A stretch of 59,094 bases of DNA, the filler included, from Globobulimina sp. (lineage: Eukaryota): the NCBI GenBank assembly GCA_003354225.1. It is 11 parts of 11 records of this genome, joined end to end, with 100 filler letters (N's around TTAATTAATTAA, not from the genome) between each part and the next. Parts side by side here need not be neighbours in the genome. Positions count along the whole stretch, not along the records: positions 1 to 5,299 come from PIVH01000640.1; 10 more parts are not named here. The stretch is one strand, 5' to 3'. Below, piece after piece: positions 1-59,094 of the stretch. The position numbers were made by a program, and so were the translations under genes. The notes below the pieces were generated by a model. That model searched no databases. It was given only the letters and a program-made list of their open reading frames with translations, and was not told the DNA's origin. Positions within the stretch are counted from its first letter, which is position 1. Every line of letters starts with the position of its first letter.

Positions 1-269
1 GTCGTATTATTGTTAGTGTTATTCACATTATTTTTCATAGCTAGGTATTTTCGAAACGAATCCATTCCTTTTTGTCGTAGTTGCTTTGCTTCATTTAAAT
101 ATTTCGTGTACAATTCCTTTAATGTTTGAAATTCAATATATGATGGTGATGACGGTGAAGTAGAACCCAAATGATCATCAATTTGTCGCAATGCTCCTTC
201 TAGTTTAAATACACCATCTACCGGCTGTAAACCAGCCAAATGTTGCACATCTACTGAATTAAACTGCAT
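1..269 (-). CDS. Hypothetical protein, 3'-partial (MQFNSVDVQHLAGLQPVDG...)
   Basis: ATG at 269; frame is open to the window edge. Confidence 0.5.
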   Translation of the reverse strand, partial: MQFNSVDVQHLAGLQPVDGVFKLEGALRQIDDHLGSTSPSSPSYIEFQTLKELYTKYLNEAKQLRQKGMDSFRKYLAMKNNVNNTNNNT

Positions 270-368
270 CCTCAAACAGTTTTTGACTTTTTGTTTGTTA
301 GTGATAAATATACAGCACATAAAATGCAAACGTAACACACAGTCTGAGAATAATTATACTTTATACAT

Positions 369-3065
369 TTATTGTTTAATGAATTTTGATATCTTTGAAA
401 CATCAATATTTTTGTAGGATTGAACTTGATGCAATTTGGATTGATTAAAATTTAAACTATTTAACAGAAACGAAGCAGTGGATTGCTCGCATTTTGTATC
501 TGTTAATGTTGAAATAATCAAATATAACTCATCAACATCCTGATAACATTTAGCTTTTATTTGTTGACTGCTCATTATATACTTTAACATTTCCATTTTA
601 TTGAAACGTAGAGCCATTGAAATGGAATTGTCATTAAACGGAGATCCATCCCTTGCAAATAGTCCATCCATAAATGCTTTATCACCGATCAAAGAACGAA
701 TTTTCTTTAAAGTGCTGACTTTACCCAATCTAACAATTTGTGACATTAATGTAAATAAATGATATTTATTGGAAGTTTTGTATTTTTCCGCTGTTGGCTT
801 ATAACGATATAACATCATTTCAGTCAAAACCTTTTTGCTAATATTTAAGTGATTTAACATGTAATCCATCAAATCTTTATTGGTATTCACTGTGAACAAA
901 TGAAACAACAAACGAAATAAATCATTTTTCTGTGTATATGTTTTCTTAATTTCTTCCATGTCAAATAAGATTCGAGCAATGGATACTTGCCCATATCTGA
1001 TGCAATATTCTGCGGGGCGCGTATCCGATTTATTTGCTTTCAAAACAAGTGCAATAAACGCATCATTTGTATGCAGTGATTTTAAAAATAAAAACGCTTT
1101 TTCATGACCAAATGTGCAGATTCTATGCAAAATATTGTTTTTACGGTTATCAGATTTCATTATCTCATCAATTGTCTTGTTATTAATAACCATCATATCA
1201 CATAACCCATTCACGTCTCCTCTGTTTCCTGCAATAAAGAGTTGCAAATCCTCATCGAGCAACATAGGGAGTACCTTTTGCACCGAATTTTGTATGGAAT
1301 CTTGTTCTCTTTTTATGGAATAGAGGTCGTGCGCTTTGTTTTTATATTCTTTCATTGTTCGAAGCAAGAACTGTACCTCTCCAATGATGCTGTGATGCTT
1401 TCCTTTAATTAATACATTGAGTTTAATATCGGCATAATCAGTCTTTTCAATATATTCAATAAATAAATTTTTATCTCGTACAATGGCAATGATATTGCCG
1501 GATTGGTAGTACTTGATTTTGTTAACAAATAATTCCAACGCAGCCAACAAAGATGTGATATCATCAAAAATCAATGCACATCGATTTATATCCACAACAC
1601 AAGCACTTGTTGGATATGTTTTATTGCCATAATCATTTATTGCCTTTTCTCGCGCTCTCTCGATCACCTTAACAGGGCCTTGCATGTATTCTATCTTTCC
1701 ATTGTCAGCACCGATCACTGCTTCATTTGTCACTCTGTTGACGGCAAACATATTTTGAACAGATTCCTGAAACTCGGTATCAACAATTTGGGCCAATAGT
1801 ATCAACTCTGATAAATATTGGTTATAATCGTAGAATTTGGGAGCATTAAAAGTAGCTCCCGATGACTCTGATAACTGATGATATGTATATTTAGTAACAA
1901 TGCCATTTTTAATCATATCTTGTCTGCAACTCACACGTTCGTTATTTTCATGAGCCAAACACTGCCATTTGGTCAATCTATCCCAAGCACTGTGATTTTC
2001 AGAGGCCAATTTTATTAAATCCTTCTCCAACTCTTTTAATTGACTCATTGCTGCAAAATCGACCAATTTTAGCAACTCAAAGTATAAATAATAAGAGTCG
2101 TCCGCATTCTTCTCCTCTTTCTCCTTCTCCTCTTTCTCCTCATTCTCATTGTTTGGACGCGATATTTTCTTAAACCAAATCTTAACGTATTAAACATATA
2201 TATATTAATAAAATATATAGCAATAGAGACCAGCTAGAAAGTTGGCCGACGTACAGTTGATGGGATGATCATTGTTTTCAACCAAGCCCAATCTCTCTTG
2301 CTTCTGTTTTGAACAATTTGGGAGCACACTGAAGATATAGTTTTCCATAAATCACTGTCTAATGGATTTTGTTGCTGTGATACCACATTCCAACACCAAC
2401 TGAGCATTTGATCTGAAAAAGATAGTTTTTTTGAAATTTTATTAATGATTAGTTCCATTGTTATTCCTTGATATAACTCTTTGGTTTGTTGTCCAATCAA
2501 TGACAATTCATTCGACGTGTTTTGATTGATACCATTTTGTCTATGCATTGTATCTGCATTAAATTTTATTTTATTCCCAATGTTAACATTCATTTTACTG
2601 AATATTAATAACTGTTTAACGTGGTGATATCCATAGCGTTCAGCAAGGGACAAAGCAGTATATCCTTCATTGTCTGTATGGTCTACGTCGGCATCATTAT
2701 TGAGACAAACTTGAACCAAATCGTATGCTCCATAACGAGCAGCAATTACTAATAATGTTTCACCTGTTATAAAATATTTGATTGGATGTTACGTTATTTT
2801 TGATTGGATGTTATAATTATTATTAATTACCTTTTTGGTTTATATCATGCACAGTCACTTTTTTGTTTTTAACCATTAATTTAATTTCACCAATATCACC
2901 TGTTCGAACTTTAGAATGTATATCATCCCAAAAATCAGAAGTATGTACAATATTGATTTTATTTGCTTTCTTTAATTCATCATAATCTTTTTGTAGTAAA
3001 TCTTTCTCTTTTTTTAATGTCTGTAACTGCAATCTCAAACTTTGCAGTTCAAATTCATTTTCCAT
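369..3065 (-). CDS. Ankyrin-repeat protein with a central RelA/SpoT-like (alarmone synthetase fold) nucleotidyltransferase domain, about 851 aa, 3 exons (3065-2831, 2763-2255, 2180-369)
   Basis: GT-AG introns 2830-2764 and 2254-2181 join three ORFs in frame. Splicing restores ankyrin repeats (GETLLVIAARYGAYDLVQVCL; GYTALSLAERYGYHHVKQLL). Synthetase-like motifs GPVKVIERAREK, DINRC, RDKNLF, YADIKLNV, GEVQF; more ankyrin-like repeats C-terminal. Confidence 0.8.
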
Positions 3066-3144
3066 CTTTGTTAGTTGAGAGCTAGACAGTTTTTTAGTGG
3101 AAAATTCAAGAATATTAAGTGGGTCACGATAAAAATTAAAAAAG

Positions 3145-4079
3145 TTACAATTTTGGTGTGGGAATAATCAAACATTTTGTTTCTGCTTCATTATCATCAT
3201 CCGTACTTTTCTCATTGTCATCAGTATCATTGTTATCGCGTATAAAATAAAATGATGCATAATATAATAAAGGTGTCGTATATAATGCAATAACAATGTC
3301 GACACTATAATGTTTTCTCGCCGCTATAATTAATATTATGAGAAGAATCTCTGATGGTATCATAATACAAAAAAAAACGACCCGAAACAATCTCTTTGTC
3401 ATTAATAGTTTGCCATAAACAAATATAGATAATATTAAAGTTAATGATAATGCTGTATGCGAACTAAATATTAAATCACCACATCCCTTTGTTGGATTAA
3501 TTCGAAATAAAACTTGAGATATATTTTTTGGTTCAGAATATGCATTTGATCCCGGTTGACAATGAGGTGCTGGCCCTGGCAAAGACGTTGCGAGGAATGT
3601 AAAACAGCGCGCTATGATACATAAAGCCATTACAAATAATGTTCTGATGACGACACAACTCTTTTTATTTTATTTTATTTTATTTATTGTATTAAACAAC
3701 AATGGACAATTCAACATACCATGTGAACAGGCGGGCGTTTATAAAGAAATGGGAGCAGAGATAAGCAAAAAGCAGCTATAAAAATGAATATGAATGCGAA
3801 TTCTGATAAAGGAAGTAGATCGTCAGACAGTTGAGGTATTAAATCATATCCGACATCTTTTAGTCGCAATCCTTGAACATGTCTGTAATATGCTAGATTT
3901 GTAGCAGGAGCGTGAAGGAATTGAATTGCAATACATGTTAAAAGCAGATACTTTCGTTTCCATAATAATTGTGCCTCAAATTTCCATCTTGAACAGGAAA
4001 ATAGTGATATCTTTAGTGTGTAAACTAATGCATGACAACATTTTGGATAGATTGACTGACGATGCTCATTTAGTAACAT
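3145..4079 (-). CDS. Inositol phosphorylceramide synthase / sphingomyelin synthase family (PAP2_C), 2 exons
   Basis: Intron 3719-3661 in frame; motifs TSLPGPAPHC, GCGDLIFSSH, AARKHYSVD resemble plant IPCS; several TM helices. Confidence 0.85.
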
Positions 4080-4367
4080 GTGATGTTTAATTATATTATT
4101 ATTAACGAGAAATAAAAATTATAGAACACTGTAATGTGATTATGAACGCAGTTTAACTCATAATTCAATCCTATTTTGTCTACATTTTCACCACAGTCCA
4201 AGTGTTTGGTTGTTTGGTGTTTGGTGATAGATAGACTAGATTTGATGGTGGAACTTTTCAAAAAATGCAGCTGTACTTTTTCAGTAAAAACACTTTTTTT
4301 TACTGTGAAACTCAACCATTCTCTGTCAACGAACCAAGTCATTCATATTTCGTAATGATTTAACTCA

Positions 4368-5299
4368 ATGAGTAAAAGAAATTCTTTCTCTGAAAAAATC
4401 GGTAAATATCTTGGTTTTTTTCCAGCTGCATATTCTTTACCAAACGAAGAAAAACGAGAAAACGACAAAGACAATAATAACAATAAAAATATAAACAACA
4501 ACATTAATAAAATGGCTCATCCAGGTCTTTCAATGTCAAATAATCAAAATTATCATCATAATAAGCAAAATAATTATAATTATAAGAATAACAATGATGT
4601 ATTTGACACGAAAAACTTTGATAAGATCGATTATATTGTACAAATTCCTTTAATTGACAATCCAAACGAACGACAAACTCGATTTTTATTGGCAATGGAT
4701 TATACCTTACCGGCGCGCGATGGCTTAGGTATAATGGACACCGCATTAGAACATATTGTACATTACTATGATATGAATAAAGTTGAATTGATATTCTGTG
4801 AAATGTGGCAATCTGTCTGCTTATTTATAGAGTTTCACGATACAACGTCATGCACCAATGCATATAATCAATTGTTTCAATTTTTTAAAACCATATTTTA
4901 CGTTGAAAATCTATCGCAATTGGAAGAATTATGGATTTGTGGCCATTGTAAACATTATAACCAATTTGATGAATATTTGCGTGGCTTAAATAGCATAAAC
5001 GACAAAAGAAAAACAAAAAAAGGCGATGAGTATATTTATTGGTGCAATCGCTGCAAAAACGTCAACCACCCATCATTTAAGAAAATAAAATATTCGTATC
5101 AAAGCTTACCAAAACCGAATAAAAAAAGAAAATCTAACCGGGATCAAATTGGGTCTGTCTCCTTTCCATGTTCTAAACCAAAATGGGTCGACGCAAAATC
5201 GCAACCCATCGCTAATCGTGCATTGACATTGGGGGCACCACAAAATCACAATGTTAACAATGTTAATATTAATAATGATGCTGACGTATTGCGTACAGT
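4368..5299 (+). CDS. Hypothetical protein with Asn-rich N-terminus, possible RRM-like segment and split C4 zinc finger; 3'-partial
   Basis: Long ORF; WICGHCKHYN ... WCNRCK; LFIEFHD is RNP1-like. Confidence 0.55.
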
Positions 5300-5399
5300 N
5301 NNNNNNNNNNNNNNNNNNNNNNNNNNNNNNNNNNNNNNNNNNNTTAATTAATTAANNNNNNNNNNNNNNNNNNNNNNNNNNNNNNNNNNNNNNNNNNNN
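5300..5399. other. Artificial contig linker (N run + TTAATTAATTAA + N run); same linker at 10689-10788, 16077-16176, 21461-21560, 26845-26944, 32225-32324, 37604-37703, 42980-43079, 48354-48453, 53725-53824
   Basis: Identical 100-nt spacer with stops in all six frames; flanking contigs fall steadily in length from 5299 to 5270 nt. Confidence 0.98.
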
Positions 5400-8300
5400 C
5401 AAATAAAATATCCAATCTGCCCACGGTTCGCCACCGCCAATCAACAATGCTTCGATTGCCTGCGATGGGACCCATAGCACATAGGCCCAGGATGGATATA
5501 TCAAACCGCAGCTCACATAGTCATTATTATTCCCTTTCGCCTCGCACTTTGTTATAATAAACTTATACCACTGTGGATTATAAACATTTTGTCCATGTGG
5601 CATCGGCACAAACTCCGCAAGTACAACTTCGCCCAATCTCTCCCCCGCCGCTATGGTAGTACTACCCCGAATTGGTTTGATCCTTTGCTGGGAATTAAAA
5701 TGACTGCCAACCGTATCATTTAAATATACAAATCGCCATTCAATCTCCACATCGTATGCCAAATAATACGGATATCTGCCCAGCAACAACACGTTCATTT
5801 GCACGCCGTACGAAGGCAAAAATAGCAACTGTGTGTGCTCAATTTGTGTGCCTTGCGGGTAGTCACTGCCAATACATTGATAATTATCTTTATCCACCAC
5901 ACACGCACATCGCTCATCACCTGAACAAACGGTCGCGTCGTCGGAATATACAAATACGCCAATCTCTGGGTTGCTGGGTGACATTGTTGGCCTCAATGTA
6001 GGTGATAGTGTGGGAGGGACAGTCGGGGAAAGTGTCCGAATATCGCACTGCGTCCACTCCGCATACATAATCTCGGTGTCGTATCTATTCACGGTACTCA
6101 TTTTAAAGAGCGTCTCGTAACTGATACCGATGCCATTGGTGGATATTTCTTCGTTATATGTGGCATGCACAGTGCCTACATCTTGTGCTCGTAGCTCATA
6201 GCGTCCATTATATGCCTCCGCATAATTAATCATATATTTTACATCATGGATAGCCGGCGTATTGCCATTAGTTTCATAGTGTGGTATTTTAAACGTAATA
6301 TTGTATAATTCATCGCCTTTAATTAACACAATGCACCATTCAATGGGTAGATAATACGTCGGTGAGACCGTGGGTGTCTGTGATGGATTGGCTGTCGGCA
6401 CGACAAGCGGTGCCGTTGTGGGTGATGGGATCGTTGGCGATATTGTTGGATATTCGGTGGGCGAAGCAGTGATAATATCACATACCGCCGTATGCGGTGA
6501 AAATTGCCATATTTGACCGCTGCCACCAACCAATTGTTGGGCCTTTAATTCAATCTCCGCCGCGCTGATATTGGTCACTTGTAATATGACATTGGGTATG
6601 ATCTGCGGTGAGAATTGATTCTGATTTAATATCCGTTTATTCACTCCATTGACGTACATATATATCTTGCGATGCTCTGGCAACGACAATGGATGCAATG
6701 ATGGATCCGATTCAATCCATGCAATATGCCAATCACTGCCACCATTATTATTATTGTTAACCACTGTGATGACACAGCCTTGCAACACCCACCATGTATA
6801 TGTGGGCGATAATGTCGGTATAAGTGTGGGATGAATGCTTGGGTGGTCAGAGGGTGGTGTACTCGGTGAATGTGTGGGTAATGCTGTGGGCGCAGAGCTA
6901 AACCACTCACATACGGTGGCTTGCGCATACATCAACGCATCGAACCATGGATCTCGGTCCAAATCCAGTGTAGAATCATTGCGTTCGTGTATGACAACGG
7001 ACACTTTTATTTGCAGTTTATTGCCATATACTAACTGTGTGGCGTTATAATTATACGGTAAGCTCTCCGCATAAAAGGTTCGATTGTGTACTTTCCACGC
7101 ACGGACATCCCCATTATCCATCTCAGTGAAGTATAATTTATACGCATCGTTAAATTGCTCCCTATTAAACGTATCTGATGCGGATACATTGGCCGCAGTC
7201 CATTGCACATCAATGGTAATCAATCGATGCGTACCTGGCCTGATGGTGACAGTGCACGCATCAATGGGTGGTAAGCCTAAGGTGGGTGCCGGTGTGGGGG
7301 AGGACGTAGGTTCCATAGTTAACAATTTGCAGACAGTCCACTCACTGGAATATGATATGGATGCATCATCGTCGAAGGCCACCATTGCACGCACCTCTTG
7401 CTTGTATACATTTGGATATCGATATTCCATGTTCAATAAAGTGAAGCCGCGTTGATTGACGGGCGTGGCTTGTATTTTTAAGTGATGTTCGTCATTTTGA
7501 AAGGTATACCACTTTACTTGGTACCATACGGTGTATAAATTGCTCCAATCAATGGCTGGTTTGTTCCACGAGGCATCGCCGCCGGGAAGACCGGTGTGGT
7601 CGACGTCAGAGTTGAGGATAATGGAGCAATTTATGGGCGGTACTACGCAATTACAAGTGGGTAAGTCGTGGATGTTATGGCAATGATCGTTGCAGTTGCA
7701 TAAGCCGGTGGTAATATTGCATGTGCCGTTAAGGTCTCCGCCAGTCTGACAGTTGTGGTCAGAACATGTGGCTTCGCATTCAATTGGTAAATGGCCGGGT
7801 GTCCCGTATATTGTACAGGATTGTTTCCAGCATTGTCCGTTTCGTGGATCACAAGATCGATCTCTTTTGTATTGTATATATTGTATTGATTATAGAATTG
7901 TGTAATTAAAACGTACCTTAATTCATAAGTAAAACCATCATCAATGAGAGTCCAATCTGAGGCAGCAGTCATTCCATAGGATATATCCATAACTTGTCTC
8001 TGTATAATATCCGTTGCATCATAGATAATGACATTCCAATTGGTTATTGAGCTGCGCAGTGTGTCGTAACTATTTGGTATTGATATATAAATGGACTGGT
8101 TACAGAAATGATTTGTTGGTGGTAGTAATGTACAGACACAATCATAACACCAAGCAGTGTCTGGCAGAGCAATATGAGCATTATCATAAATGACTAGATA
8201 TGTACCGTACGGCCAATTATTGCCATATGCAGAACGTACGATATTTGAGGCACTTATATCTCCATCAAAGGTGCCCGTAATTTTAAAATTATACAAGGAT

Positions 8301-9172
8301 AGGTCCATATCTTTGACATCGTTATAAAATTCAACAAATGGTACGGGATGGTATGGATTTATGGTATCGGCCATGTTTCCCAATGATGGTTTTATTTCAG
8401 TCAATAAAAATGAAACATCTCTACATAAAAAGTCATCCGTCACATTTCTATCCCTTCCAAATGCGGCATTCGTAAAGTTAACAACTTCAATAATATCTTC
8501 TGGACGTTTTACTAAACAATCGATTCGAGCACGAGTCCAAGATACACCAACACCGATTATCATCACATCCACTCCCAATTCATCCAGTTTTGATATCAAA
8601 TCACATGGGGTCTGATCCACTGGCCGTGGGTCTCCTATTTATTGTTAATTGTGCAAGGATGATATGCATATTACATATCAATATAATATACCATCCGTAA
8701 TGAGAACTAGTCGTCGTTGAGGAGCATGACTTTGATGTTCAAATAAATATATCGCCGCAACAACAGCATCTTTCATGTATGTCCAACCTCGCGTATACTG
8801 CAAATTGGTGACTTTTTCGAGTATTTTTGTTCGATTTTGATCATCAGATAATTGATAACGAATCGTTGCGTCTGATGCAAATTGGACAATACCAATTGGG
8901 GATGATACTGGTATCCCACTCGAGATCAAGTCAATCACAAATTGTTTTTCTACGCTCCAACCACTTTCTTGAACGGAGCCAGATGAATCCATTATTATTA
9001 CTACGTCTTGAACGATGAGTGAATTACAGATACATTTTGATAGTGACACATGCCATAGACATCGTGATTGATTCTCACATTGCGTTTGGCTCTCAAAAAC
9101 GATACATGAGTTGCAATTGGCGATATGAAATAGATGACATGATAGTATTAATATTAATATATGTTTGGTCAT
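5400..9172 (-). CDS. Large secreted/surface protein: signal peptide, vWA domain, lamin-tail-like domain, Cys-rich EGF-like segment, FN3-like units separated by Pro/Thr (SPT) linkers; 3'-partial
   Basis: Introns 8691-8635 and 7916-7864 join the ORFs in frame; MIDAS DSSGS and LITDG; TEIKP..FVEFYN..CWKQSCTIYGTPG; repeated PTxSPT. Confidence 0.8.
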
Positions 9173-9274
9173 TTTCTTTTGTTTGAGCTATATATATTAT
9201 AAGCAAAGTTGAAAACTTTCAAAAAACTGCTGCATCATGTCAGAGTCATTCAAAATATTCATTTGTTCGAGATT

Positions 9275-10130
9275 ATGAAGATAATGGAGGACATTATAAT
9301 GGATTGGACTGATAGACGTGAACAAAATAATAATACAACACAATTCGAATGTAAATCTGATGCATTTGACTGTGTCGATAACGTATCCGAACATTTAATG
9401 TGCTCAATTTGTTTTAATCCATTTTGGCCTCCTAAACTATTGATATGTGGCCATATATTTTGTAAACAGTGCATAGAATGTAGTATTACGGAAAATGGCC
9501 GTAAATGTCCTCTCTGCAATCAAACAGTTAATTGTTTACTACTAAATATAAATGAATATCAATTTAATTATTATTATACAGTTTGAATTAGATAGCATAA
9601 GAGATGCAAGCTATTCATTAAAATCAATATTAAGCGAATTAAAAGTAAAATGTCCAAATTGGAAATGTTGTCAAATTATAGAAAGAAGGGATAAAATCGA
9701 CCAGCATCTCTCAAAATGTTTTGCAATGAATTGTAATAATTGTGACCAGCATCCCATTGGACAATGTGGACTACAAATTATTAAATGTTCAAATATTGGA
9801 TGTAATGTAAACGTTACACGACAACAAATGAATGATAAACATGTAAATGAATGTCAATTTAAACGCAGCAGCACTAATTCCAGTACATTGACGCAGCAAC
9901 AAAGGGATAGAATTAAAATGAATAAAGAGAGAGCATTACAAAGGAGAGCAATGCATACCCATAGATTATCTCAATTGCAATATAATCATTCCAAAAATAC
10001 TAATATTAATAATGGAACTGTATTATCACAGGAGGCTAAAACAAGGATTCAACAAAACAGACAAAAAGCGTTAGAAAGACTTAGAGCGCGTCGATCCAAC
10101 TCAACGAGGCTTGTTTTCACACAACAATAA
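9275..10130 (+). CDS. RING (C3HC4) + TRAF-type zinc finger protein with two C-terminal RPA32-binding-like helices, about 266 aa, 2 exons
   Basis: CSICFNP..CGHIFCKQCI..CPLC; intron 9527-9581 gives CPLCNQTFELDS...LKVKCPN; start codon uncertain. Confidence 0.8.
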
Positions 10131-10272
10131 TTTCCTTATTTAAATATTTAATGTATCCCTTTAATGTTTTAAATTAAATGGAATTTCGTTCGAAAAAGTG
10201 TTCGTTTACAAATTACAACCACACAGTCACAGATACAGGGACAGAGACAGGCAGACAAGTAAAATATGCAAT

Positions 10273-10688
10273 TCATACTGTTTTACCTTCGTTTCTCGTT
10301 TGAGTTCCTTCAATTCTCCGCGTTTGTTTTGGCGTTGAATTCCAAATATAACATGCATCTTTTTTATTTTTTGTACCAATGATAAGTTCAATATCATGTG
10401 GATCATTTATATAATGGTAGAATGATTCAAATGTGAGTATACCTTTACGTTCCAATAAATCATAATATTCGTTATAGACATTGATTTTTTTTAACCACTC
10501 CACAAATTTCTTCATGTTCTGTGAAAACATTTTGATTTGTTTTTCAAACATTTTAATATGTAATTTATTACTAATGACACTGTTCAACGTTTGTTTATCA
10601 AAAAGTTCCAATAAACGGATGTCATTATATTCGAAATTCTTAAATTTAAACAGATACATATCCCCCATATGCGCATTAATCGCAATCT
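10273..10688 (-). CDS. C-terminal fragment with tandem SAM-like helical domains; 5'-partial
   Basis: Pattern FVEWLKKI..YYDLLERKGILTFESF; cut by contig end. Confidence 0.5.
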
Positions 10689-10788
10689 NNNNNNNNNNNN
10701 NNNNNNNNNNNNNNNNNNNNNNNNNNNNNNNNTTAATTAATTAANNNNNNNNNNNNNNNNNNNNNNNNNNNNNNNNNNNNNNNNNNNN

Positions 10789-11383
10789 GCGATCAAGCCG
10801 TGAGCTTTGACGACAAAGTCAAACAAACAGTCCCCGCCGTCTTCCTGCAACAGATAAAAATCTGTGTGGGTTTGGAAAAACCATTGATATTTGACAATGG
10901 AGTCTGGACAGTCGGACTGCGTCGTTAAGTATTTCATAATGTGCTGTTCAGATAATATGTCTTCCCGGACAGTCACTGTTTGACTGCCAAAAATTGCAGC
11001 TGACTGTGTGTGTAATTGCTGTCTGGTCACTTTTAAAATTGATGTTTTATTTTGGATGGATTTATTTGTGTTTTTGGATATTCTCCATATGCTTCCTGGA
11101 TATATACAGATTTGTGTAGGTATAGTTTGCATGCATTCAAATTAAATGTGGCTACACACAATGGATTACCTTGCAAGCTGTCTGATATTTTGTAGCAAGA
11201 TGTGAAACCGATTTTTTTTGCCACACGCTCAATTTCGGCTTGGTCTTTGAACTCATCCGTTACAAAACACATGTCAGTGGTTGACTGTGCTGGGGAAATG
11301 GATGCGGGTGATATTGGTGATATGGGTGATGATGGTGATATTGCTGAGTTTTGTAATTTTGCGTTGATTGGATAACTATTCAT
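10789..11383 (-). CDS. Ser/Thr protein kinase N-lobe, 3'-partial, one intron (about 11169-11099)
   Basis: YKISDSLQG|SIWR, ILKVT, EDILSEQHIMKYL, IVKY, YLLQEDGGDCLFDFV. Confidence 0.75.
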
Positions 11384-11565
11384 ATTTATTATGAATGGTC
11401 AATGGTTGATCAACAGGTATAACTTGGTTGACTTGTATTACTTGTATGACTTGTATTAGTTGAAAGATAGTTTTTTTTTTTGAGCAAGCTTGAAAAAAAT
11501 CACTGTTAATTCTTCTCTTCAAAACACTAAGAAATCAATCTCCCCCCCTCAACATCTAACCTTGG

Positions 11566-14500
11566 ATGCTGACATCTTACATTTTACTATTTACATTTCT
11601 AATATACACATTCGTAGCTGTCTCAGAAGGTAGTTACAAGTCTTTAAATTCTACATCCAATAATGTGAACAATATACAATATAAAACAAATATAAAACTA
11701 ATGTATATAAAATACAATGAAATAAAAATGATAATGCAAACTAAAATAAATGTTTTAAAATGTCAAATAATCCTCCTCATATACCTTAACATACTGTATA
11801 AAATAATAAATAATAATATAATGTATAATTTATATACAGATTACGCGCATATTCGCAACAAAATGTTACCAAAAGACTTTCAAAATAAACCAAAGATTGA
11901 TCATATCAGAAAGAATACAGTTTCCCCTCCTCAACCAACCCAAAGTAATCAATTTAATAAATATGTCACTATTAATATGGCATTACAACAGTCACAGTTC
12001 CAACGTAATTCAATTCCATTAAACAAACAAAGAGTATATCATATCAAAGATAAATTAGATTCGCGAAGAGATGGTGTTATTATTGCAACATTTGCCGATG
12101 CTGTAACTGCCCCGAATACGCCACCAAATTGGAATAATGCCAGTGCTGAAATTGTAGTTAATGTATTAAATAATAAAACAATTACGTTTTATAAACCGGA
12201 TTGGGAGGAATATAGAGAAGAAAAAGAGAATAAGATTGAGATCGATGAATATCGCCCCGCTATCCCTCCATCGCAAGCAAATACGTACACCAAAGGGGAC
12301 CGGTTCTTCCCTGCTTTGATTCAACAACATCCTGAATCATTAAAATCGTCCCAATATCCAACCCATCGAAGACCGACCCATAAAAGAATGCGACGTAAAT
12401 TAAAAATGAAAGCCATCGATAATTCGCAACCAAACAAAAAGGCCGAGATCGTTGCTGAGCAAATCAGAAATATTAAGCGAACCGGCGCCTGTGTGAAATA
12501 TAAGATTATCAACGGAGAAATATGGGATCTCAGATTTGAGAAAATTGATTTGAAGAAAGAAGCATTAAATTTAATGGAATTCCGCGAAATATGGGAATTA
12601 GAAAATGTGTGTCAAATTAGTAATGTATGCGTATCAAATAATTCATTGAATATATACTCACCAACCTATAAATTCCAGAATTTAATTAATGGAAAACATC
12701 CAGACTTTGCCAAAGCCATTCAAATACTTTATCAGAATACAGGCACAGATCACCCAATCCATCGGTTGGTTATTCCCCATTTAGTCCCGTCGACGGTATA
12801 TGTGAATGATAAACGTTTATTACATTTAGACCCAATATCCGGATCCAGTACGGAATCGATTTTAATGGATCTCGATTGGGAGATTGCATATCCACGATTC
12901 GAATATAACGATCTTGAAATTATGTATATTAAGAAAGCTTTGGTTTGGCGCCCGGTCAATATGTGTCTATTAAATGTACCGTTAAGTCTCCTCAATAACA
13001 ATTCGTTGCAGCGGATAATTACTGATCAAATAAAAGCGAATATCCACTCAACTTTTCTCCTGTATACAATTAAAAGTGCGATGCAGAATGAATATGATGT
13101 CACGCAAATTGATTACAAGCCTTTATTAACGGCCCTAATAAATCCAAATCAAATTAAATTAGAAAGATTAAAATTGGCGCAATGTGAATTAAAGGAAGAA
13201 AGATCCCGTCCGTCCCCAATGAAAGAAGATAAAAATGGCAAATCTGATGAATTGAGTGAAGATTCGGTGAATTCGGATCTGTGGTATGATGAATTGATCA
13301 ATGAAATTAAATCGTTACATGTCGATATTACCAAATTAATCACAAAATATGCCGTGAAGACTGAAGACGTAATGATCCGGAATATAATAAAAAATAGACG
13401 TTGGTGCAGGAATACTTTGTATCAAATGAGCAATGAAACGGGCTGTGATTTGGAGATGCCATCGTGGATAAATCAGAATAGTTGGAAAAAAATGATTGAT
13501 TTTATTGTTGCCGATGATTGCGTTCAAAGTATCGGTAAATCGTTCAAATCGGACTTATTATTTGAAGATAAAAATGTATTTATTACACCAATTACGATGA
13601 AAGGAATTAACCCGAAATTGATTGTTGGCGATGACGAGTTAGATATTCCAGCGATGAAATTAGGATTTGGCACTACTTGCAAATATATGCTGTTATTGCG
13701 GAGTAATATGTATTTTGATTTTTTGGCGACGGCTAAAACCTGTAAATGTGGGAAGAAATTTTCGGATCATTTCGATTGCCCGGAAGAGGCGAATTATGTT
13801 AAAAAAGAAATTAATAAAATCAAACAAAAATGTAAAAAAGGAAAAATAACACAGAAACAAGCCGAGATCGCCATTGATAATATCATATCCATCAAATGTA
13901 TTAAATGTTGTTATTGGGGGCATTTTGGCACAGATTGCAATTGTAAGGAACCGAGTTGCCTTTGCTGCCATCAATCGCGTCATATTCGGACATTAAATAC
14001 GGTGGTTTGCCCGGATTCGTTTAATTTGGTGAAATTGTTTGAAAATTTGGATAATATTAATATGAATTGGAATGATATTAATTTAGACAATATTGACCAT
14101 TATAAATTGATTCATAGTTCGATTACGAAAGATTTGGTCATTTCGGAGTTATACAAAATCATTGACTCCAATACAAACAACCAAATAAAATTAAATCCAA
14201 CCAACCAAATCAATGAAAATAATAAAACAAGTTATAGCAATGCGGCATCATCGAATAATAACAATAATAATAATAATATGGCCCAGACAGATAACTCCCA
14301 ACCGACCAATAACAAAAACAACAATAACTCGGCCCAAATGCGAACAGATATATTAGTCCCAACCGATGCAATATCAATGGCTGAGGAACAACTCTTTGAT
14401 CAGGGATTAAATGAAGAGGATTTTACCAATGTACCAAGTCAGACCAATGAAATTGATGAGGAAAAAAGCATTGTATTGAAACAAAGCCAAATTAAACCAC

Positions 14501-14949
14501 CGACTCATCAGAAATTGCCTACTGACATTGCGCTGTCAGCAATAAATAATCCATATGTCGATAATGCGCTTATTACAGCCATTAATAATGAGTTATTGTT
14601 CAACAAACCTGCCAATTTTAACACAAATAACAAGCCATCCACCCCCGATTATGCATCGCTGCCAACGACTGAAGAATATTCATTTGATGACGAGGCAGAA
14701 ATAACTCCGAAACGCGCAAGAAAACCAAAACCGCCTCTAATCCTACACTCCGTTACAATTTCGCCAAAATTGCCCAAATATGTGAAAAAAAGAAACAAAA
14801 ATGCTGAATCATTCCGAGTAAATATGCAAAACCAAAAATTGCGACAGTCGACCAATCAGAAAAACAGAGACAACAAACTCCCGTTTAAAGATTTGAGAAA
14901 TAAAAGAAAGAAATTAAAGGGCACAACCAAGCAAAAACAGAATAAATGA
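11566..14949 (+). CDS. LINE ORF1 (gag-like nucleic-acid-binding protein); true start may be ATG 11863 or 11977
   Basis: Exact CX2CX4HX4C knuckle CIKCCYWGHFGTDC (13897-13938) then CLCCHQSRH; basic C-terminal tail. Confidence 0.8.
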   Translation: MLTSYILLFTFLIYTFVAVSEGSYKSLNSTSNNVNNIQYKTNIKLMYIKYNEIKMIMQTKINVLKCQIILLIYLNILYKIINNNIMYNLYTDYAHIRNKMLPKDFQNKPKIDHIRKNTVSPPQPTQSNQFNKYVTINMALQQSQFQRNSIPLNKQRVYHIKDKLDSRRDGVIIATFADAVTAPNTPPNWNNASAEIVVNVLNNKTITFYKPDWEEYREEKENKIEIDEYRPAIPPSQANTYTKGDRFFPALIQQHPESLKSSQYPTHRRPTHKRMRRKLKMKAIDNSQPNKKAEIVAEQIRNIKRTGACVKYKIINGEIWDLRFEKIDLKKEALNLMEFREIWELENVCQISNVCVSNNSLNIYSPTYKFQNLINGKHPDFAKAIQILYQNTGTDHPIHRLVIPHLVPSTVYVNDKRLLHLDPISGSSTESILMDLDWEIAYPRFEYNDLEIMYIKKALVWRPVNMCLLNVPLSLLNNNSLQRIITDQIKANIHSTFLLYTIKSAMQNEYDVTQIDYKPLLTALINPNQIKLERLKLAQCELKEERSRPSPMKEDKNGKSDELSEDSVNSDLWYDELINEIKSLHVDITKLITKYAVKTEDVMIRNIIKNRRWCRNTLYQMSNETGCDLEMPSWINQNSWKKMIDFIVADDCVQSIGKSFKSDLLFEDKNVFITPITMKGINPKLIVGDDELDIPAMKLGFGTTCKYMLLLRSNMYFDFLATAKTCKCGKKFSDHFDCPEEANYVKKEINKIKQKCKKGKITQKQAEIAIDNIISIKCIKCCYWGHFGTDCNCKEPSCLCCHQSRHIRTLNTVVCPDSFNLVKLFENLDNINMNWNDINLDNIDHYKLIHSSITKDLVISELYKIIDSNTNNQIKLNPTNQINENNKTSYSNAASSNNNNNNNNMAQTDNSQPTNNKNNNNSAQMRTDILVPTDAISMAEEQLFDQGLNEEDFTNVPSQTNEIDEEKSIVLKQSQIKPPTHQKLPTDIALSAINNPYVDNALITAINNELLFNKPANFNTNNKPSTPDYASLPTTEEYSFDDEAEITPKRARKPKPPLILHSVTISPKLPKYVKKRNKNAESFRVNMQNQKLRQSTNQKNRDNKLPFKDLRNKRKKLKGTTKQKQNK

Positions 14950-15359
14950 TTAGAAAGTTAACTATTATTCAACTCCCGATTTGGATCCATAAATTTGCAA
15001 CCAGTCAGCTCCCGAATTGTATTTATAATTTTTTAATTAATAATTCTCTTTTAATTTTTTTAGTTATTATCTGTTGTTTATACTATGCCATTTTTTATGT
15101 AATTGATGATAATAAAGACAGAGACCATTTTATTTTTACGGGTATGCAGTCGGTGAATTTTTCTCATTGCTGCCTGATAATAATAATAAAATACTCTACT
15201 TTCCTCAACTTTACTTTTTCAATTCCCCCCAAAAATTCCCTGTGTAAATTAATAAATCAATTGCAAATTTATTCATATTATGGCGAAAAAATTCTTATAG
15301 TAAAACTACTGCAAAAGTCCGCTAAAAACGTGTTATCACTTTCAAAACAAAATGGTTAA
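14946..15359 (+). CDS. Putative 137-aa hydrophobic ORF spanning the ORF1-ORF2 spacer
   Basis: Starts in an ATGA overlap with the ORF1 stop and overlaps the ORF2 start by 8 nt; TM-like LLIFLVIICCLYYAIFYVI. Confidence 0.4.
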   Translation: MIRKLTIIQLPIWIHKFATSQLPNCIYNFLINNSLLIFLVIICCLYYAIFYVIDDNKDRDHFIFTGMQSVNFSHCCLIIIIKYSTFLNFTFSIPPKNSLCKLINQLQIYSYYGEKILIVKLLQKSAKNVLSLSKQNG

Positions 15360-16076
15360 ATATAATATATTACAATATAACATAAATGGAATAATAAGTC
15401 CAACAAATATGTCACAAGAACAAAAATGCCACAGATTACACCAAATAATGCTCTCTAAACAAATTGACTTTGTACTACTCCAAGAATGGAGTGCAACACT
15501 GAGATATGCGTTAAGTCCGACTAATTCCAATTACATTGACAAAAATAACCAATCCCATTCATTAAAATTTCCAATCAAACTTTTCCCGAAATATAAAGTA
15601 CATTATACAGGCACGGAGACTGCCATATTGTACAGAGAAACATTACTAATCACTCCGATAAATCCTCCTCCAAATTATAACCGTAACTGCCGTACAAAAA
15701 ACTGCCATCTGACAAGTGTCATTCTCCATTGCGGCGACGAAGACATAGGAATTCATTCACTTTACAATTGCCCCCGCAATCCAAATGTCAACCAATTATT
15801 TGATTACCCCTTGAATGTTAATAAAAATATAATTGCGGGCGATTTCAATGTCCCAAATATAATTTGGGGCAGTAATACATCCACAAATGAGTCAAATGAA
15901 TTTATCGATGGATTAAACTTCTTAGGAATGCAAATATTAAATATTAATAATCCATCTTATACACATATCCATAAATCCTATAAAACGCGTTCTGCCATTG
16001 ATTTAACGCTCATTTCTGACAATCTCAAACATACAAACTGGTCAATCCTCCATTCGTTGTATGAACCAAACTGCTC
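15352..16076 (+). CDS. LINE ORF2, apurinic-like (EEP) endonuclease domain, 3'-partial
   Basis: ILQYNINGI, IDFVLLQE, SLYNCP, IIAGDFN, SYT, SAIDLTL. Confidence 0.92.
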
Positions 16077-16176
16077 NNNNNNNNNNNNNNNNNNNNNNNN
16101 NNNNNNNNNNNNNNNNNNNNTTAATTAATTAANNNNNNNNNNNNNNNNNNNNNNNNNNNNNNNNNNNNNNNNNNNN

Positions 16177-19100
16177 ATTACAATTTGAACCAAACATAAA
16201 CTGTTTAAAAAAGACAGTAGTTCCTTTGACGCGATTAAACCCAGCGGACCGCTGAACAACTTTGCCTTTATTCTGTACGCAGCCACCACACCCTTTTGGG
16301 TAAATATTCCATTTTACTTTCAAGTTTTTCACTTTTTTTTTACGTTTATGCACACTTCCTTGACTTTTTGATTTCGGTGTCATTCTATTTGGTGATTTTG
16401 GTGTCGACGTCCTTTTATTTGGCGATTTCGGTGTCATTTTATTTGGCGATTTTGGTGATTTTTTGAATAAACTATTCCATGTCTTGGAACTTTTTAACAT
16501 ATTAAAGCCGACAGCGTCTAAATCGATTTCTAATTTGTGTTTTTCTTTTTTTTCAAATTCGATTTCTTGCAATAATTCCTCATCAAAAAAATCATTCATC
16601 AAAGATGCACTGACCAGGCCACCAAAAGCCTGTCCATATAATTCAATGCCTGAACAACCCAAATACCATCGACCGGAATTATTCTTATCCGTCATAAATA
16701 TGCGAAATTGGCTAAAATAATGATTTACATTTATGTCCCATGTATGCGTATCGTTCGGTGCTCGCAATGATTGATCAAATATGTGATTCTTCATTATCAT
16801 CCATTTACGTCCATCAGTGCTTCCCTCCAAAGTCCAATTCAACAAAGCGGCATTGTGCGAATTGTGATGTTTTAAGGTATATTTACTGAACAAAGTTAAA
16901 TAACGAAGTTATGCATATAATTACTGAACTAGTTGAATAACGAAGTTATAAATGTAATTACTGAACTAGTTGAATGTACATATACATATACCTTAATTTT
17001 ATATAAATTGGATGAATATTTATCTTTATCCAGGACGGACATATATTGTTTGTCATACAACGGACACATTTCCTGCCAGCAAAATGATGCATTCGTTTCG
17101 AATCCATTGCCAACGAGGAAGCATTCACAGTAACACCGGCAATCAATGCCGGATTGGCATAACATTTCCTCTTTGCGTGTGTTCCCAAAAAATATAACAA
17201 TCCATTTTTATCAAAGTCTGCCACATAATCAAATTCAAGCTCACCTTCTTTGTTATCATTTACTTTGAATTCAATGTCATTCTCGAAAATATCAACCAAT
17301 TCATCACCAACTTTTATATCACCTTCCGAGAATTTACTAATTTTTCCTCTCTGCAAATTCTGTTTCTGTTTTTGTTTCAGAATATTCAGATTCGAGCGTT
17401 GATTTTGAGCCATAGCTTTTTGCTGCAAAAAAGCTTTCCGATGCCTTGCTTCATTCTTTTGAATTTGGTGCCAACGTTGAATGTCGTCTTTTTCTTTTTG
17501 TTCGCGAATCAATTGGTCTGCGCTGAGTTCTTTTATTATTTTGGGTTTGGAGATGTACATATAACCAAACGGAGCAATGCTGTCCAGCCAGGAAAGTTTG
17601 GTATTTATTTCATAAAACGCTTGAAAGTTTATATCAATCAATTGATCAAAACAGTTATTCAAAATATATGCATTGGTTAATTGTCCACCATCATATTCGT
17701 CAACATTTAAAATGAACTGTAAGGGCCATATCGTGATCATATCATAGACGCAAAACCTATTCGTGGAGCCTTTATAATGCCAATACATTGCTACTTCTCG
17801 TTCTTTATGAATGTGCAACGATAACACAAACATATTAAACATGTCACTGTTGCCGTTTATTGTATTTGCATTAATCTCACCATTATTGGACGGGAATATC
17901 TCTTTTTTGGTTAAATTCAGCATTGATTCATATAGAAATGCATTGTTATTGTGCGAGGCTGGAATATTTTGCGTATTTTTAGGCAAATATGCATATATTT
18001 TGGGCGAATGCAGCCTCCTATCAATAACCATACACATCCTTTTATGGTTTTGTTGGTTCAAAACGGTCTTTATAATATTTTCAAACATCAATGATAGTTT
18101 TCTTATATCAATGTTAAAACTTAAATCAATTTGTTGCAAATTATCACAATGTTTTAAAGCTTGCTGCGGATCGAATTCTTTGTTAACAGCATCCACAAAG
18201 ACGTCATCCTCGTAATCGATTTCCTTAATATTTTGGGGTATGATCCAAACATCGATCTGTGGGGGATATGGAATTAATAACTGTTTCAACATATTATTAA
18301 CAGCTAACAACAGTGATATAAAATAGGTTTGAAATTCTGTCAATGAGTCATGAATTCTGTTGGTGATTTGTGATTTTTCCAATGGTACAATATAAAATAT
18401 TCCGTTTCTATGAATACAGGATTTCATCGCATCAACATACCACAGCAATGTCTCGTGCTGGCCATTCAACTGCAGATCGATCATTGTACTGCAGCAAGAG
18501 ATGAAATCTTGCAACTTTATATCCTGAAACATGGGAGTTTTCCTATATTTTACGCTGTTTTTGTTGTGGTACACGCCTTCCTTTGAATACATGCCTTCAG
18601 AATCATAGCGGGAATGGAAAATAAAATATTCCAACAGTCGAAACCTTTGATAGGAGCAAACTAAATAGGTCAACAATGGGAAATTGTTTTGTTGCCCAAT
18701 GTTTAATACTTTATAGATCGATGTGTTGTCGTTATTTGGTTCTAAAAGTTTGACCTGCGCGGACACTAATTTTTTCATTGCATTTATGTCATTTTCGGTG
18801 CAATTTGTATAGATATCAAGTAAGTTCAATGATGACGGCCCTGGCTGTGGCGGCACAAACGTTGACAATAAGTTATGTATAGCCTGACACAGTGGTTCTT
18901 TGTCGTCGTCGATGGTATGGATATCTTCTGCGATAGCTTCCAGAATGACAGATTCATCAAACCCTTACAGAACAATTTTGTATATATATTTAGAATGTTG
19001 ACAATTAAGAGATGAACCACTGTATATGTACGTATACAACAAAAATACCTTCTGCGACGTCATCAATCAAAACATCTGTTTCTTCAAATGCTTCTTCGCG

Positions 19101-19232
19101 ACAATGTATTTTGAATTTATCAGGAAATTCAGGGTACTGAGGGAAAATGTATGATATTCTTTGTGAGACGCGTTCAATCGCCATGCTACATTCTGTTTCG
19201 TCACCGAACATATCAATACTACCCTCAGCCAT
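16177..19232 (-). CDS. Multi-domain protein with a HECTD1-like galactose-binding/discoidin-fold domain and SP/TP-K repeats; 3'-partial
   Basis: Introns 19048-18964 and 16991-16886 in frame; DFDKNGLLYFLGT, YTLKH, NWTLEGSTDG, YLGCSGIELYG. Confidence 0.75.
16901..16974. repeat. Two tandem copies of a 37-bp unit inside an intron
   Basis: taacgaagttatgcatataattactgaactagttgaa / taacgaagttataaatgtaattactgaactagttgaa. Confidence 0.9.
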
Positions 19233-19280
19233 GCTTTTATTAAACTCTTTGTTTTTTATAATCTGACAACTGTCAGTATA

Positions 19281-20337
19281 ATGACACAAAAAGAAGGTAT
19301 GTTAGATACCGAAGGTTCTGACGAAACAACTCGATGGTTGAATGATAATGGATTGTCATGCATTGTCGAGCTCTGTTTGAAAAACGATATAACGCTTGAA
19401 GTGTTGATGGAAGCTGATTCGAATGATATCAAGTTATACTAACTGCCATTCATTGATTTTATTCTAAAAATAATTGTATATTAAAATACTGTACATATAT
19501 ATAGGAGTATGTGCATTGACGCAAACATCAAAACGCAACATCGATTAAAATTGCAATCTGCATTGCGGAAAACGGCAAATTCCATATTATCGCCACAAAC
19601 TAGTACTCTATCACCAACTGAAGGTATTTTTTCTGCCTATTTTTGCCTAAATTGTGTAAAAAAATGTACGTATAACGTACTGTACATTTAAAATCAAAGA
19701 GGAAGTAAAATATATCAACATCGCAACACGTTATCATTATCTATTCAAATTGGTATTAATTGGAGATTCAGGTGTAGGTAAATCGAATATTATGCTCCGA
19801 TTTACAAATGATTTATACGATGAATTTTTCACTGCAACGGTAGGAATTGATTATGCTTCTAAAATGTTACAAATTGATGATAAAATTATTAAACTGTCTG
19901 TGTGGGACACTGCCGGTCAGGAAAGGTTTAGATCGCTCACTGCTTCATATTACAAAGGAGCGCACGCAGTGCTCATTGTGTATGATATCACCAACAGAGA
20001 GAGCTTTGAGAATGTGTCCCAATGGTTAGATGAATTGAGAAGTTTTGCGCAGGCGTCAGTGCTCATATTTGTGGTTGGTACCAAAATAGATCTGGAAACG
20101 GAGAGAGCTGTGACATTTGATGAAGGGAAAGGTTTTGCAAAATCATTCAACTGTAAATTTTGCGAAGTGAGTGCCAAATCTGGGCGAAATGTGCCAACAT
20201 TGTTCAATACGATCACATTATATTTGGTGAACAAACGAGAAAGAACTTATCAAGAATCCGAATCAAAATCAAGCTCACAGTCCACACTGGTTTGTTTTGA
20301 GAAGTCGAAACAGGAAGAAAAGGCAACTTGTTGTTAA
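19281..20337 (+). CDS. Rab GTPase with N-terminal SAM-like domain, about 302 aa, 3 exons (19281-19432, 19505-19623, 19700-20337)
   Basis: GDSGVGKS, TVGID, WDTAGQERFRS, GTKID, EVSAK, C-terminal CC prenylation site; introns 19433-19504 and 19624-19699 splice in frame. Confidence 0.85.
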
Positions 20338-20720
20338 ATTATATAATATAACATACTTCATAATTACTCATAGATTGTAAATAGTATACACGCACGATCT
20401 GCAAATCTGTGCATAGTTTTGGTATACACACATTTTTACATATTTTTAACGGATTTATTATAAAATCTCTTGAATAATATGTTGTCCATTAATTAACAGT
20501 TAATTCTGACATTATTTCTTCCCATTATTTGAGGTACTTTTGTAATGGAATCTGTTTTAATGGTTCAGGTGAACGGAGAAATCCATTTACTATGCCAATA
20601 TCATGTACACTTAGTATTTTGTTGACTTTGCAAGGGGTTTATTCCTGATTTTGACATTTTGAGGTTTTAAATCTAGCCTCTAACTTCGTAGAATTTGCTC
20701 CATTTTGCCAAGTCACAACA

Positions 20721-21335
20721 ATGGCTCTGTTCTCCAATATATTTAAAAAGAAAAACAAAAGTAATACCACAACAAACAAATCAGAGAAATCAATTACTTT
20801 ATTGGTGATACGATCAGGTCATGATGGTCAAAATTTTTATAAATTATTTGAAAAATGTAAATTAAAAGATGGCAGAAAAGTGATTGTAGAGCAAGCAGCG
20901 TGGAGTGCAATACAATTAACAGCATATAGTGATAATATCCGACCTGTAGTAAACTTAAAACCATCACGAAAACCATTACCAAATTCACCACAAAATAGAG
21001 TTCGTTGTATTCAGCCCGATTTTTTATTATTGCGTGAATTATGTCGCGGTATTGGAGCATCACAAGATCATAGAAATTTATTATATGGATTTATGATCAC
21101 ACAAACACCCTCAATAAATTCATTACATTCAATGTATTGTCGGAATGAAAGACCGTTAATGGTCGCTGAACTTATTCGTTTAAATAGAATGTACGGTCAA
21201 GATAAATTTCCAATATTTACCCAATATTATTATCCAATGCATCAAGAAATGTTAATCACACCGCAATATCCAATTGTTTTAAAATTAGGTCACGGAGATG
21301 CCGGATTTGGTAAAATAAAATTAGACAATAATAAA
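20721..21335 (+). CDS. Synapsin-like ATP-grasp protein, 3'-truncated
   Basis: VEQAAW, PDFLLLR, DHRNLL, PSINSLHS, GQDKFP, YPIVLKLGHGDAGFGKIK follow the synapsin C domain; similarity stops at about 21335. Confidence 0.8.
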
Positions 21336-21560
21336 ATAAAATTAGCTGCGCTGTTATTGAACATATTGAGGTATTGCCGCGGTATAAGTTTTGGATGGAC
21401 CAATGTAGCGACGCATTTGGTGGCGGATTTGATATTTGCACGGTCGATGTATTAGTATCGNNNNNNNNNNNNNNNNNNNNNNNNNNNNNNNNNNNNNNNN
21501 NNNNTTAATTAATTAANNNNNNNNNNNNNNNNNNNNNNNNNNNNNNNNNNNNNNNNNNNN

Positions 21561-22142
21561 TTCTGGAAAAAACATTGGTGGTGTCTTCGCCGAGGTTTTA
21601 CCATCTGAATTTAATGTGAAAAAATAGTTGCGTTTTTGGTCAACAAGTTTGACATCAGCAAATAGTACTATGGTAAATTCTTTTTCTACCATTCCTTTCC
21701 ATTGCTTTCCTTGCACAGAAATTCTTTTTTCTGCTATACCTTCGTCTGCTTCAACTAATTCGGAGTGTGCTGTTATAATTATATCTTTAGGATACATCTT
21801 TAATAGGCTCATTAAGTTGCCTATCTCTTGATTGTACATACTCCATACATCAAAGCCTTTCTTGGTGTCTCTTGCAGTCTTTAGTACACTATCCACGTAT
21901 GCGGAAAAGCTTTCTAATATGACTGTCTTAATTTCTTTATTTTTGGCATACTCTATTAATTTAGAGTAAGTGTCTTGCCAATTTGCGGTTTTGTGATAAT
22001 GTTTGAATTCGTTTTTGAAAGGCAATGGTTTACTTTCAATATTAATAAAGCCCGTTGTTTCTTTGTCCATATTCCTAAAAGAATATGTTTTGCCTCGTCC
22101 TGGTGATCCGACGATAGCAACTTGGTAAGGGTCTCTATTCAT
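21561..22142 (-). CDS. Sak4-like (AAA_24) ssDNA-annealing ATPase, 3'-partial
   Basis: GSPGRGKT Walker A, FINIESKPLPF, IIITAH, VEKEFTIVLF, TSAKTPPMFF. Confidence 0.8.
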
Positions 22143-22155
22143 AAATTATTGTTTT

Positions 22156-22187
22156 AAAAAAGGTGACCAGTTTGAAGCTAGTCACCT
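22156..22187 (-). terminator. Rho-independent terminator-like hairpin
   Basis: Minus strand AGGTGACTAG-CTTCAAA-CTGGTCACCT followed by TTTTT. Confidence 0.75.
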
Positions 22188-22222
22188 ATATTGAGATATT
22201 ATAATCTTGCCATGATTAAGTC

Positions 22223-22696
22223 TTATCTGTTAAATAAACGATTTAATGCAGCTTTTTTAAAAATTTCGCCGATTTCTTCGTTCTTAACGATTACAGATCC
22301 TTGATCTGAATTTAATTTAATGAATCCACGGTGGAATGATACTTCACCACCACAATATAATTCATGTGTTGTATTTAGGTTCAATGCGTAATGTAAAAGT
22401 TTCTTTTTGATTTCAGTATAGTCAGCTATTATGTCTAATACTGGCTTGAATCCACTTTCTCGTACATAGTCAGCTCTTCTAATTCTGTCTACGTCATATT
22501 GAGGGGATGTACCAACTGATACCATTTCTCCTACTATTGCTTCTTCTACACCAATATTAACTTCAGGATATCGTGCTATTGATAAACCTAAATTGGTTGC
22601 CAAGTCTAATATTGGCTGTAAAAAGAATTGTAATGTACCTTCATCTTGAGCATTCTTAGTGTCAATGATGAAACTTGTTTTATTTTGTCTTGTCAT
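22223..22696 (-). CDS. Phage hypothetical protein (157 aa)
   Basis: Full ORF packed in the operon. Confidence 0.75.
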   Translation of the reverse strand: MTRQNKTSFIIDTKNAQDEGTLQFFLQPILDLATNLGLSIARYPEVNIGVEEAIVGEMVSVGTSPQYDVDRIRRADYVRESGFKPVLDIIADYTEIKKKLLHYALNLNTTHELYCGGEVSFHRGFIKLNSDQGSVIVKNEEIGEIFKKAALNRLFNR

Positions 22697-22720
22697 AAGC
22701 TTTGTAAAATTTAGTTAATG

Positions 22721-24745
22721 TTATTTTTTATGATCACCAACCTTGTAATCATCGATTCTGTTGTATTTTAGGTTATTCTTAAATACCAGTATTCCTGGTT
22801 CACCTTCTCTAACCTTAAGGAAGTGCATGTATATTAAATCTTTAACTGGCCACGCTTTCGGACCATACTCCTCAATTCCAATCAACTCCGGTCTATGTAA
22901 TACAATTACATAATCTGAAGCTTGGAATAGCGAGTCACCACCAAAAACATCCTTTCTCATTGGAAAATGCAATGATGTATTTGATAATCGTTCAGAGGAT
23001 TCAATTTCTCTATTCATTTGCGATAGTTGAATTATGGTATTTCTACCGTACTTTTTTACTTCCATGAACATCTTTTGTAAATCAGAAAGAATATTTCTTT
23101 CACTTTCTGTTCCTTTACCTTTCGTGAGCAATGTATGGTCTAAAATCGTTATAATCCATTTGCCTTTAGCTTCTGGCGTTCCTGCAAATGATAATATTGT
23201 GTTTTTAACTTCGTCTACTGTACCTGGCATATCCACATAATATATTGGATATTTACTAAGTTCGTAAGCGGTATTTGATATTTTTGAATAATCATCTTCT
23301 GATAAATGATTTGAGGAACTGTACAGTTCTGATGTTGTTTTTTCTAATCGATATGATAGTTTTCTACCTACTTGTCGACTACTTAACCATTTTATGTTAT
23401 CGTAGTTTTTTTAATTACTACTTCTGCAATTTATTTTGTTATATTTGCAGTTCAGACTATATCTTCAACTTTTTGAAATTCCATTTATGAAATTTTCCAT
23501 ATTCATTTTCTTCATATTGATATGGTATAAGTTGTTCCGCTTTCGTGGTAGAATTATTGTCTACTTGAGACTCACTACTAGTCGTTGAACCTTCAAAGGA
23601 ATTGCTTCCTAGGCTTGGCTGCTGATTGTCCTCTTCAGGAGTTTCCAGACAGTTAACGGAATTTGGAGACGTTAATAATTTATAATGCATACAAGGTATT
23701 TGTATTATATAATAATATATTAATGATTGAAATATGTGTCTACTTTTTGATAGTATTCTTGTTTTTTTAGATTTATTTATGCTGGTGTGTATGTTAAATT
23801 TTTTTAATAAATATTTTTGAAATATTTCTAAACTTTTATTATCGAAACAATCTGTAGATAAAAAATAATCTTTTCCATCATTAAAACCATCATCCATAAA
23901 ATGAACAGCTAATGATAAATTAGTATATTTTTCCATAATTTCTCCATTAATTCTTTTTATATTATTATAATAGAATAAATTTTTATAATAATCAAAGTAT
24001 CTATTGTTACTTAGATACATATGATTATAATCATAGTATTTACCTGTTTTTGCATTTGGGGTTTTTCTTGTATATTGTTTTATATTAGATTTTAAATTGG
24101 ATAATTTATCAGATTTCCATTTATTATATTCATATTGAGTTTTTCCATGACTACATTCTATTTTTGAATGTTTATCAGTTTTAGCTTTATACATACTACT
24201 ATCTCCTAATATTGTTCCTATTAATATTTCTTCATTTTCTTGTGTTATTTTAGGATAAATTTTGTCTTTAAAATAAAGTCTTTTGAAATTTTTAATAGTA
24301 GTTTTACTAAAGTTGAATTTTTCAGCTAATTCTTTAGTGGAATATCCGTTATAAATTAATTCTAATATTTCATCTTTGTGATCTTTTATTCTTTTCATAG
24401 TATTGTTATTTAACTATTATACGTGACTACCTTGGTAAGGTTTCACAATTCCATCTCCCAGTTAAATGATAACACTACAAAATCGGTTGCTTTATTAAGG
24501 TCGAATAAATCTGTTTCAAGACTATTTACAAAACTTGATTTACCTGAACCTGATACCCCTGCAATTGTGTAGATTGTATTTGGTTCTACACCACCCATGC
24601 ATCTTTTGTTAAATTTTGGCCATCTCGTACGTAGAGATCTAACTCTACCGTTTCTTCTATCATCAATGTACTTAACAATTTCTTTTGCTGCTTCACTGAT
24701 GTGTTTATATTCCAATGTGGAATAATTATTCGAGGTCTGTACCAT
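22721..24745 (-). CDS. dnaB: DnaB-like (SF4) replicative helicase, 319 aa after removing the group I intron (exons 24745-24453 and 23387-22721)
   Basis: Walker A GVSGSGKS; splicing restores FNWEM-LSSRQVGR; ILDH, LSQMNR, DVFGGDSLFQASD, KVREGE; exons total 960 nt. Confidence 0.9.
23388..24452 (-). ncRNA. Self-splicing group I intron (IA2-like), 1065 nt
   Basis: 5' exon ends in U and intron ends in G; P (AACUGUCUGGAAAC), Q (AAUCAGCAG), R (GUUCAACGACUA), S (AAGAUAUAGUC) elements; P3 UUCCG/CGGAA; IGS UUAACGUCUCC at 23675-23665. Confidence 0.93.
23457..24398 (-). CDS. Intron-encoded two-motif LAGLIDADG homing endonuclease with N-terminal HTH
   Basis: ILIGTILGDSSM and LAVHFMDDG motifs; ELIYNGYSTKELAEKFNFSKTTI HTH. 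Confidence 0.88.
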   Translation of the reverse strand: MKRIKDHKDEILELIYNGYSTKELAEKFNFSKTTIKNFKRLYFKDKIYPKITQENEEILIGTILGDSSMYKAKTDKHSKIECSHGKTQYEYNKWKSDKLSNLKSNIKQYTRKTPNAKTGKYYDYNHMYLSNNRYFDYYKNLFYYNNIKRINGEIMEKYTNLSLAVHFMDDGFNDGKDYFLSTDCFDNKSLEIFQKYLLKKFNIHTSINKSKKTRILSKSRHIFQSLIYYYIIQIPCMHYKLLTSPNSVNCLETPEEDNQQPSLGSNSFEGSTTSSESQVDNNSTTKAEQLIPYQYEENEYGKFHKWNFKKLKI

Positions 24746-25304
24746 ATTTATTTTCATCTTTAGGTGTATCGTTCATTCTTTCTTGGTATAATGTATAACT
24801 TTCTTCCATTAACCATTTAGGTAACCTTTTCATATATTTCAAGGTACCATCTTTTGTTCTTAATTTAACTTCAAATTTAAGGGCATCTAAGATAATTGTG
24901 TGTTTCTTAAGTTTATCGTTAGTGAGAGCACTATATTTCTTCTTACAACGCTTTAAATCGCTTCTAAGGTAGTCTGTAGTACCATCAGGTCTAATAACCC
25001 TGGTAGGGTATATTTCTAACAACTCATCGAAGAAGTTTCTATCTTTAACTTCATCAATTAATGCTTTAAATTTGTTCCTTATAATAATTTTATCATAATC
25101 CAGATCATTTATTGAATTTATACTTGCAATAAATCTGGACTCTGATAACGTTACTAATATTTTAATAAGATTTTCTTCTCCTATTTCTGATTTGATTTCA
25201 TCTATTTTATTAAATTCTCCGATAAGGAGTAAATATCCTATTAAGTATTGTAATAACGTCAAATTGTTACTTTCAATATTACTAGTATCTACTTCTATGA
25301 TCAT
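24726..25304 (-). CDS. Phage protein upstream of the helicase (possible initiator/loader)
   Basis: Overlaps the helicase start; FDELLEIYP...KYMKRLPKWL resembles phage replication-protein C-termini. Confidence 0.55.
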   Translation of the reverse strand: MIIEVDTSNIESNNLTLLQYLIGYLLLIGEFNKIDEIKSEIGEENLIKILVTLSESRFIASINSINDLDYDKIIIRNKFKALIDEVKDRNFFDELLEIYPTRVIRPDGTTDYLRSDLKRCKKKYSALTNDKLKKHTIILDALKFEVKLRTKDGTLKYMKRLPKWLMEESYTLYQERMNDTPKDENKYGTDLE

Positions 25305-25307
25305 GAT

Positions 25308-25655
25308 TTAGAATTTAATTATATTATTAATTCTTTTAATATTAGATTTAATTCTTTCCATTTCTAGTTCTAATATATCCTTCTTGTCATGAAATTTACT
25401 TTTAAGCTTATGGTGAATATTCTTTTTAGCTTTAATGTAAATTTGTATTTCATGAATATCATCTGAATCTAAATTAAAATTAAATTCATCAATGATGTAC
25501 TCAGATATTTCCTCTTTGTCAGTTTCAATATCTTGAGTAAAGAGGTTTCTATTATTATTAATCTGTTGTTTAGCAACGTCATAAAGTAAACATAAAAATG
25601 GGAAGTTTTCTGGATTTTCTATTGTTATTCCAATATGTTTATAATAGTTTGTCAT
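25308..25655 (-). CDS. Phage hypothetical protein
   Basis: ORF packed in the operon. Confidence 0.7.
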   Translation of the reverse strand: MTNYYKHIGITIENPENFPFLCLLYDVAKQQINNNRNLFTQDIETDKEEISEYIIDEFNFNLDSDDIHEIQIYIKAKKNIHHKLKSKFHDKKDILELEMERIKSNIKRINNIIKF

Positions 25656-25677
25656 AATCTGATAATATATTTAGTTA

Positions 25678-26139
25678 TTATTTCTTCATTACATTATTAA
25701 ATGCTTCCACATAGTGTGGTGGTAAAAATGTTTTTCTTTTATCATTATATGCTCTTATTGCATGTATATGATCTTTATCTAAATCTTTTATTAATTTAGT
25801 AATTGGTTCATCTAATCTATTTTCATCTTTATCAAATACTGATGTCCAGAATAGACATTCTTCTGGTGCTATTCCTTGTTCAATAAGAATAGTATAGCAT
25901 TCATCATAAAACCATATACCTGGTGTATTACCTATGATTTCTAATGCAATAAGTACTTGTGATATTCTAAGATCTGGATTTTCTTCCCAATATTTTTTAA
26001 TTTTAGGAATTCTTTCTGTAATAAGAGCAGAAAATGTTCTTGCATCATATTCAGAATTGAATAGATTCCATTGATTATGTAATAATTTAAACCAATTTAC
26101 TTTTTCTATAAAGTTTTGTATTCTATGCTTTGATCTCAT
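25678..26139 (-). CDS. Phage hypothetical protein
   Basis: ORF packed in the operon; WEENPDLRISQ motif. Confidence 0.7.
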   Translation of the reverse strand: MRSKHRIQNFIEKVNWFKLLHNQWNLFNSEYDARTFSALITERIPKIKKYWEENPDLRISQVLIALEIIGNTPGIWFYDECYTILIEQGIAPEECLFWTSVFDKDENRLDEPITKLIKDLDKDHIHAIRAYNDKRKTFLPPHYVEAFNNVMKK

Positions 26140-26169
26140 TTTTTGAAAGTTTTTTAATTTTTGTATAAT

Positions 26170-26844
26170 TTAAAATAATTTTAATTGATTGTCATATACT
26201 TGATTAATAATTTTATATGTTTCAGAAATATAATAATTATAATTAATATCATAATTATCTTTTTCTGTGTATTTGTTGAATGGGATTATGGTGTGCCCAC
26301 TTTCTATATTTACCAATCTCCCGTCCTCATGTCTTTTTAATAATGTACCACCTTTAGTGGATACATAATATCGAATATTTTTAGTTAATCCTCTAATGTT
26401 CTTTTCATTATTAATTACATTATGGTATTCTGCTTTCCAACCTTTAGTGGTTTTATATGATTTACAGAAGTCATAGATATCCTTATGATTTCGTATAGTT
26501 TCTTCAGGCTTGATTCCATCCTTATAATATTTTGATAATGCGATTTTAACAATTTTTTGTGAATGGTTTTTATGTATTTCTTTTTCAAGTTCAAAAGTTC
26601 CTTTACGTTTGATTTCTCCATTGGTAAATACACCGAGATAATTGTTTACATCTCTTAGTATTAACTTATCATATTCATCAAATTCTAATGTCAGATTTGT
26701 TTTATCTTCCCAGTCATAACATAATTGATAGTATTCTTCTAATCTATTTTTAGGTACTATGCATTCCATACCGTCAGTATTTACCATTAACATCTTGAAT
26801 CCCTCAAGTTGTAAGGTCTCTACTAGCATAGATAGTAGTAATTG
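26170..26844 (-). CDS. Family B DNA polymerase, C-terminal part (5'-partial)
   Basis: QLLLSML, VNTDG (motif C), RDVNNY, KRKGTF; this style is typical of crAss-like phage PolB. Confidence 0.85.
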   Translation of the reverse strand, partial: QLLLSMLVETLQLEGFKMLMVNTDGMECIVPKNRLEEYYQLCYDWEDKTNLTLEFDEYDKLILRDVNNYLGVFTNGEIKRKGTFELEKEIHKNHSQKIVKIALSKYYKDGIKPEETIRNHKDIYDFCKSYKTTKGWKAEYHNVINNEKNIRGLTKNIRYYVSTKGGTLLKRHEDGRLVNIESGHTIIPFNKYTEKDNYDINYNYYISETYKIINQVYDNQLKLF

Positions 26845-27056
26845 NNNNNNNNNNNNNNNNNNNNNNNNNNNNNNNNNNNNNNNNNNNNTTAATTAATTAA
26901 NNNNNNNNNNNNNNNNNNNNNNNNNNNNNNNNNNNNNNNNNNNNTCCTTCAAAATACATTCAATTGCTACAATAAAGAAACGATAGTTTTTGTGCAGAAA
27001 CTGTCGTTTTTACGAGTAAAGCTAGAATTTGTTACTAAAAAGTTTGAAGTGACCTC

Positions 27057-27701
27057 ATGGCAGAAGCTAAAGAAACGGATGCGTTAAAAAACGTTGTTGA
27101 AGTTCAAGCAATTCATCCAGAACAAGGAGCAGATTCGCCACCACAACTTCAACATAGTTTTAGTAAACGGGCGGGCCTATACATTGCCCAACATCAAGAA
27201 AAAGCGACAAAAGAGCAAGTGGCCTGTATTGCAACATTTGCATTGTTACTTGTCTCGGCGCCAGCAATTGCGGCTGTTATTATTGCATCGGGATATAACA
27301 GCGATACCTCAGCATGCAATGATAATACGCAATTGCAGCAATATGTAATTGATCCACAAATATATTTGTATGTTGCAGGTGGTGTACAATTAGGAATGTC
27401 TGTTATTTATTTTTTTACGCAAATAATTGCATTTGTATGTTTTAGTACAAATACATGGATGAACATAAAGTTTTGCGTTTCTCGTGGGATTTGTCGTTTT
27501 ATTTCATCATGTTATCCATTATGGCATTTACTGTGGGCATGTATCGGAATTTATGTGTATGCAATTGAAATGAGTCCACAATGTCAGAAAACGGATGTTG
27601 GTGTCATGATATTGGTGTGGTGTATTATTGAATTTGTTGGCGTTTGTTGTATTTCATGCGGTGTTGTTTGTTTTGCAATGGCTTTGCAAGCAGCCAAATG
27701 A
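27057..27701 (+). CDS. Four-TM membrane protein, hypothetical
   Basis: 214-aa ORF with four hydrophobic segments and a Cys-rich C-terminus. Confidence 0.75.
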   Translation: MAEAKETDALKNVVEVQAIHPEQGADSPPQLQHSFSKRAGLYIAQHQEKATKEQVACIATFALLLVSAPAIAAVIIASGYNSDTSACNDNTQLQQYVIDPQIYLYVAGGVQLGMSVIYFFTQIIAFVCFSTNTWMNIKFCVSRGICRFISSCYPLWHLLWACIGIYVYAIEMSPQCQKTDVGVMILVWCIIEFVGVCCISCGVVCFAMALQAAK

Positions 27702-28017
27702 GACTGATTATATATTTTCAAATATGTTGTGATTATGTTTTCGAATTCAATGTAACTTTATTTTATCTGCATTGGCCGGTTTTTGGTGTGTTGTTTCCTC
27801 TTAGATTTGTATACCCAAAGTACACGGATGTCATATCAACTGCGGATTGAATTGGTAGGCTTTCCTATCGGACAAAAATGTATTGAAGCCGTGTTTTTAA
27901 TCTATTGATCATGTTCCTTGGAAAGTTTTTTAAAGTGTGAAGTCTCACATGACCGAAATGTGCAAGGATAATATAAAACAATTAGTTTTTGTCGATCGTT
28001 AGTTGATCATTCTTTCA

Positions 28018-28547
28018 TTAAACAAGCTTATTTGCAGGATCATCGATTTGATATCCATCAACAAAATGGGGTCTATTCCTTGGATCATATTTTTGATTAT
28101 GTGAATATTTCCATTGAAGCGGCGTATATTGATAACCAAAATAATTCCATATGTTATTCTTGCCAGGCACTATTGGTGGGGGTCCAAAATTATTATGCCA
28201 GTCAATTTTATGCGCATCAGATTCAATACACCATCGATATACAAATATACTCCACCAACATGCATTCACCATAAAATCAGCGAAGAGCATTGTGATCCAA
28301 TCCAACTGATCTTTGAATGCCCATCTCTCTAACCATGTTGCGTCCGGCGGCAATGGTGCTTAATTTTTACGTTTCTTTATTTTAATATTATGTTTCATAA
28401 CATACCACAATATAACATACCATGCGTCCATTCTCCTGAGAATAATCGTCTTTGCAATCTTCGCAATGGGTTATTAGATCGATATACAATGCTTGTGGCT
28501 GTTTTGTGGGCACTGTTACGTAGAACCAGCCTATTAAAGACGCTCAT
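28018..28547 (-). CDS. Small mitochondrially targeted membrane protein (possibly complex I NDUFB2-like), 2 exons
   Basis: Intron 28420-28359 in frame; Arg/Ser-rich presequence ending LQRRLFS; single TM NACWWSIFVYRW. Confidence 0.5.
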
Positions 28548-28626
28548 TCTTTGCACTTTGCTTTTTTTTCAGTTTTTTTTTAAAAACATTATACTATTAC
28601 TTCAATTTTACCTTACTAGTTATATC

Positions 28627-31600
28627 ATGGGCAATGGAGCCTTATTTTCAACCCTTTTCCTTCTAATAAACATATCTCTCATTCACACAACTGATTATGC
28701 GTGCACTCCTTCACCGTACACGCAAATATGCGATATCAGCTTTGTAGATGGCACCTATGCATGCGATGAATGCCTCAATCTTTTATTTACTGACTATGGT
28801 ATGTCAGATGACAGTAACGCATATTATCATTATTATGTAGTTGCTATTTCTGTTTGCTACACAGAGCTGGAAGCAACGTTGCATTATTCGACAAAAGAAA
28901 GCGATGGCAACCAATATCGGCAAAGAGCACAACATGCATTTTATTCGAGCCTTATTTATTTGTTGACGGATGAAACAGATCAATTCAGGAAAGCCATCGA
29001 CACAGAATGTGATTGTATTGATGGCATCAAGCAGCACATTGGCATATTGGTAATGGAGCAGTTTATGGCAGATAGTCGCCGAAGAATGTTGTTACAAACA
29101 TCGATGTCGTATACAATGAGCATTGCAATCAGCACTGATTTGGAGATTATTAATGCAGAAATAGTCAAATTATTTCATGATGAAAGGTTTAAGTATTTAT
29201 TTGCGGCAAATATGCTGTCATTTGATGATAGTTTCGAGGTAAACCGCATTTCCTTAGCATCGGACATCGATGATAATGCCGTGTCGGCTGCAGCGGATCG
29301 ACAAATTATGCGATGGATCACCATCGTAGTCATTTGTATTTTGGGCGTTGTGCTCATCATTGCTACGATTGGCACCGTGCAAATGTATGCTTATGATGTC
29401 ACGATTTATGTGACTGGCATTTTATTATTTGGCCTATATACATGGTATGTTGCTTGCAGCTGAAAACGCATTTGTTGGCTCAAAACAAAATGATATAAAC
29501 AGGGACTTTTACAGTGACATTTTGTTTTCGTATGAAGTATGGATAAGTTATGCGGTATCGACAAGGGAGCAAACCGCCTTTTTACTTTTATTCGTCGCCT
29601 GTTTAATATTTTTAATTTTGCCAATTATAGCGTCGATATTGAGCTTATTCCGATTTCAGGACAAATGGAGAGAGGACGCGTCGATCGGAGACCATGTAAC
29701 GGGATGGAATCGCGACTGGAGCACATATTTGTTAATGTTGACCATATTATCGGGCTCCAGTTTTGCTGCAGTCAACATTTTAAATTCTCGTGTTTTCGGC
29801 CATCCATTATTTTGCATGGGATTATCGTATCGACATTTAAAAAAGTTCGAGAATCAGAGGTTGTGGGGAGTCATTCTCTCGGAAAACATCCCCCAACTCA
29901 TTATACAGGCTATTTTTTTCTGGAAATCGTCGCAGCAATTTTCAAACATCTTAATCTTAGCCTTTGTGTCGAGTTTGTTGTCGATTATTGTGGCACTGAT
30001 CGATATTTATAACAACAAACGCTTATTTGGGCAGTTTAACAAAGGCGACGACTATCAGACTATCCTCAAAGTGCCAGTGATATCGCACGAAGTTGCGGGC
30101 AAACAATGGATATTAGCACTCGCAACGCATAGATTTAACGAGGTATTTAGTAAAATCATAGGCGTCGATAAATATGCCATTGAGGTTGATTTGCCTTCGC
30201 CGGATCAGAATGGCTTAGTTATCAATTTTTCAGTGCGCACTGTCGATATCTCGCCAAAGGAAATCGTCGATGCTATGATCAAAGCGCAGAGAAATGGAGC
30301 AATGGCGAAATTTATTCAGGAAGCATGGAATTTGGAGAAAGCGCCACTTTTGGGACGACTCAAAGTGAGGCAAATATGTCAAACAAAAAACGTTTCCAAA
30401 TTTCAGAAACGTTTTTCAATTTGAAAAACACTTTTTTTTGGTGGATCTGAGAAACGTTTCTGAAAATTTGCAATTTTTTATATATTGTTAAGTTTGAACA
30501 AATTGGCAGAAAGCAAACCGATTTAGCCGTTGACAGCGCGATAGAAATGGTGAACCCATTGAGTTCTGACGGTAAGAAACTAGTATTCAACGATGATGTA
30601 ACTACACTGAGCTATGATGGCAGGGAGTCAGTGTCCACCGAGAGGCAACGAACCAGCACAGTGGAGGCCAAACCGTACGATGCTATCGAAGCGACCACCA
30701 AACACAAGCTCAAAGAAGAAAAAAAGAAAAAGAAGAGATCGAAGACGTCCATGATACCGGAGGATGAAGTGATTAATGTGCGGGAAATGAGAATCGAATC
30801 CGAGCCGACATTGCCTGCTCAAACAACGACGTCTATATATAACGCAGCAAAGAGTTACAGCAACACCACCAATGACACGGATGTGATGGAAGTGGTACTC
30901 GAAGATATTCCGCAGGCACAGACCCAACTAAGTTACAGTAAGAGTGAGAGCACTTTGCCGCGGCAGAAAACGGGCGCGCATACCAAGAAAATGAGAGATA
31001 TCGGAATGAGTGGCTTGGCGCAATCGAATAAGATCACTAAGAAGGAAATTGCGACACCGATATCGTCGCAAGGACAGACTATCAAAGATTTGATTAGCAA
31101 TGATCCACAAACACAGTTTCGACATCATGTGCAACGCGTTGGTGCGGCACCATCTTCTCCGGAATTGTATGGACATAATAATAGCAATAATAATAGTAAG
31201 CAGGTGGCCTATCACCATGGCCATGCGCAGACTTATCATAATATGCCAACCAATATGATATATGATATAAATAATAATAATATTAATAATTACGGAATGC
31301 AGCAAGAATTCCAACAACAAGCACAATATAATTATAACCAATATGGTGGATATGCGGCATCGGCGACCAATTTGAATAATAATTATAATTATAATGCAGG
31401 CGGTAATCATCAGCAACATTATCAGCAGAATCCGCAAATGCATTCGGCGTCGACTATGGATTTCGCGCAGAATGAAAATTATAATAATAATAGACAGGAA
31501 GAGGTGGAGCATTCTACATTTGTACCACCGTCGCCACAGAATGAGGTTGGTAAATATATGCAATACAAACATAACCGGCAACTACGTGGCGAGGAAAAGA

Positions 31601-31854
31601 AAATGCGACAACAAAAAGAGAAACAAGAAAGACGATTGGAAAAAGCACCCAATTTAAGTAAAATTGAATCGATGAATGAAATGGATATAAATCGACAACA
31701 ATGGACTGGAAATAATAATAAATATGCAAATAATCGGAATAATAACAGAGGTGTACAATTTGCAAAGAACATTGGGAATCATAATGAAGAGGAAAGTAAT
31801 AATATGCCACAAATAGTGAATGAAATGCAACAATCTTCTACCAATCAGTATTGA
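28627..31854 (+). CDS. Signal peptide + Cys-rich ectodomain + multi-TM (XK-like ENIPQLIIQ) domain + long N/Q-rich tail, 3 exons
   Basis: Introns 29445-29502 (YTW|DFYSD) and 30365-30492 join three ORFs in frame. Confidence 0.75.
30397..30470. repeat. Inverted repeat (22-23 bp arms) inside an intron
   Basis: caaatttcagaaacgtttttca ... tgagaaacgtttctgaaaatttg. Confidence 0.75.
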
Positions 31855-32324
31855 TACCTTTTCTATGAATGTATACATTTTTTGTTGTGATGTTTGTTCT
31901 TTTTATTAATATGAATTCATTTTATGCGGTTTGTTTGAATTGAAGATGATCACTGCAATGTTTCTGTTACAATAACGACGATGGTTTGGACTGTGGAAAC
32001 GTTGTATTGCGTTGTGTAAATTGGTGGTGTTTAAAAACACCTGGTTTGATCAATTCAATTCAATTCAAAATATAATGATAATATATAATATATTATCGAT
32101 CGATACTATTTTGTATTTGCAATGTATAGTTGCAGTGCTTTCTGTGCCTCCATCTGGCAATGCTTTGCGAATTCGCCGGGTAAACATAAGCGAACCGCAC
32201 ATTTTATGGCTCTGGCATCCATCGNNNNNNNNNNNNNNNNNNNNNNNNNNNNNNNNNNNNNNNNNNNNTTAATTAATTAANNNNNNNNNNNNNNNNNNNN
32301 NNNNNNNNNNNNNNNNNNNNNNNN

Positions 32325-32758
32325 CCCGACTGTGTTTCTCTTTTTCGTTTTGATTTGTTCACAGAAGCTTCGTCATTCACATTCGTCTCTTTCATCTCTA
32401 TCGTTTTTGTTTTGTTATGATGGCCCTCTTTCATCTCTAAATAGCTGAATATATTCACAAATGAAATGTTAACAAATGTTTCTGGGGTTAAATTTTTTTT
32501 AAGTTATTTGAAATAACTTAAAATTAAATACCTTTGATATAATTCAGTTGCAATATATAATATGTCTTTATCTTCAATCACAGTCAATGCGCTCCTATAT
32601 ACGGTTCTTTCTTCTTCTTTATTTAAATCAACAACTCTGAATGCTCTGTCTTTGCCTAAATACTTTTCTTTGTAGTTTGTTTTTGTTACCACACAATAAT
32701 GCGAATCGAGGTGACAATATGTTCCAACTTTTATAATATCGTCTAGTGATATTGACAT
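32325..32758 (-). CDS. Hypothetical protein, probably spliced, 3'-partial
   Basis: Two adjacent same-strand ORFs separated by an intron-sized AT-rich gap. Confidence 0.45.
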
Positions 32759-32865
32759 AATTGTCGATGTTTCTAATCAAAGGTTGCTTTTGCTAAAACT
32801 GGTCGCAATGTTAGCAGTTAGTTATTTATTTTAAGGATTTTCGTTGGAAAAAACAGTGTTGGATC

Positions 32866-33462
32866 ATGCAGTCAGCCCAACTTAGGTTAACAAAGTTGTT
32901 ATCACATTTTGACGGTTTAAACGATGAGAAAGTTGGTACTGATGGTATTGAAATTAATTCAGCCTCAAACAAACGACAGCAACAAAGTGATTCATTGCAA
33001 TCTCCTGGTTCATTCATACCCGGATTAGCCATTTCAAAATTCTTTTCATCCAAAAAACCACTAAAAAAACAAGTGGAACAATTGGGAGAGATTACACTTG
33101 AAACATTGAATAAATACAATTGTAATCATCCAGAAAGACGCTTATTATCATTATTTGGAACTGTATTTGATGTGTCAACAGCAAATAATTTTTATGGACC
33201 AAAAGGTGGTTATAAAATGTTGACCGGACATGATGTCACACTTTGTATGGGCTGCGGTGTAATGGAGGAGAAATGGAGGGATAGATTTGTTCAAATGAAG
33301 GAGAACCACATTGCAGACGCGAGACAATGGCATAAATTTTATGAAGGCAAATATCCAAAAGCTGGTGTATTGATTAAATGGAAACAAGATCAAACAAAGT
33401 GGCCCAAATTAACTGATATGGAAGTCAAAGAATTGGAACAATCCACATGTCTCATCATGTAA
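32866..33462 (+). CDS. Cytochrome b5-like heme/steroid-binding (MAPR/PGRMC-type) protein with CaaX-like end
   Basis: ITLETLNKYN, LLSLFGTVFDVS, FYGPKGGYKMLTGHDVT, FYEGKYP; ends CLIM. Confidence 0.85.
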   Translation: MQSAQLRLTKLLSHFDGLNDEKVGTDGIEINSASNKRQQQSDSLQSPGSFIPGLAISKFFSSKKPLKKQVEQLGEITLETLNKYNCNHPERRLLSLFGTVFDVSTANNFYGPKGGYKMLTGHDVTLCMGCGVMEEKWRDRFVQMKENHIADARQWHKFYEGKYPKAGVLIKWKQDQTKWPKLTDMEVKELEQSTCLIM

Positions 33463-33670
33463 CATATGATTGCCTCTCAATTGTGATTCGAATTCGTGAA
33501 AAGCATTTTGTGAATATATCTGACCATTAAATTACAGTTATTTAATACGGTGATCCGATATTTGGTGCGTGTATAGTGTTAATTTCATATTATATTTTCA
33601 TGATCAACTTTTTTTCAACATAAATTAAACACCACTCATATCTCGAGTTTTTATGTTACTCATTTCGTTC

Positions 33671-34381
33671 ATGGGCTCGTCAAATTCTTCCACAAACATA
33701 TCCAAACTATGCAGTTCCACATTTACATCAGTGTCACGCATGGAATTCATCCAAAGGTTAAAAGGTACAAATTAAATACACAAAGCAATATATATTATTA
33801 ATTGCAAACTTGACACAAATATGTCTCAGACTTTGCTGATGATGATCCAACGTTTTATCTGATCCGTAAAGGAAAGTATGCATTATATTCGTCTGTAAAC
33901 CCATCGCCATTAATAGCTGCAGTTCAATTCATGGCATGTCATGAATATGTTATCATTGAATATGGCCGCAAACTAAAGAAGAAAATTGATGGGTTAAGTG
34001 TGCAATATATCTATATATCGTATATCAATATTAATACATAACATTATCTGTATTAAACATTTTATTTATAATTACGTACACAATAATTAACAATATAGGT
34101 TTAGCTATGCGAAGGCATTGAGATTAGATTTTGGAAATAATGGTTATTGTTTGTCTAAAATAGCAACAAAACACTATTGGGAGATTTATAGAGAAGAGAA
34201 AGGTGAACAAAAAGGATCATTGGGAGATAGTTGTAAGTGTCAAGGGACCGTTGATGCATTAATTGACATTGCAAATATTCACAAAGATAAATATGATTTG
34301 GCTACAAATAATTGTACACATTTTACGCAGCAGATATGGAACGAAATGATTATGCCTAAACGTGAAACTTGTGACTTATGA
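33671..34381 (+). CDS. Permuted papain-fold (PPPDE/LRAT-like) protein, 3 exons, myristoylation-like N-terminus
   Basis: MGSSNSS start; two GT-AG introns splice in frame; His in CHEYV and YDLATNNCTHF. Confidence 0.65.
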
Positions 34382-34625
34382 TCGATATATATATGAATAT
34401 GAATATGTAGGTATAGGTATTTAGCATAAAATACTACCGCAATCAAATTTATTTTAAAAATGTTTAATGTGAAATATGATTTTGCTTCTTTCTTTCTGTA
34501 AAAATTGTGTTGTGAGTAATTTAATTTTGTAATATTTATGTGTCATTTTTGTTAACGTTTTGCGTTATTGATAAGAAATGGTTGCTCTTTGTATACAATT
34601 AACGTTTCTGAACTAAATTGCAAGG

Positions 34626-35552
34626 TTACAGTAAGAATCCTGGCTGATTAACATCATACACATACACATGTTTATAATACAAATATGCCTGACACAAGCC
34701 TTCAAAAGTGGCCATACAAACAGCGCCACCAACTCCCATTCGAATAATCTTTGCTTGTAAGCCTCTGTAACATCCTTGTATGCCACCATCATATCTGTAG
34801 ATACTATACAAAGTACTAAGCGTGTATTTATATCTCCTTTCCTGTGACACACTTTCTTGCTGAAATCTGCTCTTAACCACATCGAAGGGCGCATTGAAAC
34901 AAGTCGCTATAACACCGCCACAAAAGCCTGCCACCAATGTTTGTCCCAAGCCATATATTTTATGTTTATCACTTACATCTGGCAAATAATTATGCTTTAT
35001 TTCATACATCAAACCAAAATATATTGTATTCCATACGCAGTTCCTCCAAAAAGTAGGTCCTAAGCCAATGAATAATGAACGGATTCCTTCTTCGGCAAAT
35101 ACAGTTTTGTAGCAATGCAATGTGTTTCTGTATTTTCCTAAATATATTTTACTTTGTAATCGAACTTTGAGCACTTGAAAGGGGCACACTGTGATAGCTT
35201 CAGTAAAACCTGACACACAGCCGGCTGCTGCACATATTTGCCAATTGGTTATATTGTCATTGATGTTTGACGCCAAATAACGACGTGAAAACTCATAGGT
35301 TGTATACATTACAGTTGTTTTGGGAATCATCCCAGCTAATTCTGGCAATAAGCCACGATAGAAACGCAGTATTCCACCTTCGTGGTATATATCTGTAAAT
35401 GATTTAAATATGGATGGTGGAAATGCATTATCCATGAGTTGATTTCGTGTCTTTATCATATCAAATGGTTGGACAGTGATCCCTTCCATGACACCGGCCA
35501 AACTGCCCGATATCCAAACAATTCCAGCTGGTGCTTGGCCGTCTGTTGACAT
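34626..35552 (-). CDS. Mitochondrial carrier (SLC25; 2-oxodicarboxylate-carrier-like)
   Basis: Three PxD/ExxKxRxQ-type signatures (PFDMIKTRNQ, PFQVLKVRLQ, PFDVVKSRFQ); WRNCVWNTIYFG. Confidence 0.9.
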   Translation of the reverse strand: MSTDGQAPAGIVWISGSLAGVMEGITVQPFDMIKTRNQLMDNAFPPSIFKSFTDIYHEGGILRFYRGLLPELAGMIPKTTVMYTTYEFSRRYLASNINDNITNWQICAAAGCVSGFTEAITVCPFQVLKVRLQSKIYLGKYRNTLHCYKTVFAEEGIRSLFIGLGPTFWRNCVWNTIYFGLMYEIKHNYLPDVSDKHKIYGLGQTLVAGFCGGVIATCFNAPFDVVKSRFQQESVSQERRYKYTLSTLYSIYRYDGGIQGCYRGLQAKIIRMGVGGAVCMATFEGLCQAYLYYKHVYVYDVNQPGFLL

Positions 35553-35634
35553 GGTTAGATTAAAGATAAATTAAACTCACTCACATTTTCATAATGGCTT
35601 ACATCACAAATCATTCACTTTATGACACTGTAAG

Positions 35635-37425
35635 TTACATATTTTCTGGTGGTATTCCATTATATCCCCAACAATATTCCTGCGGCAAACTATTCTTTGC
35701 ACCAAAATATTGATTAAAATCATCCCACGTCAACACAAGATCGCCGTCTTCATTTAAATTGGAAGTGATGACTGCCGCATATTGATTAGTTTGTGTTGTT
35801 GCAGGTAATATAGCAAATCCATTCGAATCACTTGGCTGGAAATAATGAACATGGCCAGCAAATGATCCACGAACAATAGATCTATATTCATTTGGTATTA
35901 TCGCTTGTACCACATTTGGATGATGACCAATAACCAAACAATGTCCATTCTTTTGTGATTTAACCCATTCTAAATCGTCATTAAACATTGCATTCTGAAA
36001 TGCATTATTTAGTCCTAAATTGGTGTTCAATATAATCGCATAAAAATTCTCATTATCTCTTGAATTATTAAATATCTCCGGGATCTTTTTAATAGAATAA
36101 CCAGTCGAATTAAACAATGAAACTGAAGTATACTCGACATCATCATATCTATACTTCCGATTTAAATCATTATTTATGATATTTGCTTCAATCAATATTC
36201 CAGCCCAGGCACTGTTTATTGCTGCATCCGAACCATTGCAAAATATAGAATTTTCCTGTCCGTCATGGTTACCTGCAGTATAAAATACAGACCGAGCTGG
36301 AAAATAAGCCAACATATACTGTACAGCACGGGATAACATTCTTGGAACAGTGAGAGTTTCCGGAGCTGCTGCAATCTGCGAAAATTGATGAGGCTGCGTA
36401 TCACCGCCATATATCAATATATTTGATGGTTCAGCATGTTCTGCTAAAAAAGCAATAGCTGTCATGAACATATCCAACGGTGGTTCGTTCACATTGGTCA
36501 ACGTACATGCTACGATGGGGTTATTTGTTGCGCTGCAATTTTCACATTGGAACATATTGCTAATATTTGCTTGTGGAAATCGCGAAACCCAATCTGTTGA
36601 ATTTGGACCATTTCCTGCCACATTGTACCTTATTTTATTTGAATTTTGTTGTTAAAATACTAATATTAAAATATTTTAAAAGTAATATTTTTCAACTTAC
36701 CATGGTTCGATATGAACATCGGAAACAAATAAGATATTTCCTGTATGATTATCATTTGCAACACGGCTGCAATTATTGACTGTATTAACTTTGTTACGCA
36801 GTGCTTGTGGCATATCATAAGTTGATAATGTTTCTGCTCTTTGCGTGTATTCGCCATTTAGTCCACGAATTGGATATTTATCAGTGAATATACTCGATTC
36901 TTTGGTGCATGAATAACATGACAATGAACAGTATGATGGATTGGTGTGGAATTGGGACCATATCGAACATGATTCAGGTGAACGTGCAACAATATCATGG
37001 CAATATTTATCTGCAATTGGTGAGATATCGGTACATTTGCCGAGGTATTTAGTGAAGGCCTCTTCAAATGATATTTCTTGGGTTAGATTGAAAAGGGTTT
37101 TTTCATTATTTTTAAAAATATAGCGAGCTGCGATTGTTATACAATCTGCAAAATCAACGAAATCCCACGAGGGAATACAACTAAATCTGTCCGGTATAAA
37201 TGATATTGATGCAATATCTGTGTCATCTAATTTTGAATCAGATTGTGCTGTTGACAATATTCCAAATCTTAATTCATTTATATTTACAATATTATCATTG
37301 TTATGATCTAATAAACGATAATATGATGTCTTTAATATCGTAATTTGATTTGGATTAATCCATTCAGAAAAATTAATTGATGACACGCTAAGAAATAATG
37401 CTGAATATACAAGAATTGCTATCAT
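35635..37425 (-). CDS. Secreted calcineurin-like metallophosphoesterase (acid sphingomyelinase-like) with N-terminal EF-hand-like loop, 2 exons
   Basis: Signal peptide; SDVH, GGD..PH, GNHD, GHHP, AGHVH; LDHNNDNIVNINE; intron about 36699-36630. Confidence 0.82.
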
Positions 37426-37939
37426 AATTTGAGGCTACAATTAATTAGTTAATTATAAGGATGTTTTTAAAAAAACAGTTCGGTGCTTCGATCAGTTTCG
37501 TCTAAAAGGATACTTCAGTTGAACGGAAAAAAAAATCAAAATAATTTATGTGAGAAAACATTGCAACTAAAATTGAACCAAATCGTGGTACAACATAAAT
37601 AATNNNNNNNNNNNNNNNNNNNNNNNNNNNNNNNNNNNNNNNNNNNNTTAATTAATTAANNNNNNNNNNNNNNNNNNNNNNNNNNNNNNNNNNNNNNNNN
37701 NNNGGGAACCATTAACATTTCATTATTAACCTATTTTCCTTCCAAGCTTTTTCTCTAACAATTCACAAATGATTTAAAAAAGTAGATCATGAGCAAAATC
37801 AAGGTCAAATAGGAAAACTCTATTCAAGTTTTGTGACAGAATGAAAATCACTTAGAAAGTGTCTACACTTTAATACATAATAATTAATACTGAATTGAAT
37901 ATTAATAATCCAAAACAGAACACATTAAAATTTGAATAT

Positions 37940-40900
37940 CTATTCACCAAATGATTCCTTTACAATTTGTTTAAATTTACTTTGTGGATTATTCAACAAA
38001 TTATTTGGAGAATCGTATTCTAAAATATTACCATTATCCACAATTAAAATTTTATCATAATCCATTATTGTATTTATGCGATGTGCAATGGTTAATATTG
38101 TATTATTCTTAAATATTTTACGTATTGTTTCTTGCATAGCTTTATCTGTTTTTGTATCAACAGAACTCGTCGCTTCATCTAATAACAATATTTTTGAATT
38201 TCGAACAATTGCTCGCGCCAAACATAATAACTGTCTTTGTCCCAAACTAAAATTGTTTCCATTCTCTTCAACCATAACTTGTAATGGATCCATATCCATA
38301 GTAATACTTTCTTCATTATTCTCATTCTCTGCACTGGTACATATTTTATTTAATGCTGGCCACATATTGACAGACTTCAACGAATCTACTAATCTTTCAT
38401 CACTTGTTTGATTAAACGGATCTAAGTTATGTTTAATTGTTCCATTAAACAATACCGGATCTTGCGGTATCACTGATATCTTTTTCCTTAAATCATGTAA
38501 ACCAATTTCACCAATATCAACATTATCAATTTCAATTTTACCATCACTTAATTCCACCATTCTTAACAACGTAACAAATAACGAAGATTTCCCTGCACCG
38601 CTTCGACCAATGACCCCTACTTTTTCACCACCATTTATTTCAAAGGTCAAGCCTTTTATGACAAAATCCAAATTTTCTCTGTATTTCATCCAAACATTCT
38701 TAAAATGTATGCTCCCCTTTTCTGGCCATTCTCTATTCGTTCCATGCCCAATTATTTCTTTTTCAACAATGAATGCTTTTTCTTGCTTAATATGTTCACT
38801 TTTGTACTGATCAATTCGTTCAACAGCAACAATATCCTGCTCCAACTGTGCTTTTATTTGAATAAAGAAATTTAATAAATTACTTAGCATCATAACAGAA
38901 GTCAGAGCGACGCCCACTAATTCAGGCGGTGGTAATGTGATAGCACAGGAAAGTGCAGCTCCTCCCACCAAACACGACGAGATAAAATTTAATCGGACAC
39001 TCAACCATCGATTGGCAGACATTAACGGATAATAACAATGTAAATCGCGATTAATCAATTCCTTATTTTGCTTTTCAAACTGTTTCGTTCTATTTAATGT
39101 CTGAATAATGCTGATTCCATCCAAAGATTCGCCAAAATGTGAATAAATCGGCGAGTTCATAATTGAAGATAGCCGCCGTAATTCCCGCATTGAGGCAATA
39201 AAATATTTCTGTAAATAGTAATATAAGACCATCACTGGAATCACAAATATTATAAATAATGGGATTACAATGATTGACTGTATAAGTGATATGACTATGA
39301 GACCGCCCATGGTTATAAACTGAGTGACTGAGCCAGGTAGTTGCTCGTCGATATTATTCATATCTTTTGAAAACCTGTTTATGACTCGCCCTAATGGCGT
39401 CTCGTCAAAAAATTCTTGTTTTGCGCGCAGTAATGAATATAATAATCCCTGGTGTAACTTTTTAGACGCTCTCAATCTGCCAATAATAATAACTATAAAT
39501 GACAAACAAGAGACCAGCACTGCTGCCAATGTTATCGCACACCAAATGCCGATATAATACCAGTTATTATTTGTATCACTGGCGGACCATTTTGCCAACC
39601 AAAACACATTAATTGTCAGAAATGAGTACTCGAACACCTTAATAATGAGTAATGCTGAAACTAACAGTATTCCTCCCATAGCCTTAATATATTTCATATA
39701 TACGTCGATTCCCGTCGAGCCCACTCCGCGCTCCTCGGCTGTTGTAAGCTGGCCATTTCCTTCTTTTTCCCGGCTTTCTTCATCATCCATTGACACAGCG
39801 GCAGAGAAATAATCTGGTTCCACCAAAGACAAACTTTGTCTCAAACTCCCTCGCAAACTTCCTTTCAAACTTTGTCTCAAACTCCCCCGCAAACTTTGTC
39901 TCTCTGTTTTCGAATTCTTCTCAATTACATCAAATTGTGTTACATCAATATTTGCTGTTTGCAATTCCTTCAAAGCGCCTTGAATTTGAATCTGTGAATC
40001 TTTCATCACAATAATATTTTGTGCATATTTTAAAAATGTGATGGAATGTGTTGATAATATTATCGTTTTATTATTCTTGTTTAATAATTTGATAAAACAT
40101 TCATTAAAGATATGATTTGCGACTCCAACATCGAGGGCAGATAAGGGGTCATCGAAAATGTAAACATCCGCTTCACTGTAAACAGCGCGCGCCAATGAAA
40201 TGCGTTGTTTCTGCCCACCGCTGAGAGTAATGCCTTTCTCCCCAATTTCAGTGTCATCTCCGTTTGCCAATATCCTTAAATCTGGAGTTAATCCGCAAGC
40301 ATTCACCACTGTTTCATAAAAGATTTCATTATATTCTTTACCAAATAAAATATTTTCTTTAATGGTGGCGTTTTGGATCCAGGCAACCTGTGAACTATAA
40401 CCGATTGAGATATTATCATAATATTTGATGGAGCCTTCATCGCTTTTATTTAAGCAACCTATGATGGCAGATATCAGTGCAGATTTGCCTGACCCGGTTT
40501 GGCCAATTATCATTGTCATTGATCCAACTTTAAAATCACAATTAATATCTTTTAATGCAGTTTGTTTCAAAGCATCATCCCAATAAAATGTGGCTTCTCT
40601 TACAGACAATGCTTGTTTCCGATTATCTTTATCGTTCGCAACATATTCTATTTGCTCTCGTTTCACATCTGGAGAGCTAAGAAATAATCTAATTCTTTTG
40701 AAAGAAATCGAGGCATCGATGAGCGTTACAATTATTCTGTATAGTAAGTAAGTAAGTTTTTTTGAAATTAATGAATAAATTAAAGATATAAAATTTACTT
40801 AACGCTGGAAACATCATTAATGCGACACGTAATTGATTGAGAAACGCCATGGTAACAAACGCTTTTCGTGGTGTTAGAGTATGGCCCGATAAGACGTAAG

Positions 40901-41967
40901 CAGTAAATGTAAATACATTTAATAATATAGTTGAAAACATGAAAATAATAGAATTTAATGCCCCGTATAAACAATATTTATATAATATGCGCAATTCTTG
41001 TTTACGAATACCACTGATTTTCTCTCCATATTGAAGGTCCCATGCATACATTTTTATAGCTCTTATGGCGCCAAATACTTCATTGACCACAGATAATCTG
41101 TCATCTCTTATTTTCACCAATTGTTTCCGTGCGTTTTTCAATCTAACAGCGACTTTGACTATTTTTAGCATTTCATTGCAAAAAACAAACTTTGTATCGG
41201 TGAGAAAATTAAAAAATAAAAACTAAACTTTGTATCGGTGACAATATAAAAATTTGAAATCCTAACCCAACAAATAAACTCCACTGAATCTCTTGATATA
41301 AGAAATACAAAATGAACACTAAAAAAAAAGGTTGTACAAAAACTGTATGAGCCCATCCAAACGCACCTTGTAATTTGCTACAATCAGTGGTGATAATATT
41401 CATTATGTGACCTGAACCATGTTCAGCCCGCGAACCTACACTGCGCCTTAATAATTTATCATAAATAGCTGCTAATAAACTGCCACGGACTCTGACGCCA
41501 ACTGCCAAGGATCGATGAAACACTTGGTTTACAAGTACTGCACCGACAATCTTTACAAAAAATAAAAGCGCAGCATAGAAAAATAGTTGTTTTTGATTGT
41601 TCGCTTCTGAGGAATCGATAAATGCGCCAAGGATAAGAGGATCAAATAAACGTAAGATATACATGACAAATGTTAATAGAACAGCTGTGTAAATTGGTTT
41701 GCCAAATGCATTGACCACTGCTTTGAAAACAGATGGTTTGTAATCTGGGTTTTTGACAGCTTTATTTTGTTGTATCTTCCAAAAAGCGTCAAATGTTTCA
41801 ACTAAATTTTCTGAATGATCTGATTTTTTTAAATAATTTAAATCTTCGAGTTGTAATGGTTTCTGATAACCAATCTTAAACATTTTAGATATCCATCCAA
41901 ATGAAAGGTAGTCATACAAATTTGCTTTTTGTTCCACAGTCTTTGTATATTCTAGTTTTTCTTCCAT
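37940..41967 (-). CDS. ABCC/MRP-type full ABC transporter, 3 exons
   Basis: Two NBDs (GQTGSGKS/LSGGQ/IFDD; GRSGAGKS/FSLGQ/LLLDE) and two TMDs; introns 41228-41159 and 40803-40737 in frame. Confidence 0.95.
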
Positions 41968-42135
41968 TCGATAAATTGATTCTGACTTTCTTCAAATATA
42001 ATTACAATACGATACACTTTTTAAATGATAGTTTTTTTCTTTTTTCTACGAGTTAAATCTAAAAAAAACTTAATTTTCTATTAATATACTTATAGATTTC
42101 ATAATCAATAATTGAGCAGCTATCATATGTAATAT

Positions 42136-42979
42136 TTACAAAAAAATATGCACTTTGTTGTACTTACTAGTATTTGGGAATGAAAATGACATTCCTGATA
42201 TTTGAATGCCTTTGATCCAGACATTTGTATTCATTTCAAATTCCAGTCCAATCGCAGCGCCATTCTTATTCTCCCAAATCGTTGTTCGATACGGATAGCG
42301 TTCCCATTTTATACTTTGTGCAACAGATTGACACATTGGACAAACACACAACAAATTCTGTTGGATAAATGATAAAATTATCCTATTAATATGGACTGGA
42401 AATGCTTTACATTGCAAAACCTGAGAATATCGCCGTTTATTTAGCACCGTCTCATATTGATATTGTTCAGTATTAACTGTCTGAGTCTGAGCCAAATGTG
42501 GAACAATTTGTTTGTTTGTTGATTTATTGTTGATCGCATTTGTTTGTTTTTGTGTTGCCCATAATTGTCGAAGCAATGCTTTATTTTCCAAATCCGCAAA
42601 TATGTGAAAAGTTTCATTCATCAGAATTCCATCAGTTACATTGATAAAATTATCTGCTTTCTTTGTTTGAAACTTTTTGATTGAGAGACGGTTTGGTTTT
42701 TGATCTTGGCCATATTGAAGATAACAAACTGTAATGGATGCACCCTCTCTGAATTTTAGGATTTTGCATTGATGGCAGTTTCCAGAGTGATACCACCACA
42801 CTGATGCTCCCACTCTCATCCATTTGTGGCCTGTGTTAAGTGATAGTTTTCTGGCAATCAATAAATAGCGCAAATGCAAATGGTCGGTTCTTTGGATTTC
42901 TACAGTTTTGGTTTTAAACATTGATTTCCACAGTTTTATGCTTATTTTATTATGATCCAAATCTATAATCTCTGCGTTG
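42136..42979 (-). CDS. Hypothetical protein, 5'-partial
   Basis: Open frame of 274+ codons, no recognised motif. Confidence 0.5.
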
Positions 42980-43079
42980 NNNNNNNNNNNNNNNNNNNNN
43001 NNNNNNNNNNNNNNNNNNNNNNNTTAATTAATTAANNNNNNNNNNNNNNNNNNNNNNNNNNNNNNNNNNNNNNNNNNNN

Positions 43080-43431
43080 TCTGGTCAAAACTTAATCTTT
43101 TTGCGCGTGCAATTGCACCATTTTGTTTTTCTTCCCTCATAAACGCATTTATTAATCGTGCATAATCTTGTTGTTGTAATGTATTATTCACAGTTTCTAA
43201 AACTCTTTGTTTCAGTATAAACTCTGCCACTTTTCTAAAACGAATGTTTTCATGATCCAAATATCTGTTTACTAATTCATTGGATGGTAACCATTGATAG
43301 ATGTGACTTAATAAATCATCTGAATCTATTAATCTGCTCTTGTTCATACTGCAGGTTTTGATTGATACAATGTTTAAAATCATAATAATAATACATTTAG
43401 TTAACATTGGATTGAATGAGTGCGGGTACAA
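43080..43431 (-). CDS. Possible F-box-like protein N-terminus, 3'-partial
   Basis: DDLLSHIYQWLPSNELV is F-box-like; start uncertain. Confidence 0.35.
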
Positions 43432-43696
43432 CTTTTTGATGACTCTGAAATAAAGTGCGGTGAATGATAGGGGAGTGTTGCGAAATTACGTAATTAAAAT
43501 TTGTAAAATAATTTAATGTGTGATCGACAGCTGCTTATTGAAAATACACACATAGTTTTTGTAACAATTTTTGGTGCTCCATTGAATTGAATTCTTGCAA
43601 TATTGTGTACACAAATTTACACGGATTCGTAGGATCTAACACTCAGTGATTTCAAACAAACATTTTAATTTATTGCAACAATAAAAGTACACACAA

Positions 43697-46600
43697 TCAC
43701 AAATAATGATGACTTAAATTAAGACCAGTTATTGTATTCGGTTTATTATTCGCTTTATCTATATTTATAATATCCATATAATCGACAAGGTTTGAATACT
43801 GTTCCGCGACTTTATCCGCATATTTTATAACATGAGGTATTTTAACAGGACCTGCCCAGCCAAAATATATATTACATAGTGCATATGTGAATAATTCAAT
43901 ATCATTTTTCGAATTTTGTTCACTAAGTTTTAAATCATCATTGATAATAATCACTCGAACCGGATTCGCAACTTTATCTCTCGGCGCACCGCATGCAATC
44001 AGATAGAAATCCCACATTTCTGTTGAAACTATTTCAGAGTCCACAATGGTTCTTGGCTTGGCCCCAACTAATACATTCTGACGATGATCCCACTCAAAAA
44101 ATCTTGCATTTACCCGTTTTTGCACAATCATGAATTGTATCCGCGTCGATTGATGCGCAGCTCTTCTGATTGCAATTAATTCCAGCTTTGCCACAGCATT
44201 TAATTCACCCAACGACACACCATCTCGATACACAAATATTTGTTCAGGAATTACCTGTCGTTTGTTGACAAAATTCGCAATGGCCTTTTCAGTCAACATT
44301 TGTAACTGTTTTATACCGACCACTTCTTGACCCATTTGCTGATAATCAATCTGCGCCATTACACGACAGAAATCCGCATCGTAGGTCGACACAAATCCGA
44401 TGGTCGACACTCCTCTTTGTCGATTATGATTGACATCAATCCCAATAATCATGGTAGGAATATTTAAATCTATTTTACCATCCACTAAATAATTTAATTT
44501 CGGATTATTCTGATTGCCAACATTATTGTCATTCACTTCATTAATATTTGTCAGCATAACCTTCCATGGAATGACCCCCAATTTCACCATAAACTGACGA
44601 AAGGTCCCCAGCAAACTGTTATATTTTTTACTCCTTACTTTAGGGTCATTTTCTCGGCCTGGACAGATAGTGGCTGCCCGAATACATTGCGTAATTGTGC
44701 CAGTTTTCACATTGCAAAGTGCTTTCACTGTGTTATAAACATCAGTAACAACGCCATCATCCCTGGCAGACGGCAATATAAATAACAATCCTTCCAATTT
44801 ATACCGCAGTATTCCATCCTGTACATATTTAATAATATTCCGCAAATATAAGTCCATATTATCACCATTTGGCATTGGCGACTTGATCTCAATTGGAAAT
44901 GGATATGGATCCAAACAAAGATTCATATCATTATCATTTACATTTGAAAACCAATTATGTGAGAATTCACTAAATGCCCGACACAACTCTTCATGACACA
45001 GTTCATAACTTTGTTCCCTGCAATCAAGATAAGCCACGCCCCACTTCACAATATGTGTGCGGTTATTACTGCCGTGAGCACAGGCACTGAAGGGGCGGAC
45101 ATCTTTGATACTCCGCAGTAACTGATGGTCGTTGATAATGGCTAAGCCGTTCTCTCGGATGGAATTATATAAAATCGTAGTTGGCACAATGCGATGAGCT
45201 GTGACGTTCAATAAATTAGCGCCATATTCCAAAGTGCGAGTATGTCCCACCACGTTGGGATCATTTAATACCTGCCGCTCACGAGACTGGTATTGATTCA
45301 ATTGATTCAATTTCTTGATGACTTTGTCGACATTTTCCAACCTTTTCTGCAAAGGAATCGACGTATTCCTGGCAATAATACCGGTTATTTTTTTATTTCT
45401 GCGCAACTTGGCGGGATAACCAGTTAAATAGCACAGCTCTGGCGGATAATAATCAGTACGCAGCTTACCGCGATACTTACTTTCAACTGCTAACAAACCA
45501 TGAAAGGGTTGAACTAAGTCTTCTTTATATATATTTTTATAATAATCTCGAAAGGTGACCCAATTGCCTTTACATTTAAACTTTGAGTCTAGGCTTTTGT
45601 TGAAATTGATTGCAGATATTTTACGAATGCATCTCCGCGCATACAATGTGATAAAATATCGACCAATCAGTTCTTTCCTGCATTCGGTTTCGTACATACT
45701 CGATTTGTGGTCATCATGTTCGAATTGATATTCATGCGCCGCGTCATAATGCCCATTCATGATATCCATGATTTTTCGTTTCTCTTTTAATCGTAATTTA
45801 TTTCGAAAATAGATGATGGTTTGCCGTTCTTTTGTATATTCCATTGTACTAAAGAAGCCGTGCATGGCTTCTAAATATGGATATTCCCGAATATTTAATG
45901 AATGTATTAGTTCCGGGTCAATATAATGACTTTTACCAAAGGTAACATAGCCGACCTTTCTCATTTTATTCCTGTGCATAACATGTACAATTTGTGATAA
46001 ATATTCATGCGAGAAAGCCCGAATTGCATCCATTGAATCAAAATCTAACTCTGCGTTGTATGAGATGCGCACAGTGCCATTACCATACGTCATCGCATTT
46101 ATTTTGTAGCCGAATTGCTGTGTTTGTAATACTTTCCTATCGCAGTAAATTACGGTGTTATCAAAATCAAATTTGCCATAGATTTGGCGGATTTGTTGGA
46201 AGAGTCTGATCAGAGTATTATTAATCAGATATGGTCTGAGAATAATTAAACATTTAAAATAACAAACTAAACTCTCTCATAATGATTTCGTATCGTCTCG
46301 CTCTGTTATCCTGAGGGATATCGGCATCCTTTGGGTCATCGCTGTGTGCATGAAACTGTATCACTTGTTATTAATAATAATGAAATGAAACAGTAATACA
46401 ATACTTAACTCGGACATTATAGCGATGTAAAATTCCGTGAATTACTGGTCTTGCTTGAATGGCGTTGATAGTTAATGTTATTTGTCTGGCGTGGGATGGA
46501 GGGAATTCATGTGCAAAATGAGGGCGTTGTGCAATATTATACTGCTGTCGTGGTGGTGCCACAGTACTTAAAGGTACCATTGATCTGCAATCATTAGAAT

Positions 46601-47060
46601 AATTCTCTTGCTGTACATGTTGTTGTTGTTGTTGTTGCCTTTGGTGTCGTTGCATTACAGTCCATGTATTACTACTTGGATTGGAACCAAATACAGTGCT
46701 TCGTGCTTGATTATTATTTATATTATTATTATTTGTATCATTATCTTGGTCTGAGTCCGAATAATTATAATCGGGAATTTGTACAATTTTATTATTATTA
46801 TTATTGTTATTATTGTTATTTAGAGGCTGTTGTTGCTGCGGCTGTTGGTATGGTTGTGATTGGTGTGATTGTTGTGATTGTTGTGATGGATGTGAGTGTG
46901 AATGATGGCTTGGATGGCTGTTTTGTGAATGCGAATGATGTGAACGGTTAGATGATGGTGCAGGTGATTGTCGTTGTTGCGATGATGTTTGCCGTCTAGA
47001 ATGTGATGATTGGGGAGGTCCTGAATCACTATCACTATCAGCATATTTTGGTAAAGCCTT
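43697..47060 (-). CDS. Piwi-type Argonaute (N, PAZ, MID, PIWI) with long Q/N/S/H-rich N-terminus; at least 2 introns, start uncertain
   Basis: PAZ TFRDYYKNIY..YYPPELCYLTG; TQCI; IGIDVNH, GQEVV, YRDGVS, VQKRVNARFF, WDFYL, YFGWAGPVKIPHVIKYADKVA; short exon near 46275-46355 splices in frame. Confidence 0.93.
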
Positions 47061-47258
47061 TTAATTTGATAGGTAGGTACACGTGAAACAAGGTCAAAAG
47101 TATTGATGATGAAATTAAGTTAAAAAACCTAAAGTTAAACAAACATCAAAACACACAAATGTGACACACACAGGAAAAAATATCTAATAATAAATTACTA
47201 TAAAAAAAATACATAGAATTATTAGAATAATAAGTTGTTTTTTTTAGAATTTTGATAA

Positions 47259-48353
47259 TTATAATAAATCTTCATCCTCTTTATCTTCGGCTTTATCATT
47301 ATCGACAGCAACTCCCGTATATTCACTAAGTTGTCGCTCCATTTCCATCTCCATCTCAGAATGAAGTTCATCCAAACCGGAATAAATAAATGGTAATTGG
47401 CCCATGACAGCCGGCCCAAACAATAAACCAAAACAACTCGCTACCAAAATGATACCCGCCAACATATTAAAAAACATTCTAAACGCCTCACTCCCAGCAA
47501 ATGCTAAGACACACGCCCCAATAAATGTGGTCATAGCACCTTTGATCACACTACTCCCAGTTTGCGTGAATGCCACTTTTATCCTATTCCCATATACATC
47601 CTCGTCCCCATCCAATTTTATCTCCGCAATGGCATGGGTCATATGGATGACATAATCCACTGTCAATCCCACAGCCATACACAACTGCGCAAAGGAGATG
47701 ACCTGCAAATCAATTCCAACCATATACATCCATCCAAATAAACACACATCAATGCCAACGATAACAAGCATAATAAACACCGCCAAACGAATATCCATCA
47801 ACAAAAATAATATGAGCAATACTGCAGCAGTCGAGATCAATAAGTTAGTCAATGTATAAGTAGTTAAATTGGAATCTAAATACGAAAAAATCCACACCGA
47901 CTGCATCATAAAACATTCTGTATCAGCACCCATCACTTCCTCTGCCAACTCGTTATAATCCTCATACGACTGATATTTATCGATACCGCCGCTTGGTTCC
48001 ATAGCTGTAAAATAAAAGCGAGTGGCAGAGATTTTCGACGGCGAAGCATCGTTATCAAATATCAACTCATCATCCCAATGAATAAAAGCACTTTCGTTTT
48101 CAAAGTCTTTTAAATACTCATAAAAGGTTAGTTTATCAGCAATGTCATCGATGTCTACATTTTTTTCATCTGTTAAATATTGACTGAATGGCTCCAACCA
48201 ATTATCAACTTCACCTTTGAGCAGATTTATAAAAACAAAATCATAAAAAAAATGTAAGATAAAAAAAATAAACCGGTACCCACCTCGAACAGCGGCTAAA
48301 TTTTCAACCTGTTCAATCAATGAATTTACACGTTTTCGCATGGCAGATTCAGA
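47259..48353 (-). CDS. Patched/NPC1-like RND membrane protein, C-terminal part (5'-partial)
   Basis: MAVGLTVDYVIHM, GSSVIKGAMTT, FRMFF and several TM helices. Confidence 0.85.
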   Translation of the reverse strand, partial: SESAMRKRVNSLIEQVENLAAVRGGYRFIFFILHFFYDFVFINLLKGEVDNWLEPFSQYLTDEKNVDIDDIADKLTFYEYLKDFENESAFIHWDDELIFDNDASPSKISATRFYFTAMEPSGGIDKYQSYEDYNELAEEVMGADTECFMMQSVWIFSYLDSNLTTYTLTNLLISTAAVLLILFLLMDIRLAVFIMLVIVGIDVCLFGWMYMVGIDLQVISFAQLCMAVGLTVDYVIHMTHAIAEIKLDGDEDVYGNRIKVAFTQTGSSVIKGAMTTFIGACVLAFAGSEAFRMFFNMLAGIILVASCFGLLFGPAVMGQLPFIYSGLDELHSEMEMEMERQLSEYTGVAVDNDKAEDKEDEDLL

Positions 48354-48453
48354 NNNNNNNNNNNNNNNNNNNNNNNNNNNNNNNNNNNNNNNNNNNNTTA
48401 ATTAATTAANNNNNNNNNNNNNNNNNNNNNNNNNNNNNNNNNNNNNNNNNNNN

Positions 48454-48934
48454 GTCCATTGCTTTCCATATCCATTTTCTTCTCTTCGAAGATGACCATT
48501 GGGGTACTGTCGTCGGGTAAGGCCACCTGACTGACCCCAGGCGGGGGCAGTGACCCTTCTATGCACTTCCATTGGCGTGGCGGTGGGTCGTCGTGGCCCT
48601 TCTTTTTGGATTTGTATAAGCATTTGCTGTCATACATTAGGTACCAATAGCCCTTACCGTCGGCGAACAGCTCGGCTAAACCGTCCCTTCTGTGCTTGAA
48701 ATGATACCGATTATTGCGGAGACCTACGCATTGGTAAAAGCCGTGCAATTCCTCACTGTCGCACCATTGAACCCATATGGTATACCCACACATTTTTTGC
48801 TGTTCGTTGCGTGTGTTTGTAGTGCGAATGTTCTGTTCTGTCCGTGGACTGAGTAAGGACTCGTTGGTTATGTTTTGAGAGCTGAAATCGTTGCCTAGGT
48901 TGGTATTGGTCAGTGCACTGAAGCCTAGACTCAT
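48454..48934 (-). CDS. Hypothetical protein, 3'-partial
   Basis: ORF with LHGFY...WYL..CLY...PP..W...G.LPPP pattern; an upstream in-frame ATG (48952) lies inside the transposon TIR. Confidence 0.55.
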
Positions 48935-49123
48935 CGATTCACAGCCGTTCATTTTGAAACAACCGGTTCAAAAACACGGTCACAATTTGTAAAATTGCAT
49001 GAAAATGTAAGTAGGTGATCCGCTAGAGTGTTTTTTCACGATTTCAAACATGTTGATGATTTTTGAAAAAAATATTGTTTTCACTCCCTTACCGGCCCTT
49101 TACTGCAAATAATTGCCCTAAAT

Positions 49124-49677
49124 CACCAAAAAAGTGGACGTCAGGACGTATAATATTACGTTCCGACGTTAGTATAAGACGTCAGGACGTCTTATAAGAC
49201 GTCCTGACGTCCACTTTAGTGATGCAAACGGATTAGCCCAGCAATCCACGCATGGTGTAACATTTCTTTGTTCGCTGATTTGATTTGACATGAAAAATAT
49301 ATGTTTTTTCCAAATCAGATCAGCGAACAAATTAGATTGGTGCTATAAACGGATTAACCCAGCAATCCACACATGGTGGAATATTTATTTGTTCGCTGAT
49401 CTGATTTGAAATGAAAAATATATATTTTTTCCAAATCAGATCAGCGAACTAATGAGATTGGTGATGAAAACGGATTAATCCATCGATGCATGCATTGTGG
49501 AACATGTCTTAAGCAACAAATAATATAAACACACACATAAACATACAAACAAACACAATTATGTACCAGACTTTATATATACAAAAGTGGACGTCAGGAC
49601 GTCTTACAAGACGTCCTGACGTCTTATACTAACGTCAGAACGTAGTATTTTACGTCCTGACGTCCACTTTTTAGGTG
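49124..49677. mobile_element. Nested foldback/MITE-like element (inner), 94-bp TIRs starting CACC, possible 2-bp AT TSD
   Basis: 49124-49217 vs reverse complement of 49584-49677: 89/94 identical; built from GACGTCAGGACGT units. Confidence 0.88.
49219..49510. repeat. 121-bp tandem repeat, about 2.4 copies, each full copy with a long hairpin
   Basis: Units start at 49219, 49340, 49461; arms GTTCGCTGAT(C/T)TGATTTG and CAAATCAGATCAGCGAAC. Confidence 0.92.
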
Positions 49678-49933
49678 ATATTGCAAAATATTGCAAATTG
49701 CAGTACTTATATGCACCCGCTATAGAGCAAACTGAGACATTGGATTCATCATATTATACATTTTTGCAAAAAACTGCACTAAAGGTTGAGTTATCTCAAA
49801 TATCAACGATCAACATGACCATTGGCGCTGCAGAACGATGTTATCACGGTGCAGAATTATGATGGTGTATAATTATGACATTGTTTTTGAACCGGTTTTT
49901 ACAAAATGAACGGCTGTGGACTAGATATTAAGT

Positions 49934-52052
49934 TTAGTTATTATTATAATTTATTTCAACGGTAATACCAACATCATTAAAAGCATCATCATTGCTCTGC
50001 AATACAGGACCCTGAGAAGCCATCGAACCAAATGGTAAAGGCCCAGTATCCGGCCCCACAGGTTCGCCGCCTGGACAATTATCTTGGTCATAACATACCG
50101 GCTCGCAAACAAATCCAGTAAAACCTTGCGTAGTCAATGTACAATTCGGATATTGTGGATACAGTTCCTGCGAATTGGGCGCAGCACATATCTCAAATGC
50201 AGCATTTTGTCCCAATAACATTTGATTTGTCACATTTTTAACAGTTGCCAATGCTGCTTGTCTTTTCGCACTTAAATAATTCAAAATGATTTTATAATTT
50301 GCATTGCTAGTTTTTATGGGGTGCCTCTCCGACGGATCCCATTCGATATTATACAATAACGGTGGCATTTGCACCGAAACCGTGCCATTTGTAAACCGAG
50401 TCACCCAATGCGCCTTATACGAACCATCGTAGTTTGGTACTTTACAGCGAATGGCCCATATTCCAGAACAAGCTTCGAAACGAGGATCCGATGCATTATG
50501 AATATAGGGACAGTTGCTTGCATTAATTGCGCCTCCATACATAGGATAACAGTCATATTGCGACTTTCCGCCATTCTCATTAAATATAATGTCGCTCATA
50601 TCCTTGCCATCATATATACGATCATCATCTGGTAAATATTTCATTGAGCCCGTCATATTGATCATAGTCATGAAAATATCCATAGTCGACACAATCTCTG
50701 CTGAACGCGAACCAGGCGGAATGTGTCCCGGCCAATGAGCAAAAGCAGGTTGACGCATTCCACCTTCCCACGTCGTAAACTTACCCATATAAAACAATCC
50801 TAAGTGTAATATAAATGTAAGCATACAAAGAGGACTGCTACATATCTATAGTACATACCTCCAGTGCCTTGAGCTAAATTCTTTTGAAGCCAGGGACCAT
50901 TATCCGTAGTCCAAAAAGTCAAGGTATTGTCAGCAACTCCAGCATTGACCACCGCTGCATAGATACTGCCAATTACATTGTCAACTTCTTGCACCGCATC
51001 GCCATATCTCCCGCCAATGGACGAGTTGCAGGATTTTGTGTTGGTGAAATCAGGGACATGTACATGTGAATGAGCCATGTATAACACAAACGGTGTCTGT
51101 GCCGCAGCTTGCCTGTGAATGAAAGCTGTGGCGTGTCGTACGTATAAATCAGAGACTGTGGCTAAATCGACAGGTTGTTGCAATACAGTTGAACCATTTA
51201 ACAATGGCAATGGCAGTGCTTTATCATTGGGCAACCACGCGGATGAGCCCATGTCTACAGACACTGGTATCCAAAATGCAGAGTCGAATCCATGATTTTG
51301 TGGTTGAAATTGCTCTCTTTGACCAACATGCCTAAGGTATGTAATGTAAGTTATTATAAAATTTTATGCTGTATTGTTGGGAAATTTTGTTACCATTTTC
51401 CCATCATTTTGGTGGCATATCCTGCCTGTTTTAATACTGCAGCAAATGTAGTTTCATTGGGTGGTAAACCACCGATTGCAGCGTTGCCGAAAATGCCTGA
51501 CACATAACAAAATAATAGAAATTAAAGTGCAAAACAACAAATATATGGAAGATTTAACCTCCGCTCCAACCGCCTGCACATCCACTACGGACTGCTCATT
51601 CATTATAAAAATGAATAGATATTAATGATAGTAATAACATGTAGCAATACCTGGGAATCGCCCTGTAAGCATTGCAGCTCTACTTGGCGAGCATACTGGT
51701 TGTCCCGTGTACCACGATGTTAATATCATGCCATCTGCAGCTAATTTATCAATATTTGGGGTGCTGATGCTTGGGTGTCCTGGAAGTACAGTAAGTGGAA
51801 TGCAAATAATACTGTATGTGCATAAAACAAATGAAATTAAAAACCTGTGAAACCAACATCACCATATCCCATATCATCAACAAAAAATATTAAGAAATTT
51901 GGTAAAGTTGCTGCCGGAGTTTTAGGTGGTTGCATATGTTTTTTGTTGATTTCATTTAAGGTGTATCGATCTGATGGAAGTGGCCATTTCGTATCTTGCG
52001 CAGATGATGTGAATGTAATGATAGTTATGCAGACAAGTAGGGATGCCTTCAT
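49934..52052 (-). CDS. Secreted arylsulfatase (ARSA/ARSG-like), multi-exon
   Basis: [35 protein letters not shown] (formylglycine motif), [28 protein letters not shown]. Confidence 0.93.
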
Positions 52053-52222
52053 TACCACTTACCAGAGTTTTAGATGCGCAAAGTTATAGCAAACCGTTTC
52101 TGCATCTTTCAGTAAAGGTACAGTATTTCAAAAATTGAATGGTAATCCAGCACAACATATTGTATTTTCAACAGACAGTGAAGTACAAAAAGGTACATAA
52201 AAAGGTCTCAAAATATTTATCA

Positions 52223-53724
52223 TTATGGTAAATCAGTGTTAGTTTGGAGAGTGGAAACATCGACGTCGACATTGTCACTGCTCATTGCTTCCTTCATTAA
52301 ATGCACCATTTGTTGTCCCATTTCTTTTTTTAGTTTTTCCACTTCCTTCTTTTCCCACTTTCGAGAATCATCCCGAAATAAATTGTTCTCGACCTCAATC
52401 TCCTGAACCTCGGCCTCGATATTTTGCAATGAAAGCAACTGTTTTGACATTCCATCAAAATCTTGTTCAATTCTTGATTTTCGTTTTATTAATGTTTGCC
52501 GTCGAGCAATTTCTTCTTTTTCGTGCTCTTCCAACGACGATTCCTCACTATCACTATCACCAAATATCTCTATCGTCTTATGACGATGATGATGACTGTT
52601 GTCTGTCTCTTCAGGTTCCGGTTCCGGTTCCGTCACAACACTATCTTCTTCATATAGATTTGTTTGATATCGTTGCAATACGATATTACTAAATTCAGTT
52701 CCTGTAGTTAGCATATTTAATGGTGGTGTTGATGTCGATGCAGCCTCTTTTTTCTCACTATCTCCCTCGAGCTGTAGCTCGTATTCACGTAATTTTTTTT
52801 CCAGGTTTGCCACTTGAAGCTTATAATATAAATTAATGGAATGGAATGGATTGGAATATTAATAATTAGTAATTATATAATAACATACTATTGCTATACC
52901 TTAAGGGAACTCATTATCATTTTGTCATTTACCGGAATAGGCACAGTGTCCGCAAATGAAACCGTTCTTCTTTTTTGTAGTGATTTGATTTCTTCATTGA
53001 GTTTATCTATTTCTTGCGTCGATTGATTGTGTTTCTCATTGGATATTGATATTTGTTTATTTAATTCATTTATTTGTTGTTTATAATCGATATCATTGCA
53101 ATTGTGAGCATGCGAAGCATCTTGAAATTGTTTATATTCATCGCTGATATTGGCAGATGTCGCAACAATCTCATTTTCATATTTTTCAGATAATAACATA
53201 TGTGAATTCATTAATTCGTCGTATTTTTCCCTGCATTCCTGAGGTGTATCTTTTACATTATATCAATATAAGTTACGTCAAATATGCAATAAGTACCTTT
53301 ATTTTAGTCAGTGATTGTGTTTTTTGCTCACGTTCAAATTCATATTGTTCATTTAATTGGGAACACTTCGCATCGAGTTTCTCCATGTTTGAATGTTTGC
53401 GCTCTTTGTCTTCGTTTATCCAACAACTTCCTGTAACACCCATTATTCTTCTTGTTCAAAACTGTAGAAATTACTTTAGAATAGGACGTGTTTAGAATAT
53501 TGCCTTTTGGAAATTTTTGATTAGGGGTCTCCGATATGTACTGAATTTTCATTCAGTTTGACAGAGTTTTTCATTTTTTTTAAGAATCCTGTCGAACAGT
53601 CTTCAGTCGCTACCAAACTAACACGCAAAGAGCGAAATTCTGCATGGGTACATTGACGAAATTACCTCGCAACAAACAATGCCTATGAATATAATCAATG
53701 GAATGCAAAAGATATTGTCGTTTG
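52223..53724 (-). CDS. Coiled-coil acidic protein, multi-exon, 5'-partial
   Basis: Several same-strand E/K/Q-rich ORFs separated by intron-sized gaps. Confidence 0.55.
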
Positions 53725-53824
53725 NNNNNNNNNNNNNNNNNNNNNNNNNNNNNNNNNNNNNNNNNNNNTTAATTAATTAANNNNNNNNNNNNNNNNNNNN
53801 NNNNNNNNNNNNNNNNNNNNNNNN

Positions 53825-54688
53825 TGTGTGGCAACATAGCGTATATAAAACATACCCGAATAAAAGCATGCCTTTAACATGTTTGATACCGAGTTGCTTA
53901 ACGATGTCTGGTGGGAATAATCTCGACGTAAATGCGCGTCTGAAGATAGTGCCAAACTGCGAATCTAATCCACCAATACCCATAGATTCAGCGTCAATCT
54001 GTTGACCGAAATTAATACCGCCAGAACGCATATCGCCTTTGGGATAAATTAATTTCATCCATGGATTGTTGGTGGCCATTAAGGAGACGGTGGTCAAGTC
54101 ATCGATTTTGGCGAATTTGACTGCTTTTTGTCTGCGTCTTCTTTTGGGGGAATCAGTATCGTTTTTTTGTTCCATTTCCTGATTTTCATCGAGTCGTTGA
54201 TATATTGTGGTGATGCGTAATGATAGCCAATATGTGGCAGATTGCACCCATTTTAGGATAAAGCGTTGATTTAAGCAAAATATTTGATCTCGAAAATTTT
54301 TGAGGACATATTGTTCCAACTCATCAACTTTGACCAGAGTCTCTGTCTTTGTATAGGTGTCAACCACAATTGATATGGTTTGCGCAATATTTGTTTTCCG
54401 ATTATTCCATGATTCGACCATTACTGTGGTGCCAATGGCTGATTTTGAGTCTAAATGTAATGCCTTCCAAACTAAACCAGAGGTTGCCAAATCATTTGGG
54501 GTTAACTTAGCATCAGCTTTTACTTGAAATACTTGTTGTTCATCAATTAATATTTTCTCATTTTCTCTGACGTGCAATAATTGCATATCTTGAGGATTTA
54601 GATACACGCAATTATTGTAAGCAAGCGATTTATCGGATAATTTCGCTAGCTTCATTTTGTACCGAGTTGGGCCTTCAGGGGTTGCCAT
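53825..54688 (-). CDS. NSF: Vesicle-fusing ATPase NSF/Sec18, N-terminal part (3'-partial)
   Basis: [56 protein letters not shown]. Confidence 0.93.
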
Positions 54689-54795
54689 TTTGTTAGTTGC
54701 TAGTTACTTAAGTAAAGTTTGAGGATTGTAAAAACAAAAACTACTTTTAACTCAAGAATATTTATCGTTATTATTTGTTATTTTGCTAACATTGA

Positions 54796-56448
54796 TTAAT
54801 TTTGTCTTAATTTTAGTTTCAATCGTAATCCATCGACCATATTCAATATAAATCCAGTTTTAGGCCGAATATCTTGATTTTTATCACTCATTTCAAATTC
54901 ATAGCGTCTAAAAAAATGAAATACGAACACTTTTGCTTCCATCAATGCCAACTGCCGCCCTAAGCACAATCGCGGACTAATATTAAAAAATGGATATTCA
55001 TAAACACTCATCACATTAATAGGCACAGCCTCTTTGCCGTAAAATCTATTTGGATCAAATTGCAATGGATTTGGATATACGTTTGGATTCCTCGCAAAGG
55101 CATAAGTTGGAATAATTACTTCATCTCCTTTTCGAATAATATTACCATTCGGCAATTCAACATCTTCCTTGGCTGCGCGAGCTAAAAATGGTACAGCCGG
55201 ATGATACCGCAATGTTTCTAAAAATGTCGATTCTAAATACAAAAAACCACGTTGTACGTCAGAATAACATACAGTGTCACCATCAAAAGAATCAATCTCC
55301 GCATAGACTTTCCTACAAATTTCAGGATGTTGGCACATATCATATAAAAACCACGAAAGTAATAATCGCGTGGTATCCCTCCCAGCAATGATCATATTCA
55401 TTGCAATAAATTTTAACTGATCCCGAGTTAACTCTGTCTTTGAACTTTTTATAAACAAAGAAATAACATCGTCATATCCTGAACCATATTCATCGAGTAT
55501 TTGCTTTGCGCCTTTGTCTTTTCTTTGTTTCCTGGCATCCAATACATTGTCACTGAATGCATTAATTTTTTCTACATCACGAATAATTTTACCTTCATTG
55601 CCAAATTTTATCGGAGAATATCGATTAATAAAACGACTGCTTTTCCATAACCAAACGGGTGCAAAATGGCGTAAAATCACACTGGCCATGAAACCATCAA
55701 AAGCATCGGCAAATGGATGCTTAGCAGGGAAGCAAGCCAATGAGTTTACAGATTTCCCGAATGCAATCATCGTGAAGCAATCTAAGGTAAATCGGGATAA
55801 TAAATCATAAACATCGATATTATCAATATCTTGTTCAGACTCTTCAATTTTATCTAGAACTTTATGAGTATGTAATACTGTGCAATCAAACATATTTTGT
55901 TTTAGGTTTCTCATCGAAAACCTGACAGAAAAGTACATTTTAATTATTTATTATTGTGCTAAATATACAAATACATGTACATACATTCGAGACGCCACTT
56001 TCCGATGAAATTTCCATTTTGGTGGATCACTCGTAAAAATACCATCCCCTAAAATTTCAGCTGTTTCAGTGGCGATACGTTCTCCTTTTTCAAAGGATTC
56101 GAATTTAGTCTCAAAAACGTATTTGACTATTTTTGGATCGGTTATAAGTAAAAGATATCGTTGACCAAACACTGTCACTGCAGATATTCCCGGCCATCCG
56201 CCACTTTTAATTATCTCTACCGAAAATTCGTTGAGATGATCAAAATGTTTCGGCAATAAATGAAAATGTCCAAACCAATTCTTAAAGCCAGGCAATGTTA
56301 GTATATTGTCATGAGGTTTGGCTCGATAAAATTTATGAATTGCATAGAAAAATACTGCAAATCCAATTACTTTAATGACACGACTAAGATTCCATCCATA
56401 CACTTTAACAAATCGAAATAATTTTTCTAACAACTCTCTCAGGAACAT
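54796..56448 (-). CDS. Cytochrome P450 (CYP86/CYP704-like), 2 exons
   Basis: LGDGIF..D..KWKFHRK, AGRDTT, ETLR, FDPNRF, FNISPRLCLG. Confidence 0.92.
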
Positions 56449-56520
56449 GTTTCTAGCAGACGAAGGATAGCATTAATTGTTGAATTAAGCAGAAGAAACT
56501 CAAGAAAGTTTTTTGTTTAT

Positions 56521-56715
56521 TGAAAGGAATGCATTTAAGTCAGAGGTTAAGAAGTTGAGAGGTTCAGACGTTTATGCGTTGAGAGGTTGGGATGTTCGGA
56601 AGTATCGTATAATTGGATTCTTGTTTCATTAATAATTCAACTTCTGAACCTCTCAACTTCTCAACGCCTAAACTTCCTAACCTCTCAAACCTCTGACTTT
56701 AATGCATTTCTTTCA
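56521..56715. mobile_element. 195-bp MITE with TG...CA ends, 28-bp TIRs and 4-bp TTAT TSD
   Basis: TIRs 26/28 identical; TTAT at 56517-56520 and 56716-56719; subterminal GAGA(G/A)GTT repeats. Confidence 0.85.
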
Positions 56716-56796
56716 TTATTAAGTAACATTTTAAAGGAGTGAATTTAAATAAGTTGAATAAAAGTAATAAAACCTACAAACAGTATAATTATGCAA

Positions 56797-57941
56797 TTAG
56801 CTAATTATTTGGAAAAAAAATTGTGATTCTAAATTGCCATCTTCCTGTAAATCTGTACAATGCACAGCATTTTGTACTCTATCAGTACCATATTTTGCTC
56901 TTAATGTATGTGGGCGAATACATTTTGCAATTGTTGGATCTGAGGGGCCTACAAATTCTCGAAACTCTTTGAATCCACTATTTGTATTAATTTCATCCTT
57001 TTCTTCATCATTCACATTCTCTTTGTTCATTGAATTACATTCAATTTGTAATGCAATCGCTGATCCAGACAATAATTGTTCGACCAAAAACTTATATTCT
57101 TTAACAACTCCATTATAAATTTCATAAAAATCTTTAGCTTCGGAAAGTGTTAATTTTTTTGCTGTAATTGCTGTAATATTAAAACCTTCATTTAATATGT
57201 CATTAATAATTGAGGCTGATGCAGATATTGCATGTGGTTTAATTAAACATAGCGATGAGACTTGCAATTGATTTGTTGATAACATCGCAGACGCTGGACA
57301 TTGTTTAATTTGTTCAACTAATACTTTGTCTTTATTTGCATCATACATAATACCGTTAAAATGCGCATTATTATCTTTTTTACATTCGTTAAATGCCGAT
57401 GCAATGTCTTTACTTCCTACAAATTCACATATTATCAATATTTCATTGGTTGATTTGGTTCTAAACACAGGAAATGACAATTAATTAAAATAAAATCAGA
57501 AATACATAACTTTTCAATTTGTAGAAATTGCTGAATTTGTTGATTTGGTGTGACAGATTTAATGGTTTTAAAATGAAATGATGCAGCTTTGTATTTATTG
57601 ATTTCAGTTAAAAAATGTGTGAATGATTTAAAATTGACAAATAATATATTATATGATTTTGATATTAATTCAAATTTATTTTTTGTGAATAAATCAGCAT
57701 AAGCAATAATGTTTAATCGTCGTGAAAAAACTACGATTGTTTTTCCGACATATAAATCATTTGGAAATGTAATATCTTTATTTGCGACGACACGTTTTAG
57801 AAATAAGCGATTTTTTGCCACATCATACATTGATAAAGAACCATCTTTTGGCCAATAAGTTAAGTTGTATTTCCGTGATAAGTCTGCTTTGGCATCATGC
57901 CATTCTACAACAAATGTATATGTATCTTCTTCGTTACTCAT
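56797..57941 (-). CDS. NME7: Nucleoside diphosphate kinase 7-like (DM10 + NDPK), 2 exons
   Basis: DM10 FVVEWHD..RKYNLTYWPKDGSLSMYD..RLFLKR; CLIKPHA, FREFVGPSDP, TLRAKYG, NAVHCTD; intron 57510-57461. Confidence 0.88.
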
Positions 57942-58016
57942 GCTACAAAAACAAGTTTTAATTTTTCTGTAAGATTTTAAACACAACTACAAAAAACAAC
58001 TACAAACAACTTAAGA

Positions 58017-58676
58017 TCAGTGTCTTTGAATTTCATTCGGCGTTTGAGGTTTTGTGATAGTTTTGGTGTAGGATTTGGGTCTGCCAGTAACAGGATCATA
58101 ACCACATGTTTGTTTTTCAAATAACCTTTTTTCTCTTAATTTTGCTCTGTAAATGACTTGTTTGTCCTGAAATTCTAAACGCTTTCCATCCAACGAATCG
58201 TCATATCTTAAAGTGATTGGATTATACGGCATTGATGGATTATTTTTAATCGGATTAAATTTTCTAATGTTCTTTTTCTTTTTTTCATATTGGTTATTCA
58301 TTGCATCCCATCTTTGCTGGTCTCTATCCAGACGTTCTTGTGTTAAATGTTGTATTTTTAGATTATGTTTGGATATTTTATCATTTTTTTGTTGTAAATT
58401 GTATTCAATAATATCTGTATTAAATCTCTCAATATCATTCGAATAGGATAATGATTGATTTTTATTTGGATTGATTGGATCATTGATAATTTCTGGATCG
58501 TATCTAATATGACCAAATGTTCTTTCTTTTAAACGTTTCTTTTCTATCACATCTTTATTGACAAATCTTGAATTAGTATTACTTGCATTTACTCCATTTG
58601 AATTTAAAGAGTTTCTATTTCGTGGTTTAATGTTTCGGACATTATTTATTGGCGGAGGTTCGTTGTATCTGGACAT
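58017..58676 (-). CDS. Conserved-looking hypothetical protein with YNPIT/YDPVTG motifs
   Basis: Intact ORF of about 219 aa with a coiled-coil centre. Confidence 0.65.
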   Translation of the reverse strand: MSRYNEPPPINNVRNIKPRNRNSLNSNGVNASNTNSRFVNKDVIEKKRLKERTFGHIRYDPEIINDPINPNKNQSLSYSNDIERFNTDIIEYNLQQKNDKISKHNLKIQHLTQERLDRDQQRWDAMNNQYEKKKKNIRKFNPIKNNPSMPYNPITLRYDDSLDGKRLEFQDKQVIYRAKLREKRLFEKQTCGYDPVTGRPKSYTKTITKPQTPNEIQRH

Positions 58677-59094
58677 CTTCAATTATGTGTTTGTTGTTGA
58701 ATTATGATTCTCAATAGATTAGAAACGTAGAATGACGCAACAATTTCTCAATCCTAGTGGACTATGGGGAGGGCATAAAACAATGAAAAACTTTGAATGC
58801 TAAATAAGTCCGCATCATGCACACTCGATACATATCAAAAAGTGCCATCAAAAAAACCAATCATCTGCATTTGTCAGTGTCTTCTATATCATTACTAAGT
58901 AATGTATATTCTTACATATTATACACTGAGCCTTTATCATTTTAACACTTATAACACAGAGTTCCATTTGCAGTCTCGACAAACCTATGCCTCGGCGCTT
59001 GTTACGCGTGGAGTATATTCAATGAACCATTAACAAGAGAATTGGGTGTCATTGTTCTTAAAAAATTCATAGAAGCAACAGAAGACATCGCCAA

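Follow-up and report, generated by a model that had tools for sequence, protein, structure and literature searches.

A spliced foraminiferal gene with a predicted RelA/SpoT-type core between ankyrin arrays, a probable pyrophosphate transferase from a large family

In bacteria, enzymes of the RelA/SpoT type (RSH) are familiar from stress responses and as toxins; eukaryotic ones are known from plastids, a few sporadic small alarmone synthetases and fungal NLR effectors. Does a gene in a 59,094-nucleotide stretch of Globobulimina sp. DNA (filler included; hereafter the window) encode such an enzyme, and of what kind? The answer that we consider probable is a spliced foraminiferal gene from a large family, whose RSH-fold core is likely an ATP pyrophosphate transferase and is flanked on both sides by ankyrin arrays. 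A sequence-only reading had gone further and proposed ligand gating, ankyrin sensors, a nucleotide second messenger or toxin, and an immune or stress role; these features could be suggested only by analogy.

The 851-aa product is encoded on the minus strand (3065..369) by three exons separated by two GT-AG introns of 67 and 74 nt (Table 1). The locus contains three minus-strand stop-to-stop ORFs (2823..3167, 2234..2788, and 369..2189), and enumeration of GT..AG pairs around both ORF gaps gave four models that were in frame and without stops, the 851-aa model being one of them. In tblastn searches with six foraminiferal homologues, exons 2 and 3 were each matched by all six and exon 1 by two, with match borders at 2180/2177 and 2767-2758/2252. 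The junction of exons 1 and 2 restores one ankyrin repeat, as read from the translation.

Contigs from X6 and X7 (one sample) and X8 (another study), all 95-99% alike to the window, omit the second intron, and X7 omits the first one too. Exon 1 is covered at 2829-3092 in X7 and at 2839-3078 in X6. We call these contigs transcript-like, as their RNA status is a guess ("RNA?") and no matching run is recorded as RNA; their cover is incomplete, with none at 300-416 for example, and such parts are uninformative on splicing. A single contig (300-2791) of the DNA-like run X1, which is 99%+ alike to the window, retains both introns. Splice enumeration, tblastn and intron-skipping contigs thus agree with the three-exon gene proposed from the sequence. 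The gene is nuclear and spliced, it belongs to a foraminifer-like protist, and its spliced form is present in transcript-like contigs. Its introns and spliced contigs led us to set aside bacterial or viral contamination, and a second gene copy in the window was set aside because the six homologues matched nothing outside 375-3062.

The protein starts with a coiled-coil-like N-terminus and about three ankyrin repeats, continues through a conserved helical linker to an RSH-fold core of about 190 aa, and ends in an ankyrin-like solenoid of about 290 aa. The coiled coil of exon 1 is a prediction from sequence, and the acidic, coiled-coil-like character of the N-terminus, taken alone, would suggest a cytosolic protein. 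The N-terminal array was recognized by Pfam (Ank, E 4.5e-9; Ank_2, E 1.9e-8), and the C-terminal one gave a weak match (Ank_2, E 2.4e-4) of 22 bits, under the 27.3 cut-off. An AlphaFold2 model of the 606-aa exon-3 ORF (mean pLDDT 91.2, pTM 0.66) shows a helix-pair pattern in this C-terminal part with block pLDDT mostly above 90, and Foldseek matched it to DARPins, tankyrase ARCs, ankyrin-1, gankyrin, and FEM1B (E 8e-5 to 1e-3). Tandem 33-residue helix-turn-helix repeats were therefore found in both arrays, and their placement on both sides of the core, as first read from the sequence, stands. The C-terminal solenoid is far less conserved than the core, its identity to homologues being 0.18-0.36 as opposed to about 0.6. 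The absence of other RSH domains was likewise confirmed: HD (PF13328, PF01966), TGS (PF02824), and ACT families had no Pfam match at E <= 1 in the three exon products. No NACHT or NB-ARC match was found by Pfam in the 851-aa protein or in 34 homologues.

Table 1. Features of the gene, with positions in the window and motif residues numbered along the 261-aa core
Feature	Position	Strand	Content or evidence
Exon 1, ATG at 3065	2831..3065	minus	Coiled-coil-like N-terminus and start of first ankyrin repeat
Intron 1, 67 nt, GTAATT..AACAG	2764..2830	minus	Absent from one X7 contig; retained in DNA-like X1
Exon 2	2255..2763	minus	Ankyrin repeats (Pfam match about 2579-2763), then conserved linker; tblastn 6/6 homologues
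Intron 2, 74 nt, GTACGT..TTAAG	2181..2254	minus	Absent from X6, X7, X8 contigs; retained in X1
Exon 3, stop codon 369-371	369..2180	minus	Pre-core helices, RSH-like core, C-terminal solenoid
Conserved family core, 261 aa, protein residues 305-565	1230..2012	minus	
GPVKVIERAREK, counterpart of RSH G-R-x-K...S...K ATP-phosphate loop and helix	1644..1679	minus	hhalign, HMM alignment
DINRC; D141, counterpart of invariant RSH Asp (E. coli RelA D275)	1578..1592	minus	hhalign, HMM alignment
RDKNLF; R179-x-K181-N182 at RSH RXKD/EXDD position	1461..1478	minus	HMM alignment
YADIKLNV; Y193, invariant Tyr of RSH Y-x-S-x-H	1413..1436	minus	hhalign, HMM alignment
GEVQF; E212 and Q214, RSH E-x-Q (E. coli RelA E335, Q337)	1368..1382	minus	hhalign, HMM alignment
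C-terminal all-helical ankyrin-like solenoid, ORF residues 313-605	375..1253	minus	AlphaFold2, Foldseek, weak Pfam Ank_2

The fold of the core was assessed via an AlphaFold2 model built without templates (mean pLDDT 90.5, pTM 0.83). Foldseek returned 57 PDB matches at E <= 1e-3, the best at E 5.3e-7. Among the 25 of these that were listed, 23 have titles naming an alarmone synthetase, Rel, RelA, CapRel, Tas1, or GTP pyrophosphokinase, and the other two are smu.1046c, which we take to be RelQ-like. A structure search of BFVD gave 12 matches at E <= 1e-3 (top E 5.6e-8), five of them named RelA/SpoT, YjbM, or Tas1. TM-scores were modest, at 0.31-0.47 by query and up to 0.58 by target (PDB), and identity to the small alarmone synthetases RelP and RelQ in structural alignments is 12-19%; the part aligned to RelP by VIA-align comprises core residues 55-240 (window 1293-1850). 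In structure comparison, RSH enzymes stand clearly above other transferases in Z. The model contains the mixed five-stranded sheet with flanking helices of the RSH SYNTH fold, and solved RSH synthetases are its nearest structural neighbours. As modelled, the core has the RelA/SpoT-type synthetase fold that had been proposed for it.

Standard sequence models do not recognize this core. The search with PF04607 (RelA_SpoT; gathering score 27 bits) that had been suggested as a check came out negative, with no match at E <= 1 in the three exon products and none at E <= 0.01 in 34 diverse homologues. Neither is this family among the 25 listed of 46 families that 25 divergent members matched at E <= 10, nor was a precomputed PF04607 assignment found among 89 and 120 listed homologues. 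By sequence, the core domain is therefore not a member of PF04607 as the model stands. No match was found with NCBIfam or PADLOC. Sequence and profile searches of the PDB (phmmer, hmmsearch) returned no RSH proteins; one of the profile searches still carried ankyrin columns and returned ankyrin proteins only. The first family HMM scored -2 bits against E. coli RelA, and a family profile, searched against E. coli K-12 and four bacterial genomes, matched via ankyrin columns only, with nothing at relA or spoT.

With hhalign, a single RelA sequence or shallow RelA alignments reached a probability of 0.1-0.3%, which is not significant. Against a diverse alignment of 109 RSH sequences, the 162-sequence core alignment reached P 0.034 and a probability of 1.5%, also not significant, over 183 aligned columns, and of 267 block-shuffled templates, 14 equalled or exceeded the score of the real one. 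This alignment pairs core G112, K115, K123, D141, F184, and Y187 with E. coli RelA G251, K254, K262, D275, F307, and Y310, and further Y193, E212, Q214, M220, and Y231 with Y319, E335, Q337, M343, and Y357. Each of these 11 RSH columns is held by 89-109 of the 109 sequences. A custom HMM made from the 109 RSH and small alarmone synthetase sequences was run with all filters off on 224 family members. Its best match, P0322, had E 3.2e-5 and 17.5 bits (HMM 36-184 on core 90-261) and its second-best E 1.3e-3; 96 of 133 domain matches share one register, which is the correct one (offset 45-80), and all 120 RelA fragments of the positive control were recovered. Taken with the predicted structure, these sequence data suggest, as part of the best explanation, that the core and the bacterial small alarmone synthetases are homologous, though very divergent.

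Five strings follow one another in the exon-3 translation, namely GPVKVIERAREK, DINRC, RDKNLF, YADIKLNV, and GEVQF, and the hhalign map and the HMM alignment together support their earlier assignment to invariant RSH columns. In the first of them, G112 (kept in 154 of 162 relatives), K115 (160), and K123 (159) are accompanied by P113 in place of Arg (156) and R119 in place of Ser (158). D141 is found in all 162 relatives at the start of strand E143-149 of the core model, followed by R144 (160/162). At the RXKD/EXDD position, R179 (158/162), K181 (160/162), and N182 (162/162) are kept, and the P0322 HMM alignment sets R-K-K-N opposite e-f-k-D. In YADIKLNV, the Tyr is kept in 159 relatives, and D195 and K197, which replace the Ser and His of Y-x-S-x-H, in 161 each. 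E212 (160/162) and Q214 (158/162) lie on strand E209-217 of the same model. A loop at R30-Q31-D32 is invariant as well. The catalytic Asp and Glu, whose conservation among homologues had been named as a test, correspond to D445 and E516 of the protein.

The invariant Asp and the Glu-x-Gln of RSH enzymes are thus found in D141, E212, and Q214, and K115, K123, D141, Y193, E212, and Q214 are jointly kept in 152 of 162 relatives with identity to the query down to 27%. Judged from these residues, the family retains the metal- and ATP-binding set: Gly and Lys of the loop, Lys of the helix, the invariant Asp, the Tyr, and the Glu-x-Gln. The complete G-R-x-K...S...K signature is not found: the loop Arg, present in 108 of 109 RSH sequences, and the Ser, present in 107, are the residues that the family replaces with Pro and Arg. 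Also family-wide are Asp for the other Ser, Lys for His, and Leu for the Arg that follows E-x-Q. Because the loop Arg, Ser, His, and post-E-x-Q Arg are all replaced, chemistry or acceptor may differ from that of known RSH enzymes.

With 1191 clusters at 50% identity, the family is very large, and all members that carry organism names are foraminifera. Across relatives, this core occurs in combination with ankyrin, RCC1, protein-kinase, WW, CH, or coronin-type modules. Two peptide patterns searched in genome contigs from outside eukaryotes and in viral contigs gave 80 and 13 matches, respectively, none of which was confirmed, which is weak evidence of absence. A literature search found no paper joining small alarmone synthetases or RelA/SpoT nucleotidyltransferases with ankyrin repeats in eukaryotes, and nothing relevant on alarmones in Rhizaria. 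This is a real, divergent, unannotated RelA/SpoT-fold family without a name.

Likely, the core acts as an ATP pyrophosphate transferase. It would bind ATP-Mg and pass the beta,gamma-pyrophosphate to the 3'-OH of an acceptor, which need not be GDP or GTP because the substrate pocket is changed. The two ankyrin arrays may bind partners, which would position or gate the enzyme, and the coiled coil at the N-terminus may mediate self-association. That the resemblance to RSH enzymes is convergent or an artefact of structure prediction, the domain being unrelated, would fit the negative Pfam, NCBIfam, and PDB sequence searches and an hhalign P of only 0.034. However, two independent structure searches placed RSH at the top, separated by a gap from all else, the confident core model was template-free, 11 family-invariant residues are identical to RSH-invariant columns, and the RSH HMM matches members in one register, so that we regard this explanation as very improbable. 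An RSH fold without RSH chemistry is improbable to a lesser degree. The domain could then be a pseudoenzyme, a nucleotide-binding scaffold, or an enzyme of another transfer such as nucleotidylation of protein or RNA, but the strong constraint on the metal-binding Asp, the Glu, and both Lys, down to 27% identity, argues against a dead enzyme. The second strand carries one acidic residue, as in RSH enzymes, and no DxD of classical nucleotidyltransferases, and the Z of RSH enzymes clearly exceeds that of other transferases.

A cytosolic second-messenger synthetase, making (p)ppGpp, (p)ppApp, or a related pyrophosphorylated nucleotide as a signal in foraminiferal cells, with the ankyrin and other modules tying synthesis to cytoskeleton or membrane traffic, is possible, if doubtful. 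The best structural matches (RelP, SAS1, and SAS2) make (p)ppGpp, the stacking Tyr is retained, an R-x-K-N is placed at the RXKD site of bifunctional Rel enzymes (for the role of this motif, see PMC2666561), and fusions to RCC1, kinase, CH, and coronin-type modules occur among relatives. From Dictyostelium, fungi, and diatoms, too, PMC3153485 records divergent small alarmone synthetases that lack plastid targeting. Against this, four RSH-invariant substrate-side residues are replaced family-wide, hundreds of paralogues would be unusual for a signalling enzyme, and no paper linking foraminifera with ppGpp was found in the literature search. We consider it unlikely that the protein is a CapRel-like conflict or immune effector, that is, a toxic pyrophosphokinase acting on tRNA 3' ends or draining ATP as (p)ppApp, which a flanking ankyrin array would keep autoinhibited until the binding of a foreign protein, whether from a virus, a symbiont, or prey, sets it free to stop translation or growth.

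Comparison with known systems also sets the pyrophosphate transferase proposed here apart. RelP and RelQ (SAS1 and SAS2) of Firmicutes are single-domain proteins, about 200-250 aa in length, and match PF04607, whereas the foraminiferal protein is eukaryotic, multi-domain, 851 aa long, and without a PF04607 match; its core carries Pro at the position of the loop Arg, and within Y-x-S-x-H it has D instead of S and K instead of H. CapRel, a fused toxSAS tRNA pyrophosphokinase that stands beside the toxic synthetases FaRel and Tas1, is bacterial or prophage-borne and carries a small C-terminal pseudo-zinc-finger antitoxin domain, in place of which the foraminiferal gene has ankyrin arrays on both sides, as well as introns. 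More generally, toxSAS enzymes (CapRel, FaRel, and PhRel) have a fused or adjacent antitoxin and a toxicity that depends on the active site, whereas the foraminiferal gene is eukaryotic, monocistronic, and without a PADLOC match. Long RSH enzymes (Rel, RelA, and SpoT; plant RSH1-3) have an N-terminal HD and a C-terminal TGS/ACT region, and here ankyrin-type flanks are found instead.

The eukaryotic comparisons are closer in part. Fungal NOD-like receptors contain non-plastid RelA_SpoT N-terminal effector domains joined to repeat arrays including ankyrin (PMC4986451), and the foraminiferal protein resembles them as a eukaryotic, non-plastid RSH-type domain joined to such repeats. The fungal effectors match PF04607 and lie N-terminal to NACHT/NB-ARC, whereas the foraminiferal core has no such match and no NOD module and lies between two ankyrin arrays. 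The "divRel" proteins of Dictyostelium, Aspergillus, Gibberella, and diatoms are described in PMC3153485 as eukaryotic synthetase-only RSH outside plant RSH1-4/CRSH. They are found by RSH HMMs, occur sporadically, and are probably bacterial in origin, whereas the foraminiferal family is missed by such HMMs at database scale and has expanded to more than 1000 clusters at 50% identity, with all named members from foraminifera.

A family of more than 1000 clusters in a major protist lineage thus retains the catalytic residues yet escapes standard models. Because of this, censuses of RSH enzymes that rely on HMM scans have probably overlooked it; one of them (10.1101/575399) applied SYNTH HMMs at E 1e-4 to 24,072 genomes. 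Tentatively, a cytosolic pyrophosphokinase that derives from RelA/SpoT, its acceptor pocket remodelled, may have multiplied in foraminifera to hundreds or thousands of paralogues. These would either be immune or conflict effectors that are gated by ankyrin arrays and lack a NOD module, in a eukaryotic parallel to CapRel-type abortive defence, or would produce a nucleotide messenger so far not known from the eukaryotic cytosol. The family provides testable candidates for alarmone-type or tRNA-pyrophosphorylating chemistry in that compartment, and its natural series of fusions, from ankyrin and RCC1 to kinase, WW, CH, and coronin-type modules, may show what the enzyme couples to.

The gene on the minus strand at 3065..369 is real, and the observation of the sequence-only reading, a spliced gene carrying RelA/SpoT-like motifs, is confirmed. 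Enumeration of GT..AG pairs round both gaps between three open reading frames left four joins that were in-frame and stop-free, from which the model agreeing with homologues, an 851-aa product, was chosen (table below). Six foraminiferal homologues, searched by tblastn, all matched exons 2 and 3 and two of them exon 1, with match borders at 2180/2177 and 2767-2758/2252 and no second gene copy in the window. Contigs from three transcript-like public sequencing runs (X6, X7 and X8) skip exactly 2181-2254, and X7 skips the 67-nt intron too; a single contig of the DNA-like run X1 (99% alike) spans 300-2791 with both introns retained. X6 and X7 come from one sample and X8 from a separate study; all three match the window at 95-99%, and the tool assigned their "RNA?" label as a guess. 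All five motif strings, namely the G-P-x-K...K loop/helix, DINRC, RDKNLF, YADIKLNV and GEVQF, were read in the exon-3 translation.

Between the transcript-like contigs and the window there are 1-5% differences, most of them transitions, as would be expected of another strain or allele. Contigs of X1 break near 2791/2794, and one leaves the window sequence shortly before the start codon, with a 255-letter loose end at 3067; this divergence of the 5' flank (3067-3100 region) may be an allele or structural difference.

Gene model and other features of the window
Feature	Position	Strand	Remarks
ORF	2823..3167	-	open-frame reading
ORF	2234..2788	-	open-frame reading
ORF	369..2189	-	open-frame reading
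Exon 1	3065..2831	-	851-aa splice model
Intron 1	2830..2764	-	67 nt; GT..AG splice model
Exon 2	2763..2255	-	851-aa splice model
Intron 2	2254..2181	-	74 nt; donor GTACGT; GT..AG splice model
Exon 3	2180..369	-	851-aa splice model
Core (261 aa, residues 305-565)	1230..2012	-	conserved domain
PAP2_C protein	3148-3669	-	directly upstream of studied gene; ordinary eukaryotic neighbour
Exo_endo_phos_2 + Exo_endo_phos ORF	15304-16125	+	domain match; endonuclease/reverse-transcriptase-type, as in LINE-type retroelements
AAA_24 ORF	21516-22145		low-GC block; family match
DnaB_C helicase ORF	22724-23410		low-GC block; family match
LAGLIDADG_2 + GerE HTH ORF	23460-24413		low-GC block; family match
Mitochondrial carrier	34629-35570	-	ordinary eukaryotic neighbour
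ABC transporter	37943-40798	-	ordinary eukaryotic neighbour
PAZ/Piwi Argonaute	43700-46276	-	ordinary eukaryotic neighbour
Cytochrome P450	54799-55947	-	ordinary eukaryotic neighbour
Nucleoside diphosphate kinase	56800-57480	-	ordinary eukaryotic neighbour

Elsewhere in the window, a low-GC block (0.25-0.31) at 21516-27700, mostly on the minus strand and flanked by genes for a Ras GTPase and a synapsin-like protein, continues after 24413 with several ORFs without family, and resembles a replication module of virus or phage type within a eukaryotic contig. No tRNA genes or Rfam matches were found across the window.

The core was modelled with AlphaFold2 from 73 aligned sequences, without templates (mean pLDDT 90.5, pTM 0.83). 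The model opens with a long helix and then a hairpin that finishes at the G-P-x-K loop. The next helix bears R119 and K123 (core numbering), and the strand after it begins past D141. Another helix follows, then three strands, the first finishing in R-D-K-N, the second containing K197 and N199 and the third E212 and Q214, before a closing long helix. Foldseek returned 57 PDB matches at E <= 1e-3 (best E 5.3e-7). Among the best 25, 23 are titled small alarmone synthetase, Rel, RelA, RelSeq, CapRel, Tas1 or GTP pyrophosphokinase, and the other two are smu.1046c, which we take to be RelQ-like; TM-scores by query were 0.31-0.47 among the PDB matches listed. The top match in a viral structure library was likewise named RelA/SpoT (E 5.6e-8). 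The modelled core is therefore predicted to have the synthetase fold of RelA/SpoT homologues (RSH) that had been proposed, and other nucleotidyltransferases rank clearly below.

Sequence searches gave a fainter signal. The search for Pfam RelA_SpoT (PF04607) that the sequence-only reading had called for found no match in the gene product at E <= 1, the core had no match in NCBIfam or PADLOC and no RSH match in PDB by sequence or profile, and shallow RelA profiles gave no signal. A diverse template of 109 RSH sequences, including 80 long RSH sequences of many bacteria and 28 more from sampled genomes, small alarmone synthetases among them, was aligned to the core by hhalign over 183 columns (P 0.034, Prob 1.5%), which on its own is suggestive only; the score was 19.6 against 10.6 for the reversed template, and was equalled or exceeded by 14 of 267 block-shuffled templates. 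In this alignment, family-invariant residues pair with the same RSH-invariant residue (E. coli RelA numbering, each column held by 89-109 of 109 sequences) at G112~G251, K115~K254, K123~K262, D141~D275, F184~F307, Y187~Y310, Y193~Y319, E212~E335, Q214~Q337, M220~M343 and Y231~Y357. An HMM of the 109 sequences, searched with filters off against 224 family members, recovered 120/120 RelA fragments as a positive control. It matched the homologue P0322 best (E 3.2e-5, HMM 36-184 on core 90-261) and P0284 at E 1.3e-3, and 96 of 133 domain matches had one register in common. For P0322, G-P-I-K falls on g-R-p-K, D-I-A-R-C on D-i-a-a-v-R, R-K-K-N on e-f-k-D, Y-C-D-V-K on Y-r-S-l-H and E-I-Q on E-i-Q. 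Taken together with the fold, the residue pairing and HMM matches are good evidence that the core is truly, if very remotely, homologous to RSH enzymes.

Conservation is strong across 162 aligned cores with 27%-68% identity to the query (median 49%). Loop and helix residues are kept in 154 (G112), 156 (P113), 160 (K115), 158 (R119) and 159 (K123) sequences, R144 in 160, R179, K181 and N182 in 158, 160 and 162, Y193, D195 and K197 in 159, 161 and 161, and Q214 in 158. The acidic residues, whose loss among homologues had been named beforehand as counting against the reading, are retained (D141 162/162, E212 160/162), and K115, K123, D141, Y193, E212 and Q214 are jointly kept in 152. Other RSH positions are replaced in the core family: the loop Arg (108/109 RSH) by Pro, the helix Ser by Arg, Ser and His of Y-x-S-x-H by Asp and Lys, and the Arg after E-x-Q by Leu. 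Judged from the alignments, these changes are systematic. Core residues 30-32 (minus strand, window 1917-1925) form an R-Q-D triplet that has no counterpart in bacterial RSH enzymes; of the 142 relatives covering the site, 138-139 retain it. The triplet sits upstream of the RSH-like fold in a lower-confidence loop (block pLDDT 65), and might reach the active site, e.g., substituting for the lost loop Arg.

The core would be a pyrophosphokinase dependent on ATP-Mg: D141 and E212 would bind the metal and activate the 3'-OH of the acceptor, the ATP phosphates would be held by K115, R119 and K123, and Y193 would stack on the acceptor base. These roles follow established knowledge of RSH enzymes. 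The RXKD/EXDD motif of RSH enzymes is treated in PMC2666561. Because four substrate-side residues are changed family-wide, the acceptor could be a nucleotide or an RNA end. A messenger role, with a guanine or adenine nucleotide as acceptor, is possible though rather unlikely, and a conflict role like that of CapRel, the bacterial fused toxSAS tRNA pyrophosphokinase, acting on tRNA or another RNA end, is more doubtful. A different chemistry, or a dead domain, seems improbable.

Exon 2 encodes ankyrin repeats (Pfam Ank, E 4.5e-9), and the C-terminal half of exon 3 gave a sub-threshold Ank_2 match (E 2.4e-4, 22 bits vs a cut-off of 27.3). Modelled whole, the 606-aa exon-3 product (pLDDT 91.2, pTM 0.66) again has this core, after which come ~290 residues arranged as short paired helices, and its 20 Foldseek matches at E <= 1e-3 include ankyrin-repeat proteins (DARPins, tankyrase ARCs, ankyrin-1, gankyrin, FEM1B) as well as small alarmone synthetases. 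The core therefore sits between two ankyrin-type arrays, as had been claimed. Identity to homologues is about 0.6 in the core and 0.18-0.36 in the C-terminal part. Most likely, the arrays bind partners that position or gate the enzyme; in CapRel, one C-terminal domain, part of the same polypeptide, can occlude the ATP site as well as sense a trigger (PMC9712102). The N-terminus, with abundant acidic and heptad-like residues, suggests a coiled coil rather than a transit peptide.

As anticipated, Pfam detected no HD, TGS or ACT domain at E <= 1, which rules out a long RSH. A fungal-type NOD-like receptor (NLR) is ruled out because the NOD module is absent in the protein and 34 homologues, and the gene is probably not a bacterial toxin-antitoxin module. 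The modelled core folds like RSH synthetases and would probably work like them, but it fails PF04607, their usual operational test, and has lost the loop Arg. Within the known RSH-type enzyme class it represents a new form that has diverged strongly. Eukaryotic precedent includes the plastid RSH of plants and algae. Also described are divergent small alarmone synthetases that occur sporadically in Dictyostelium, fungi and diatoms (PMC3153485), and RelA_SpoT effectors in fungal NLRs (PMC4986451). No precedent among these belongs to Rhizaria, has ankyrin flanks or shows an expansion on the scale of the foraminiferal family. No literature linking foraminifera or Rhizaria to alarmone enzymes was found. 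The core family would not pass the E-value cut-offs described for an HMM-based RSH census (10.1101/575399).

A word-indexed search returned 89 relatives, the closest 45% identical over exon 3. When a core profile was run with HMMER, in full, against 1.84 billion cluster representatives, 1191 passed E <= 1e-3, 672 passed 1e-10 and 230 passed 1e-30. PF04607 was absent from precomputed Pfam annotation of the relatives listed and from all 34 diverse relatives at E <= 0.01, and pattern-seeded scans found no relatives in prokaryotic genomes or viral contigs. Fifteen of 30 members looked up carry an organism name, in every case a foraminiferan (Nonionella stella, Bolivina argentea or Reticulomyxa filosa, the last titled "hypothetical protein RFI_22575"); two further members are labelled Ammonia sp., and the remainder were drawn from environmental catalogues, marine or otherwise. 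Ankyrin repeats occur in the majority of relatives and a CH domain in one of 25 divergent members, and N. stella fuses the core to a coronin-type WD40 head (P0236), RCC1 repeats (P0251, P0253, P0351), a protein kinase (P0346) or a WW domain (P0350). The gene is a member of a large unnamed foraminiferal family, and the function proposed for its product, a ligand-gated messenger synthetase or toxin in an immune or stress system, is plausible as a hypothesis.
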